A DNA stretch of 60,566 nucleotides, the filler included, from Hausera hauseri (Eukaryota): the NCBI GenBank assembly GCA_046269625.1. It is 11 parts of 11 records of this genome, joined end to end, with 100 filler letters (N's around TTAATTAATTAA, not from the genome) between each part and the next. Parts side by side here need not be neighbours in the genome. Positions count along the whole stretch, not along the records: positions 44,915 to 51,241 come from JBJURY010112876.1; positions 51,342 to 56,267 come from JBJURY010389590.1; 9 more parts are not named here. One strand, written 5' to 3'. A program made the position numbers and the translations under genes. This document shows, one piece after another, positions 1 through 60,566 of the stretch. Within the stretch, counting starts at the first letter, position 1; each line of letters starts with the position of its first letter. The notes beneath the pieces are model-generated. The model saw nothing but the letters and a program-made list of their open reading frames with translations. It had not been told where the DNA came from and did no database searches.

Positions 1-7
1 TTGTAGC

Positions 8-73
8 CAGGTCTCTCTTGTAAATGAGTCCTCGAGGCTCAATGAGATTAACCTGCCTAAATAAAGGTTGAAT
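8..73 (+). mobile_element. 3' tail of fish L2/CR1-type LINE or related SINE, in the transposase intron
   Basis: CCAGGTCTCTCTTGTAAATGAG...CTCAATGAG...CCTG..TAAATAAAGGT resembles teleost L2-type tails. Confidence 0.55.
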
Positions 74-194
74 GAATATAATTAGGTATTTCTTTCAGCT
101 GTAGTTGGCAATATGTTTTATAAAAGCATAGTATAAAATATGTAAATGTCTATAAAGAACGGTTTAATACATTTGCTGTGTGTGTGTCTTCCAG

Positions 195-1300
195 ATGATT
201 CAGGAGCTAAACATTCGTACTCGCAGAAGACCTACAGCGTGGGAACTTAACAGATCATCTCAGTGGTGGGATATTATTGTTCCTGGTTTCTCAGACGCTC
301 AATGGCTGCAAAACTTCAGGATGTCTCAACAAACGTTTATATACCTGTGCAACAAACTACGTCCAGCACTGGAGCGACAAAATACAAGCTTCCGCAAATG
401 TGTGCCATTAAAGAAGCGAGTTGCAATAGCACTCTGGAAGCTGGCTACTGGTTCTGAGTACAGAAGTACTGTATTGGACATATTTTTGGAGTCAGCATCA
501 TGACTGTGTGCAAGTGTTTGCAGGAGTTTTGTGCGGCAGCCGAGTTGTTGTTGGTGCCAGAACAGATCCGTATGCCTGATGATGAGAGGTTCAGGGAGAT
601 GTCTGTCTACATTGAAAACAGGTGGGGGCTACCACACTGTGTAGGTGCAATCGATGGTAGCCACATTCCCATTATAGCACCACAGCACTATCACACCGAT
701 TACTTTAATAGAAAAGGTTGGCATTCAATTATACTTCAAGCTGTTGTGGATGGAAAGGGGCAGTTCTGGAATGTGTTTGCGGGATTGCCAGGGAGCATGC
801 ACGATGCCAGGGTGCTCAGACTGTCCACGCTGTGGGAGCTAGCCAGCCGGGGAAACCTGTTCCCAGCTCATATTAGGACTATCGGCACAGCAAATACTGG
901 CTACTACATTCTGGGTGATGCAGCTTATCCCCTGCAAGACTGGCTCTTAAAACCATTTTGTGACACAAGAAGGTTAACAGCAGAACAGCAATTTTTCAAC
1001 CTAAAATTTAGTAGTACACGTGTAGTTGTAGAAAATGCTTTTGGTAGACTGAAGGGAAGATGGCGTAGCCTCCTGAAACGAAATGACTGTGATGTACAAC
1101 TTGTGAAGTCCATGGTGCTGACCTGCTGTGCACTACATAACCTGTGCGAAAGTCATGGAGAGTCATATGACACTTCACTCGATGAACCTTGTGCAGAAGC
1201 AGCGACGCCTCCACAGACAGCTGTGCAACAGGAAGTTGAAGGAAGAGATGTGAGAAATGCTCTAATGGAATACCTCTTGAGCATTGACTTTCAGACCTAA
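195..1300 (+). pseudogene. Harbinger (HARBI1-like) DDE transposase, last exon, frameshifted at 467-473
   Basis: Acceptor ccag at 191-194. Motifs NFRMS, GAIDGSHIPI, NRKGWHS, PGSMHDARV, LGDAAYPL, VENAFGRLKGRWR, LHNLC. A 5-nt insertion splits ORFs 180-503 and 500-1300. Confidence 0.93.
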
Positions 1301-1640
1301 TTCATATTATTACTTTATTTCCTTTTTAACTTGCTTCAAACCCATAGGTTTTCCATTCTGTTTTTATAATAAAGACTTGTGAAAATGTACTCACTTTTAT
1401 TATTGTCAGATATGCACAAGGTTCTTGTTTAAATTTCGAAAACACATCACACTGTCCTGTAATCAGTGGAACTATGTATAAAACATGCTCCAGATTTGGA
1501 TTTAATCTGGTTTTAAGTGGCCCTGTATTAATAAAGGTTAGTATTTCATTAAATGCAAATGGAGTTTTGCTTAAATGGGCCCTTTTACATAAAAGTCTTG
1601 TTTCATTACATGTAAAAACAAAGTATTAATTATTGTTAAT

Positions 1641-1772
1641 CTGGGAACTCCTTGTCGTCCTCCAAGAACAGCCTCATCGGGTTGATGTTGGTGTCTTTCC
1701 CGTACCTGGTTATGCTGCTTCCCCCATGACCCGACTTCAAGATAAGCGGAAGTTGAATGGATGGATGGATGG
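1641..1772 (+). mobile_element. 5'-truncated Rex3/Expander (RTE LINE) 3' end nested in the Harbinger
   Basis: CTGGGAAC...GCTGCTTCCCCCATGACCCGAC..GATAAGCGGAAG..AATGGATGGATGGATGG, typical of the teleost Rex3 end with its (GATG)n tail. Confidence 0.7.
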
Positions 1773-2096
1773 AGACCAACACAGCATGAGTTCACGGTTC
1801 AGTTGAACACCTGCCTATTTGCTGCAGGTTGGCTGTTTAAACTTCTGCTATTTCAAATAAAAGTTGAAACAGGACTTTCAGCTGAATGTCTTACTGTTGT
1901 CTGACTTGATCATAGAACCCAAATATGTATAACATTCAAGCAGATTATGTGTTGCACCTAGTCTTGTACCTAACATTGTGAAATATGTTTAGGTAATTGA
2001 GTAATCAAGGACACCACTTAAATAAAACACACTTTTAATAAGAAAGTAAGACATTAAGCAAAAATACAGGTTCAAACTACTGACTGCCTATATCAA

Positions 2097-3763
2097 TCAA
2101 TTTAATATATTTTTATCACTGTTTGTATCTCTCGAAATAAGAATTACACGTCTGTGCGTTAATGCACGTACAAGTTCACCCAGCACTCCAAGAAATGCTT
2201 GATTGAATGCTGCATTTTGGTTAAGCTGCTCCCTTTGGAAGGCTTCCTCCTGCTGAATTGCCCGTCCAAGAGTCGCTACCTCCTGTGTCCTCATTGATGC
2301 CTCCTGTTCCCTGGCCTGACGGGATTCAGCCAGAAGACGATTCAAGTGTTGTTCACGTTGTTCCCGGTCCAGTTCCTGTTGCTCCTTCAGTACCGAGATG
2401 TGACCTTGGTCTTTACCATGATCTTTCCTCTTTCTCTTGCCTAAAAATGAAGACATGGCATGTGGTTAAACCAGTATACTGTTTATGAATAGATGACTAA
2501 AACTAAGGTGGTGCTACTGATAACAGTTTCTTGTCAATTTGAACTGCAAATTAGTAAATCAACACATAAGTCAGTTTTTGTAACATAAGCTTTAATTGTA
2601 GTTATTTTATAATCCACTTTATTAGAGGAATATGGACCAAGATGACCAAACGTGTCTGTGTGAGCAGATGGGCTCAAATAAACACAGCTGCATTGAACAC
2701 ATCAGTGGAAAAATTATGTGATATTTCAGTGATTACTCTGGTTAGATACTCATAATGCTGCACATTCTCACGTTCGTGTTGTTGGTCGACGTAATTTTTT
2801 TTGATTGATGCTATTGGTTAGTGCTTAGCGTATTATTATTATTAATGCTTTGTAGTTAATATATTTCCTGGTTTATATCATAGATCCTATTACTTTTACA
2901 TTTCATTGTTGTATGTAACTGGGTCAATGTGTATTTCATACAACCATGACAACTCTCGATGAATGTATGATTCAGTATTTATTTATTATTAATTAATTTA
3001 TTATACTGACAATAAAATGGAAGCATGTCCTTTATCGTCACAAATACACTGATGTGGAACGTGATTGTACCATCTCTTTTCTTACCAAGTACTGATGGCT
3101 GACGTTCTGTTGTGCTCTGTGAGGTGCTGGGCAGCGATAAAGAGCTGTCCAGTGGTGTGGATGATTCAGCTGATGGAGCAGGAGGATTCTGTGAAGCCGG
3201 GAGGTTTGGGGGTTCCAGTGTGGACTCTGTATCGTCACATGCTGAAATATGTTCCGGATAAAATACAGTTAGCATGGAGTGCAGTTAGCATGTGTGCTAA
3301 TTAGCATAGCATTGTTTGCATTGTTGTCAGCCTCTTTTGTAGTTGGAAATACGTTCTGAATCGATGCGATCAGTATGTTAAAGTTAAACGTTAGGAAACA
3401 CTCACCATCTTCCATAATTGCTTCAACGTGAACAGTGCCTGTGTCCAAGCTACTTTGCCTCCCATTATTAGATGGGCGATTACCATAGATGGCGTCCATT
3501 TGATCGAACCACTTCCAATTACGACGGTCTGCTCCGCTCCTGCCATTGTGGTCTTTGATTTTACGGTAATCGCCACGAAGTTTCTTGAGCTTCTCCCGGC
3601 ACTGCTTTGGTGTTCTCTGATGGCCATGCTTAGCCATCAGCTCCGAGATTTCTCTGAATACTGTTTCATTTCGAATCATTCCATCCAGCTCGCTTTGGAT
3701 CCTCTCATCAGCAACCAAGCACAAAAACGTCTGCACCTCTGCATTCGACCACTGATTGGACAT
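2097..3763 (-). CDS. Harbinger Myb/SANT-like (trihelix) DNA-binding protein, 3 exons (3763-3406, 3241-3086, 2440-2097)
   Basis: WSNAEVQTFL..., RTPKQCREKLKKL, WKWFDQMDAIYG. GT/AG sites give consistent phase-1 introns. C-terminal coiled coil. Confidence 0.88.
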
Positions 3764-4145
3764 GGTATTTTTTTAGAGCTACAACAGTATGATCAAGTAC
3801 GGGTTCGGTGTGATGCAGGCCGAAAACAAGATGGAGGATCCTTTGTTTTGAAAAGACACAGAAGACTCCTCCCCACAGACTCCTCCCCCCGACCAATCAG
3901 TGACCGACAGTGTTTCTGACATCACGGCGCGGCTCGCTTGGACCCCTTCGGGAAGCAGGGCCAGAATTATCGGGTAGAGCAGGTACGGGGTACTAGTGGA
4001 AAAGGCCTCAAACACGGGCCAAGCCGGAACTATCCGACCCGCGCCGAGCCAGTGGAAAAGGGGCATAAATGCACCTGGTGTGTAAGCTATCGTGGTTGGG
4101 ATCAGCTACAGATACCAGTTAAGGGATGGGTCATGCTGTAAAAGT

Positions 4146-4245
4146 NNNNNNNNNNNNNNNNNNNNNNNNNNNNNNNNNNNNNNNNNNNNTTAATTAATTA
4201 ANNNNNNNNNNNNNNNNNNNNNNNNNNNNNNNNNNNNNNNNNNNN
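4146..4245. other. Artificial contig linker N44-TTAATTAATTAA-N44; also at 8661-8760, 13451-13550, 18909-19008, 25379-25478, 33158-33257, 39799-39898, 44815-44914, 51242-51341, 56268-56367
   Basis: The same 100-nt spacer with a six-frame stop cassette occurs 10 times. Confidence 0.99.
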
Positions 4246-4652
4246 TGTGGTTGAATTGAATCCCTTAAGAATTTCATCCCAACCACCACGGTTAGTTACC
4301 CTATCTTTTGTTAACTTATCCATATGGTGAGCTAATTCCCTTACCGTGTGATGTCATTTAGCATCTATCTCCGCTTGATTTCTATAACTAATTACTATGC
4401 ATCCCAGTGCCATCAATAATCGATTCTGATCACAGTCTTTTAATAATCGTGCACAATGCTTTATTTAAACCTCCTTTCATTTCGTATTTATGTAATAACC
4501 GCGTGATTTGTGACGAAAAGTTTCTAGCAGTTTCTATTATAGACTGAATGGAATTGTTGTAATACCTGGTATTTGCTTAAGTTGTTTTGGGTTTGCTTTT
4601 TTAATTAATTGTTCTAGAAGTTCATGAGTTGTCAATGTCACTTCTGGTATAT

Positions 4653-7364
4653 TTATATTGTTCTGGTTTGATGTATCCGGGATCGGATTTTGTGCTGGTT
4701 TGCTTTTATCGTCAGTAATAGTGAATCGTTGTAGATTATCATATAATATGTCTTCAAATGTTTCCCGTTGATCCCTGCGTTTTCGCGACAAAGATCTTTT
4801 CTTTCTTTGCCTTTCTGGTTTTTTTCTTCTTCAGGTTTTTCTTCATCATCACTTACTGGCTTAAAATTGCATTTCCTCGGTCTTCCTCCTTTTTTCTTGG
4901 TGCCTATTTCCATTGTAATCTGATAAATCTTTCCCGTACGTAGTCCATAATCCACGACATAATCGTTATCAACAGCTAATCTGCCATAAACATCAGTTTT
5001 CGCTATTATATTGGTTTCGAGATCTAATTCATCTAGTACTTTTCTTCGAAGATCTGGAAATTTAGTGAACATTCCTGCTGTTTCTTCAATTACTTGTTCT
5101 CGATTATTGGTTTTAATCTTTATATTTATAATATATGGTTGCTTTCTTCTATGTTTCCGTCTTAAATCTCTTCCTATGGTTTTTAATAATTTTATTGCGG
5201 CTAAGAAACAAAATATAACGTCCCTTGTCAGTGGCATAAGTAATGGTGCACATTCTATTCGATTGATTAATGGTAGTGTTTCATATTGTCGTAAAGCATC
5301 CCATACCTCATTGGGTGCTGAATCAATCATTTGTAATTTGGCTTTGATTGTTTCCACTACTAACTCCGAATTTTCACCATATACTATGGATCCTGGTGGA
5401 ATATTCATTTCCGGGATAATTTTTGGATTTTTGATTGGTGATAGTGTATTCTCGGGATACTGGAGCGTATCTGATATTGATATCAGGTCATCATCTAAAA
5501 TTTCGTATATCTCTTCATCCGTTATCTGAGGTTCCTTCTTGGATGTGCTTGGTTGCATGGAGTCCCAGATATTTTCGAACAACGTTGGTCGTTGTGGTGG
5601 AGCTATTGGTTGGATAAATGGTGCGACTAATCTATCATCATACGGGTCTATCCATTCTCCAGTTGGTCTAATTCTGACAGGTTCCTGTGAATATTCATCA
5701 GCATCAATATCTGGGTATCTTTGAGTTATTGGTTCGATTACCGGAATTGCTCTAGCTTCTTCAGTTTTCTCTAATTCTTTTATTACTGGAAAGGCTATTC
5801 GTAACATCTTTTGACTTTCTATTATCCATGGCACATTATATTCCACTCGTATTGTTTTTAGATATTCATCTAAACATCTTTGCGCCATAATTTCTGAGTT
5901 ATGACCATTATATAGGTCCAAGCATTTGTAGCTCCTATTTGTCTGTTCCAAATCATAGATAGCAGTTAGATTTTCTGGGTTTATATTCAATGTATTCAAT
6001 AATTCTGGTAACTGACGACCAATAATTATTTTTCCTGGTAAATATCTATTCATAAATTCACTTACTGATTCTTGTCGCTGCGGATTGAATCGTCTACTAT
6101 ATTCGGTATACTTGGTAGTGTCCGGTATATTTGGATATACATGGCTGTTAAGGATTGTTTTCCCTTCTAAGTTTTTGGCAGTGACCTGAGTAAGTCCTTT
6201 TTGATCTACTTTACTTATACATCTGCCAGTAAGAATTATTTCTCTGTCTTGTGTCACAGGTTCATCCACAGTTAATGCAGGTATATTCTTGAGCAATTGT
6301 ATCAAATATACCGGGCAGTCATCCAAGGGTTGAATCTGATAATCTCCTTCATAAGGATAATTAGGGAGTATCTTAGTTTCCTTAGAAACTATTACTGTTT
6401 TATTATTAATTTGTAATCGAGCTTCTCCTTGATTGGTAATTATAGCACATGGTGGATCCTCTCTTTTGATTCGAATATCAGTCCTTTTACGGTAAATCTT
6501 ATCAATGCCTCCCATACAAATCGATCCTTGTTCAGCTATATCCGCGAACTCTATTCTATCAGTTTTCTTGTCCTCAAACAGTTTATCCCATTTCTGAACA
6601 GTACTTATGTCCATACGCTGCAATGCTACTTCTGGGATTAAGGTAGTATTGCATGTTATTTCTCGTTGGAAGTATCCATCGTTCCTATATAATGGTCTAC
6701 TTGGGAAAATGAAATATGGAGATCCTTGACGGTTAAGTTTAATTTGGTACTCTTGTCGTAAATTATTCAATTGTTGTAATAATGTGTCTTCTCTTTTCCA
6801 TTGATCATCTGGCAAATTAAAATTCTGATCTACACTAAACGTACCAAAGATATCAGTTTCCTTCAATTGTATTTCTGTAAATAACCATGGTAATTCTATT
6901 CCAACTATAAGTTTTCCACAGAGTATTTGTCTAAGGTTTTCATAGCATTTTTCTTTTTTCTTATTTACATCTTCTAATTCAATTATCAGATCTCCTTCGA
7001 TATTCTCTATTCTTATTCGGTTAATTTTTGATTCTTGTTCTTGTTCATTAGTTTTTTCTATTGCTACAAAAGTTGAAAGTAAATTTTTAATTTCTTTAGT
7101 TTCTGGCCATAACATGTATGGAAGTGTATTTCTTTGGATATCTGGCACTTTTCGTTTTGCCTGTTCCAATTGTTTTCTAGTTATAAAGGGTTTCTCCAGA
7201 ATAGAATTATTGTTTGACAGTTCAGATGTTAGTTGATGAGGTTTTATTACAGATTTTGCCATTACCAAACCCGTAAAAGCTGATTTAGTTTGTTCATTAA
7301 AAGTTACTGAACGACGAGGCAAAGCATTTCTTTCGTCGTTATTACTTTTTCTAATATCTGGCAT
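4653..7364 (-). CDS. 903-aa retroelement accessory protein: degenerate DEDDh exonuclease-like unit(s), cupin-like domain, ubiquitin-like domain, AT-hook
   Basis: Intact ORF. LTQVTAKNLEGKTILNSHVYP...LPGKIIIGRQL...GHNSEIMA (REX4/ISG20-like). IITNQGEARLQINNKTVIVS (cupin). INIKIKT...YGRLAVDNDYVVDYGLRTG (Ubl). GGRPRK. Confidence 0.75.
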   Translation of the reverse strand: MPDIRKSNNDERNALPRRSVTFNEQTKSAFTGLVMAKSVIKPHQLTSELSNNNSILEKPFITRKQLEQAKRKVPDIQRNTLPYMLWPETKEIKNLLSTFVAIEKTNEQEQESKINRIRIENIEGDLIIELEDVNKKKEKCYENLRQILCGKLIVGIELPWLFTEIQLKETDIFGTFSVDQNFNLPDDQWKREDTLLQQLNNLRQEYQIKLNRQGSPYFIFPSRPLYRNDGYFQREITCNTTLIPEVALQRMDISTVQKWDKLFEDKKTDRIEFADIAEQGSICMGGIDKIYRKRTDIRIKREDPPCAIITNQGEARLQINNKTVIVSKETKILPNYPYEGDYQIQPLDDCPVYLIQLLKNIPALTVDEPVTQDREIILTGRCISKVDQKGLTQVTAKNLEGKTILNSHVYPNIPDTTKYTEYSRRFNPQRQESVSEFMNRYLPGKIIIGRQLPELLNTLNINPENLTAIYDLEQTNRSYKCLDLYNGHNSEIMAQRCLDEYLKTIRVEYNVPWIIESQKMLRIAFPVIKELEKTEEARAIPVIEPITQRYPDIDADEYSQEPVRIRPTGEWIDPYDDRLVAPFIQPIAPPQRPTLFENIWDSMQPSTSKKEPQITDEEIYEILDDDLISISDTLQYPENTLSPIKNPKIIPEMNIPPGSIVYGENSELVVETIKAKLQMIDSAPNEVWDALRQYETLPLINRIECAPLLMPLTRDVIFCFLAAIKLLKTIGRDLRRKHRRKQPYIINIKIKTNNREQVIEETAGMFTKFPDLRRKVLDELDLETNIIAKTDVYGRLAVDNDYVVDYGLRTGKIYQITMEIGTKKKGGRPRKCNFKPVSDDEEKPEEEKNQKGKERKDLCRENAGINGKHLKTYYMIIYNDSLLLTIKANQHKIRSRIHQTRTI

Positions 7365-8094
7365 GTTTCCTTTTTCTTTTGTAGAATCGTTATAAGATGG
7401 TATTGCCTAATCCGGTTTTCTCTCAATGAAATTCCTGGAATATTCTGGCGTCGAATTCCTATCATTAGATAGAACCCAATAGAACCCAAACTTCGCTTAC
7501 TGATTAGGTTTTTTGAAATGCGGATAGTTAGAAGTATCTCTGGTTCCGGAAAGAAAATTTTTACGTGTGTTTTTGTTTTGAACGTTTGGTATATATATCA
7601 GTATTCTTACTCTAATTTGTAATTCAAATTTATAAATCACCGTTCAATTTTGTAAATTCAACACAATTCAAAACCTATAATTCAAAGTTGCTAGCCACTC
7701 AAATTTACAATAATTCAAAGTTTCTAGGTAAATTCTTGGCCGATTTTCATAAATCCGTGTTCAATTTCCATATTTCTGGTTATTTACATTTTTTCATTTA
7801 CCTATTCACACGTTTGTTGTTTAGTAGTCAATTGGAAAATTGGTTCATAATTTGTATATTTCGATATTTCGATTTTTAAACAAGTGAAATTAAGTTTAAC
7901 TTGTCGTCAACTTGCTTCATTCTACCGCACCGTCACTCTAATTTGAGTAACAAGACACGGATAAAAAACAGGATAATAAAGGTGTGCCCATCACTGGGGT
8001 TTAACACTTAATAGGAAATAATATACAAATGTATTGTTATGACATCAGTTCATAATAATCAATGTTGTCAATGTTGTGTCATAAGTTCAAATGT

Positions 8095-8162
8095 TGTCAA
8101 TATTGTATCATGAGTCCATAGTCAACCTCGTCAATGTTGTATCATGAGTCCATAGTTAACCT
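8095..8162. repeat. Two 34-bp tandem copies near the LTR start
   Basis: GTCAAT(A/G)TTGTATCATGAGTCCATAGT(C/T)AACCT twice. Confidence 0.85.
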
Positions 8163-8167
8163 TAACA

Positions 8168-8365
8168 TCTGCATAGTGGGCAAGACATTTTACTGCTTAG
8201 CCATTTCTGCAGACGGCCTATACAGAACGTATGTGCATCACATTTTGCCATTCGTATTGTCTTATCAGACATCTGCTCCCAACGAATCGGACAAGTTTTC
8301 GAAATTTTTTGAAATAATGAAAGGCTAATGCAAGCAATGTCGCACTGTATTGATTTTTTATTCAA
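8168..8365 (-). pseudogene. Small RING-finger gene of a Polinton, interrupted at its end by the LTR
   Basis: CDIAC...CDAHTFCIGRLQKWLSSKMSCPLCR. Lies downstream of the pPolB C-terminus, as does the RING at 21963-22131. Confidence 0.7.
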
Positions 8366-8533
8366 ATGTCAAATTTATTGATATTACTTTCTCTTTATCT
8401 ATATAGTAGTTACTTAGTTTTACTTGGCCTTACCACACCTCCCATATTATTTGATCAATAAGACAACACGATATTTCTATACAAGATTTATTACAACAAA
8501 GAACAACAACAAAAAATAACAATATATACATAT

Positions 8534-8660
8534 TTACAGTGCAAACATGTCCATGAGGCATTATGTGGACTCCATCGCTCAGAATCTGCCGCTTGTCGTC
8601 CATCCAATCTAGGCTCTTCTTGTGCAGTTCTACTGTTTGGATGTTATGATCCCTAGATTG
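8534..8660 (-). pseudogene. C-terminal end of Polinton protein-primed DNA polymerase B
   Basis: QSRDHNIQTVELHKKSLDWMDDKRQILSDGVHIMPHGH (DDKR...GH terminal motif). Confidence 0.8.
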
Positions 8661-9249
8661 NNNNNNNNNNNNNNNNNNNNNNNNNNNNNNNNNNNNNNNN
8701 NNNNTTAATTAATTAANNNNNNNNNNNNNNNNNNNNNNNNNNNNNNNNNNNNNNNNNNNNCAACACCTCATCATTTTCACATGCTGGATAAACATTTTCC
8801 ATTGTCAACAATATTCCCATCGTCATTATCAGACATCAAGTACGAATTCCTTCGAATGGATGCTGACATGAACACAGATGACTTCCTAATCAATCTCTTT
8901 AATATTCTTATCATATTCATACAGCTTCTGTGCTCATGACTACACGCGATGCAAGGATAAAACAATCAAACAACGATAGCACCAGCCGTGAAGATAACAA
9001 CGACAATCAAAATGAAGATCCACGAAAATGCTGTCTCAAAACAGCCGAAATAACCTCAACCAAATACCAACCTCTTACATCGTGTCGAATCCAACTCCAC
9101 CTATACATGACGCCGAAATTACATCCGCCAATCTATATTTATTACAATAACCCTTCTAACCTGTAGTTTTTGTTTCCCCACGTTTTCACCAGTCGTTTAA
9201 TCGACTGAATTTTAGTACTTGTATTGTGCGGCCTATACAAGGCTTTTTG

Positions 9250-10830
9250 AACAATGCAAATTTCTAAACAATGATTCCCATTTTGCTTGGTAGCAAGTGC
9301 CTTCTAATATCTTAATCATAGCTCGGTTCAATTCATGCGTACGTTGGCGTGGAATAGCAAAAAATTGTCTAAATGCTTCAACTTCCTTTAGTCTATAAAT
9401 ACCTTAAGTTGCAGTGTCTTGAAATTTGTCGTCCGTTATTCCTTTGACTACGTTAGTTCCCGTTAATTTACTTGGCGGAGTAATTATACCTCCATTTGGT
9501 AAACTTATCCAGTCAGTTTCACTGAGTCTGAACTTTGGTTCTCTTAAACTAGTTTTACATACTTTCAGAATCGTTCGTTAAGTTGAGTGTGCTAGTAAAA
9601 TTCTCGGCATATTCTGATATAATACTGCCAGTTCTTGGATGCATCTTTTTTCTTCAACATTTATGGATGCGTGTCTTCTTTCGCACTCGTAGGGTAATAA
9701 AACTTTGTTAATAACCTGACGAAAGACACCATCCTTCATTGGAATTATTGGTGACACTAATTGTGGATTAGCATATATTATAGTAATTTTAGTTATCATA
9801 ATGTCTAAGTCTAATTTGCAATCATTGGTTATCATTTTATTATACAGTTCGGTTATTCCGGTTTGTCCTTTGAAACAGAAGTAGTCATCTCTATTCTTCG
9901 AGTAATCCTCGATTAGTATATCTTGTGTTTCGAGTTTGAATTTCTGAGAATTTATTTACGTTTCGGCAACAAAAAATGCTTCGTAACTGGTGGCGTACGT
10001 CATTGCGTCACAGCGTGTGAGTACGCTTTTTTCATAAATTTCAACCCATTAGTATCGGAAACCAATACGGTTGACGTGGGTTATTCTGCTACTTCTCGCG
10101 TTTTCGAACCAGTATCCATACTGCTTATATAACGTTTTCTTGACGTTTTGCGAAACTCTAGTTCTTTAATTTTTATAAAGTTACAATGAGTTTTCGCTGG
10201 GGGTTCCCAAATTACGGGTGTACTTCTAAATGCACAAATGCCGACTTGTATATGACACTTGATTTTCAGTATAGAGTTTAGTACTGCTAGGAAACATCAC
10301 TTTTTGTGCACGCATTTCAGATTCATGAAAATCAACAAATATTACGCCTGCATTTATTCCTTTTCCGGTGTCATATTCAGCTCCACTGCATACGCCGGTA
10401 TGCATATATAATTTTCCGACTGCTACTTTAAGTTATCAAATTATTTTTCCTTGTTGTACTTCAAGTTCCATTCCATCCCAATGTAATCTACCCGTTTCTC
10501 TAGCCTGTTTACAATGTTGCCTTTCTACGTTCATTGGGATTGGTGAAATTGTCGGATGTTGTATTGATGAATGTCCATGCATTAGTCCACAGTGGAAAAT
10601 ATTATGGGATCTTAGTAGCATACATTCTATTCCGTCTAACAAGATTAGTTAACGTTGTTGTTATAATACATAATTTTTCTCTTCTGCTTCTAATTTCTGT
10701 GGCTTTACGTCTTCGCACATTTCTAAATCTATTAGAGAATATTTTCGACCAAGTCTGAATTTGTCCCAATCATGTACTGTAACAGCTCCAATTTGCTTTA
10801 CTAATATCATCAAGGTTAGGAATTTAATTA
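9250..10830 (-). pseudogene. Decayed chuvirus-like glycoprotein (env), second copy or subfamily
   Basis: Fragments collinear with 45900-47730: KQIGAVTVHD, FHCGLMHGHSSI, HCKQARETG, MITNDCKLDLDIM..YANPQL. Many frameshifts. Confidence 0.85.
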
Positions 10831-12940
10831 ACCAATTTGACTCGTTTCCTCGATTATTACCAACTACGTTCCGTAGCATATCATAGAGTCGGTTATCGCT
10901 AATGACAGAAAATGGTCTATTCTGATGTTCTCCATCTTTTTCAAATAATTTGGACCAGTTTACTTCTCGACGCAATTTTCTAGTGGCTTTCCAGGCTAGA
11001 CTAGTGGCTCTGTTAAATTCATTTTCTCGAGTTGGTTTTGCTTTAATGGCCAAATATAGTAATACCTTCCTCAAATCGTTTATGGTATTTTCTACCATGG
11101 TTTTCGCAATAACTGTTTCAACGGTTTAAGCGCTTTTTGAAAACCTGAAACGGGAATTTCTTATTATTCTGGCTGCAGTATATATAGCCCCTTCCTTCTA
11201 TATATGTAATAGTAGTACGTTACTAGTACGACACCACGTAGACTAGAGTAGTTTACCATAAGTATTAAATTCTTTATGAATTCGTTTAATTCTTCGTTAT
11301 CGGCCTTGAAGGTCGGTATTGATATTTGCCTTAATTCTCAAATCAAGTTTCCTTTATAATCAATCTCTTCTCGTATTTTCCTTGGTCTACCAACGGGGCG
11401 TTACTGCCTTGCTATAACCCATACGACTTCGCTTTTACGTACTAAATTCTTACCATATTGTTCTTTGTCTTCGTCTCTTTGCAAGTACTCGAAATACATT
11501 GACGTGTCTGGTACTTCCATGATTCGCCCTACACATCTGGTCAGTTTTAGCCTTACATGTGGCTTTTTCTTTTGTTTCCTTATTAGCGACTATCACTAAC
11601 ATAAGATTGGATTCGTCTGGGATGATCCCAACGTCTATTAATTGTTTTAGTTCATTCAATATTCGTCCTCTAAAATTAAGTCTATAACTTAATTGGTTTC
11701 ATCTACCGTTATTTATTAACCACTGTTTTACATCTCACAGATGAATAAGTTGTAAATTATCATTCTTTTTCATTCGTCCATTCAGATAATACCTTTACTG
11801 TTAGTCACTTCGAGTTTATCCCTTAGGACTTTATCATTTCTTATTAAAAATTTTGGCACAGCACTGCAAATCGCATGTTCGCTAGATAATTTAGTCAGAG
11901 TAGGAATAAGTTGTCTTAAACTATTTTCAGTAATATTTACCTTAATTAGTTCAATAAAATCTCTTTCCCTCAGCGCTGAATCCGAAGAATTTCCACACTG
12001 AATCTCCGATTTTGTGGGCTGGTCTCCGTTTCGTACAGGGGTACAGTAGTTTTCGGATTCTCAGCAATTATTGCATCTAAATACATATCCCAATCTGGAT
12101 CGTTTTCATTTTCTGGATGTCCGTAGTCAATTATTGGCATCTCTAGTTGTCGGATTGTGTTTGCATTCCGTACCATTTCTCTTACTTCCCGTAATTTTTG
12201 TTGCATTTTGCCCATTTATGTTGTCTGGAAGCCATATACATTTCCGGAAACACGATGAAATAATTTTAACAATTGGCATAATTCATCTGCCTGAATAAAT
12301 CCTTTATATTAGTAATTGGTTAGTTCGGAAGCTACGTATCTGCCATATTTGTACAAATTCTGATTTATTGGCTACTTCCTATTCTTTAAGAGCGTATTTA
12401 TTTTTGTAGACTTCCAAATCTTTAGTTAACTCGTCTGTTACTGTTTTTCTTTATTCGGTACGAATTTTAGTTTTCTGAGTATTACGTATTCGACTCTGAG
12501 GTTGTCTTATTTTTTCGTACCTGATTTCGGCCATTCTACTAATAACAGCGGTATATTGTTTATCTCTTCTAGAATTTTAGAGTCGGGATGGATTTCGTCA
12601 ATTAATTTCTCTACGAAGATTGTTTCGTCAAACGTGAGTCCGTGATCTTTCATTATTTCCATTAATTCAGCATGTAATTTTTCATCTGGCCCAAGCATCC
12701 AATTAGCTGTACTTTCCAGGAATTTTAACACATCTGCAATAGAGTTCTCGTAGTCCGAACAGCACTGTAATATTTTTATTTCTTGCGTTGTGATGTCCTT
12801 TATGGATTTCTCCGTCGAGTGTCGGATCCCTTTTAAGTGAATACTTCTAATTCTAGGATAGAGGTGACATTTCATATTTTGTTTCAACTTAAAACCCGTT
12901 TCTTCAATAATTTTATATATTTGGTTTAATACTGCTTGTT
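10831..12940 (-). pseudogene. Decayed accessory region (Ubl + AT-hook) upstream of env
   Basis: Homologous to 47730-49882: LYPRIRSIHLKGIR, ENDPDWDMYLDAIIAENPKT, YRLNFRGRILNELKQLIDVGIIPD, RPVGRPRK, MVENTINDLRKVLLYLAIK. Confidence 0.85.
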
Positions 12941-13019
12941 GGCCACGTACGCGTCCACGTTGGCCACCTCATCTCCCAGCTTGGGTAGGGTTGGAAAATT
13001 CCCGCCCTCTGGTATGTCC

Positions 13020-13450
13020 GCTAAAACAGGGCTCTTACCTATCGTCTTCTGGACTGTCGATTTCAACGTAAATTCTATTTCTGATAGTATGTTCTCCCAG
13101 TCCACTCGATTTTTCTGCTGTCGTGGCATATATGTATTCTCTGATTGCTTAGAATTGTCACTCAATGATACCGTTTGTGTTGTAGTGGTGTGGGCTCGAA
13201 TAGCATATTTTTATATTCATTGATGACGCCATGTCTTTTATTAATTTCGACTCAAATGCTTTCCCGCAGTCTGTATGTATTTCTTTTGGTGCTCCGTATT
13301 TGAGGATCCATTTCTTTCATATCTCTGCTTTGATGGTTGCTTCATCTTGCTTCGGTATAGCAATTAGGGTTAAGTATCTACTGTACTGATCTATCATTGC
13401 TAAAATGTACCTTTTTTCTCCATGTCTCCTTCATTGGTCCACAGATATCT
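13020..13450 (-). pseudogene. Ty3/Gypsy integrase core fragment
   Basis: DICGP, YILAMIDQYSRY, YGAPKEIHTDCGKAFES, SSPHHYNTNGIIE, TVQKTIGKSP. Stops and frameshifts. Confidence 0.88.
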
Positions 13451-13550
13451 NNNNNNNNNNNNNNNNNNNNNNNNNNNNNNNNNNNNNNNNNNNNTTAATT
13501 AATTAANNNNNNNNNNNNNNNNNNNNNNNNNNNNNNNNNNNNNNNNNNNN

Positions 13551-14091
13551 AGGTATTTCGGCTGATCGAAAAAGTCAAAGTACAGCGGTCCACACATGGT
13601 AAGCGCTTTTGATTCTGCCACCCATACCTGACGGTTTGCCGCTGTGGCGTCATATCCGATGGTTTTCGTCAAATGAGTCATTTTCGTGTCTGTGTTGTAA
13701 TTCAGAGCCGTTTCAATGAGTGCTTTGATACTGTATAGACTGGTGTTGCCTTCGATTTTGACGTTGTTTAGAGTCAGTGAAGCCTCCTGGAACAGTGTGA
13801 GGAAAAGGTAATTGGCCGATGTGAGAGTAGCTGTTGCAGCGAGAACCGTTGATGCATCCTTTTTAACAATGACTTTTACATACAGTAGAGTATCGTTCAA
13901 ATGGGGATATTCTTTGTACGATGCCATAATGTTAAATCGAATGTCAATGTTATCGTCCGTTGAAAACAAATTAACGGAGTAGATTTCTTCAAATGCTGCA
14001 TTGTCAATATACACAATCCGAATTTTGCAGATTCCACTTGTCTGTTAATCGATCGAAAATCGTACGATGACAACGTTTGTTTATAGTTCAA
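13551..14091 (-). pseudogene. Polinton major capsid protein, N-terminal part
   Basis: FEEIYSVN..DIRFNI...YPHLNDTLLYVKV...NYLFLTLFQEASLTLN...YSIKALIETALNY. Truncated by the linker. Confidence 0.8.
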
Positions 14092-14099
14092 AAGCTAGC

Positions 14100-14402
14100 T
14101 TATCTACCACGTTTTCTCAAGCCACTACTAGCGAATTGTTTTTTGACCGATTCAATGACTCCCAATGCAGCGCTTTTTCTTTCTGACAAGGGGTTCTCCT
14201 TCAATGATGGTAAAATCGATTTGTTTTTATACAGTACATCCTGTGCGGTTTTTACTGCCACGGCTCCAATACGTTTCAACACTGGAAATGCCAAACGTAC
14301 CAATGTATGGAACCATCCAGAGCCATATCGTTTACCAACGAAATACGGCGGTTTACCGCCCAGCTTGGGGTTTACTGTAAATGGAAACGATTTCAGAATC
14401 AA
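14100..14402 (-). CDS. Polinton small basic core (pVII-like) protein
   Basis: YFVGKRYGSGWFHTLVRLAFPVLK motif directly upstream of the capsid gene. Confidence 0.65.
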   Translation of the reverse strand: MILKSFPFTVNPKLGGKPPYFVGKRYGSGWFHTLVRLAFPVLKRIGAVAVKTAQDVLYKNKSILPSLKENPLSERKSAALGVIESVKKQFASSGLRKRGR

Positions 14403-14419
14403 TCATGTTGTATGTTTCG

Positions 14420-15436
14420 ACGGAAATGAATAGTTTGACTTGTTGTAGTACTGTACGGAAATTCAATAATGTACAACGCGTCACATCGAATATTCATTTC
14501 AACATTGTTTATAAATGTAGACAAAACAGGTAGGTGCATTGGATTATCGAGCTTGATAGTGACATTGTCGCCAGCTGTATACTTGTCGCTTTCTGGATAA
14601 ATTGTACGGAGTACAGTACATGTACTCCACCAACCAAAATTGGTTTGGTGACGTTCACGTAAATGTACATTTGACTTAGCCCAGTTTTCAGTTTGGGTAT
14701 AAGTGTTGCAACATGTGCGGCCATCTTCGTATTCGATTCCTCAAACCGCTGTTTTTTAAAACCCAATATCATGGCCAAAGCTTTGACCAATGAAATGTCG
14801 ACAATATCCTTAACCAGTTCATATTTAATGTACCCATTTGCAACTTACTCAAAAACTTTAAATATCTCCTTGTACGTTTGATTTGAAGAAAAATGTTGAC
14901 AGAGATGTGCTACAGATTCGCAATAGACATTGTATCCAATCAATACGTATGACGTTGACACCCTTTTTGTTGTATTGGTAAATTTCACCGTTGTCTGGTA
15001 ATGTACGGGACTTAATCTTGGACCAACTGCATATTTACTTTTAATATGTTTACCTTTGTATCCTGTATTTGTAAATCCAAATTTCTGCGCCATATCAGAG
15101 GACTCAGAGGAGACAGTAAATTCAAAATCTGCAATAAAATGTAAGTTTTCTCCTAAAATAAAAACACCAATCTTGCCGTATAAACCGTAGTTTGTACTGG
15201 TCGTGCAAATGGCCGATTCTTTAACTACTATTTTATTGTCAGTAAGTATCAGAGAACAAGAATGTGTTTTGGTTTCAGTAACAGTCTTGATGTAGCGGTG
15301 CGTAAGGAAAGTTAAATTCTGTCAGTGGAACCTCCCATTTTCTAGATAAGTCCAAAGGATCGTTTTAATCTACAACGTATTCACTGGCTGAATTGTTCGG
15401 ACGAGTCGTCGGACAACTGTTGCTCTGCAACACCAT
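14420..15436 (-). pseudogene. Polinton minor capsid (penton-like) gene B
   Basis: N-terminal PNNSASEYVV..PLDLSRKWEVPL; C-terminal ALAMILGF...SQMYIYVNVTKPILVG. Confidence 0.6.
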
Positions 15437-15439
15437 GTA

Positions 15440-16512
15440 AATACTAATATTTGGAATGATGTCAGTGTTGATGACACAGTTTGTTTATTATCGACGTTGA
15501 CAATGTCGAAAATGTAACGTCAAATGTGTCGTTGACCCAAACAGAAATTTAATGGGTCCCAAAAATTATCAAGCATATACACGGAAATACTGTGTACAAT
15601 ATTGTGAGTCAATGATAAGTACATGGGTCTGAGCATATTAACGTGAACAGTTTCACCCGATGTTTTGTACGTGTCAGAATCCAGTTTGATAGAAGCCAGT
15701 AGTTGTTTACGTTCTCCAACAACGAGTACAGATTCGTTTAAGTCCGTTAAAATGTTGATTCGGTGAAATGCTCCATAGAGATATTTTGATAGAATTCGTG
15801 TTGTGAAAAACCTAGATTCCGAGCCAATAATTTATCAAAGGCACAATATGTAAAATTGTCATGGAGTGTAATCGAAATATGACCATCTGCGTTTATTTCA
15901 CATGTCTTTAGAGTTACTGTAACCGTTTTCTTGACGTATTCACACAATTCTAGTTCTGTTTCCATTAATAAATCGTGTTGTATAATATATGAGCGGAAGA
16001 CTGATTCTGACTTAGTTCGCTTTACTATAATATCGGATTTCGCAATAGGTGAAAGGTCCAATTTTTCACTAATTATAACAATTCCATCTAGCCGTAGACG
16101 TTTTGAGTGTGAATTGAGTGATTGAAAAACCTATGTCTGAGAATCAGCTATAAATTTAAACTGCATTTCAATGGGATTTCGACGCATTAGTTTTATACGG
16201 TAGTTTGAAAAATAAGCATAAACCGAGAAACGCTGTCGCGAATAATTGCGAAGAGTATATCGGTTATTGTGTCGGATTGTCGGCAAACGACTTCAAATAG
16301 GGTACGTTTCTTGTTGGGTAAAGTAAATACCACTATTCTGACGTATTGTCATTGGTGAAAGTGTAAATATGAATTCCATCAAAGCCACTTCCTAGGCTCC
16401 CTAGCGTAAATCGAGCGGCTGGTAAAAGTGCATGGTAAACTGTTTAACTGTATTGTCATTGTAGTCATGTTGTGATAATGATCTGTTACTATCAAGTACC
16501 AAGTAAATGCTG
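15440..16512 (-). pseudogene. Polinton minor capsid (penton-like) gene A
   Basis: YLVLDSN...NDNTVKQFTMHFYQPLDL..EVALME; later LARNLGF and VYA..FLGP. Confidence 0.6.
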
Positions 16513-17585
16513 CTACTGCCCATTGAATTTGTGATGCAAAAATCCAACTAAGTGCAGTGTATCCTTTCCACTTGACGAGATATTGCTTATTCGAACCTTT
16601 GCCACGTGAACATAGAATTTCCTGAATACGATATACATCGGATTTCTCGGGCAGTACCTGCAGCTCCTGTTCATAGAATTTACCGCGTATTTCCTCACCG
16701 TTTTAGTACTCTAAAACGTACATGACAAGTGTTTGTTTTGTGTTGATTGCTGAAATTCGGAAAACCTCTTCGCTGCAGTTCTAATTGAAATTTTTAATTA
16801 ATGGCGTCGTACTAATTTTTAAAATACGTACGTAAGCACCAATTTTATATTTTTGGTGTTTAACTATCTGTGGTTTTGTTCGGTTTCGATAAAACCACAT
16901 GTTTAAATCATCAATTACGTCAACCGGGTGCATTCCGTTGATTCCACGGTGTGTCGAGTGATTATATGCATGAATAATATCCGGCAGTACATTTATCCAG
17001 CGTTTATTGCTTTGCTTCGTAAAGAATTTGTTTAGGCGACCCCAAAAATGTTCGATTAAATCGTTCAACGAGTGCAGCCTTGTATTCGGAAAACACCGAG
17101 TAGTGGTTAACGCCAGACCATTTCAAGACCGCTGCAACGTGGGCGTTGTATAATTCATTATCCAAATCCGCTTGTAAATGCTTCGGCTGTTGTTGCTGTT
17201 TTATCAGTGTCTGAACAGTGTCGGCAATCTTTTTACCGCATTTAGATTTCACAGCAATTGCACGTGAAAAGCGACTAAACACATCAATATATGTCAGCAA
17301 GTACAGAAACTCATCCGTGATGCTGGGGTACGGAATCATTTCAATCATATCCATTTATCATATATTATTTATACTGGCAGCACGATATGCACGAATTGCA
17401 AAACGCCTTCGTATCGGTTTGTTTAGGTTGTATGCTAACTGTTTCCCGAGCCAACGTTGAATTTGTTGTCGAGTCTGTTTGACAGTCTTTGCCAGTTTAT
17501 CGACGCCAGTACACCAGACGGGATGACGTGGATAGAACCACACGTTGCCCATTGTTGTCGCTGGTGATGTCGTTTTTGTTTGCAT
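16513..17585 (-). pseudogene. Polinton retroviral-like integrase with C-terminal chromodomain-like segment
   Basis: YLLTYIDVFSRF, PKHLQAD, KAALVERFNRT, WINVLPDIIHAYNHSTHRGI, YKIGAYVRI. Frameshifted. Confidence 0.9.
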
Positions 17586-17689
17586 TGCAAATATTTGAAC
17601 GAAACGTTAATGAAAGATTCGGTAAACTGGTGCAAAAAGATAAAAACTATGTACCGATATCGTTAAATCATTGTATACTTACAGTCACA

Positions 17690-18072
17690 ATTTATACTAT
17701 ACTGTTGCCACCGACGATACCACCCAGTAATGACGTCAAAACCGGTAGAATTTCAACAAAGAATCCTTTATCTTACTGGTACATGACCTCTAGTTTCAAT
17801 CGTTTACTACGGTCATTGGCAAGGCCAATGAGTTTTTTTCGGTATTTTAGTAAATTCCGCTTTCCACTACCAATATCAACGTGAGTCACAATGATATTGT
17901 ACAAAATTTCCATCAAATCGTCTACTGCAAACTGTGGGAATGATCGCAGCATGTTTCTCTTATGTCTCGTAGGTGCCTTGAGCAAAGCAATAAAGTACGG
18001 CTGACTACGTTTGAATCGCATTTTTTGGCACATTGATGCTGATGAGATGTAGTTGCTTATAACTGTTGCCAC
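17690..18072 (-). pseudogene. Polinton conserved small virion protein
   Basis: LMEILYNI...KGFFVEILPVLTSLLGG amphipathic tail, located between ATPase and integrase. Confidence 0.55.
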
Positions 18073-18240
18073 TGTGACGATAATTTGCGACTATCTGCTG
18101 CTGTTGCTGTTCGAATCACAGAAAGGATTAATCGCTTGACTGAAGCGGTGGTTCGTTTTGATACACGGTTCTTACCTGACATCCGCTTCGTTGGTTTATG
18201 TTTAACAGTCGTTTTTCGGAAATTCTTCATTTTATCACAA

Positions 18241-18870
18241 TCATGTCGTTGATGTTCGAATTTGTTTATAGACGCATACACCTTTTTGATTGAAAATGTC
18301 TGTTCGTACAAGTATGCCATCGGGACACTGTTGTGTAAAGTCAATGAACAAGTATCCATGTGGCTCGGTCGTAGCATCATGATATAAATCTATCAAGTAG
18401 GCTTGGTTTCGAGGAAATGCTTGTCGTGCAACATAATCAATGATAGTCTGATCACGGAGATTTTTGAACAACACCAAATAATGTACGTTTAGATTTCTTG
18501 TTCGATGCTGTTTTACCTGATGGAACATGTTTTGCGCAATGAAAATAACCGTCACACCACAGTGTCGTGCAATCTTCGTGAACAGGTTGTTGAAGTCCGA
18601 TTGTTTCGTGGCCTCTTGAAATAAATCGTCAGTGACAATAACATCAACGTTGAGTAATCTTTCTGACCGATTCTTATCAAATCCATCAACTACAGTTATC
18701 GATTTTAATTTTTAAAATTCACGACTTGTCAAACCGAACTCACCATCATCACCAACACTCTGATGCCAGTATATGTGATTGTACCGCGGTGAATGGAACA
18801 TGTCACGGTAGTTTTGGAATAGTTTACACACAAAGTGTGTTTTTCCACTTTTACTGGGGCCTACAATCTG
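18241..18870 (-). pseudogene. Polinton A32/FtsK-like packaging ATPase
   Basis: Walker A IVGPSKSGKT, Walker B VIVTDDLF, FTKIARHCGVTVIFIAQNMF, HYLVLFKNLRD, PHGYLFID. Confidence 0.9.
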
Positions 18871-19008
18871 GAAAAGTGCATCATTCTGCTGCTTTATCTA
18901 ATAATAATNNNNNNNNNNNNNNNNNNNNNNNNNNNNNNNNNNNNNNNNNNNNTTAATTAATTAANNNNNNNNNNNNNNNNNNNNNNNNNNNNNNNNNNNN
19001 NNNNNNNN

Positions 19009-21775
19009 AAATAAAATTGACGCAACAGGTCAACCAACCCTCAATGAGTTCCTGGACTATGCAGCAAATGAAAGTAGGCAAATCAAGCAGGACAATTCGG
19101 TGGAACTTCAGGTCATTCAAGTCAACCTTAAATTAGAGGCAGCATACAGTAATGTCGATAACGAAATATCAGATCGGACCTTCAAGACGAAGAATAGGAC
19201 AATAATGCAGTCTAACAACATTCATGAATGGATCAATGAGGAATATTCAAAACTTCTCCATGAAGCTGAGGAGAGCCAGGATAAGTGGAACGGCTGGGCT
19301 CTCTCATCAGTCAAGCGATTGTTGATTCATGTATACAAGTACAGCCCGATGAGAGGTAGCTCGTACATAGAGCAACCAGAATGGATCCGCAAGAAGAAAG
19401 CATGTGTATATGTGCACAATCAGGACAACAGGTGCTTTAAATATTCAATCTTGTCTAAACTTATAGCGGATGAACATAATGCCTCGCGGGTTGGGTGGTA
19501 CAATGACCTACGGCATAGCTATGATTTTTATTGCATCACGTTTCCAACAACTCTGGAGGAAATCAAGAAATTTGCACATGTGAACCAGATGTCCATTAAT
19601 ATATTTGCAGTAAACGAATCAAATAGATTCTATTCCCTAAACGTGTGTGAAGTGGAACGCGATGACTATAGGGATCTTCTCATGATAGACAGTGGTGATA
19701 ACAGCCACTACATGTGGATAAAGAATTTCAAACGCATCGTCAGATCCCATATTACAAAGAATCATAGAAAAATTTTTAGCGGCGAAGTTGCTGAGGAGAA
19801 GCTCAAGGAACACATGATGCGCTCCAATAACAACTATTGCATCCGGACTGAATTCCATAAATAAGATTATATCGAGTTTCAGGAGTACGAAAAGATGATC
19901 AAAGTGCCAGTAGTTATCTACTGCAACTTTGAAGCGATCCTCAGACCAATGCACAGTTATAGTCCCAATCCTCAATGGAGTAGCACAACGGCATACCAGG
20001 AGCATGAGTTATCATCATACTGTATGTATGCCAAAGGACTCGATACGGAGGTATTCTTATTCAGGTGTCCAAATGCAGCGGCACACTTCATAAAGCAATT
20101 AGAGGATGTGGTTTACAGAATTGAAGAGATTCGACAGCAGCATAAAGAAACAAATGTGATGTCGTCATCAGAGAAACGAGATTTGCATATGGCAACATCA
20201 TGCAACCTATTCAAAGGACAATTTACGATGGAGAACAGAAACGTAAATACAGAGGCGCAGCTAGCAACAATTGCAGTCTGCGCTGCAAAATTTGTTCTCA
20301 TGTCCCCGTCATATTCCACAATCTCAGTGAATATGACTCCCATTTCATTATTTGTGAATTGGGTAACATGAAAGGTGACATTCAGGTAATCCCGAATAAT
20401 GAAGAGAAATATATATCATTCACTAAATATGTGAGCCACACCAGACTTAGATTTATTGACAGTTGTCGTTTTATGGCATCGTCACTGGACATACTGGTCA
20501 AAGGTCTACCAGAGGAAGAGTTAAAGGAAACGAAAAACTTCTTCCCAACAACTTTCGATTTAGTCAAACGGAAGGGTGTTTTCCCCTATGATTATATAAG
20601 GTCATAAGGATCATTGGACGAGACAACTCTTCCAGCTAAGAAGCACTTCTACAGCCAGCTATCAGGCACAAATATCAGTGATACTGATTATGAACACGCA
20701 CAGCGCGTCTATAAGACATTCAAATGCAGGACAATTAGAGATTATAGCGATGTATATCGCCAAATAGATGTGCTGCTACTCACAGACGTCTTTGACAGAT
20801 TCAGAGACGTCACACTTGCGAGTCACAAGCTGGATCTAACTCATTTTTTTATTGCCGTCGGAATGAGTTGAACGCCAATGCTCGGATATATGATTGTAGA
20901 TCTTAAAAGGCTATGATATGGTCCTCATAATCAAGTGAGGAATGAGGGGAGAAATCTGCCAGACCATTCACAGATATAGTGAGGCTAACAACACTTATAT
21001 GGCAGATTATGATGCAATGAAACCATCGCAATACGTCACATACCCAGATGCCAACAACCTATATGGTTGGGAAATGAGCAACCCATTACCATACGGCAAT
21101 TTTCAATGGGATGAGCAGCCGGACGAGATCAAGATCCAGGACCTGGACCCAAATGGAGATGTTGGATACATATTGGAGGTAGATGTGGAATACCCCAATG
21201 ATATCCACAAAAGGCATGAACAGCTGCCTTTCCTCCCAGAGAGCAAACAGCCGCCAAACGGAAAATTTACAAAATTGCTCTGTCATATGGAGAACAAGGA
21301 GAGATATGTAGCACATTACATTAATCTCCAGCAGGCGATAAAGAATGGACTCCGCATCACGAAGATCCATCGAGCCCTCCAGTTTAGTTAATCCTGGTGG
21401 CTGCAACCATATATCGGTTTTAACACAAAGATGAGGACAGAAGCGAAAAACGACTTCGAAAAGGACCAGTACAAGTTGTACAAGAACAGTGTGTTCGGAA
21501 AAACAATGGAGAGCATCAATAACCGAATAAATATAGAGCTGATCTGTGATTGGAAGAGGGCGAAAAAACTAACTGCGAAGCCCATATATGTTGGCATGTC
21601 CATACTGGACATATCGAAGACACTAACGTATAATTTCCATTATAACATAATGGTGCCAATATTCAACAAAAGGCTAAAGCTAATGTACATGGATACGGAC
21701 TCCTTCGTGTATCAAATCCAAACGGTGGGCATGTATGATGACTTTGCCAGATTATCTGCCCATATGGCTAAATAA
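19009..21775 (+). pseudogene. Polinton/adintovirus protein-primed DNA polymerase B
   Basis: GSSYIE.PEWI..KKA, NQDNRCFKYS, VIFHNLSEYDSH, RFIDSCRFM, RKGVFPYDY, DANNLYGWEMS, KLYKNSVFGKTME, YMDTDS. Multiple frameshifts. Confidence 0.95.
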
Positions 21776-21962
21776 AGGATAGTAATAATCGGACTATATA
21801 GGATAATGATAATAATACTACATAAACTAATACTAAATAAACTAAAAAAGTAAATACTTAAGCAATTGACAATGGATAATTCAAATTAGTAATCAATATC
21901 TTTACACATTACACAGTTATATGCATTGATACTTCATTAATTCAAATTTCAAAAATTAAATT

Positions 21963-22131
21963 ATGGAAAATGAATGCTCAATATGCTTCGAGCCGATGCG
22001 TGGTGCAAAGATAGAATCGCCACATTTGATGATCACTTATTCTGTTGCAGTTGTCTACGACAGCGGCTGAGGCGTAGCATGACGTGCCCCATGTGCAGGG
22101 CAGAGTGTGAATACGCCGTTGTGCATGATTA
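21963..22131 (+). pseudogene. Small RING-finger gene downstream of pPolB
   Basis: MENECSICFE (frameshift) HLFCCSCLRQRLRRSMTCPMCR. Confidence 0.75.
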
Positions 22132-22430
22132 AGAGGACCAATGTATATATGTGATTTGGGTCCAGATCATGCTAACTGTTGCTCATAGATCAGGTTAAGA
22201 TAGGATTATATATTCGTTTGAGTACTTCGTCATTTGGGGCAACATATAAAGATTCTTAAAGAAATACCTGAAGGGGGAGTTCGAGGGCGGTTCGGTATGT
22301 AAAATACCTGCGCCTTTGATTATTGGACAAGAAGGTACGTAATCTTCATTGTTAGTCATATCAGCATTACATACTTGATCCTTTTGTCTTCATAGTTAAC
22401 CTTTTGCAGATCAATTAATTTCAAAACAAG

Positions 22431-22553
22431 GTATGGTATTTAGTTCGATTCCAACTAAGGATGTGGGTTCATAGTGTATGGTATTCAGTTCGATTCCAAC
22501 TAAGGATATGGGTTCATAATGTATGGTATTTAATTTAACTCCAACTAAGGACA
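22431..22553. repeat. About 3 copies of a 42-bp tandem repeat
   Basis: GTATGGTATT(T/C)AGTTCGATTCCAACTAAGGAT(G/A)TGGGTTCATA units. Confidence 0.85.
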
Positions 22554-23350
22554 TGTAATTACACGCTGAATTATATCCTGAAAACCTGGGCATTTGAATT
22601 GTCATCATACCCATAATTCAACGAATATATTCATGATCAGAGAAGAATAAACTCCATATTTCAATTCATGTACATTTCGAATAATTACCATTGTTTAGAC
22701 CTTACAGGCGTGTTTTAATTTAGTCCGCATTTTCACCAGGCCATATTTATCCTATCAGACCTATCTTGCAATTTCAAGTGATTATGCACGATTACTAGAA
22801 TTCCACCTTCGCTTATTGCATCTTTACAAATCAGGTATATACTATATATTTAAATTAACGATATACAAAAGCTTTATTAAACTAGGTTTACATTGTACCT
22901 TAATTATTATTTATTTTAACGTTTACTCATTTCAGCATCCTTTCGGTGTCCCCGTAACCACTACCAGTCGCCGGTTATTAAGTTTTTCAGAAATATATTT
23001 CTTTTCCTCTTTATCTCCTCAGTTTGTAATTCGGTATCGTTCATGGGTATCCTTGTTACACTCATGGATTTCTCATTTTCGCGTGTGTCGATTGTAAATA
23101 TCTGGGTATATGGCTCATCTTCGTTAATCAGTCGGGTCATTCCTCATTAATCATACTCATTCATTACTCACAGATAGGGTCCTCCCAACGATTCGGCTTA
23201 TAATCTCGGGTAGTAGTTATTCTACGGATTAAACGAATAAATGTGAACCCAACTACGCAAAGTATACAAAAATTACTCTAAATATCCACTTCTCGTTTAC
23301 CACAACAATCGTTAACCACAGTCCGATAATATTATTCAATTTTAAATCGT

Positions 23351-23424
23351 TATCCAATTTTAAATCATAACCAAAGGATGTTATCTAATTTTAAACTATA
23401 ATCAAAGGATGTTGTCTAATTTTA
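23351..23424. repeat. About 2.5 copies of a 31-bp tandem repeat
   Basis: TTATC(C/T)AATTTTAAA..ATAA(C/T)CAAAGGATG units. Confidence 0.75.
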
Positions 23425-24546
23425 GAACCTACATTCATTGTAGATACCAAACATCGCCAATGATCTATATCTTTACTTGTAAACCACATAAGAGGATCTT
23501 GGGCATATACAATAGAAAAATAACGTCATATTTTATATTCATTAGTCCCACATACAATATTCGGTGTCGACTATCAGAATTAGGCTCATCAAATTTGCAA
23601 TTTACAAGAAATATGATCATATTGGTCCTTTTTACCCGTACTGCTCATTACGCTTCAGGGTCATCCCTTAGATAACGATCAATTGTCCCCATAATAATTT
23701 ATACACTCGATTTGTCTCCTTTTCCGATTGATACCAATTTCTGGAGAATCTGGTTCGATTGCGAACATGAATTTAATCAACTCCTTCGTCAACCTCAAAT
23801 CAAACATAATAACACTTTTTATCGTGGTCGCATTTATCATTTATTTCCAGTTATTATTGGAATGCGAAATGGAATGATCACAAATCCATGGTTCCTGTAA
23901 ATATATTCGACAACAGACCTGTCATGCGAATCGTCCACTACCCATCTGCATTAACTCTCGTAGCTCGCTTTTTATCGTTTGATCGACATATATCTTTTCC
24001 ATGAACATCTTTTCGGTTCGGATTCGTTGTCGACGAATGATTCATAATCTAGTTACCTGCTGTTGTACAATAAGTATAATATCTCTATTCAACAGACAAT
24101 CCGATCAAATAAATTCGATTTCAATTTATAAACTTTATTACATTACAAAGGGTTACACTAAATACGTGCACGCGGTGTTTCGAGAAGAATTAATACTAAT
24201 TATTCATTTCATTTATGATCAACATATCATTATTACCATTATCCTCATCAGTAGATCGTTGTGGTTCATCGTTTCTTGTTGCCATTATATATCTTGTTAT
24301 TGCACAATAAGAATTTTCTTTAATATTGGTATCTCAGCACGGTGATTGCTCGGTACTCTTCCAAAGACGATGATTTCGTAATAGTTTGTGGTCAATTCCA
24401 ATAATTTACTTCTAAACCGTTTCTAAAATACGTATCAATGAAAGTAAGTCACTATACCTGTGACTAGTACTCTGTATTTTCGAGAGGTCCAATTTCAGTT
24501 ATGGTTCTATGATATTTCGTGGTTACAAGGTGTGGTTTTGTGCTCT

Positions 24547-24607
24547 TATTTATAGGTGTAGGTTTCTATCTTTGGAATGACGTCATTCTATTTTCGGAAT
24601 GACGTCA
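24547..24607 (-). promoter_or_regulatory. LTR promoter: two perfect CRE palindromes upstream of TATAAA
   Basis: TGACGTCA at 24578-24585 and 24600-24607; minus-strand TATAAATA at 24547-24554. Confidence 0.6.
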
Positions 24608-25280
24608 ATTCTACGAATTGTCAATTTCCAGAATCCAATTATATATTTAATCGAATGGCCCATTTTCAAAGGTCAACTATATTATTGCATTTCGATTTTC
24701 GATTATACGATTTTAATATACACTCTCATTTTGTTTTCAAAATTAAATAATTCATTTTTAATTTGCGTTAGTGTGTATACCTTAGTGTATTATGTAATCC
24801 CAAAAAAATATATCAAATGTAATACCTCCGGAGCAATGTATGGTATATATTTTGTGTTCCAATCAAAGATATGTACCCTTCCATTCTAACCAATGTAATA
24901 CTTTCATATTAATTTATGGTATATTTTTTCCATTCCGATCAAAGATATGTACCCACACTCCATGTTCTGAACACAATGTATTGACTTAAATCTTAAATCC
25001 ATTTTAGTATTAATTTTAATGATTAAATCAATTCTCCACCGTCATTTGGCTAACAACGCGTATACATTATTCAGAAATAAAACGATAGAGCACCCATCAG
25101 AGGGGTTAACAAAATAAAACAAGAAGCAAAGACAAAATATAATTTATTCGATATAGTCAAAACATTGTCATTTAATATCGAATTTTATCATTGTTAAAAC
25201 ATTGTCATTGTCATAGTCATTGTTAAAACATTGTCATTGTCATAGGGTAATTGAGTCAGGTCGGGGAATAGACCTCAACA

Positions 25281-25294
25281 TTTCTCCCCCTTTT
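25281..25294 (-). other. Polypurine tract
   Basis: AAAAGGGGGAGAAA directly before TGTTG; compare AGGGAGGAGAAA-TGTTG at 54077-54088. Confidence 0.8.
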
Positions 25295-27519
25295 GAAAAA
25301 GGATTCGGTCCTCCGGATCACTCTGGGTACTGACATCGATGAAACTGAGGTTTCTGGGTTTAATCGTCAAAGTCGCATNNNNNNNNNNNNNNNNNNNNNN
25401 NNNNNNNNNNNNNNNNNNNNNNTTAATTAATTAANNNNNNNNNNNNNNNNNNNNNNNNNNNNNNNNNNNNNNNNNNNNCATTCCCACTGATCAAGGATCA
25501 CCGATTATAGCTTATCTGCCTTCTTATGGGTTATGGAAAACGTTGACTGTCGCTAGATCCTTGGAGATATGGGCGATATATTCGGATAAGGACGTATTTA
25601 TTAGTGTACTAGATTATTAGGTTTGTCTATGAATCATGTAGATGTATTGATTATTAAATATGATAAATTTGTAAATGTTATCATTTAACAGCGTATGTAA
25701 AGCAGCATGTATATCTAAGTAGAGTATGTCTATATAATTAATGTTTACGTAAAATTTGTTCATTAAAATAAAACAGCCTTACGAATATTGGGAAGATATG
25801 TTAATAAAATTATTAAACACTGTATCTAATTTACTGATCATTTTGCATAGGATATATTTTAAAATCAGTACCTGCAAATGAAATTTATTCAGAATAGTAT
25901 TCCTCAATTTGACATTTTTCTCATTCTGAAATCTTCTGTCCTCGTGCCATTTTATAGCCCATTTATAGACACGAGAAATGGCAATTTATTATTCATGATC
26001 AACATATTCTATGAAGGACGTACCATCATTTAAAACCATGTCAAAATTTTTAGAATAATGTTCAATAATTTGTGGGCAAATTTTGTCTATGTTTCCCAAA
26101 GTTAGTATTGATATAATTGCCGAATCATAATCAACATCGCGAACAATGGCTGTACTTTGATGATAATTGGACATATCCCATTGGACCAGAAACATTGAAC
26201 GGATATTATTTAACTATGACAAAATTTTGGAGTGTGGAAAAATGCAAAATTTTATACAAATCTTGCCGATACTTATTGAACTGATTCTTAGGNNNNNNNN
26301 NNTTATTATTAGTCGTTGTTGGAGACTTAATGTCCTGTTCCATCAACTCATTGTCCAGCAAAGCCATGTACTTCCTAACGAATGGTCAGGACTGTATTGT
26401 GGGCAATGAGACATCATTAACGAGCACCAAATCCATGATGTACTCAAAGACCAAACATATTCTAATGTATCGAGTAGTAACTGGCACTAGTATTGATTCA
26501 TACGCCATCTTTACCAGCTATCGGGATGGTCGTTTTAGAAATCCGAAATTTGGGAACAACTATAAAAGTTATCTGTGGGAAATATGGAATTCGACAACAC
26601 CAAACTTCATGAGCGTAAGGGTAAAAGATGGTAACGGTAATATACGTGTCCAATTGGATTTTACAGTAATGTCTGGAGATTTTTACCTTCCAGATGTGTT
26701 CTAAGTACACTTTCATGCATTCATACATATTTTCATTTATATCACTTTTATCATTACTGGAGATTTAATGCTAATGTGGATATTAACAAAAGTCTAAATG
26801 TGACTAAAATCCATTTTAATTCAGATGTTTCTAAGTTGTCATTCAGTGATGCACAAATATAAAATAAAATTACGTGCTCAAAATGATTATATCAGGCGAA
26901 ATCTAATTTCATGCATAGAAAAACATTTTCCATTTATATCAATTAGAACGTGAATTACGGATAGATAGCGAGTTCAAAGAACTTAATTAACTCATAAGGA
27001 TTAACAGTTACTTATTATAAGTGTTAATAAAACAGTCATGAAATTAAATGCAGTTTCAACTTTAGTATATATAAAGTATGTAACCATAACTCTATTGAAC
27101 ACATTTACAAACACTTTAACCACTCTTACAACCTCCTGAAAAGAAATTTTATTTCATAATACTAAAGATTAGATAATTGTGAAATATTTGATTCAATCAA
27201 NNNNNNNNNNTCAATTCTTTAAGTACTGAAATTTCGTTCAATACATGTTTTAAGAATAATAGATCATTCAGGATCATTGGAATTTGAATCATCATGAGTT
27301 CGATGTCTTCGATATAGATTCCGGCACATTCAGCATTTTGTTATGAAATTGATTACATATATGGTATTACATAGGTACTTGTATGATGTCCACTATCAAC
27401 GCACGTGTGCAAAATAAATTTTGATAACCTTTTATAGTTTCCGTGCATTTTCTATTAGTCAGCATAAGGTACCAAATATGGAGTTGCTGCTCTATCAAAC
27501 TAAAAATTTTCTATCTAAT

Positions 27520-28138
27520 ATGAATGAACAGTTCATTTAGTACAAATGGGACAGGACCACTAAACTTTTTGGAAGCTAATGAGCGTATGAATGCAAACAG
27601 GTATTTGCAGCTTTTGCAAGAAAAAACGTTTATGGAGATTCATAATTGCACCATCTTTATGCAAGATGGTACACCATGTCATACAGCCAAAGTTTGCCAA
27701 AATTGATTTAGAAGCAACAATATCAAAGTTCTCGATTGGCCAGGAAATTCTCCTTATTTGAAACCAATCGAAAACCTGTAGAATTTGATCAAAAAGAAAG
27801 TTGCTGACAAACCGCCAACATTTCTTCTAACATTAAAACAAAAGATTATCAATGTTTGGACGCAGGGGATTTCTCCAAAAATGTGCCAGTCTCTTGTCAC
27901 ATCACAGCCTAAGCGAATTCATGTCATTATTGCTTTTCATGGTGCATATGCTAAATATTGATTTATTATTGACTGTTTTGTTGCCTATTCCCATGACTGT
28001 GTTTAAAACTTACTTTTGATAATACTAAAGTTCAATATCATATTTGTATTCATCTGCTAAAGCTTTTTATTCAATAAAATATATCATGTTTAAATTTTCG
28101 AATTTTCAACAGTGGTCTTATTTCAACTGAGGGAACTG
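27520..28138 (+). mobile_element. Tc1-family transposon 3' remnant with right TIR
   Basis: FMQDGTPCHTA, LDWPGNSPYLKPIENL, PKRIHVII..GAYAKY. Ends GGGAACTG followed by TA. Confidence 0.88.
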
Positions 28139-28803
28139 TAGGTTATTTAATAAACTATAGACTTTTACTTAATGTCATTCAGTAAATGATACACCGAATA
28201 CGTTAAAAATAATTAGTAAAAGCGGTGCATCGTTTCATAAAAGTTGGTAATCAAAAATACACCATGTCATAAAGTTTCAATCATATTTTATACAAAAAAT
28301 CATTTGTTAGTTAGCATTTATTATTTTAAATCCTCAAAATATCTTACATTCCCAATTCCAACTTCGATTCGTCTGAACAGTTCAACAGAACAATTTCGAA
28401 AAATATTAAAGTTCCAAAAAGAATGTAATTCATGGTACAAATTCACATCTCCTGATAAAATTATATACCAAACGGTTTATTTAATGTTGATATTACCAGC
28501 CTTCTAGTTTTTTGTTAGAAGTGAATCAGAGCTTGTGTGCAAATTTGATCTAATTTTGTGTCATTATTATCATTTGAGATGATGATTAAACAGAAATGTT
28601 TGGGTTACTGTCACATTGTTCTAAATTTAGTAAAATAAATATTTCAAGAGATAATTTCGACAAAATTCCTATATCATTTTCAAAATGTCGTATAAATATA
28701 GCATCAATAGCATCATTTTTTTTGTCAATAGCATTACTGACAAATATTCTAATGTTTATGTACGAATTGTAACAGTTTGTTTTAATTTTTATTTTGAATA
28801 AAT

Positions 28804-29773
<970 letters not shown>

Positions 29774-30568
29774 TAAATTCACATAATTAATTGACCATAT
29801 GCTTTCGATAATTTTTGAATATCGCTCTTAAAATTTGCGTCACAAGTTTTAGCTTTCGTCGTTTTATTGCTAATAATAGCCATAAAATGTCCTCAGAACA
29901 AATATTTCATAATTCCATAAATTTTCTCTCGTTGTGATGAAAGTTTGAATGTTTGTTTTTAAGTATTTCGTTTAAATTTTTGATTGAAAACGTTTGATTT
30001 AGTCATGCGAAAATATAATGTATTTGGACTCTAATATTGAAAATGGCGAAATTGTATGAAAATAAAACGCTGAAGTATTTGATGTTTTACGTAACTGTAC
30101 TAGATCTACTGTAGTTAATTCAGAGAGATTTATACATCACTAATATACATACAATTTCGTTTGTTAGTGATGCAGAGTATACATTTTCTATAAATTCATG
30201 AGTCATTATCCTTTTAGTGTTTGACTCATTTTATAGCCTATTTTGTATAAAATCATATAATGCACAAGTGCCAATGAGAGTAGTTATAAAAGGCTGCTTG
30301 TAGAACGGCCCCTCAAATTAAAAACCATTTTCATTCGCTCACCCTCAACCACCACTCGTTCATGACATTTTAATTTGGAAAACCGACCCATAGCCCTCAA
30401 TACAACTACTACCAACAATTCAATTATGAAAATATGCAACAAAAATGGTGTCAAATAATTCAGATTGCAAATTTTGTGCAACAGGTCGAATTATAATAAA
30501 ATCAGGTAATAAATAAATTTGGAGTGAATGCACAATTTGTAAATGCTGTATAAATATATTCAATAAAA

Positions 30569-31396
30569 ATGGGTAATCCGAAACCACTGATTTTAAATTT
30601 AAACAAAACCAAATTTCAAAATAAACTATTTCCAAACAATTTTCGATTATTGATGGTTGGATTATTTGGATGTGGCAAAAATGTGTTGTTAATGCATATA
30701 TTAATCCAACCAGATTTCTTAGATTATAATAATTTGTTATTTTTTAGTACAACTATAAATCAACCAGAATTACGGCTGTTAAAATCCGCATTTGAAAATA
30801 GTATTACAAAATTGGGATTATTAAACATTTATGAAAATCAGGATAATTTAATTTCTATGTTAAAAAATCATTTACAAATAGAAAACCCATCTCCGGAAGA
30901 TTTAGTAAAAATGTATAAACTAAACCTTGAATCCTCTAATATTTCAGTTCAAGAAATGAATAAATTAGTTAATGAAAATAACAAAGTTTCTTTGACATTT
31001 TCAAATAAATCTGAAGAAATAATTTCTTGTGACAATTTACCCAAAAATAAAAAGAATTTAATAATATTTGATGATGTAGTAAATCTAAAAAATCAAGATC
31101 TAATGAAATCTTATTTTACAAGAGGAAGACATAATAATTGTAATGTAATATATATTTCTCAAAATTTTTATGGATTAGATAAAAATTCAATTAGGAACAA
31201 CTCCAATTGTTTCATATTTTTTAAATTAAATAAACGCGATAAAGATTTAATATTTAATGATTTATTTACCTTTACTGATAAAGCAAATATTGAGCAATCA
31301 ATTTTAAATCATTGGAATAAGAAGTACAATTACGTTTATTTTTGTAGAGATGATGAAGAAATTTACAAGAATATTTTTATCGAATTGAAATTCTAA
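30569..31396 (+). CDS. A32/FtsK-like packaging ATPase (Polinton/adintovirus type), Walker A degenerate
   Basis: FRLLMVGLFGCGKN, LIIFDD, YFTRGRHNNCNVIYISQNFY, SIRNNSN. Confidence 0.85.
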   Translation: MGNPKPLILNLNKTKFQNKLFPNNFRLLMVGLFGCGKNVLLMHILIQPDFLDYNNLLFFSTTINQPELRLLKSAFENSITKLGLLNIYENQDNLISMLKNHLQIENPSPEDLVKMYKLNLESSNISVQEMNKLVNENNKVSLTFSNKSEEIISCDNLPKNKKNLIIFDDVVNLKNQDLMKSYFTRGRHNNCNVIYISQNFYGLDKNSIRNNSNCFIFFKLNKRDKDLIFNDLFTFTDKANIEQSILNHWNKKYNYVYFCRDDEEIYKNIFIELKF

Positions 31397-31532
31397 GGGT
31401 TAGAAAACTATATATAAAAAATGGAAGAGAAAAAATGCGAAATTTGCAAAAATATTTTCAAAATTCCACAAGCTTTAGTATTTCATGTTAAATATAAACA
31501 AAATAATAGTCAGAACATAGTGCAACCTCTAA

Positions 31533-32360
31533 ATGAATTTACATTATTTTACTGCTGTCACTACTCCTTTTGGCCTCTACGAGTACCTGTTTATTCCTTT
31601 CGGTTTGCGAAATACCGAACAGACCTTTCAACGACATATTGACTCAATTCTCTCAGATATTCCGCTTGCCCACTCTTACATTGATAATATTCTGATCGTT
31701 TCGTCTTTGGTCAAACAACACGAGGAACATCTTCGCGTAATATTCCAACGCCTTTACCACCATAATCTCCAAGTCAATGTCGATAAATGCCATTTTTTTC
31801 AAAAAACGCATCAACTTTTTAGGCCACGTTATTTCACCAGATGGCCACACTCCTCAACCAGACCGAGTTGAAGCCATTAAAAATATCCAGTTACCACTTT
31901 CGACCACCGAAATGCACAGCTTCCTTGGTACACTACAGTTTGTACATAAATATGTACCATATTGCTCCGAATTGACAGCACCATTTGCACACTTAAGCGG
32001 TATCAAAAAAAACATCAGCCCATCCAGTAAAGACCTGAGTTGGTAGACAAATTTGATAAGTTATGCGAAGGAATTAAGACTGTCGACATTCTCGCTTTCC
32101 CCAAGCCTGACGCGGAACTATTCCTTACTACAGACGCTTCAACCATTGCAGTAGGTGCTGCGCTTCACCAAATCCCAAAGGAGAAAACCAACCGCTGAAA
32201 TTTTCCCTCGTAAGTTCACACCGCCTGAAACTAGATAGTCAACGTTCGATCGAGAATTATTGGCCATGGTTCTAGCTTTAAAGCATTTCTACCACCTACC
32301 TGTTGCTCGCAATTTTACCACACCGACCGATCACAAGCCCTTAACTAACATCAAAACTGG
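31533..32360 (+). pseudogene. Ty3/Gypsy RT-RNase H fragment
   Basis: TAVTTPFGLYEY..PFGLRN, YIDN (from YxDD), FLGHVI, TTDAS..AVGA, RELLA, TDHKPL. Confidence 0.9.
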
Positions 32361-32499
32361 AGAAATGACTGGTACAACCCGGGGTCTCAAAGTTTTTATA
32401 AAATTTCCTTCGTTCACAAGTAATAATAATAATAAAATAATAATAATAGTATTAATAATAATAATAGTAAAAATAAAAAAATAATAAGAAGAATAAATT

Positions 32500-33157
32500 G
32501 AAAAACCAACCCATAGTCCTCATAAAACAACTACTGCAACACTTCAATTATAAAAATGTGCAATAAAAATGGCCTCAAATAATTCATATTGCAAATTTTG
32601 TGAAACAGGCCGTATAATAATAAAATCAGATAATAATTACATTAGGAGTGAATGCACAGTTTGTAAATGTTGTATTAACATTATTAAAATATTCAATAAA
32701 AATGGATAACCGAAACCACTGATTTTAAATTTAAACAAAACTGAATTTCAAAATAAACTATTTGCAAACAATTTTCGATTATTGATGAATGGATAATCTG
32801 GATGTGGTAAAAATATGTTGTTATTGCAAATGTTGACAGAACCAGGTTCCATAAATTATGATAATTTACTCTTTTTCTCAACAACTATTAATCAACCAGA
32901 ATTACGACTGTTAAAATCCGCATTTGAAAATAGTACTACAAAATTGGTATTTTTAAACATTTCTGAAAATCAGGATAATTTAATTTCTATGTTGAAAGAT
33001 TATTTACAAATAGAAAACCCATCTCCGGAATATTTAGTAAAAATGTATAAATTAAACCTTGAATCTTCTAATATTTCAGTTCGAAAAATGAATAAATTAG
33101 TTAATGAAAATAACAAAGTTTCTTTAACATTTTCAAATAAATCTGAAGAAACAATTT
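32500..33157 (+). pseudogene. Second, frameshifted copy of the Cys-rich ORF + ATPase cassette of 30376-31025
   Basis: Near-identical DYNNLLFFSTTINQPELRLLKSAFENS region and upstream sequence. Cut by the linker. Confidence 0.85.
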
Positions 33158-33299
33158 NNNNNNNNNNNNNNNNNNNNNNNNNNNNNNNNNNNNNNNNNNN
33201 NTTAATTAATTAANNNNNNNNNNNNNNNNNNNNNNNNNNNNNNNNNNNNNNNNNNNNTTCATTTTAAATATCAATCTTCAGTGATAAAACAGTAAATTG

Positions 33300-33727
33300 C
33301 TTTAGTAACAAATCGATATCCACTGCAAAAAAATCTGTACGATTCAAGTACGTTATCAGAAATTTTTTGAAACTCCCAGTTTAAAAGATTTTAAACATTT
33401 AAAAGTTTTGTATTTATCGTTGAATTACATTCGGTCCTTAGACAGTTTTCAGTATTTTACCGAAATTAAAGAACTCAAAGTATTCGACAATCGTCGACGA
33501 ACATTTCCTGAATTTGGCTCACCTCAATAATTCTCATCAAGTGTTTGTCGAATCTTGAAGAACTACTTTGCTCCAACAGTCAAATGGAAGCTACAACGGA
33601 TATAATATGCGATAAAAAAATGACTGAAATCAACCTAAGCAACAACCGAATCAACATCATCAGTGGCATCAAAGATCACAGTTCCCTAACGATCAATGAT
33701 TTAGTTCCAATGAGACGAACTTCATAA
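33300..33727 (+). pseudogene. Leucine-rich-repeat gene fragment
   Basis: HLKVLYLSLNYIRSL, NLEELLCSNSQM, MTEINLSNNRI. Frame breaks. Confidence 0.6.
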
Positions 33728-36347
33728 TTACACACCAATTTTATTGAGTAATGAGCAATTGTAAATATGAATAGTCATAATCAATAAGAGCGTCGAAGAA
33801 AACTCACTGTCGTTTTCAGTTTTCCCTTCAATTATTTTGTAATATATAGAAATGTTTTTGTGTTAAAACTTGAAATTTCAAAAAGATTTACAATTTCGTC
33901 ATTTTGTTAATTGTTCGTTAAATTTAATTTATTCATGTACCAATTATATCTGAATAATTGATAAAATACCACATCAATGTATACATGAAAGATGCATTGT
34001 CCAGTCTTCTGAATAACCGCAAATCCAATCAAAATGTAAACATTGCCACTTTTTTGCAGATTATTTCGGATGTGTAAAATGTGGTACACACGTACTGTAT
34101 AGAAATTACGATTTTATTACTGCGACCAAATATAATCGAAGGTGTTTCCTTTATCTTTGGTGGGATTATTTGTGTCCCATTGTAAAATATAAAGAAATCA
34201 TGTCAGAGGAAGAATTACTGTCTTTAACGAAAATTATCAGCCCTACGTTTCAATTTCGTGGAATTAAAATTGCTTATACTTGAATACTGCGATTCCATTT
34301 GAATCAAATTCGAACTTTACATTCGATCACTATGCTTTTCGATTTCAATTTAGGTTTATTTATGAAGATGAAAATATATTGTGTACGGAGTCAAATATTG
34401 GTTATATGTAGTATTTATGTGACAAATTTAATTCGGATATTTCCAAATCCCTCTTGGACTTCAGCTCATCAAGTTTCGGGGTACCGGACATTGCTAAACA
34501 CTCCAAACTGTTTGGAGAAATTAGATTCTATGGTATTTAGTATTCTTTAACAGGGCTCGTTCGAAATACTAATACCGTATGCACAACATCCCGACCAGTC
34601 CTTGCTGGAAGACAATAATTCGGCAGCGACGAATTACAAGGACCAGCCTCGCAAAGAAAACCTTGAGAGAACCGACTATTTGAAGAACCACTCGAGAAGC
34701 GTCACAAACCACCTGACGACCATACGTGCCGTACCGATCTTATTCGGATTTCTGGACGGCGCGATGACTCTTGCAATGGAGTAGATTTGTGTAGAGTCTC
34801 ACTCAACTTCTGAACTACTACCGTACGTATTGCCAGTAACCAGCCTCGAAAAGTTCTATGCCGAAGGCGACATTTCGATTCGTTGATCTTCATGGTGGTT
34901 TTCATCAGACTAAAAACTGCGACCGACCGTCTACTCAGATCACTGGTTCTGTCAGAGAACCACCTGATTCCCGACAAAACACCCCACTGGAAACGGCGCC
35001 CGAGGTTGCGCGATGCTACTATGGAAATGACACCAAGCGCTCCTCACCAACTTAGCAGGTAGGAGCCAACACGATCATCCACTGAGGAACATTTTGCCTC
35101 GGTGGACGAAACAAGTGAATCGAATAAACTTTCGAAATCCTAATCGTTTTCCATTTTTGTTTACCGTTTTCTGCGAGTTTTTATTTGAATCGTTTGCTGT
35201 AAACTAACAGCAAAACAAAATAATATTGAATATTTTTGTCCATTTGATGAGGTTACTTTCCTCCTGGTTATGTCTACGATATGTCTTCTGGGTTCTTGGC
35301 GGTTAGCAAAAATGAATTGCCGGCGTCTATTCTTTCTAGCCTTGTAGATATTGGGTACGTTAATAAACCGTATTTCAATATTCCAACCAGACATTGTTAA
35401 ATCAACTTGCATTAATTATTATCATAAAAATTATTTCCCTTAATAATTTTATCCTCTATAACAAATAGGTACAATAGGAGACGGCTTAATTGTATTTATT
35501 GTTAATTAAAATTCTATATAACTATTTTCGAATGTAATCAACTATACGTTCAACTGCAGTCAACTATATCTGTTATTCAGCATGGAGTTGTCTCGCTCGT
35601 ATTTCAATTTTAACCTATACATTTTTACCATACACATCTGTTACATATATACTGAGAAGTTTAAATGTGTAAAATTTATTTGGTCTCACGACCTTAAACT
35701 TATGCTAGCGATTCTCAACTTGGGCCCTCTCCTTGTCCCAAGTTATTTTTAATTAATCAAGGTATTCGGCAGCCTGTGGGTCTGCCGAAGTTAAAGGATT
35801 AAGTTTATTTACTTGCTCTTAATGTGTGAGTTCGATCGGGAGGTACACCGACGTCACTCCCCCTTATTTATTGTAATTTTTAACAACCGACCTGTATTAA
35901 AGGAAGGTATACCAAAAAGGGTGTTTGTAATTTATCCCAAATTTTATCTATTAAAATACCGTACTCTTTATTTAAATTATTAATATGAAACAATAAAGCA
36001 AAAACAAATCAAAAATAAAAGGCTTTTAATGAGTATAAATATTATAAAAGTTATAAACGGCAATCAAAATGAATAATAAGGTAAAAGAAAATGATACACT
36101 TACAATTGTCATAAACGATACTCATAGTGGATCAAATCGTAGAGTTCACGTCAAAAATGTTGTGTGATAATACAATCTACACCAGTATATATAGTCATCC
36201 TTTACCAAGAAAAATTTACACAACAAATAAAGATCAATTGTCACAGATTGAAGAAAAATAAAAAGATCATTTTTGTCAATACAAAAAATTACAATTAGAA
36301 TTGAGTAAGTCTTTTTTTGTTTATTTTATGATCATATTTCATTTTCG

Positions 36348-36445
36348 ATCTGTTTATTTTATTTCTGGGCTTCGATTTCATTCTTAATCTGTTTATTTTA
36401 TTTCTGGGATTCGATTTCATTCTTAATCTGTTTATTTTATTTCAG
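36348..36445. repeat. About 2.5 copies of a 39-bp tandem repeat
   Basis: ATCTGTTTATTTTATTTCTGGG(C/A)TTCGATTTCATTCTTA units. Confidence 0.85.
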
Positions 36446-37457
36446 GACTTGGGTTATGCTTGTACATTGATACTAACGATTTTCTTGTGAGAGAAAGGTG
36501 CAAACAGATCATTGAAAAGTGTCTTTATAGATAAAAGATATTGAAGACAATAGTAGGACATAACTCCTAAAATGCAGCGTATTGTTGAAGGGAAGGGGAC
36601 GAACCACGAAAATTAAAACAAAAATTTTTTCGCAAAAACCGACCAATCAGATTATACCAAAATTAAATGGGAGTGGGAATAGTGAAACCCAATCTGCGCC
36701 AGAAAATGCTTTTTTTCACAGCCAAAATTTAAACAAAATTTTTACGTGCCAAATTAAAATTTTTACACGTACCTAAAGTCCATGCCGTACGCGTGCTTGT
36801 GTATCACTTTGACTGTGTGTCTTCTATCTCCGCCCTACTTGCCTTGCGTGTGTGTATCATTTTTCTACCCCATGACTCATCCCGAACGATATATTTTCCT
36901 TCCTTCCCTGGGGGTGTATTGGTGTCATGTCCTCCTTTCTACCTACTAATGTGGATCTGATGAAATTGTTGATTTATTCCGGTTATCTGTGCAATGAACA
37001 ATTTACATCAATGAACAGTTTTCTGAACATGTTTTGATTTAAAAATTATTTTTGTAGTCAGATCATCAACATCAGAACCAACCTTAAGGAATCGCCATGA
37101 CAACATCTTACACATGGATGACAATGTAAGATTGGTCAGGATGTTGAATATATCTGTTCGTCCAGTTCTATTGGAGTCAAACTGAAGTTGTTTGGATGAT
37201 TGACAAGTAGAATATTGTGGGATACGCTTTACAATCAGATTCGACTTTTTGTTTGCTAAAATAATTGCATTTTTCAATTGTTTGATACTATCGAAAAGAC
37301 TGCAAACAAGATATTGAAAGATGTCCTTGTTGGTAAAAGATATTGAAGACAATAGTGGGACATAACTCCTCAAATGTGGCGTATTGTTGAAGGGGAGGGG
37401 ACCAATACGGAATAGTCCAATGAAAATGGTTACATCATATAATTTATTTAATATCAT

Positions 37458-38253
37458 TTGATCATCATTTTATTTCTATATTCTGTGGTAAATGATGATG
37501 ATAAATTATTTAGTAATCTGCTCACAGTATTCTGTTATGTCCTTGTTCCTTGTGATGTCCAACTTGTAAATAACAAAACATATTTGTTACAAAATACGCA
37601 GGGCCGTCAAACAGCAATGCAAGCAGCCCAATTTTGTGAAACCAACAATGGTCATTTGCCAATGGGACCATATTTGGCTAATTTGATGCAATTAGGATGG
37701 ACTGGATTCAATTACTATGTTGGCATAACTGACTTGCTTTATGAACGGTCAAATAACAAAACGGGATGGATAAATTTTGATAAGACCGAATTTACTGACA
37801 TAAGATATTGGTCCCAAATTGATCCGGATGATGGTGCAGGGAAGCAAAATGAGGACTGTATTTTATTTCTTTCACAATATCTAGTGGACACAGGTTGTAA
37901 CAGTCCATATCCGGCCAACTTTGTTTGCGTGTTAGTCAATGCAATACGACCAACATCAGCTGTGGCTACAGTTCAACCAATGGTCGTGAACAATGACTCA
38001 GAAGAAGGAATATCAATCATTTATGAAACGAATAGTAAAATTTGCTGTGTCCAATTGTTAGTAACAATAAATTGTATTACAACTAATAATTTCTAGGTGC
38101 CTCAACAGAGGATCCAATTGCAAAAGTGTGTATTACCGACAAGATACAAATACCTGCATGTTGAACATTTATACAGATCAGTCATTGCCACTGAGATTGA
38201 AAAATGAAAGTACTTTGTGGATTCGATTGAGTTTCAACAACCAATCGGTATAA
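37458..38253 (+). CDS. C-type lectin domain + PAN/apple-like protein; intron 38057-38096; start uncertain
   Basis: AAQFCETNNGHL, YYVGITD, YWSQIDPDDG..NEDC...LVDTGC...FVC. Splicing a 40-nt GT-AG intron gives CCVQLCLNRGSNCKSVYY...CML. Confidence 0.75.
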
Positions 38254-38984
38254 TAGTGTCATTAATGTTGCCATGGTACATTCGATAGTCAATGAATAAT
38301 TCGGTCTATTAAAACATTTTGTCTAATGTTATATTTGTTAATTTTTCTGAAATAAAAGACGCATACGTAATCGATGAAATGTTGTACAAATTTTATTTCA
38401 TGTACTATTTTATTTATCACTTGCTTGGACCACCCATTGAACAGTTGATTATTCGATGGTTACCCATCAACTTACATTGGTGGATGAAGGTCAATTTAGT
38501 CTAGAAAATTGTTATAAGGTGGCAAATAGAAAAATGTTTCAATAAAATATGTTTATGGCATGATTTCGGAATTCGAAATGATAATTCATCTTTAAAATGC
38601 AGTTTTATTGACGTTATTATTCATTTTGTTATTACAGCATAATTTTTAGATTTAATACGATGTACGTCCGATGATGACATTTAATAAGATACGGGATTTT
38701 CAATTGTCGCAATGTCAAACTTAGATTAATTCACGAATTAATAAACACATGTCATTAAGTTTCTCAAAATACCCCAATTTGACATGAGAGATGCAAAATA
38801 TATTCCTTAATTTTGACTTCGATTTCTAAAATGCATTTGAAATAAAATTATCAATATTTATATAATTTCAAATGGAAAATCAATGGCAATAAATGCCAGT
38901 ATGACAATATGATTGTAATGCATGTATGAGAAATGGCAAATTGTTTTACGGATGTTTTTTATGGGGAAGCCTTTCTATTGTCTC

Positions 38985-39500
38985 CTGTTTACGCAGCAAT
39001 GCCAATCAATAGCGTCAGAAACAGAAATGGAAATATAATAATGATAAAGATACTAATGAGCAGCGATATTGAAACGTAGTGGATATTTGGGCTAGGTGGG
39101 GAAATGGTGTTGTCCGAAATTGGGTCAGGGAATTTTTTTTCTCGTGATACACCGACGCGTCACACGCAGCAAGTGATTCGCAAAACCATGAACGCCTTTG
39201 CCGTAACACATTTCAACCGGTCACATAAGGAGTTTTGTACACCTTTCTTCACCATTATAGTTATTTCAGATTATCATGCGTCCAGCTCGTATCGATAGAA
39301 TATTCCAATTTGTCAAATCTATCCAAATGTCATCCACATCAGAAAGTATGTCATTTGTGTGTATTGCCGACTCATTCAAAGTCTGCAGAGTTTGTTTGTA
39401 AGAGTCGTCATGTGAGAATCTGTTTGTTCAACGGAGATGAGGCAGTCAGTAACGTCCAAATTATTCGAGCATCCGTAACGGACAAGGACAAAAGGACGTG
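38985..39500 (-). pseudogene. Degenerate C-type lectin-like gene with hydrophobic C-terminus
   Basis: Pieces in shifting frames: DDIWIDLTN, SWTHDN/NNYNGEERC, RRSWFCE, then ISLLISIFIIIFPFLFL. Confidence 0.45.
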
Positions 39501-39898
39501 GAATTTTAATTCCAAGGTCATTTTATGGTTTGCCGAATATTCCAAAACGTTTTTCGAATGTTTAGAGTACGAAATCTCTCGATTTTTACGAACTATTCGT
39601 ACGGTATGAAGGGTTGCATAACAATTTGTATCTGTTACTCGAATTTTGTATGCTCGGTTTCAAATCGGTGAGTCATTCGGGCATTATTTCGTTTATGAAA
39701 TTATTTTAGTTTGGTAATTTTATAAAGAATCCAAAGTGAATTTTCCATATTCAAAATGAGCGAAATTTCAATCTGCATGCGGAGAGATTTCTTTCATGNN
39801 NNNNNNNNNNNNNNNNNNNNNNNNNNNNNNNNNNNNNNNNNNTTAATTAATTAANNNNNNNNNNNNNNNNNNNNNNNNNNNNNNNNNNNNNNNNNNNN

Positions 39899-40190
39899 TT
39901 ATCGAAAAGCGGACAGGCAAAACTCGTACTGACGTTTGTGGGCGGCGGTGGTGTCATTGATTCAGACTTTCGTGGTGAAATTAAGATGTTACTGGAAAAC
40001 TAATCCGGGGAACCGTATGCTTTTTCGAAAGGCAGTGCAATCGCACAAATCGTTTTTCTTCACTGTGGAGAATCGGAATTCAGTGTAATGTAACCGGAAC
40101 AATGGGGATTGTTTTGCGCCAATGAATCGACACGAAAAGAACGCAAAGAATTTGGCTTTGGTAATATGGACAAAACTACCTATGTTTAGT
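39899..40190 (+). pseudogene. dUTPase remnant (Polinton accessory gene)
   Basis: GGVIDSDFRGEIKMLLEN, KGSAIAQIVF, terminal R..FG. Confidence 0.85.
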
Positions 40191-40266
40191 GATTGTGATA
40201 TTAATAATATTAGTTAGTTCTTTTTATTGTGTTATAAACAAAAAATTATTTTGTACATGATAAGTA

Positions 40267-40751
40267 ATGGCGATAGGATTTATAGATATTGAAGCTTTCC
40301 AAAAGGTTAATGCCCGGTACATAATAAAGGAATTATAAATTATGGACGTCAGTAACATTTTCGAACCTCTTATATACATATTCAAGCCCGGTATTGTGTG
40401 GAAAGACAACGGAAAAGCAAAAATTACCAATGGATTTTTCTTTCGAAATCGTCATGGACTTCATTGGTATGAAAGCAATTCAACGTTTTGTGCACCGTGT
40501 ATTATGGGAGAGTTTTGAACATTGAAAACACAAAATTTTACATTAAAGATCAAATTGACAGACAAAAGCTTACACAACTCCATTCACAGTTTCCCGAGTT
40601 GCGAATGACGACATATTCAACAACAACATCGAACAACTCGCTGGCGGTGGTACCCGACAATATCCGATATTCGTATCGTGATCATGACCATTTTGTGCTT
40701 ACAAAAAATGTCTACGGCTTTGTATTGACTATGTTTCATGCAAATAAATAA
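40267..40751 (+). pseudogene. DEDD/DnaQ-like small nuclease of Polinton-like elements
   Basis: FIDIEAF...IIKEL...YIFKP...RHGLHWYE. Confidence 0.6.
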
Positions 40752-40856
40752 ATGTATTTCTCTGTTTCTTTTTTCTTTCTGTAAATAAGGTCCACCGTAT
40801 TGGTCAGTTGAATAATTCAAAACTATAAATACGGTTATGAAATAATATTAATCATC

Positions 40857-41341
40857 ATGGAAATAGTTATTCAACTGAAGCAATTGCAAAATTTGGATGG
40901 ATTGTCAATTTTAGACTTGGTATGATGGTGGCAAGTACTTGATAGTGAGCTGATTGCGAGAGCAGCAGGTGATTTTGGATTTAAAGAAGATTTAGCGTCA
41001 ATAGCAATGATGACAACAACGGATTGTAGCTCTATAGAAAATCTATTTATTGTATTAAATCAAATGTAATTCACCAATTGTACGACACAAATGACTTCAA
41101 TACTGTTGAAAAGGTACGCGGCAAATTAACGAACTTAAAAGACAAAATAATGGACAAAGAACAAGGCTGTTAGTTCATATTTGTACTATGTAAACAAAGA
41201 AAAGTTGATACGGTATTCTTAATGTGTGGCCTTCTCGTTGTTTGTCAAATGTTTTCCACTACCACCACCACCAAAGTAACCCACCAATGTCCAGAATGTG
41301 AATGTGCTATAATAGAAATTGTACACATTTATTACGAATGA
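40857..41341 (+). pseudogene. IAP/MDM2-type C-terminal RING protein remnant
   Basis: VLCKQRKVDTVFLMCGLLVVCQM...CPECECAIIEIVHIY. No BIR domain visible. Confidence 0.55.
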
Positions 41342-42284
41342 CTTCTTCAATAATGGAACAAAACAGTGTCATGGTCTTCAATGACGTGGAGGTAGTTTGT
41401 GTCATTGTGATATGAGACAATACTCACAAAGTATATATCTATTGTTTACAATGAAAACAAATCTTTGATATAAATATGGATGCAATTTCATTTCACGTTT
41501 GTCTTCTTTAAAATATATCTTTGAGAAACAATTCAACACGTGACAGTTCCGTGAGTTTCTCAAAGAATCCACGGTACAGCGAATATGTTCTCAGAAATTC
41601 CCGGTTGTATAATGGATACAAATTACATTATCTGCGCAACGCTATTCAATTGCCATTAAACCAAACAGTCAAAATAAGACAGGTAAAATATGGTCTACTG
41701 ATGAAAAAGTTCAGGGACGACGATTTGGATACAATGGAAGACACAATTAGAAAAGTTGACAGTGATTTGATGTTGAGTATCGATATCCGAGACACATCGT
41801 CGATTTTTCTCAAAGGAAATATGGAGAAAATTGTCAGTTCAAATGGTGGAGAAACAACAGCAGAAGTAGCAGTTTTGCCACCGGAAGGAGCTAAGGCTAC
41901 CTGACACTGAAGATCAAAGTATTCAAGGAATGGAGCGGCGTTAAATCCGCAATATGGAAAATGAGGAAGTTTACTATGATTTAACTGACTTACTTTGTGT
42001 GTTTTTGTGATTTTAGTTTTTCTCCGATTAATAAATAAATGTATTCATGTTACATATTTTGTTTTCTCGTACAAGGTTATTTACTTCTATCTTACTTAAT
42101 AATAATAGGATAAGTAAGCGAAAACAAAACACAAAAGACAATGAACAAAGCAGGTTATTAACATTAAAATAAAACAATGTACAAAAGATAATTATCCGGA
42201 ATTGTCACAATATTGAATTATCTGTATCTGATCTGATCTGATCTGATCTGACATCACCGAACGTGTTTTATTTCAACCTCCAAT

Positions 42285-44814
42285 GTCCATACGCCCAACT
42301 CTTATTTCGCCCCATCCACGTTCGCTTATCATCGTTACATGACAAATTGACTTTCGCACTAGTTATTATGGACAGCTGGTGCTCAGTTGATCGGAAGATC
42401 GTTTGAGACACAACAGTTCTTCATTGTCCTTCTTCTTCATAGATACGACGGTAATCAATGTGGTCGATTTCCGTCTGTCGTAGCTGAACTAATTTAGCGC
42501 GAATTTTCGGTCCACCGTCAGTTAAAATGCTATAACATTTTGGCCGTAGAAATATCCATTCCCGATACGGCACCCGACCTTCACTTTCATCCTTAAGGCA
42601 GCTCATCTTGTTGGTGATCGCACTGCTGTACAACGGCTGATTTGGTGGATAGTTGGATGTGTCCGGTAATCCATCTGACTGCATTTGCTGCAATAGCTGT
42701 TCGCAATTGACTTTTTTCAGCCGCAGGAAAAAACTGCCTGTGTCACCGGCAAATATACTAATGTTACAGCCGTCAAACATTTGCCGGTAACGTGCCAAAT
42801 TGCGATACTGTAGCTCATATCCGCAACTTGCTCAGATCCAATACCACTTGTCCTATGTAACTTGGCCGATCCAGAACGACTTCTTCCCGGTTTAAAAACA
42901 CCACAACCAATCCATCGGCAATGTACACTGACCGCCAAAACTGCGCCTTACTCGTGTACGTGACCAACCGCTTTTCGCTATTGCATAGGTGTACATTGAG
43001 CCGATTTTTCAGATTCTCCAATGTTTTTCCATACAGGGAATTGTTTTTCAGATTGCAGTAGTCCTTTTTCAACTTTGTACAAGTTGTGGTTCATTTCTCC
43101 GAATTTCCATCTATGTACGCCTTAAATGTGGGAGCCTAAGCAAATCGGATTGCACGATTCAGCTTTGTGACGAGTACACCGAGCTCCATGTAGAACTGTA
43201 ACAGGCGCCAATGGATTACGTAATTAAGCTTCGGTTCATGCGTCATGAGCAGTTTCTTAACTTTTGAACCTGACTGACATTGGTTAAATGGTGCGACCGG
43301 TAAATCGTCCTAAACGTCATACAGCTCATCTGGTACCACGAGATCGACTTCCATCAGGTATCCGACTGAGCCTGCAATGTCTGATCGTGGTAGGTTGACC
43401 ATTATGCCGTCCACATCTTGTCTGTCGACAACCCATTTGAATGAACAGTACGCAAATAGTTGTGAAAGCGCCCAGCCATACAGGTTATTAATATCAATAT
43501 ACAGCAGTGATGTAGTATCGGTAGCACGGATCTGATGCTTGTTGACAAATGTCATGCCGCCGTGAATACCAGCATCGAACAACCGGTACATTTCCGGGTC
43601 TTACAGCTGCTCAATGTCTCGATCCAGTGACATTAGAGCTGACACCCAACTCATTTCCGGTATGGAATAAAAGTTAAGTGGCTCCAGACTTTCTTCAGCC
43701 AACAATGCCTGGAATACATCGGCTAATAAATGCACGCCCAGTGTAAGATACTGGAGCATGTAATCCAACATGTTTCTACAGCCGAGCTCTGTCCAAGATT
43801 CTTGTGCTGTATGATATTCAAGTTCTGTGATGCCCTTCCATCGCGGCGGTAATTCCTCTGCTGTCCAGAGTCGCTCATACGACGTTGCAAAGTCAAATGG
43901 AAATATAACTTTGCTACGTGCAATATGTTCGAGGAACTGCGTTGAGGTTGTCGGCACATCCGGCAAGGCATTTACCAGCTTCGCCAGTGATTCATTCAGA
44001 AATTGGAATGAATCAAGGAAGCGTACCTGGAACTGGTTTATGCGTTCTGACAGGGACAGGTACTTTTCCATTGTTGTTGGGATTATGGACAGTTCCCAGT
44101 GCAGAAATCCGTTGATGGCCCATTTCAGTTTATGGTGAAAATCATAACCTCGGAAATTATGAAAGATGAACGATAGGAATGGCTGCACACGCCTCACTAA
44201 ATTGCATAAAGTACATGCTGCTGCCAAGTATCGACCAGTAAAATGGTCGTGATTCGGTACGAGCCGTTCCTGTGCATCAAACGGCAATATTTTTTTGGCA
44301 CAGACAACATTCCTCTGTGACTGCAAACGTCAGGCGTTCATCTTCATCTGTACAAATCAGGGGTTTTGTGCTGTTATTGCGATACCACAATGCAATTTCC
44401 GATTCATCTGTTGTTTCGATATGATGCAGGAAATCACGCACACAGTTCCAGCCGTGAAACATGTAATACTACGGTTGACCTGCAGCTTTTATTGGGACAA
44501 CCAATATTCCGACAGCAATTGGAACATGTTTTTGATCGTATACGTCGTTTCGTATGGTATTGCAAAATATCAGCATATATCACATGTTGGACTGTCCGTT
44601 TTAGACCAATCTCTTAATCGCAGATCCTTTTTGACTGGCATGTACATTGTTGTTCCTGATGCAATCTGTCAGCACAGCGTCACATGCGTTTTCCACGTGG
44701 TTTCTCATCTGAAGTCATGCAGACATGTAGGACACCATTTACAACGTATTTGTTTTTGGATAAACTGATGGTGATCCATGTCCCACAGTCGGTCCAAATT
44801 TGTTACGGACACGT
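42285..44814 (-). pseudogene. Polinton protein-primed DNA polymerase B, different family
   Basis: HDHFTGRYLAAACTLCNL, FHNFRGYD, RFLDSFQF, LYIDINNLYGWALSQ, LKNNSLYGKTLEN, AGDTGS, FLRPKCYS, DDKR...AYGH. Confidence 0.93.
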
Positions 44815-44914
44815 NNNNNNNNNNNNNNNNNNNNNNNNNNNNNNNNNNNNNNNNNNNNTTAATTAATTAANNNNNNNNNNNNNNNNNNNNNNNNNNNNNN
44901 NNNNNNNNNNNNNN

Positions 44915-45240
44915 ATCGATTGCTATATTCGGTAATTGTCTTAGTAAGTCACATTCTAACACTACATCATCTGTTAGTTGCTCAATTACTGAGAATTCAT
45001 GCCGAAAAGATTGTCTTATTATGTGAATTTCTGGTTTCCATCGGAATTTACTCTTCGAGGATTGTCCAAAAGCTCCAATGCTTCCTGGATCCGTCGTAGG
45101 AGGCGAATACAATTGTTTCCGTAGGAATTACGGTATTGAATCATATTTTATCAACGATATTTCAGATCCTGTATCTATTAATGCGTAAACCTTCCAATTT
45201 TCCAATTGAATTTTGGGTTGTCGTATCGTAGACACTCTGT
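44915..45240 (-). pseudogene. Retroviral-type aspartic protease
   Basis: VYALIDTGSEISLI (DTG at 45167-45175) and FSVIEQLTDDVVLECDLL (ILGxD-like). One internal stop. Confidence 0.88.
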
Positions 45241-45889
45241 AGCCGTTGATGGTAACTTCAGTGGTTCCAACTGGCTGATCTATTAATTGTCTTAGCTCTC
45301 CAATTGGGTATAGTTCGTTATTCGTACCATTCGCGTTTTCTACAGCTTGGCTTCTAACTGGCGGCTAAACATCTTGGTTTCGGAGATCGCGTGTCTCACA
45401 ACTTCTGGTAAATAGTGACTGCGTTTCATTTTGTCTAGGTACTTTAGGTAAATATATTATACCGTGATCGTCGACTGCTGAGCGGCGATGTGGGATAAAC
45501 GTTCTCTCTATTTTGTAGATCTTGCGCAATATCCCGTAGCGTTTTGTTCCTTTGTAGGGATCTTCTATGTTAAATGGCTTCCGACAGGCGTCTGTCTGAC
45601 AAGAGCTCATAGATTGTTTCTCGCAATCTTCATGTATAGGTGCCGTTGGTGGCAATATTGGTAATGGTAATTTTATAACAGAGTATTTTTTGTGCCTACT
45701 CGGCCTGGTGATAATGTTTCCTCCCTTAGGCTCGTCATCATCCGAATTATTTCTTCGTGTCTTAGCATTTATAAATTTTTGCCTGTAGTCGAATATACCT
45801 CTTTTCCGTTTTCGATTATGGTAGCCAACATGTCGTTCTACATTTGTTTTCCATTTACTCTCTTCATAAGCCTTTAAGAATTTGCCGAA

Positions 45890-47730
45890 AGGAGTAATAA
45901 TAGCCGTTAAAATTTTGCACGAAAATCATGTTAGGGTAAATATCTCATATCCATTTATGATTGACTAAATTATAGCTTTTACCAATTGAATTAAAAAATA
46001 TATCGCTAGAAATCCTGACGCGGCTTGTCCGAATATCAGGAATCTTCTCCAAATTTTGTATAATATTTCTGTAGTTACTTTCTTATAATAACCAACACCA
46101 AGTAATGACTCCCATTTTGCTTGGTAACGCGAGTCACCTAATATTGTGTGCACTGCTCGATTCAGTTCGTGCGTACGTTGACGAGGAAAAGCGAGAAATT
46201 GTCGGAACGCCTCTACTTCTTTTGGTCGGTAAATGCCTTTCGCGGCTGTGTCCTGAAATTTATCGTCAGTTATTCCCTTTATTAAGTTCGTTTCTGTCAA
46301 CTTGGCAGGTGGCGCGATAAAGCCACCGTTCAATAAACTTACATAGTCGGTCTTGCTACGTCTGAACATCGGTTCTCCTAAGCTAGTTTTACAGTCTCTA
46401 AAGATTGTCGATTGAGTGGCATTTGCCAACAACACTCTGGTAATTGGCGTTGCTAATATCGGTACGTCTTAATATATCACTGGGAGTTCTTGTATACATC
46501 TCTTTTTTCCACATTAATCGGTATGTCCTTTTTCTCGCACTCATACGTCAATAGGACGTCTCCGGTTACTCGTCCAAAAACACCTTCCTTAATCGGAATT
46601 ATTGCTGATGCCAACTCGGGATTTGCATATATTAGAGCTAGTTTAGTTCTCATGATTTCCAAGTCCAATTTACAGTCGTTCGTTATCATTTTGTGATATA
46701 ACTCTGTTATTCCGGATTGTCCTTTATAGTAGAAATAGTCGTCTCTCTTTTTTATATAATCCTCGATTCGAATGTCTTGAGTCTCCAGTTTAAACTTTCT
46801 AGTGTTTATTTCTGTCTCAGCTACAAAGAATGCCTCATAATTTTTGCCATACTTTATGACATCGCATCTTGTGAGTACATCTTTTTTTACAAACTTTAGT
46901 CCATGAGTGTCAGAAATCAGTATAGTAGGTGTGGACTGTTCTGCTACCTCTTCTCGTGTCTTAGAATTATTTTCTGTACTACTTATGTATTGTTTCCCTG
47001 TCGTTTCATTGAACTTAAGTTCTTTAATTCTGATAAAATTACAATCGGTCTTGGCTAGGGGTTCCCAAATTACTACAGAACTTCGAAACGGACATGTGCC
47101 ATCCTGAATGTGGCACTTGTGGTTTTCTGTGTAAAGCTTTGTAACGCTATGGAACATCACCTTTTGTACGCGCATTTCGGTTTCATAAAAGTCTAGTACT
47201 ACGACGTTCGATTCTAGTCCTTTCGCGGTGTCGTATTTGGCAGCTTGACAATGCCCGGTGTGCATATCCAACCTTCCTACCGCTACTTTATACACTCTGA
47301 TTATTTTCCCTTGTTGCATTTCTAATTCCATGCCGTCCCATTTTATTATTCCCGTTTCTCTAGCTTGCTTACAATGTTGTCGTTCTAAATTCATCGGAAT
47401 TGGTGGCGTTGTCGGTTTGATTATTGATGAGTGTCCATGTATCAGCCCGGTTTGATTATTGATGAGTGTCCATGTATCAGCCCACAATGAAAGATGCTGC
47501 GAGATCGTCGCAACATACATTTTACCCCATCTAGGGTAAGTAGTTTGCGTTGTTGATATAATATATAACTTTTCTCTTTTGTTTCTAATCTGTGGGGCCT
47601 CGCATCTTCGCACATTTCCAAGTCCATTAACGAATATTTTTGGCCAAGTCTGAATTTGTCACAATCGTATACTGTGACTGCGCCTATTTGTTTTATCAAC
47701 ATCATCATGGTCAGAAAGTTTATTAGCCAA
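45890..47730 (-). pseudogene. Chuvirus-like (class III/gB-type) envelope glycoprotein with internal signal peptide and C-terminal TM
   Basis: VYDC, SL.D.E.C, C..RRSRSIFHCGL..HS, C..ARETG, G.C, C...DG.C...VIW, G.FG.VTGDV...YEC, FGQAASGFLAIYFLIQLVK.II.SIING. A 35-bp duplication at 47413-47482 and other lesions. Confidence 0.85.
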
Positions 47731-50700
47731 TTCGATTCGTTTCCTTTGCGATTTCCAGTTACATTTTGTAGCAGTTCTCCAAATCTGTTATTATCGAAGA
47801 AAGATCCATTTTGATGTTCTTCCTCTTTTTCGAATAATTTAGACTAGTTCACCTCTCGAGGTATTTTCCTGGCAGCCTTTTTTGCCAAACTAGTAGCTTT
47901 TTTAAATGAATTTTCTCGATTTTGGTTAGTTTTGATGGCCAGATATAGCAGTACTTTTCTTAATTCTTCTATGGTATTTTCCACCATAATTTTTTCAATT
48001 ATCATTTCATCGCTTAAGGTACTTCTGGATAATTTACACCGGAGGCTTTTCATGGCCATGGCGGCATTTAATATGGCCTTCTCTTTCTCATCCAATATAT
48101 CACCGCTGAGGCTAGAGTGGTTTACTATTTGTATCAAATCTTTCATCAGTTCGTTTAGTTCCTCATTATCCGCACTACCGGTCGGTATGGACATCTGCCT
48201 CAATTCCCTAATTAAGTCTCCATTATAGTTGATTTCTTCTCGTATCTTCCGTGACCTACCGACAGGATGCTTCTGTTTTATTACAACAGGTATACTGCCA
48301 TCGATCGGTAATAAATTTTTATCATATTGCTCATTACCTTCATCTGTTTGTAGGTACTCGAAATATACTGCTGCATCTCGGACTCCTATTATTCGTCCTA
48401 CATGTTGTTCTGCTTTAGCCTTCCTTATAGCCTCCTCTGTTGTTTCGTCGATAGCGGTGGTTATCACCAACCGGTTCACTTCACACGGAATAATTTCGAC
48501 TTCTATTAATAGTTCCGACTCGTCCAGTATCCTTTCTCTAAAATAAAATCTATAACTCAGCTCATGGGCGTATCCATTGTTCTTTATCCACAGTAATACA
48601 TCCTTTGCAAGGGAGCGCGTAGTGAACTTTTGCTCCTTTTCGCCCATCCAGTCTGATACTATCGTTACTGGGATCATTTCCTCTGCCTTTGCCTTTAAAA
48701 TTTTAGCATATTCCTTAAGTAAAAGCATAGTTACCGTACTAGAAATCGTATCTTGGCTAGCTAATTTAGTTAAAGTGGGAACTAGGTGTCTTAGTTGATT
48801 TTCAGTGAGGTTCACTTCAATTAAATGAATTAAATCTTTCTCGGTTTGTACCGGGTCCAGAAGCATTTCGACGTTAAACCTTTGGTCCGGAGAATATACC
48901 TCCATTTCCTCCAATCGTATTGGAGTTTTCGGATTCTCGGCAATTATTGAGTTTAAATAGGCCTCCCAATCTGGTTCATTTTCATTATCTGGTGGTTGAT
49001 AGCTCCTTGACAGTATGTCATTTGGCCTGTCTACACTTGGTGGCCATGTAGTTGCTCTGAGTTCTTGTAGTTTCTGTTGCATTTGGACAATTTTCGTTGT
49101 TCGGAAACATCGTCCATTAGCGGACGTTTGGTGGAGCAGTGTTAACAACGAACATAATTCTTCGGGTAAAATTAGCCCTTTTCTTGATATTTCGTTAGCT
49201 CAGACGTGACATCTCTTTGCCATGTTTGAATGAACAGTGACTTGTCAGCTTTATCGGCTTTTATAAAGGCGTATTTGCTTTTATAGACTTCGAGTTCTTT
49301 AGCCAGTTCGTCTAATCTCATCGCTCTCTGTTTCGTCTTAATGCAAGTTTCTTAGACTTGCTGTATCTGCTGTAACAATTGTCTTAGCTTCTCGTCGCTA
49401 ATTTCTGCCATTTCTGCCATCAATAGTGCTAATTCGTGCATCTCGTTAATACTCTTTGAATCCGGATCTATCGCATCTAATAATTTTTTTACAAACTTGA
49501 TCTCTTCGAAACTAAGGTGATGGTCGTTCTTTATTTTAATTAGTTCAGTATGAAGTCTCTGATCCGTTCCGTCCATCCATCCTTGTAAGAATTTCACCAT
49601 TTCTTCAACGATCGACCGATATTCGGGACAAAAGTCCAAGGTTTTAAGATCTCGGATCGACATTTCCTCGATAGGCTTGGCTGTCAAATACCGTATCCCT
49701 TTTAAACGGACATCTCTCAATCGCGGATAGAAATCGCAAGTCGCATTCCGTTTCCTCATGAAGTTTGTTTCTTCGATCATCTTATATATATCCTCTAGTA
49801 TCAGCATCTGTTGTTTCCTTTCCATAAAATCTAATTGACGCAGCGTCTCGAATTGGGTTCGGATGTCAATTTCTCCTCTCATTGTATCTAGATTTCGGGC
49901 GTCTTACTCTAATTGCTTCTTCACTGTAGTCTCGCTCTCCGGAAATTCGTTTTTTCGACTGTTTATCAATTCACTCAACCTTGTTATTACTTTGGACCAT
50001 TCGTTCAACTGATTAGCGATTTTTGGCTTTGCCAATATCGCTTTATCTAACAGTTTGCGAGCGTCTTCTAGCTCATCATCTGGACCTTTAATAAAATCAA
50101 TGACCCAACAGGCGTAATCGAACTCGTATTTATATTTGTCAAATTCGAGGATACAAACCAGAATTATTTTCTGTGCCTCATTATTAGTCGGTTGCATAAT
50201 CCTGTTCCTTAGACCATATATCTGGAATTGTTTTTCGGCTTCAATTTTAATACGATTCTCCAGATTTGTATATTGCTTGGAGGCCGTCGAAGCGATCTTT
50301 ATCATTTCCGTTAAGGGTGGAATACCTATCGGATCTATGCCCAACATCTCTAAGTCCTTTGCATCTTGTTTCTTGACCGGCTTCTTTTTTAGTTGCTCGA
50401 CTATAATGAATCTAATTACTTCCATGACACGCTCCAATTTACGTACTATTCTTTTTAATTTCGGGTTGGCTTTTAATGTATCTAGTAACGACTGGGCTTG
50501 ATTGATTCTAGTTTGAATGCTTTGGGTACTTTTATCCCACGTCTCCGGAAATTTCGTCTTACGTTTGATCCACCGTTCTAATTCACGTTTCCACTGAAAT
50601 ATCGTTTGTTTTGCCAATTCTTCGGGCTGATCTAAGTTTATAGCTTCACTTAGTTTTCCTTTACTACATAATTTCATATTTTTATATAGACTCTCTACAA

Positions 50701-51241
50701 ACTGTTCTTCCTTACCAGAAATATCCACTTGTTCGCTAATTACTTTGAGTTTCTCTAGGTTCTGTCGTAATACCTCTGGGGTGCGACAATTCTTCCTCAT
50801 TCTTTTTAACTCCTCTGCATCTTTCCACGAGCATTTAATTTTCCACTTTTTAGGATCGAGTTTCTCCTCTTGTTCTGTTTCCTCTTCGCTAGTGGGTAAA
50901 TGGCATGCGTCATTTATTTTATTTATAGATTTCGTCGGCTCATCCATTTCGCTTGGCGTAACTAAATTAATTTCCGGAACGCTCGATGCGCATTCCGCGT
51001 CGCTTTCTAACGCGATTTCAGTTTCTCTCCTTGTGCTCGACTTTTGCTTAAACATTGGGGATCTCGAACGATCCTTACGTTTTTGTCTCAATGATGGGCT
51101 ACGGCCTCTATTCTTGGTAATTTTAAGTATGTGGTTCAAGAAATTTTTCTTTTTCGTCGAACTCTGCCTCCTTAGTTACCGTTTTTATAGTATATTTGGG
51201 TTCTACATCCAAATCTGCTTCACCTGTGTCTTAGGCTTTTC
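47731..51241 (-). pseudogene. Accessory polyprotein region between Gag and Env (charged/helical part, HAT-like repeat, Ubl at about 48460-48677, AT-hook-like)
   Basis: ORFs of 411, 176 and 434 aa separated by stops or frameshifts. The 434-aa ORF is in frame with env across one stop that is Trp in the 10.9-kb copy. Confidence 0.75.
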
Positions 51242-51341
51242 NNNNNNNNNNNNNNNNNNNNNNNNNNNNNNNNNNNNNNNNNNNNTTAATTAATTAANNN
51301 NNNNNNNNNNNNNNNNNNNNNNNNNNNNNNNNNNNNNNNNN

Positions 51342-52862
51342 AACGAGGGACTACGGCCTCTATTTTTCGTAATTTTAAGTATGAGTGGTTCTAAAAATTC
51401 TTCCTTCTCTTCAACGTCCTTTTCCTCGGTTTTCTTTTCCCCGGTATGCTCCGGTTCTACTTCCGTAGCTGCTTTATCCAGAGTCTCAAGTTTCTCTGTC
51501 TCCTTGCTAATCTTAGGAAGGTTCTTCCTTCGTGCCATGTCAGTGAGCCTTCCCGGGGCGATAGAATGTTCGTATTCTGTTTCGGGTTCGCGCAGGCCAT
51601 GGTAGACTTCCATTAGCCGTAATTTATGTTCATATTCGTTTCTAGCCACTAAAACTTTAGGGTCATTAGATTCTGGCTGGCCTTTTAAAAAACGTCGTAA
51701 GTCTTGTATCTCAATAATCATACCCGTATCTCTACGGCCGCCATAAATTGCTTCTAGGTTCTCATTCCTTATTACGTTAGTTTTACAGGGTTCTACAAAC
51801 GAGACGCTTCGCGGATTCGGACAGGACCTCGCTATGTGTCCTTCTTGTCCACATGTAAAACATACTAGATTGCCGTTTCTTCTAACCCTTTGACGACCAT
51901 CTTCATTTAATGGAGATTTAGATCTGCTCGGATTTCTATTGTAATTTGCTGTTGTGAAGCCTGTCTAGGGTCTCCATACTGACAATTGTCATAATTCCGG
52001 TTATCGCTCTGTCGGTTTCCACTGTTAAAATTCCTTGGGCCGTCTATGCGTCTGTCCGCATTATAATTCGCTTTATTCGAATAGCTATTCCGGCCAAAAT
52101 TCTGACTGTATCGATCGTTCATACGATTATAATTATCGTTTCTGTTGTGATTTCCGTAATTCTTATTATACCGTCTATCATTTCTATTATTGCGGTTCCT
52201 ATCGTTTCGATCGGCTTGGCCATTATTTCTATCGTTTCTGTCATTGTTTCTGGCATATCTATCCAATGCCATTTCCAAATCCTGAGCTAATTCCAATGTT
52301 CTATCAAAATTCTCGGAACGTGCAAAAATCAACTGCCTTACTATATCTTTAGACCATATACCATTTATTAGCTGCGTCATCATCATGACGTCCAAATCGG
52401 GAGGACTTGCTTTTCTGCGGCTTCGTGTTCTGCTTCATTTTTAGCCTTTGCTATGTTTGCAATCCTCAAGGTGCTTACGTAACTGTTTGTCAATTTCTTT
52501 AAGGCGAAAGCAAATTGGGTTATCGATTCACCCTTTTGTTGAATTCTATTTTGGAAAGCCAGAAGTTTTTATTGCTGGGTTACGGTTGGTAGCAATTTCC
52601 GATTCAAGGCTCTTACCAGTGAGGACCAGGTCTTCTTCTTATCATCTGTGAGTTCACTATAGGCATCTGCGGCCAAATTCTTTAAATATAGCGATAAACG
52701 CTTAATCATTACGTTAGCTGCTAGTCCAGCACCTTCTGCGTGCAACTTGTACGTCCTTAAAAATTCATTGAGTCCATCCGGATCTCCGTCATAGGCGGGC
52801 AAATTTAACGAGTCAAACGTAAAAATATCCAATTTTTGGGCTACTGCCTGGTTTTCTGTCAT
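51342..52862 (-). pseudogene. Ty3/Gypsy-type Gag (capsid + CCHC knuckle) continuing into the accessory region
   Basis: LPAYDGDP..LNEFL..Y, YLKNLAADAY, QQKGESITQF, QLING; CFTCGQEGHIARSC at about 51821-51862, then open into ORF 51721. Confidence 0.88.
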
Positions 52863-53275
52863 TGCTTCGACGCTTAATAACTTAGGTTTAATTAGTTTGC
52901 GAACTTTAATTTTTTTCTCAGGGACTTTAAACTCAATTGGCGGATTAACAGCGTTTGCTTCGATAACTTTATTATCAGTTAAATTTGATTCCGATAACGT
53001 ACGTCTAATCCACGTATTCCCTTCCTTAATAAGTCTATTTCGTGTTTCACGAACGTTGATGTTCTCCTTACCGTTTAAAATAAGATTTAAATTTTCGTTT
53101 GACTGTGGTCTGTCAATATCCGTTCGTACTTTTAAATGTGTCGTTAGTAATCCTGAGGGTTTTCAATCTAAAATTTTAGTCTCTCAATAATCTACAATCA
53201 ATTACTCGATGTGGTAGCGCTGATCGCTAATGTGTCGTTACTTTTCACTAAAGTCAAGTCTAGCAAGTGCAAACT

Positions 53276-53293
53276 GTCCTGCTAGGGTCGCCA
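53276..53293 (-). other. Primer-binding site, tRNA-Arg-like
   Basis: TGGCGACCCTAGCAGGAC, 2 nt after the LTR end TAACA. Confidence 0.85.
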
Positions 53294-53295
53294 AA

Positions 53296-54076
53296 TGTTA
53301 ATGGTTAGGGTGGTCCTTATCCAACGCCCAACTATAACTTTTATTCCACTGTACTCTTTAATTAGCAGATAAGATCTAACGTTCTCGTTAGATGGTTTGC
53401 ACTTTATTTAATTGTGTGTACTGCTTGCAGTGCTTGCGTAGTTTACGAACGTCTAGTCTTAGCTATACAATTTATTTGAATTTATTTCTTAGTGTGGTCC
53501 AAGTCCCTCTTAAGGAGCGACGAAAGAAAAACTATAAAGATTTTACAAATGTACAAATTTATTAAAATAAATACCACACACCGATAACGTAATAGACTTC
53601 AATAATTTCGAGCCTTTCAGATATCTCTCGCAGCAATGTTCACAAGTTCTCTTCAACCAATTTAGAATTTTGTAATCACTGTTGAATTCTCTGATTTCTG
53701 AATCTACTTCGTCCAAATAGCTAGTCGCAAATTTTCTCTTACAATTTTTCTGTCCTCTGACGTTCTGAACGCTCGTTTATATAGTAGCTAGTTTGACTGT
53801 TTATTCGATATTTCCGTTTTCATTAAATTTCTTTAAATTTTCCGACAATTCAATTTAATATTCGGTTTACACTATTCCATATATTTACATTTTAAACCAC
53901 TATTTACATCAAATAAGTCATTACTGATACTGGAACTGTTTACAAAATTCGTAATTTTCGATTATTTGCACTTCAATCTAAGCAAAGCCGGCCTTTTTGA
54001 GATACACTCATAAAATAAACATATACAATTGATTGAATTTCGGCCTGACTTCACTCTACTTGGTAATTTCACAACA
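53296..54076 (-). mobile_element. 781-bp LTR
   Basis: TGTT...AACA termini, PPT on one side and PBS on the other, TATATAAA near 53776-53783, AATAAA sites downstream. Confidence 0.88.
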
Positions 54077-56267
54077 TTTCTCCTCCCTGATCGGCACTCT
54101 CGAATGTGCCCATTGCGTCAGTAGAGGTGCCGTGAGCTGGTCGTAGTCTCTCCATTCGTTCACGTAAGTCCGTTTCCGAATCTAAGCCACTCGGTATTTG
54201 CAAGTCGATATTATAGGACGTACTAGGCCTTTCTTGGAATATCTCTACTATCTTGTTATTTTCTCCATTTGAATAATATCTCAACCTTGTGGCTTCGGCC
54301 CTACATACTGGGCAGGTCGTCTTCCCATTTTCCAGGGTCCACGTTTTTAAGCAATATCTGCAGTACTTATGACTACAGTCCTTATTATCCAACACCACAA
54401 ATCCTTGGTATAAATCTGCGTCACAAACTGGACATTCCTCTTTTTCGGCGGCGTCAATGTCTACCAAATCTTCGTCTACCTCGATTCTTTCGAATACTAA
54501 CCCTTTTTGATTCTGATATAGGTATCCATACAACCGTTTCTGCTTTGGGTCTATTGAACTCTTTCGTGGATCATCTGATACTGCGACGAGAGTCCATTCA
54601 ACGATTTCTTGTTGGTCTAGATCTGGTATTCCTGTCTTTTTATATTGTCTCTTCAGTTGTATTCGTACTCGAGTGTCTACCGGAACTGTTAATCTATGTG
54701 TACCGCTTCTTGACTGGAATACAGGAGCCAAATATCTGCCTACATTATAGTCTTCTTTCGCATACCCATTTCCACTGACTATCCTTCTTGGAACGGTGGA
54801 TACGCAAAATACTGCTTCTTTTATCTTGCCTTTACTATAATACTCTGCCATTACCAAGATGCGTTTGTACGTTTTAACTTCACCAAATTCATTTACGGTG
54901 ATCGGGAGGTCTTCTCATGGATTCAGGTGACGGTGGTTAACCTTCTTCTTGGGAGTTTCAGGTCTCGCGGCTTTTGATCCTTTTTCGTGCTTGTCGCTTC
55001 CCTTTTGTAAATCCTTACTTTCATCTGCTTGTTCTTTTATGACTGATTGGTTTGTAGCTCGTATTTGTCCTTCCGATTGATTCTTATTAGTTTTACTTCT
55101 TTTTATATGGATATACTCGAGGAAAGAGGTCCTCGTCTTGGGTCTTTTCATTTTCTCGGATTCTGTGAGCGGGCCTTTAGATTTTTCTTTTTCTTTGCTC
55201 GTTGAGGTTCTAATTTGACTGGTGGAGTCTCCTTGTGAACTATTTTGGATCGTTATACGGAATCGGTCTTGGCCTTGAGCTTCTACTTTTCTATAACTTG
55301 GGTATTCACTGAATCCTCGTCGGAATTTCTGTATCAGCTATTTGGGGTTATTGTCAGATATTACATTTATATTATTATCTTTGGGCTTCCATTCATGGTC
55401 CCATCGCAAATGATCATAAATGTCCTTAATAAATTTGGTCCGTTGGCTAGCCGTCATTAATTTAGGGAATTTGTACTGTCTTCCATTCATAGCTTCGAGC
55501 ATTGTTTTGAATTGAGATTCGCGTGATGCGGATGGAAGTAAATGTCCGTTCTTACGCATGAGGGTATTTTATATTTGGTTCACTACAATTGGGTTTCGGC
55601 TTATCTCTCGGATACCTGCGATGTATTCTTGCCTGATTCCTAGTCGTTTCAGTGCTTCGTGGGTCTGGAATCCCGTAACGATATAACCATACAGGCAATG
55701 ACTGATGTCCTCCTGAATTTCTAAGAAATCTTTTCCTCTTTCCAGTTGGAGCTTTGTAATTCCTGTAACATCGGGGAACGTGTCTTTAATTCTGACTCGT
55801 GGTGCAATTATTTTATTCAAAATATCCTCTCCGTTCACATTTCTGATGGATACCTCAATCGGAAAATACCATACATCGTCCTTTTCTCCATAGTTAACCG
55901 CGAATATTCGTGTATTCCGGCCATCTGGAACCAATCTGTATGATTCTCCGTTTTGCACTATCTCATCCTCCGTAGGCTTCTGTAAGTATAGTAAATGGGG
56001 TAGCGGTTTCATTAATTCGGATCGCCAAGTCATTTCGATCATGATTTTTGTTGGTATATCTCCTATTCTGATTTCTAGGGCGTATTCCATCAAGCTAAAG
56101 CAACATAATTCGTATGTGCTAAATTTCCACTGCTGTCCCTTCTGTGTACTCCAAGGTTGCCCTTTTATTCGGTATTGTAATTCTCCATCTGCGACATGAA
56201 TATAGAGTTGTTGGTGTGTTGGTTCGTAAGGTACCAAATCTCTCAGTTGGTAGGTGTGAGCATCTTT
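54069..56267 (-). pseudogene. 3' accessory frame: cupin-like, inactive DEDDh exonuclease-like, linker, C3HC4 RING
   Basis: Four ORFs in one frame separated by single stops. EVSIRNVNGEDILNKIIAP..I.D..PDVTGIT..L..GKDF.EIQ..I. CPVC...CSHKYCRYC...W...CPVC. The stop lies inside the LTR. Confidence 0.8.
54077..54088 (-). other. Polypurine tract
   Basis: AGGGAGGAGAAA immediately before TGTTG. Confidence 0.8.
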
Positions 56268-57133
56268 NNNNNNNNNNNNNNNNNNNNNNNNNNNNNNNNN
56301 NNNNNNNNNNNTTAATTAATTAANNNNNNNNNNNNNNNNNNNNNNNNNNNNNNNNNNNNNNNNNNNNTTAAAAAATCCTGGATCCGCGCCTGATTATGGT
56401 ATCAGTTTAATGGAACTATTGAAGTAAACTAAACTTTGTATCGAAATTAGTATATTTGCAGATATTACTTTTGTTATTACTTACAAGGAAATATTTCTTG
56501 CTGACACATAGGGATTTATCACAAATTGTCCGAGACTTTCAAAATATAATGTTGAGTAATAATATGGAAAAACGTTTTGCCAAAGAATCCAAAATAACGC
56601 AAGTGGAGCTTCTAAATTTGACTGTCTTTTCCACATTTTCAAATCTCTCCACTGCATTTAAGAATTTGGAACGTTTATAATACTTTGTTCGTTTTCTCGA
56701 GATAATATTCTTTTAAAATTCGATTTATAAAGTCTTCTGCGTGTTATGTCGAAATACAAAACTCATCTATCATGCGGCCTATTGTCTGTGATCACTCATG
56801 TACATTGACATACATTTTAGAATATGCAATTGTTAATTGGACGAATACAGATTTTAGACTGGCGGAACTTCTAGAAAACACTGTTAAAAGAACATGAGCT
56901 TGAGAACATGAACAAAATGTTGTCAACGTTGTGGTGCCCACATTCACCCAATAGGAGACAAAATTATACATAGTCATTTTGTTTGTTTAAATATTCGTAC
57001 TCACTATCATTGTAAAAATTTCAAATGAAATAAAAATTATGGTAGTTTACATATGATTTATAATTTTCTTCGAATTTGAAAGATATAGCACATTTGTAGT
57101 TCGTAAAGCCGCAGTTCTATTCTTCTTCAAACC

Positions 57134-57698
57134 ATGAATTTCGAAGCTTCAGGTACTTTGGAATATATTCGAATTGAAAAGAGATAATCATTGGTTTTAA
57201 TCTATGGGGTGAAAAACCAATTTGTTTAACACAATTGTTGAGATCAGTACTTTCGGAATTTTACGTAAACATAATTGATCGTGCCATTACCGATTTACAA
57301 ATGAATCGTTTTCAATGCAATTCAAAATAAATGAAAGTGTTACACGATAACAATATTTTACTAAAACAAATCGTTCGTTGTGAAATAATCAGAAAAAGCG
57401 ATGCTGAACAACTGTGTAAATATATTCTGCAACCGACCTCAAATTTTTCGTATCTGGACCAATTGACGTTTCTCGACCAATCGACCATTCTGTTCCTTGC
57501 GGCGATCCATCATCGCAAACTCTCGTGCCATCGAAGTGTTCAACTGATCTCGATGATGTTCCGTCCACTACAAATTTATCCGGTGGAGGAAATAAGGAAA
57601 TTAAGAAACGTTATTCAAAATTCCTAAACGTATTGTGGAGAGACTTGAACAAGAGAAAAATGCTTATGAGAATACAAAATATACAAATAACATGCACG
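57134..57698 (+). pseudogene. Ski/Sno/Dac-domain pseudogene
   Basis: EIIIGFNLWGEKPICLTQLLRSVLSEF...C..*MKVL..NNIL....CEIIRKSDAEQLCKYIL matches the Ski homology region. One frameshift and one stop. Confidence 0.75.
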
Positions 57699-60258
57699 TT
57701 AGGGTGGGTCATAAAAATTTTTTTAAGATTTGCAATTTCGACAGAAATAAAAGTTGCTACATGTTCAGAAATATCTTTTAGAGACATAGATTTTTATGTC
57801 CACGTCTTCACATGCCGCCACGCTCCTGAAAATATTCCCTATGCTGGATTTTATGTAGGCATACAAACTACAGACAACCCTTTGTTCTTGGATCAGCCTT
57901 GGTACACAATCACATTACTCATGCATACAGCATAGAGTTAAGATGAAATGTATTAACACAAAATCTTTATTGATGCAGTTAAACTATAAATGATAGTCGA
58001 CAATTATACTTAAATGACCAATTATGAAAATGAAGTGTTATATATCAAACGATTATTTAATTATGTTCAAGTTCCTTGTTTTATTTTGTCTTTCAGTCTT
58101 TTTTGACGTTATTTTTCTGGACAACAGTTTGGCTCTAATAAAACCATCTCGCCTCATTTCAACACAAACGGCAGTACAAACCGTCTCACTTCTGTTTGCT
58201 TATTCTTCAAACGCTGAATCCTGCTAACACCAAAATCTCTGATCTCTCGTCTTTCATCGACCAGCATAGATAAGAGAACATTCTCTGGATGTGTAAAAAC
58301 TCCGTTCAGCTGCAGGCACTTGTCTACTTTTGTGCGCGCATCAATGAGGAACGAAACGCGAGAATTTTACCATTCGACAGAAATGTTTTGCCCAATTGCA
58401 GCACTGCGATTCAAACTTGATTGAAAACTACATAGAGTCATAAACTTGCAAAATGTATTCAGTTCGAAGAAATTTAGGGGACGGAAAGAGGGTCGAGATA
58501 TACAGCTGTAAAATTCTCTTGGCTGTCGTCAATCAACACGAATGTATCAACGGGCCAGGCTGTCTTTTAGCTACACTGTCTGACACATGACCAGCTTCAG
58601 TACCTTTGCATATATCATACAGATATTTTTGGTCTTTTCTTAAGTCTATTTAATAAACATCCTGTATCATGAGTAACAAGTTGTTTTGCCTTGACTCAAT
58701 GTTGAAAACAGACAACTCATGACACTTCTTCAGCGAATTTTCCAATTTACCAGTAAATGCTCTTAGTTCTAGCGCCGCCCCGTCTAAATACGTCATCGTT
58801 GCAATGGAATAGGCAAATGAATCGCTGCCATGGTGATTAATGTGTAGCTCTATTAGTCATATGACTATACTATTAACGTTGGTGTTAACGTTTGCTCATC
58901 GCATCCAATTGCAACTAACCTGTCTAAAGTGACGTCATGATCTTGAAAGAAGTCAACAATTGCTGTATGAGCATCAGAAGATGAAAACTGAACTAAGTTG
59001 TTCTAATAAAGCTCATCAATGACAAAACCTGTTCAATCAATTGAAGGCAAGGAAACTGTACGATTTTACGTCCATCAAAGTAGACCGATATAGGGCCATG
59101 TGATGACGATGATGATTGGGCTTTTTGTGTCAAATCAGATCTCAGCTGCTCTCTTTTTCTCCTTAACTTAGCGCGGACAATCATAACGTTTTTACCAATC
59201 TTGTTTGTAGCTCCAAAATCACCAAGAGCTGCTGTGACGATTGCTGCTCCTGATGCATTATAAACACATTATCTGTCGCAGTGTCGAGCAACAGTAGGAA
59301 ATTTTATCAAATTTCGTTTACAATGAGGTTCCGATGATTCAGAATCTTAAGTATAACATACCTTTCACATTTCATGGAGTCCCCTTCTTCACCACTATAG
59401 TCTAAAGTGTTATCTGCATCAGCACACTTCCTAGTACTGCATTCACTTACTGATTCTGTCTCCTTTACTGCATAATATCTCTGTCACTTCGAAGCACTTT
59501 CAGCCTTTTTCACTATTTTGGCCGTTGTTTCTTTGTCTACGCTGCCAGCTATAATTTTTCTTCATCCTTTTTGATAAATCAGAAACTCCCTTTCTAGAAT
59601 TGGTACCTGCAGTGGCACGCAGCAGCCTCAAACAGTGCTAGGGCATCATTTCTAAAAGCTGACATAGTTGCCACTTTTGCATTGATTTCCTTCTTCAAGG
59701 TGTCTTTTAGATGTTGATGAAAAAATTGAACTTTGTTTTCAATCCTACGAAGAGACCCAATAGGAATCCCGGCTGTATTCCATATACTAGATATTCTGTC
59801 AGCAACTATAACAACAATATAAAATGATTTTTTATTGACAGTCATGTCCGACTGAATAAATGAATAAAAACATTACATCTCTGACTGTTAGTAGTTGATT
59901 GCGAGGTAGTTCGTTTGCAGTATATGAACAGAATAAGTCGTCTTTGCACGCGTTGTTGCCATTGTTAATGCACCTCAGAATGACGAATAAACGGTGTAAA
60001 AAATAATGAAGCTTTAAAATACAAAATCAATACGAAATGAAATACAGTTAGCACATTATACAAAGTAATTAGAAATTGCAAATCAATTTTAAATAATTAC
60101 CGAATATAAGTAAAACTGTACGCCTAACACCATCTTCAAGGCCCCAGCGGCAAGTGAAAATGGATTGTTTACAACTTTTTTCTAATTCCTGATTAATATC
60201 ATATAAGAGCAACTTTTTAGAACTACCGAAAAAAATTTTTTCATATGACTCACCGTAA
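57699..60258 (-). mobile_element. hAT (hATm-like) transposon, decayed transposase about 59962 to 58100
   Basis: TIRs TTAGGGTGGGTCATA / TTACGGTGAGTCATA (13/15 match). VYFDGRK, AIGCD, LDG...FTGKLE, TAKRILQLY, HPENVLLSMLVD. No clear TSD. Confidence 0.75.
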
Positions 60259-60566
60259 TATTCAGGGTGAACAACAAAAAACCAAACCGTTTTCGTCAAA
60301 GAATATTTGGAGGTCACTAACAACCTGAAATATATAGTTTACCATCCAAAACATGGGACTACATAATATTATTATATGGATTTTAAATTCTCATATTTCG
60401 TGGATAGTTAGTGATTTTCAGGTATTATTTAAAAAATGATTTATAATAGAAAATGAATAAAAACGCCTACAGTGACCTCACAAATCAAATGTAAAAATTC
60501 GTAAATTATTACGAATTATTTGTAAATGATTACGAAATGTGAAATTAAATGAGGTTAGGAGAATCA

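Follow-up and report, generated by a model that had tools for sequence, protein, structure and literature searches.

A 903-aa reading frame in the genome of Hausera hauseri raises the question of whether a ubiquitin-like domain (Ubl) and an adjacent AT-hook move between a stand-alone LTR gene and the Gag-Env polyprotein of a retroelement, as a preliminary description had proposed. The window, that is, the whole stretch of 60,566 nucleotides analysed, is a row of separate contigs, and the module motifs under comparison sit on three of these, all on the minus strand. Judged by domain order on contigs of 4-8 kb, the locus holds a defective copy of a giant gypsy element of the Burro type. In our main reading, to which we assign a probability of about 0.7, a helical bundle, a likely Ubl and a basic patch form a module of this 5'-truncated, frameshifted copy, in a Gag-Env slot common to two subfamilies, A and B (Table 1).

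Table 1. Features assigned in the window, in order of position
Feature	Position	Strand	Basis
Out-of-frame polyprotein continuation: acidic/basic linker and Bcl-2-like helices, with frameshifts and stops, cut by contig end	4246..4815	-	tblastn to P0002 1135-1327, 52% identity, E 6e-51
Basic patch KKKGGRPRK, NLS-like or AT-hook-like, includes GG	4872..4898	-	Motif; P0002 counterpart
Likely Ubl, subfamily A, contig 4246-8660	4902..5141	-	C-half motif at 4988; 65/80 identical to P0002; ESM Atlas leads 0.77-0.79
Five-helix bundle, HEAT-pair-like or TFIIS N-terminal (TND/IBD)-like	5142..5390	-	AF2 of P0002 counterpart, pLDDT ~66-81
Exonuclease-like domain 2, ISG20/REX4 type, without catalytic acids	5835..6260	-	Profile search; Z 8.2 to 55572-56267 frame
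Cupin-like stretch, pattern only	6290..6650	-	60% identical to P0002; no Pfam match
Exonuclease-like domain 1, internal duplicate of domain 2	6700..7139	-	Z 6.6, 0/500 shuffles
Gag region tail	7140..7466	-	Homology to relatives; in-frame stop 7407-7409
Decayed RING finger, very high-copy stretch upstream of junction	8165..8368	-	Pfam zf-RING_2 E 1.1e-6; depth
Second, more decayed B copy of module	11377..12060	-	Ubl motif at 11674; homology to 48250-48960
Aspartic protease start (DTG motif), after Env, frame of last Env piece	45131..45214	-	Pfam RVP E 0.042
Hydrophobic signal-like segment and Env (Monjiviricetes-type fusion glycoprotein), broken	45968..47729	-	PF24664 E 9.9e-18 and 2.1e-13; hydropathy
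GRSRK, ~64 residues past Ubl, subfamily B	48246..48260	-	Motif location
Helical bundle and likely Ubl, subfamily B, contig 44915-51241	48453..48905	-	AF2 secondary-structure order as in A; ESM Atlas; Pfam UBX E 0.17
Gag, subfamily B, CCHC knuckle	51342..52860	-	zf-CCHC E 1.4e-7
Likely tRNA primer-binding site, directly after ...TTAACA-TT	53276..53293	-	TGG start, picked by eye
Frame with three internal stops: cupin-like, dead exonuclease, linker, RING	54072..56267	-	Upstream of PBS; Pfam and alignment

Domain order of the element

In the intact relatives, a single frame encodes Gag, exonuclease-like domain 1, a cupin-like stretch, exonuclease-like domain 2, the module, Bcl-2-like helices, a hydrophobic segment and Env, with P0001 spanning Gag to exonuclease 2 and P0002 spanning the Gag tail to Env. 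P0002 is one ORF of 1963 aa, 56% identical to the 903-aa frame over query residues 3-860, and its Env lies at 1345-1952 (E 1.9e-63). P0001 carries Gag fused to the same frame (62% identity), with a Retrotrans_gag match (E 7.6e-4) that falls below the Pfam cut-off. Both this fusion and the CCHC knuckle of subfamily B place Gag at the head of a long, single, cargo-bearing ORF. The two subfamilies share the order helical bundle, Ubl, basic patch, Bcl-2-like helices, signal segment and Monjiviricetes-type Env, and subfamily B retains the order module, Env, protease. Env lies in frame between cargo and protease, as indicated by the continuous P0002 ORF and, in B, by the frame that the protease motif shares with the last Env piece. 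The B map is assembled from two contigs that represent different copies: the end of Gag on the contig beginning at 51342 overlaps the start of contig 44915-51241 (82% nucleotide identity over 71 bases).

The HMMER library search for relatives yielded two matches, and a search of 5715 long candidates recovered P0002 alone. No relative of the 47847-49199 frame was present among 7995 candidates, and scans of viral and metagenome data found no relatives. Comparisons of the module rest on four copies, two A-type (window and P0002) and two B-type.

Ubiquitin-like domain, basic patch and helical bundle

The motifs on which the earlier proposal relied are real: VYGENSELVVETI (5384-5346), PLLMPLT (5246-5226), IKLLKTIGRDL (5195-5163) and GRPRK (4886-4872) in subfamily A; VYSPDQRFNVEML (48899-48861), LVPTLTKL (48785-48762) and GRSRK (48260-48246) in B; and YRLNFRGRILN (11686-11654) and GRPRK (11391-11377) in the second B copy. 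The parallel drawn between 48250-48960 and 11376-12000 also held, the two regions being clear paralogues (68% nucleotide identity over 3.2 kb). The parallel between 4870-5390 and 48250-48960 stood only in part. Direct comparison gave no tblastn match, a Smith-Waterman Z of -0.5 (349 of 500 shuffles as high) and an hhalign probability of 2% (E 0.024); through P0002, however, a marginal similarity appeared in the register first proposed (P0002 module versus B module, Z 3.5, 9/1000 shuffles). P0002 934-1390 was collinear with 48938-47600 at Z 8.2, and the same alignment without the Env start was not significant (Z 1.1, 152/1000 shuffles). Independent AF2 models of A and B gave one order of helices, long helix, beta-hairpin and helix.

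The domain is likely a Ubl, an identity supported by a motif, by language-model leads and by its conservation. The pattern G-K/R-x3-D-x3-L-x-D-Y-G-L/I, which we take to be a signature of the C-terminal half of Ubls, occurs in three of the four copies (4988, 11674 and P0002 1077) and is absent from 48250-48960; chosen after the sequences were seen, it had no match in 200 shuffles. The ESM Atlas leads included PF11976 clusters, and the top named match for the B module was the ubiquitin family (0.82). Beyond the UBX match (E 0.17), ubiquitin had no Pfam or PDB sequence match, and Foldseek against PDB and BFVD returned none at E<=0.001. AlphaFold did not recover the predicted beta-grasp fold, although the strand-strand-helix order was visible; pLDDT was 30-55 over the Ubl, so the missing fold is no evidence against it. 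A second Ubl downstream of the first in subfamily B received no support from alignment, Pfam or AF2. A SIM-like pattern matched P0002 and not the window.

Between the A copy and P0002, identity was 81% over the Ubl and 43-70% over other domains; the Ubl was the most conserved domain against the pooled rest (p 7e-6), with no significant excess over exonuclease 2 alone (p 0.08). In the comparison of the two B copies, differences were more frequent at third than at second codon positions, both in the Ubl (40/76 versus 22/76, p 0.005) and in the bundle (p 0.001). The module sequences thus show signs of purifying selection.

The Ubl-KKKGG of subfamily A could be a processing signal, with a deubiquitinase or SUMO protease cutting after GG and freeing the Gag-side cargo from Bcl-2/Env. 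Ubiquitin insertions in cytopathic pestiviruses offer a precedent (PMC8310069). The Ubl is the most conserved domain, and GG is kept in both A copies whereas the proline of GRP is not, the P0002 patch retaining its lysines and GG. We nevertheless consider such cleavage unlikely: GG follows the Ubl in neither of the two B copies, and in A it lies 7-9 residues past the last predicted strand, 3-4 further out than in ubiquitin.

The modules of A and B might also be non-homologous, having arisen by independent captures of unrelated Ubl genes into one slot, as would suit their chance-level direct similarity and a spacer from Ubl to basic patch that is ~60 residues longer in B. This origin is comparably improbable, given that P0002 and B can be aligned in the register first proposed, secondary-structure order and structural neighbours are shared, and the flanking order is identical.

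The AT-hook label of the preliminary description proved weak. The strict RGRP core was absent (0 matches) from the window and the relatives, GRP[RK] occurred in two of the four module copies, with about one expected by chance per six-frame window, and GRSRK at 48260 aligned with a different basic patch.

For the bundle, the best VIA structural match of the A model was 7faw (Z 8.7, rmsd 2.5, 75/84 aligned), tied with HEAT/ARM pieces. TND/LW/IBD chains took ranks 1, 5, 25, 28, 34 and 39 of the best 50, each aligned over most of the domain; for the B model, TND chains ranked 28 and 39 (Z 5.6-5.8), tied with generic helical repeats. Both models aligned to the same stretches of 9cpc_1A, 3woz_A, 6zv3 and 6zuz. 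In predicted structure the bundle resembles a TFIIS N-terminal/LEDGF integrase-binding domain, a candidate lead. A death-fold identity was rejected, with no death-fold chain among the best 50 VIA rows; a Death Pfam match (E 0.019, one of six members of alignment A2) and an NF-kB p100 match downstream of the module (E 1.1, P0002 1202-1264) were not significant.

These structural neighbours, together with the tethering of lentiviral integrases by the TNDs of LEDGF and HRP2 (PMC9987994), would fit the capture of an integrase-binding domain which, jointly with the basic patch, anchors the integrase of the same element on chromatin. We regard this as somewhat less likely still, since the Z scores lie within the range for any helical bundle, those of the B model are low, and the TND/IBD reading has no Pfam or PDB sequence support.

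The broken copy and the exonuclease-cupin cassette

The 903-aa frame is interrupted near 4815-4830, beyond which homologous protein sequence continues to the contig end at 4246; what had been described as a C-terminus is no true end, being followed by a frameshift and further P0002-like sequence. The Bcl-2-like region of P0002 has a BH2-like motif; Bcl-2 had no Pfam or PDB sequence match. At the other side, similarity to the relatives stops near 7466, the 5' truncation junction, and so does the high read depth: depth was ~12,000-47,000 over 4246-7353 versus 24-54 over 7502-8093 (run X1). The junction looks rare and is probably single-copy, because family depth stops there and the one contig crossing it (7436-7728) has a depth of only 7.9.

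Some features would suit a module of Ubl and AT-hook that shuttles between the polyprotein and an LTR gene of its own: a RING remnant (8368-8165) lies upstream of the frame, as does AT-rich, promoter-like DNA, and the contig end reads CCACA on the coding strand, which mimics an LTR end. Such shuttling is largely refuted for this locus and very improbable: P0001 and P0002 are both Gag-fused and carry the frame within a Gag-cargo-Env ORF, the CCACA lies in codons homologous to P0002 1323-1327, family depth stops at the junction, and the same Bcl-2-like/signal/Env run follows the module in both subfamilies. Because the module holds the same position in the capsid-to-envelope protein of both, it has not been shuffled; what looked like a shuffle reflects the truncation and frameshift of the one copy on this short contig.

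The part that appears to change position is the dead exonuclease with its cupin-like neighbour, located in the polyprotein in A and upstream of the primer-binding site (PBS), with RING, in B. The proposal of a toolkit kept in different places by different subfamilies therefore survives for this cassette and fails for the Ubl module. A claimed parallel between the middle of the 903-aa frame and 55400-56237 was likewise borne out for the exonuclease (Z 8.2, 0/500 shuffles) but not from cupin to cupin (Z -0.8). Primer-binding sites conventionally start with TGG; position upstream of the likely PBS is the sole basis for placing the cupin-exonuclease-RING frame, as is likely, inside the 5' LTR. Between Gag and module in B (48900-51241 and 51342-53290), 30 frame comparisons found no exonuclease-like or cupin-like sequence (best Z 2.2); one Z of 3.4, at 12050-13450, came from a short alignment with gaps that resembled a chance match.

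The exonuclease-like domains had no Pfam match. A profile of three sequences gave four PDB matches up to E 10, with ISG20L2 best (E 0.035) and ISG20 at E 2. The ExoII Asp of ISG20L2 aligned to non-acidic residues in all three domains, and the catalytic acids (ExoI D-x-E, assessed by eye, and ExoII D) are missing, so these ISG20-like domains are likely catalytically dead.

Relation to known elements and proposed function

The planarian Burro/GYPSM1 elements have the published order Ubi2/SUMO-like, BCL-2, Env, PR; cargo of the ubiquitin pathway is likewise on record for Burro, as are domains found now in an accessory ORF, now in the polyprotein (PMC6431247). The headline layout here is therefore ordinary. 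The present element resembles them in its N-terminal Gag in one huge ORF, in a candidate Ubi2/SUMO-like domain before a candidate BCL-2-like one, for which motifs and position fit, and in a mononegavirus-fusion-related Env in frame between BCL2 and protease. Burro MATH, in ORF1 or an upstream accessory ORF, is akin to the cassette with its two positions (PMC6431247). By contrast, the Burro section of that article mentions no exonuclease, cupin or TND-like bundle, and MATH, BIR, ankyrin and SMC had no Pfam match in the present element pieces (27 frames, P0001 and P0002, covering only parts of the element).

GAG-ENV-POL errantiviruses with HSV/gB-type Env from Platyhelminthes, Nematoda and Bryozoa share the Gag-Env-Pol order and are also Ty3/gypsy, although the words 'ubiquitin', 'exonuclease' and 'Bcl' do not occur in the main text of their description (PMC13524379). 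The rotifer elements Juno and Vesta likewise carry an exonuclease-fold accessory gene, but their ORF3 is a separate 3' ORF, DEDDy/RNase D-like with intact catalytic residues (PMC5408684), whereas the present domains are ISG20/REX4-like, lack the catalytic acids and are found either within the polyprotein or upstream of the PBS. The TFIIS N-terminal domain and LEDGF IBD are like the bundle in predicted structure, five-helix and HEAT-pair-like, although no sequence similarity backs the match; in hosts, TNDs belong to chromatin or elongation factors rather than to element cargo (PMC9987994). Literature searches on the cargo set, GYPSM1, in-frame env with BCL-2 and element-encoded IBD/TND gave no paper other than PMC6431247 that describes the module; Grohme 2018 and its supplement, the Repbase entry and the PMC13524379 supplements may already annotate the exonuclease or bundle. 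Passages of PMC8532177 and PMC13238120 add no domain data.

In the mechanism we propose, cleavage by signal peptidase at the signal segment of Env, a possible membrane anchor, would leave the module and Bcl-2-like domain on the cytosolic side. The Ubl may act as an integral, non-conjugated docking surface, the bundle may bind short acidic motifs, and the lysine/arginine patch could direct the protein to the nucleus or bind nucleic acids in general. As a set, these parts would make up an adaptor engaging host ubiquitin/SUMO and nuclear proteins, and the dead exonuclease cassette would probably act through RNA binding. A bolder version, which we hold to be doubtful, is a Burro-type LEDGF-like tether in which the captured TND/IBD, Ubl and basic DNA-binding patch guide the element's integrase or hijack transcription-elongation factors without a host adaptor while the dead exonuclease cassette moves between LTR and polyprotein.

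Our results extend the inventory of Burro parts by dead ISG20-like exonucleases in tandem, accompanied by a cupin-like stretch and placed differently in the two subfamilies, and by a conserved bundle attached to the Ubl. Should the bundle prove to be a genuine TND/IBD, this would be a retroelement with its own form of the tether that lentiviruses take from the host, and the targeting of integration by such elements would become testable.

Position of the module in two subfamilies

The window comprises 11 contigs of 4-8 kb each, separated by linkers of the form N44-TTAATTAATTAA-N44. The four regions highlighted in the preliminary description fall on four contigs (see table), one of subfamily A and three of subfamily B, and the quoted motifs exist at the positions claimed. 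There, a ubiquitin-like domain (Ubl) and AT-hook module was proposed to be shuffled between an LTR gene and a Gag-Env polyprotein.

The 903-aa frame of subfamily A is not an independent gene. A word search (7995 candidates) returned P0001 (1339 aa) as its sole relative, in which Gag capsid sequence and a region rich in arginine and aspartate lead in frame into a counterpart of the first 480 residues (62% identity). Searching 1.84 billion representatives with HMMER yielded two matches and contributed P0002 (1963 aa). This protein begins with a Gag tail and continues through a counterpart of the whole 903-aa protein (56%); next come more helices, among which a BH2-like motif occurs, then a hydrophobic segment and finally a fusion glycoprotein of Monjiviricetes type (E = 1.9e-63). 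In the window, homology resumes beyond a frameshift and runs to the final base of the contig (52% identical to P0002 1135-1327), so the apparent C-terminus is read in the wrong frame and the contig's LTR-like end consists of coding sequence, which rules out an LTR end at the contig boundary (4246). At the other end, homology to the relatives ceases near 7466. In sequencing run X1, depth falls there to 24-54 from values in the tens of thousands, a single contig (depth 7.9) spans the junction, and 11 records end loosely at it. The A copy is a single truncated or internally deleted copy, which accounts for its resemblance to an LTR gene.

For subfamily B, the Env contig and its paralogue were 68% identical in nucleotides across 3.2 kb. 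The Gag contig carries a CCHC knuckle, comes from another copy, and overlaps the beginning of the Env contig (82% identity across 71 bases). Given the Gag, module, Env order across contigs and relatives, both subfamilies have the module between Gag and Env, and the shuffling headline is wrong. P0002 934-1390 was collinear with 48938-47600 (Z 8.2, 0/500 shuffles), a score that leans on the Env start (Z 1.1 without it).

Features of the window
Feature	Position	Strand	Remarks
PIF/Harbinger-type transposase	458-1300	+	DDE_Tnp_4, E 1.2e-34
A contig	4246-8660	-	903-aa frame
Bcl-2-like helices	4600-4246; 48150-47800	-	motif-level; stop just short of hydrophobic Env signal-like segment, which could double as tail anchor
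Frameshift, A copy	near 4815-4830
Motif like SUMO-interacting motif	~5520-5480	-	hydrophobic-acidic; kept in P0002 amid poorly conserved linker; P0002 alone matched the pattern
Very high-copy DNA	8094-8660		X1 depth up to 182,000; contains decayed RING; joined to Gag tail by ~600 low-copy bases; weak likeness to DNA after RING of B Gag contig (score 63; maximum of 100 shuffles 61)
Decayed RING, upstream of 7466 junction	8368-8165
B paralogue contig	8761-13450	-
Integrase-core fragment	13430-13050	-	Pfam rve, E 1.1e-5; frame continues into cargo upstream of module; integrase ahead of cargo misfits Gag-Env-Pol order, so nested insertion or rearrangement likely
Polinton-like polymerase N-part	18965-19864	+	by eye only
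RING-like motif	~21980-22110	+	decayed, frameshifted
Duplicate pair	30371-31025; 32494-33157		87%; Polinton-like region
Polinton-like packaging ATPase	30554-31396	+	by eye only
C-type lectin domain	37452-38096	+	E 1.7e-5
Protein-primed DNA polymerase B, Polinton-like	43601-44329	-	E 4.7e-8
B Env contig	44915-51241	-	Gag-distal helical region, module, GRSRK, helices, signal-like segment, Env, protease DTG
B Gag contig	51342-56267	-
Likely primer-binding site (PBS)	53293-53276
B exonuclease-like frame	55572-56267	-

Probable homology and composition of the module

Compared directly, the window A and B modules were no more similar than expected by chance, but P0002 matched the B module marginally (Z 3.5, 9/1000 shuffles) in the register proposed earlier. 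AlphaFold models made separately for A and B (mean pLDDT 44.5 and 43.3) share one layout, in which helices are followed by a long helix, a beta-hairpin and a further helix, and their bundles match identical stretches in several structure chains. The modules are probably homologous, short of proof; that they were captured independently seems unlikely.

The domain after the bundle is likely a Ubl. A C-half motif, set post hoc, matched three of four copies and none of 200 shuffled windows; for both modules ESM Atlas gave the same clusters, ubiquitin and Rad60-SLD (0.77-0.82, lead level only), and the best Pfam match was UBX (E = 0.17). Both models show a strand-strand-helix order, but structure searches with them gave no confirmation of a beta-grasp fold. 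Between A copies the Ubl is identical at 65/80 residues, against 43-70% for other domains (p = 7e-6 versus the pooled rest; p = 0.08 versus exonuclease 2), and in B copies third codon positions diverge more than second (40/76 versus 22/76, p = 0.005); by these sequence comparisons the Ubl is under constraint. The GG following it is improbable as a cleavage signal in subfamily A, despite the precedent of ubiquitin insertions in cytopathic pestiviruses (PMC8310069).

The proposed AT-hook is weak. Neither the window nor the relatives contain a strict RGRP core, and GRP[RK] occurs in two of the four module copies (about one is expected per shuffled window). P0002 has GGRLRK at this place, while GRSRK of the B type follows the Ubl by ~64 residues and aligns with a later basic patch of P0002. 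An NLS-like basic patch would be the simpler reading.

The bundle is the best-predicted part of the model (pLDDT ~66-81). Its top structural match was an LW/TFIIS N-terminal domain (TND; Z 8.7, rmsd 2.5, 75/84 aligned), tied with HEAT/ARM pieces; MED26, Elongin A, LEDGF and HRP2 domains were also among the A model's matches, TNDs ranked 28 and 39 for the B model, and sequence profile searches with the bundle gave no TND support. TNDs bind short acidic motifs, and those of LEDGF and HRP2 tether lentiviral integrases (PMC9987994), but a bundle and basic patch serving as integrase tether is improbable here.

Overall, the preliminary observation was partly confirmed, for the motifs but not for direct A-B similarity or a beta-grasp, and its headline interpretation fails.

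An exonuclease-like cassette in two positions

Accessory parts had been said to occupy different positions, which applies to an exonuclease cassette but not to the Ubl module. In the A polyprotein, a cupin-like stretch (a pattern-only assignment) is flanked by two exonuclease-like repeats (Z 6.6 to each other), the second matching the B frame at Z 8.2. These domains lack the catalytic acids; their joint profile had four PDB matches, among them ISG20L2 (E = 0.035) and ISG20 (E = 2). The B cassette opens a single frame that contains three stops and has a RING at its end, ~780 bases upstream of the likely PBS, and thus probably sits inside the 5' LTR. No exonuclease/cupin-type domain was found between Gag and module in B.

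Relation to known elements

Env would be released by signal peptidase, and the module and Bcl-2-like domain, remaining cytosolic or nuclear, may form a non-enzymatic adaptor to host ubiquitin/SUMO and nuclear proteins. In Burro/GYPSM1, giant gypsy elements of planarians, a Ubi2/SUMO-like domain precedes BCL-2, with Env in frame ahead of the protease, an order that the motifs and positions here fit; one species carries the MATH domain within ORF1, another within an upstream ORF, and interference with ubiquitination and apoptosis has been proposed for these elements (PMC6431247). A Gag-Env-Pol order is reported in flatworms (PMC13524379). To an overall architecture that is already known, the analysis adds, in a modest way, the TND-like bundle and the two locations of the dead exonuclease cassette.

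Follow-up and report, generated by a model that had tools for sequence, protein, structure and literature searches.

The two contigs analysed here probably derive from a Ty3/gypsy element whose polyprotein runs from Gag through a cargo of about 1,280 residues and a gB-like envelope glycoprotein (Env) to the protease and then to reverse transcriptase (RT), to RNase H and to integrase. Taken as a whole, together with the mechanism at the endoplasmic reticulum (ER) proposed below, we assign this reading a probability of roughly 0.78. The window, i.e., the whole stretch of 60,566 nucleotides of Hausera hauseri DNA that was analysed, contains the element at 44915..53293 as two contigs with an N linker between them. 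On JBJURY010389590.1, the LTR and the primer binding site (PBS) are followed by Gag with its CCHC knuckle and by a spacer; on JBJURY010112876.1, an accessory sequence of 3.4 kb leads to a signal-like peptide, Env, a membrane anchor, a tail and the protease. Both are decayed pieces of different copies of what is probably one high-copy Ty3/gypsy family of invertebrate LTR elements. The features were as follows.

54069..56267, minus strand: 3' accessory ORF, truncated where the contig stops and thus of 732 codons or more, directly before the polypurine tract (PPT); three internal stops (55571, 55340, 54917)
55590..55920, minus strand: within the 3' ORF, a tentatively assigned exonuclease-like region of DEDDh type that lacks evident catalytic residues
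54294..54437, minus strand: C3HC4 RING finger of the 3' ORF (PF13639, E=6.8e-8)
54077..54088, minus strand: PPT adjoining the LTR, recognized by its sequence
53296..54076, minus strand: LTR of 781 nt with TG...CA ends and a 4-nt inverted repeat
53276..53293, minus strand: PBS, likely for tRNA-Arg(UCG/UCU), by an 8-nt match to listed Arg PBS rows
51821..52862, minus strand: Gag with capsid, Asn/Arg-rich nucleocapsid region and one CCHC knuckle (from Pfam and relatives); stop at 52571, frameshifts near 52400 and 51940
51862-51821, minus strand: CCHC knuckle (PF00098, E=1.4e-7)
51342..51820, minus strand: open spacer 3' of the knuckle, without protease; its final 155 nt are the contig overlap
49176..51241, minus strand: accessory region part 1, helical, no domain recognized; interrupted by two stops (49906, 49354) and two frameshifts (near 51135 and near 49175)
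47733..49199, minus strand: accessory region part 2, with a helical part, a ubiquitin-like domain, a basic motif and a second helical domain; stop at 47846
about 48677-48456, minus strand: ubiquitin-like domain (UBL), from profile and L001 colinearity
about 48176-47847, minus strand: helical domain where relatives carry Bcl-2
47679..47732, minus strand: internal signal-peptide-like hydrophobic stretch (hydropathy 1.63), preceding the mature Env start
45887..47678, minus strand: Env glycoprotein of the Monjiviricetes (chuvirus/nyamivirus, gB-like) type (PF24664); 35-nt tandem duplication at 47483-47414, frameshift near 46506, stops at 46471, 45967 and 45928
near 46012-45956, minus strand: Env membrane anchor (hydropathy 2.23)
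45212..45886, minus strand: tail or linker from the Env anchor to the protease; stop at 45367
45649-45638, minus strand: PTAP motif in the tail
44915..45211, minus strand: retroviral-type aspartic protease (PF00077, E=1.7e-5); DTG at 45175-45167, stop at 45130
9242..12931, minus strand: second, more decayed accessory and Env copy on another contig, 67% nucleotide identity, both ends cut
4246..7466, minus strand: sister-family accessory block, 56% identical to P0015 residues 271-1145

The PBS, Gag, knuckle, shared motif, glycoprotein and DTG protease were all found, on the minus strand, where the preliminary description had placed them. With regard to Ty3/gypsy membership, TG...CA ends, PBS and PPT were present, as read from the one LTR in the window, as were the Gag capsid, CCHC knuckle and aspartic protease. 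This LTR is flanked by PPT and PBS, and the 3' and 5' LTRs are therefore collapsed or shared. The last 8 nt of the PBS complement equal the Arg_UCG_UCU rows in supplementary file 1 of PMC13524379, as far as that file was available; the window held no tRNA gene against which to check the PBS. The capsid matched Pfam Retrotrans_gag with E=0.007, below that model's cut-off, and the best matches of Gag among the Env relatives were the Gag of P0013 (E=2e-18), that of P0010, and L001.

The contig ends overlapped over 155 columns with 109 matches (70% identity), extending to both ends and beyond the shared 12-residue motif, which has one minus-strand site per contig (51379-51344 and 51127-51092). The overlap score of 121 compared with 35 for the runner-up among 440 contig-end pairs and with a maximum of 38 in 2,000 shuffles. 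This bears out the earlier proposal that both contigs carry the motif from different copies. Because of the 70% identity, the contigs are taken as pieces of two diverged copies and their join as a reconstruction. Across it, knuckle and protease lie 6,394 nt apart and the motif lies 3,395 nt from the Env signal, in line with the roughly 6.5 kb between nucleocapsid and protease and 3.5 kb of accessory sequence described before, and the size of the element was estimated at at least about 15 kb. "Giant", as it had been called, refers to this estimate, half the size given for Burro, the planarian element discussed below. As a separate observation, no single molecule spanned the join, and the listed read-assembly contigs included no piece spanning the accessory-Env-protease contig end to end. 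Metagenomes scanned with a DNA pattern of the overlap motif yielded no match.

Env is placed between gag and pol, linked to the protease by a single contig and to gag by the 155-nt overlap. It is most unlikely that the contigs belong to unrelated elements, or that the accessory-Env block is a nested insertion and the true order pol-accessory-env. Such an origin would fit the location on different contigs, the modest overlap identity, and the integrase core (PF00665, E=3e-14) lying directly before the truncated cargo in the second copy. However, the overlap was the best of all end pairs and above all shuffles, the frame continues open for 160 codons after the knuckle without a protease, as had been claimed, and Env runs into the protease on one deeply covered contig (30 of 30 depth bins, the Env-tail-protease stretch included). 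Moreover, none of 16 long relatives scanned had RT or integrase before Env, with protease after Env in 11 and RT after it in 5. The second copy itself reads as rearranged, since its cargo begins mid-domain at 12931 and its Env is cut near 9242; the pol-cargo-env order that it suggested was rejected. A CCHC preceded Env in 6 of 14 long relatives, 5 of which combined a knuckle before Env with a protease motif after it, and relatives showed the order PR-RT-RNase H-integrase. The RT, RNase H and integrase of the Gag-Env-protease element were absent from the window, where the contig end coincides with the protease C-terminus.

From private lesions and from the relatives, we infer that Env lies in frame within one Gag-cargo-Env-Pol polyprotein. 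The path from Gag to protease contains 9 stops and 6 frameshifts, with no single open frame in the window, and the window copies thus differ from errantiviruses as defined by intact ORFs in near-identical copies. At all three comparable stops the second copy had sense codons, the stop at 45967 differed in 35 contigs of read run X1 and 5 of X2, and indels occurred among read contigs at 46506 and 49175-49178. Because of these sense codons and read-contig differences, the lesions are considered private to copies. Differences between the two copies by codon position were 0.26/0.20/0.52 over 640 codons, a sequence pattern by which the frame, Env included, is judged to be under purifying selection between copies. 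The 6.3-kb contig was matched by 13,321 contigs in X1 and 1,215 in X2; 656 of the 13,321 placed X1 contigs were at least 99% alike, and intact members of the family may exist.

That Gag-cargo and Env-Pol are instead separate frames, joined via read-through or splicing, is very unlikely. The stop at 47846, a stop that interrupts the frame of L001 immediately ahead of its Env signal, and several database relatives beginning shortly before Env all point that way, but the positions of the two stops differ, the second copy has no stop there, and the frames of P0003, P0006, P0013, P0015 and L002 continue into Env, that of L002 being one stop-free Gag-Env-PR-RT-IN frame of 2,693 aa. The earlier claim of one Gag-accessory-Env-Pro polyprotein is thus favored by the overlap, the second copy and the stop-free relatives, while the window itself lacks an open frame; likewise, the multi-copy check for a continuous ORF yielded a second copy open at the comparable stops but no intact copy.

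The Env assignment relied on PF24664 (E=1e-17 and 4e-24) and on 72 relatives, the ten best of which by E-value were 28–31% identical. Seven cysteines were invariant in a 10-row alignment with relatives at about 28% identity. The signal-like stretch before Env had a counterpart at the matching position in relatives, with a peak above threshold in only 6 of 10, and a single strong hydrophobic peak lay between mature Env and protease in all 10 relatives measured (11 were taken for the hydropathy comparison and one, having no start motif, was dropped). A gB-type Env would accordingly lie between signal and anchor, as in GAG-ENV-POL errantiviruses, judging by PF24664 and hydropathy. The Env C-terminus also has a second, weaker hydrophobic stretch (hydropathy 1.54), which, if membrane-crossing, would invert the topology. 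Conservation of PTAP was rejected, the motif occurring in the tail of 1 of 10 relatives. In an Env tree built by a quick method from 28 rows, with 44 shorter matches left out, both window copies paired, and their long branch fell into a set without resolution that also held P0006, P0013, P0015 and P0003; this tree does not place the family. An Atlas search with Env returned nothing, and no close relatives were found by word-based protein searches with Env and Gag or by three viral-contig scans.

We propose that the polyprotein would be synthesised on the ER, like that of flaviviruses, with Gag and cargo remaining cytosolic. The internal signal would take the Env ectodomain to the lumen, to be released there by signal peptidase, and the single anchor would bring tail, protease and Pol back to the cytosolic side. 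The signal stump would then hold Gag at the membrane and the Env tail would hold Pol, so that capsid, fusogen and enzymes would meet on one membrane, one to one, without frameshifting or splicing. Maturation would be by the element's own protease, and the enveloped particles formed would leave by budding and infect cells nearby, while ubiquitin-like cargo, a possible Bcl-2-like domain and the RING ORF might tune host ubiquitination and cell death. The window copies themselves are incapable of this cycle.

With the same gene order, Env might serve not infection but as a particle anchor in internal membranes, or be an inherited passenger, the element moving within one cell. This is unlikely, albeit consistent with a family known here from sequence alone, with decayed and abundant copies, with a late-domain motif that is not conserved, and with PMC6431247 itself terming the provirus reading a hypothesis in the text available. 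The purifying selection on Env between copies argues against it, as do the conserved cysteines and the retention of signal and anchor.

More tentatively, and with less than even odds, the infectious reading may be extended to an inside-out particle. Pol would be packaged as the cytoplasmic tail of Env and Gag on the signal stump, with a budding signal behind Env and, between knuckle and Env, an expandable cargo bay whose modules, e.g., the exonuclease-like one, move to or from the separate 3' RING ORF. In the relatives, the shortest space from knuckle to Env was about 220 residues and the longest at least 1,340. If true, such particles would represent a third design for enveloped reverse-transcribing particles, and one widespread in invertebrates.

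For the initial 650 cargo residues there was no match among the 72 Env relatives, and their placement in the polyprotein therefore depends on the overlap. Accessory part 2 was colinear with the L001 cargo (score 91, reached by 1 of 500 shuffles). A Ubi/SUMO-like domain is modestly indicated there: the UBL profile gave 10.0 bits against 8.8 for the best of 1,000 shuffles, the second copy matched PF00240 with E=0.09, and Atlas leads for accessory part 2 and the UBL reached 0.76. UBL and/or Bcl-2 matches directly preceded Env in L001, P0013 and P0003. In the present element this Bcl-2 site is occupied by a putative helical domain with a low-confidence model; neither Bcl-2 profiles nor pairwise comparisons with four Bcl-2-like relatives gave a positive result, 18 of 1,000 shuffles reaching its pairwise score. 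The AlphaFold model of the UBL and helical cargo was too poor (pLDDT 43) and Foldseek gave no match; PDB sequence searches with cargo pieces gave chance matches only, and an NCBIfam search nothing.

The 3' ORF terminates within the first bases of the LTR, and its RING finger resembles those of RNF4 and other E3 proteins. Its exonuclease-like region shares homology with part of P0015 (score 54, reached by 0 of 1,000 shuffles), and a 3-row profile matched SDN1 (E=0.072); it had no Pfam match, and its model (pLDDT 38) was uninformative, without Foldseek match. P0015 carries exonuclease-like, UBL-like and Bcl-2-like modules before an Env that starts near 1345, a layout shared by the sister family at 4246..7466. 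The findings on this family show a shuffling of cargo modules from one position to another.

The preliminary description had started from retroviruses and errantiviruses placing env 3' of pol and proposed a lineage with gag-X-env-pol order, citing Burro for its accessory ORFs only. The premise that env is always 3' of pol is wrong. Arkhipova and Yushenova (2019, PMC6431247) describe Burro/GYPSM1 elements as giant Gypsy-like LTR retrotransposons of planarians, and in the text available these do have extra ORFs but also env in frame between gag and pol, within a 4,873-aa polyprotein. Chary and Hayashi (2026, PMC13524379) report GAG-ENV-POL elements, again with env before pol, in Nematoda, Bryozoa and Platyhelminthes. 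A claim to novelty for this order was thus rejected: according to these sources, the layout with ubiquitin-like cargo before Env is already published for Burro (2019) and the GAG-ENV-POL layout for errantiviruses (2026), so the finding leaves the retroelement map unchanged.

By domain layout and description, rather than sequence relationship, the available account of Burro shares with the present family Gag with CCHC, a long cargo, a Ubi/SUMO-like domain, Env and protease in one polyprotein (here inferred), an Env related to mononegavirus fusion proteins, thousands of copies and extra accessory ORFs. Burro differs in having two or three knuckles instead of one, a size of >30 kb against the estimate here (with its 781-nt LTR), and MATH, BIR and ankyrin domains, for which the present sequence, stopping at the protease, had no Pfam match. 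A BCL2-like domain directly precedes Env in Burro, whereas here the helical domain takes that place with a score that shuffles reach. The gB-type errantiviruses of PMC13524379, listed there with six Schmidtea elements, share gene order and a gB-type Env between signal and anchor; the terms accessory, polyprotein, RING and exonuclease are absent from its main text as available, and its search took Gag within 5 kb of Env, while the start of Gag here precedes Env by about 5 kb.

On the question of how a Gag-Env-Pol polyprotein with one-to-one stoichiometry is threaded through the membrane and assembles into a particle, our literature search found no retroelement paper; naturally open relatives are better suited to it than the decayed, split window copies. 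The nematode endogenous retroviruses of Sacco and coworkers (Sacco et al. 2022) reportedly have a continuous gag-env-pro-pol frame within Metaviridae, with Env before pol; they are not known from outside nematodes, nor are they known to carry a long cargo between Gag and Env. In Anakin, a BEL/Pao element with a chuvirus glycoprotein, and in Jingchuvirales EVEs, the same Pfam fusogen family was captured by an LTR element, but Anakin belongs to another LTR superfamily and the available texts describe no Env-internal polyprotein (PMC10084718, PMC12440569). Juno/Vesta of bdelloid rotifers likewise carry, downstream of pol, an ORF of exonuclease type (Rodriguez et al. 2017, PMC5408684); as described there, this DEDDy ORF3 replaces env, whereas the region here would add to Env and is RING-fused, weakly DEDDh (SDN1) and without evident catalytic residues. 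Relative to these systems, the family adds a lineage that is very abundant and distant, its Env being about 30% identical to those of relatives, with an accessory block among the longest cargo blocks seen in its relatives and a 3' ORF that joins a RING finger to an exonuclease-like region.

The window holds 11 contigs of 4–8 kb each with N linkers between them, and the element under study lies on two, contig A (44915–51241) and contig B (51342–56267). Their features, in minus-strand order, were as follows.

Features of the element on contigs B and A
B, minus: 3′ ORF of at least 732 codons, RING finger at its end (PF13639, E=6.8e-8)
54088–54077, minus (B): polypurine tract
B, minus: LTR, 781 nt, TG...CA ends, between polypurine tract and PBS
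53293–53276, minus (B): PBS
B, minus: Gag with one CCHC knuckle, downstream of PBS
A, minus: accessory coding sequence, 3.4 kb
A, minus: hydrophobic signal-like stretch, 3′ of accessory sequence
A, minus: Env glycoprotein (Pfam Monjiviricetes_fusion, E=1e-17 and 4e-24)
A, minus: membrane anchor, then tail of about 230 codons, downstream of glycoprotein
A, minus: retroviral-type protease, last in order, after the tail

No protease was present in the approximately 160 open codons that extend 3′ of the knuckle to the end of B. The end of B aligned with the start of A over 155 columns with 109 matches, running to both contig ends, and the score of 121 was the highest among 440 end pairs (runner-up, 35; maximum in 2,000 shuffles, 38). 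The overlap identity of 70% indicated that A and B are different copies, as the preliminary description had held, and its NC-to-PR distance of about 6.5 kb was borne out by the 6,394 nt measured from the knuckle on B to the protease on A. The stretch at 54088–53276 (minus) holds a single LTR, with the polypurine tract ahead, the PBS behind and the 3′ ORF terminating within the LTR; this could reflect a collapsed assembly, copies in tandem or a circle with one LTR.

Word-based sequence searches for relatives gave no match. With HMMER against 1.84 billion representatives, 72 Env relatives were recovered, the ten best by E-value being 28–31% identical. Among 16 long relatives scanned, protease followed Env in 11 and RT in five, and neither RT nor integrase preceded Env in any. 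Within relatives of at least 1,000 aa, 6 of 14 carried a CCHC knuckle 219–612 residues before Env, five of these six also having a protease motif after it. One relative, L002, encodes Gag, knuckle, Env, PR, RT, RNase H and integrase in a single 2,693-codon frame (440–8521); about 300 additional residues past its integrase have a hydrophobic stretch at either end. In L001 and P0013, the order was Gag-knuckle-ubiquitin-like-Bcl-2-like-Env (PF00240, E=8e-5 and 0.03; PF00452, E=0.019 and 0.055, respectively), and P0003 had a Bcl-2 match upstream of Env (E=0.001). The Gag of B matched those of P0013, P0010 and L001 at E=2e-18, 2e-9 and 4e-12, in small sets in which the Gags of Env relatives were compared. 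L001, open otherwise, has an in-frame stop (3058–3060) downstream of the Bcl-2-like domain and ahead of the Env signal, either a mutation or a read-through site; this stop favors the reading, very unlikely overall, that Gag-cargo and Env-Pol are separate frames, cargo being the accessory residues between knuckle and Env.

Two further relatives deserve description. P0073 (4,844 aa) has Env followed by seven protease-like stretches, C2H2 fingers and ankyrin repeats, all before RT, and about 1,500 further residues beyond integrase. P0004, a 2,627-aa knuckle-Env-PR-RT-IN polyprotein, is assigned by its NCBI nr entry to a Flavobacteriaceae MAG, under the name hypothetical protein, most likely through animal contamination of the bin.

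With regard to the cargo, the 480 residues preceding Env were colinear with the L001 cargo (score 91, a value that one shuffle in 500 reached). A ubiquitin-like profile built from three rows scored 10.0 bits at 48542–48460 (best of 1,000 shuffles, 8.8). A second cargo-Env copy gave E=0.09 against PF00240, and Atlas leads for the cargo were ubiquitin/SUMO-like clusters (0.76). A helical domain before the Env signal occupies the place of Bcl-2 in the relatives; profile and pairwise tests against the Bcl-2-like relatives were negative or weak, the pairwise score being reached in 18 of 1,000 shuffles. The first 650 cargo residues had no match in Pfam or among Env relatives. In the relative P0015, cargo spans at least 1,340 residues ahead of Env, and therefore single proteins with cargo as long as the inferred 1,280 residues exist. 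On another contig, a 917-codon open frame at 4246–7466 (minus), 56% identical to the P0015 cargo, represents the cargo of a sister element that likewise has an internal Env. A region of the 3′ ORF was homologous to a stretch of the P0015 cargo (0 of 1,000 shuffles), and a three-sequence profile hit SDN1, a DEDDh nuclease, with E=0.072, ranked behind a designed repeat protein. We read this region as putatively exonuclease-like. It lies within the polyprotein in the 4246–7466 frame, whereas it lies in the 3′ ORF in the A/B family. Structure predictions for the ubiquitin-like and helical cargo and for the exonuclease-like region were both too poor for use.

The Gag-to-protease path contains nine stops and six frameshifts, and whole frames of A contain 94–153 stops each. 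The second copy (9242–12931, minus; 67% nucleotide identity) differed from A over 640 aligned codons by 0.26, 0.20 and 0.52 at codon positions 1, 2 and 3, and had a sense codon at all three comparable stops, including that between cargo and Env signal. Contigs aligning to A numbered 13,321 and 1,215 in two public sequencing runs (X1, possibly the source, and X2), and all 30 bins of A had coverage; among the pieces listed, none spanned all of A. Other copies differed at stop 45967 in at least 35 X1 and at least five X2 contigs and, among the indel rows listed, at sites near 46506 and 49175 (the listing covered 40 substitution rows out of 1,663 and 12 indel rows out of 19). Based on this depth and on the differences of the other copies at the lesions, the element is a high-copy family, and the lesions in A are private to it. 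At 13448–13030 (minus), an integrase core abuts the second copy's truncated cargo, in what is probably a rearranged or nested copy; its position ahead of cargo favors the most improbable reading considered, namely that A and B are unrelated contigs or that the order is pol-cargo-env.

The remaining contigs contain transposon debris, Polinton-like debris and a C-type lectin, and the source is therefore repeat-rich animal DNA. These comprise a Harbinger-type transposase (DDE_Tnp_4) and Myb/SANT ORF pair (458–1300, plus; 3269–3772, minus), two Polinton-like genes for protein-primed DNA polymerase B (PF03175), both decayed and about 30% alike (20146–21617, plus; 42829–44329, minus), an integrase fragment (17046–17354, minus) and the lectin ORF (37452–38096, plus). 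A gypsy-type RT fragment (31545–32370, plus) is flanked by a 666-nt direct repeat of 88% identity (30371–31025 and 32494–33157).

In A, a signal-like stretch precedes Env and one strong anchor follows it. One hydrophobic peak lay between mature Env and protease in all 10 relatives measured (one of 11 was dropped), and the Env signal peak exceeded the threshold in six of 10. By analogy with flavivirus and other membrane polyproteins, Gag and cargo would stay cytosolic, Env would lie in the ER lumen once signal peptidase had cleaved it, and tail and Pol would return to the cytosol. Given this predicted topology, Pol would be recruited via the Env tail, and all parts would be produced one to one. 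The tail of A has a PTAP motif at 45649, a weak hint of the predicted budding since P[TS]AP occurred in only one of 10 relatives' tails; a YPxL-type motif occurred in four of 10. We assign a probability of roughly one in three to the reading that the Env tail serves to package Pol and that the cargo bay is shuffled, and regard retention of Env for an intracellular role as unlikely.

Work by Sacco et al. in 2022 on GAG-ENV-POL elements reportedly preceded that of Chary and Hayashi in 2026. The main text of the latter (PMC13524379) describes gB-type GAG-ENV-POL elements in Nematoda, Bryozoa and Platyhelminthes, in several separate clades, and uses none of the terms accessory, polyprotein, RING and exonuclease; the figures of that paper and of the Burro papers, as well as its GitHub files, may bear on this. 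Exonuclease ORFs downstream of pol are described for rotifer elements in PMC5408684. The A/B element probably works like Burro, the giant planarian Gypsy-like LTR elements with env inside a gag-pol polyprotein (PMC6431247), but is not placed in Burro proper because it has one knuckle, a smaller estimated size and no MATH, BIR or ankyrin hit, and A and B have no RT. With GAG-ENV-POL errantiviruses, it agrees in every feature testable on A and B, save intactness; its layout is already known, and the element fits this known errantivirus kind.

Follow-up and report, generated by a model that had tools for sequence, protein, structure and literature searches.

In Burro, a planarian giant LTR retrotransposon, the env sequence is located in frame between a BCL2-like motif and the protease, within an ORF of 4,873-5,140 aa (PMC6431247). 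As described, Burro in the strict sense is over 30 kb long, has long LTRs and a dUTPase between the protease and the RT, and is hosted by planarians. Signal-peptide processing is not discussed in section 7 of its description (PMC6431247). Elements of the order GAG-ENV-POL with a gB-type Env occur in flatworms (nine listed), nematodes and bryozoans, and their glycoprotein has been likened to chuvirus envelopes and herpesvirus gB (PMC13524379). For arthropods, a study found no clear capture by Gypsy (PMC10084718). This layout raises the question of how a fusogen between Gag and the protease enters the secretory path while the enzymes stay cytosolic. In a literature search, no title or abstract start dealt with how an Env in this position is processed; Sacco 2022 and Grohme 2018 may do so.

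The window, i.e. the whole stretch of DNA that was analyzed (60,566 nucleotides), consists of 11 contigs of 4-8 kb each with N-linkers between them. It probably contains a Burro-like Ty3/gypsy element in which Env is located between an accessory region and the protease, in what is likely one polyprotein, and is predicted to be freed by signal peptidase. The locus is on the minus strand of the contig 44915-51241. A second copy on the contig 8761-13450 shows 67% nucleotide identity to the first over 3758 aligned positions. The end of the contig 51342-56267 and the start of the locus contig are homologous (58 of 71 nt identical to 51090-51158, 82%), which identifies the former contig as a related copy and the source of the upstream part. 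Since the window consists of joined contigs, Gag, which is on the next contig, belongs to a different copy. The element order pieced together from the contigs is accessory ORFs, Gag, an accessory region of about 1,100 aa, signal, Env, anchor, tail and protease. The features are:

54069..54914, minus strand: accessory ORF located 5' of Gag and encoding a RING finger (neighbouring contig, related copy; zf-RING_2, E 6.8e-08)
51907..53162, minus strand: Gag capsid-like region, broken, directly upstream of the knuckle (neighbouring contig, related copy; motifs by eye)
51821..51862, minus strand: single CCHC zinc knuckle, nucleocapsid (related copy; zf-CCHC, E 1.4e-07)
51342..51820, minus strand: 158 stop-free codons 3' of the knuckle, reaching the segment common to the start of the locus contig (58/71 nt identity to 51090-51158)
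47847..51175, minus strand: charged accessory region of about 1,100 aa without a matching family; interrupted at 49904-06, at 49352-54 and around 49180
47844..47846, minus strand: in-frame stop private to this copy; sense codon in the second copy
47679..47729, minus strand: putative internal signal peptide, predicted cleavage after 47679; the PF24664 match starts here, at profile position 5
46043..47678, minus strand: chuvirus/gB-type Env ectodomain, about 530 aa, broken (PF24664)
45968..46042, minus strand: predicted transmembrane anchor (KD19 2.23, the top 19-residue hydropathy peak of all pieces scanned)
45887..45943, minus strand: weaker amphipathic hydrophobic segment 3' of the anchor (KD19 1.54, hydrophobic moment up to 0.52)
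45215..45886, minus strand: putative cytoplasmic tail or linker that leads to the protease in the anchor's frame; stop at 45365-67
44918..45214, minus strand: retroviral-type aspartyl protease, DTG at 45175-45167 (RVP PF00077, E 3.1e-05, 24.6 bits against a cut-off of 20.7)
9230..12940, minus strand: second copy with accessory region, signal and Env; more decayed, ends before the anchor (PF24664, E 7e-11 and 8e-11)

The Env gene is that of a chuvirus-type (Monjiviricetes) fusion glycoprotein. On the minus strand of 46043-47729, three collinear pieces matched the profile PF24664 (Monjiviricetes fusion glycoprotein; model length 653) at positions 5-95 (33.2 bits), 91-390 (61.2 bits) and 396-578 (71.9 bits). 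All three are above the curated cut-off of 27 bits, and jointly they cover positions 5-578. The scored pieces contain 14 Cys and three sequons, with 66% amino acid identity to the second copy, and the pN/pS of signal and Env against that copy is 0.25. Three lesions interrupt the reading frame of the ectodomain: 35 nt are duplicated in tandem (47413-47483), the frame shifts near 46500, and a stop is present at 46469-71. In line with membership of this class, a C-terminal membrane anchor follows the Cys-rich ectodomain with its sequons. The anchor contains the motif FGQAASGFLAIYFLIQLVKAII (46033-45968, minus strand). Both the fusion glycoprotein and the chuvirus-like membrane region of the preliminary description could be located. 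That description gave the gene without its breaks (the 35-nt duplication, the frameshift near 46500 and the stops 46469-71, 45965-67 and 45926-28). Only two strong hydrophobic segments were found in the pieces scanned, and they flank the ectodomain.

A class III fold of Env is suggested by the PF24664 match and by the statement on this Env type in PMC13524379. The AlphaFold model of a 318-aa Env piece, built with no relatives, reached a pLDDT of 31.5. Foldseek returned nothing at E<=0.001 in PDB or BFVD for the single-sequence models of the helical domain before Env and of this piece (pLDDT 42 and 31.5, respectively). Among PDB sequences there was no match at E<=1, and ESM Atlas gave no usable match for the Env piece or the helical domain. 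Protein searches with the Env piece found no relatives in the longer (0/2389 candidates) or the near search (0/660), and the search with the stretch round 45365 gave 0/1 candidate. Relatives were likewise found in 0/11 viral contigs and in 0/80 metagenome contigs with the accessory ORF. Further searches of PDB sequences yielded chance-level matches only, with a best E of 0.0068 and no passing stretch.

Downstream of Env, the frame of the anchor continues for about 260 codons to the DTG protease, and the RVP domain is thus in the same frame as the Env anchor. No Pfam match was found for the tail/linker between 45368 and 45925. The contig ends inside the protease at 44915, and the RT is outside the window.

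At the upstream end of Env, WLINFLTMMMLIKQIGA (minus strand, 47729-47679) precedes VTVYDC, and the two share the frame of the accessory ORF 47844-49199, which is 451 aa long. The only intervening stop (47844-47846) corresponds to a sense codon in the second copy, in which the ORF 10661-11125 reads through at the homologous place. On both points the analysis agrees with the preliminary description. In the related copy, the sequence from the CCHC knuckle runs stop-free into the accessory region, while the frame is shifted just upstream of the knuckle.

The locus contig contains stops at 49904-06, 49352-54, 47844-46, 46469-71, 45965-67, 45926-28, 45365-67 (before the protease) and 45128-30 (inside the protease), as well as frameshifts near 49180 and near 46500. 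This copy is dead: between 47846 and 45128, its frame contains six stops and is shifted twice. In the interval common to the two copies, none of the 17 stops (3 + 14) is common to both. Related contigs from two runs, which represent at most two samples of which one may be the source, cover the whole stretch of the locus (11,202 contigs in run X1 and 958 in run X2, aligned at 85% or better; 30/30 bins). In these, the stop 47844-47846 is missing from 38781.5 of 38819.2 depth in X1 (60 contigs) and from 181.9 of 181.9 in X2 (8 contigs). Five of the six stops between 47846 and 45128 are absent from at least 99% of the depth in both runs, the sixth (45365-67) being outside the positions listed, as is the stop 49904-06 in the accessory region. 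At the frameshift near 46500, the related contigs differ from the locus in 2930 of 4137 depth in X1 and in 67 of 72.7 in X2, and the stretch round 45365-67 is variable in related contigs, with joints at 45331-45424. Neither an intact copy nor a contig spanning the element was found in the two runs, in which aligned pieces are at most a few hundred bases long.

Since no stop is common to both copies and five of six are copy-private, a single Gag-accessory-Env-Pro-Pol frame is likely. The placement of Env inside one polyprotein, as claimed in the preliminary description, thus stands for the upstream side, where the stops are copy-private, and largely for the downstream side, where two of the three stops between the anchor and the active site of the protease are not common to related copies. 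The two copies are at synonymous saturation (pS 0.72-0.75), which together with the low pN/pS indicates that the junction between accessory region and Env is old and has been kept by selection. Overall, the copy is likely a decayed member of a multi-copy retroelement, likely Ty3/gypsy and Burro-like.

The accessory region itself is under purifying selection in comparison to the second copy (pN/pS 0.40 and 0.32). In the Pfam search before Env, a sub-threshold ubiquitin match (E 0.12) was found in one of 15 pieces, in copy 2. The single-sequence model of the helical domain before Env (pLDDT 42) consists of a strand-helix part and, after it, a seven-helix part. By eye and from the secondary structure of the model, SUMO-like and BCL2-like domains before Env, as in Burro, are suggested. 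Among the best 50 VIA-align matches of the helical-part model (pLDDT 42) no Bcl-2 protein was present; the best were integrase core-binding domains (Z 8.2, rmsd 3.8, 89 aligned), which is in the range of common helical arrangements. At these low pLDDT values, the structure searches speak neither for nor against a Bcl-2 or a class III fold. For the Gag-like region, no Pfam match was found at E<=0.01 in either piece, and none at E<=10 for 52380-53162. A frameshift near 49180 at first looked common to both copies; as the shifts are at different places, programmed frameshifting was rejected for this position. Slippery-like heptamers were also discarded as frameshift sites: with 22 in the locus contig, they are too frequent to pick one.

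The putative signal peptide is a segment of 17 aa with a core of about 12 residues followed by a Lys. In the second copy 13 of the 17 residues are identical, compared to 4/17 and 7/17 in the two windows furthest upstream, and in the flanks 11-15 of 17 residues are identical between the copies on both sides of the core. Within 8 residues, each of the two copies has one (-3,-1) site and no other, namely IGA-V. No Met upstream of the hydrophobic core is common to the two copies. In copy 1, the search of about 370 nt upstream of the segment gave no acceptor-like site; in copy 2 there are two such sites, and a Met precedes the (-3,-1) site by 32 residues. The hydrophobicity of the segment is not above chance, as 1077 of 2000 shuffles of the 584-aa stretch reached a KD11 of 2.25, a rounded threshold with the observed value just under it; 607 of the 2000 had a (-3,-1) site in addition. 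Hydropathy was rejected as proof of a signal after this control. Judged from the sequence, Env would probably be released by signal peptidase cleavage at this segment, and a cleaved internal signal combined with membrane-tethered Gag and Pro-Pol is plausible.

The same polyprotein could also contain the segment as an uncleaved signal-anchor, in which case Env would have two anchors and would be split from the Gag-accessory part by the protease of the element on the cytosolic side. gB-type ectodomains have been described with either a signal and an anchor or a pair of transmembrane domains at their ends (PMC13524379), and the conservation on both sides of the core (11-15/17) exceeds the need of a disposable signal. 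However, a core of about 12 residues is rather little for a permanent anchor, both copies have retained a single (-3,-1) site, and the profile of the free viral glycoprotein (PF24664) starts at the segment, so that this arrangement is considered unlikely. Env could, on the other hand, be made without stoichiometric fusion, either by splicing, with the segment as a usual N-terminal signal, or by means of a programmed stop at 45365-67 past which only some ribosomes would continue into Pro-Pol. Other gypsy elements express env as an ORF of its own (PMC6431247), the stop is in the variable stretch with joints at 45331-45424, and the Met and the two acceptor-like sites of copy 2 would suit a spliced transcript. 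These are absent from copy 1, and as far as the signal the accessory region is both open and subject to purifying selection. For Burro, moreover, a single ORF extending through Env and the protease has been described (PMC6431247). A separately made Env is therefore rated as rather improbable.

The remaining alternatives concern the origin of the locus, namely capture of a chuvirus glycoprotein by a BEL/Pao element of the Anakin kind or a chance viral insertion in a retroelement. BEL/Pao elements such as Anakin are characterized by a glycoprotein outside the interval between Gag and protease, a BEL-type protease and three atypical knuckles. Here, Env is located before the protease, the protease piece matches no Pfam family other than RVP, and there is one canonical CCHC knuckle. 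The PF24664 match and the Anakin precedent (PMC7642597) agree with such a capture, but together with the planarian-like Env seen by eye these features do not bear out the BEL/Pao precedent of the preliminary description (Anakin) as the closest one. The layout points to Ty3/gypsy rather than BEL/Pao; as the RT is outside the window, this placement rests on the protease, the knuckle and the by-eye likeness of Env. An insertion by chance is at odds with the conservation of the accessory-Env junction in two copies at synonymous saturation (pS 0.72-0.75) and with the coverage of the whole stretch by thousands of related contigs (11,202 in X1). Both origins are regarded as highly improbable.

Under the preferred reading with a cleaved internal signal, the N-terminal Gag and accessory region would be made in the cytosol. 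A long folded N-terminal region forces the orientation N-in, C-out; on insertion of the segment 47729-47679, its C-terminus would face the ER lumen, and cleavage would take place after IGA. The Env ectodomain would be glycosylated and trimerised in the lumen, and the anchor 46042-45968 would stop the transfer. Pol must be cytosolic, which requires an odd number of passes after the ectodomain, and the amphipathic segment 45943-45887 should therefore lie along the membrane and not across it. With this weaker segment 3' of the anchor along the inner leaflet, the tail, protease and Pol would stay cytosolic. Until the protease of the element frees them, the spent signal would keep Gag-accessory at the membrane and the Env anchor would do the same for Pro-Pol, and capsid, enzymes and fusogen would thereby be on one membrane for budding. 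It is doubtful whether the one segment has two jobs, i.e. serves as Env signal and also as permanent tail anchor of the preceding helical domain (BCL2-like in Burro). If it does, one chain would give rise to an apoptosis regulator anchored in the membrane, a fusogen of class III and a protease clustered at the membrane, an RNA-virus-style processing scheme in a retroelement. In that case the family would also extend the Burro-like elements to a lineage without close database relatives. The two copies mark a conserved candidate cleavage site and provide a concrete topology for intact elements.

Among the known systems, the glycoprotein of Anakin is said to follow the integrase. The nematode ERVs of Sacco et al. 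2022 reportedly have Env before Pol and one continuous gag-env-pro-pol ORF; the position of Env before Pol is similar to the locus described here, whereas the nematode Env rows are less alike by eye. A kilo-residue accessory region is not known from these ERVs. Anakin (Pao with a chuvirus glycoprotein; PMC7642597) is similar in having a viral glycoprotein in an LTR element and differs in its BEL/Pao lineage. The belpaovirus Atlas has its Env inside a single polyprotein of 2,828 aa, but it belongs to BEL/Pao, and its Env is of class II and last in the polyprotein (PMC9094657).

The GAG-ENV-POL errantiviruses with HSV/gB-type Env are similar in gene order, Env type and an ectodomain between signal and anchor (PMC13524379). 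Their order Gag, gB-type Env, protease was found here with the Gag taken from a related copy. In contrast to these elements, the present copy is dead, and no close database relative was found. The Env identified here was compared by eye with the rows in parts 1, 2 and 7 of the 114 parts of supplement 2 (PMC13524379). In these parts, six Schmidtea rows fit best to the Env identified here in Cys spacing and short motifs. The insect rows have the same Cys spacing and a different last motif, and the nematode, bryozoan, branchiopod, cnidarian, ctenophore and collembolan rows are less alike (PMC13524379).

The likeness to Burro/GYPSM1, the planarian giant gypsy-like LTR retrotransposons, includes an Env placed, here likely in frame, after a long Gag-accessory region and before the protease, an Env that resembles mononegavirus fusion glycoproteins, upstream accessory ORFs and many copies, with decayed Burro copies in Dugesia japonica (PMC6431247). 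Burro differs in its two to three CCHC knuckles, compared to one here, and in MATH, BIR and ankyrin domains, which were not detected in this element (PMC6431247). Because of the single knuckle, the element was filed under Burro-like elements rather than under Burro in the strict sense. A layout of this kind is already published, and the locus, a dead copy, adds one divergent family to the described class.

The integrase core in the flank of the second copy, the more decayed relative of the Env-bearing retroelement (copy 1), adjoins the middle of its accessory region on the same strand. Clear homology between the second copy and copy 1 begins near 12940 and ends before the Env anchor (the predicted transmembrane segment), with unrelated sequence beyond (window 8761-9230). 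The integrase beside the accessory region probably reflects a nested or recombined copy, while a natural Pol-accessory-Env order in the second copy's family is a conceivable alternative. This and the other features of the window are listed below.

13000-13448 (-), integrase core (rve, E 1e-13)
4653-7406 (-), ORF of 917 aa, intact, its coding strand A-rich as in the element's ORFs
54915-56267 (-), a pair of orphan ORF pieces, lying upstream of a related copy's accessory RING ORF
458-1300 (+) and 3269-3772 (-), transposase of Harbinger type (DDE_Tnp_4, E 1e-34) with its Myb/SANT partner
18241-21775, 30554-31396 and 43601-44329, type B DNA polymerase pieces (DNA_pol_B_2) and ATPase-like ORFs (ATPase by eye)
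37452-38096 (+), C-type lectin domain (E 1.7e-05)
Ten places, e.g., 44815-44914, linkers between separate contigs (N44, a 12-base all-frame stop, N44)

Neighbourhood across the N linkers is not biological. The 917-aa ORF had no Pfam match at E<=10 and may belong to a related giant element as one of its accessory ORFs; the two orphan ORF pieces were likewise without a Pfam match.

In copy 1, a small Cys cluster (window 45640-45700, (-)) was observed in the cytoplasmic tail, between the Env anchor and the protease. A Pfam search returned no family match for it.

The contig with the Harbinger-type transposase has a higher G+C content. Since this contig looks fish-like, the contigs of the window may originate from more than one organism. 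The sequence at 30371-31025 recurs at 32494-33157 (88%). The regions with type B DNA polymerase pieces and ATPase-like ORFs have the same kind of content as Polinton-like elements.
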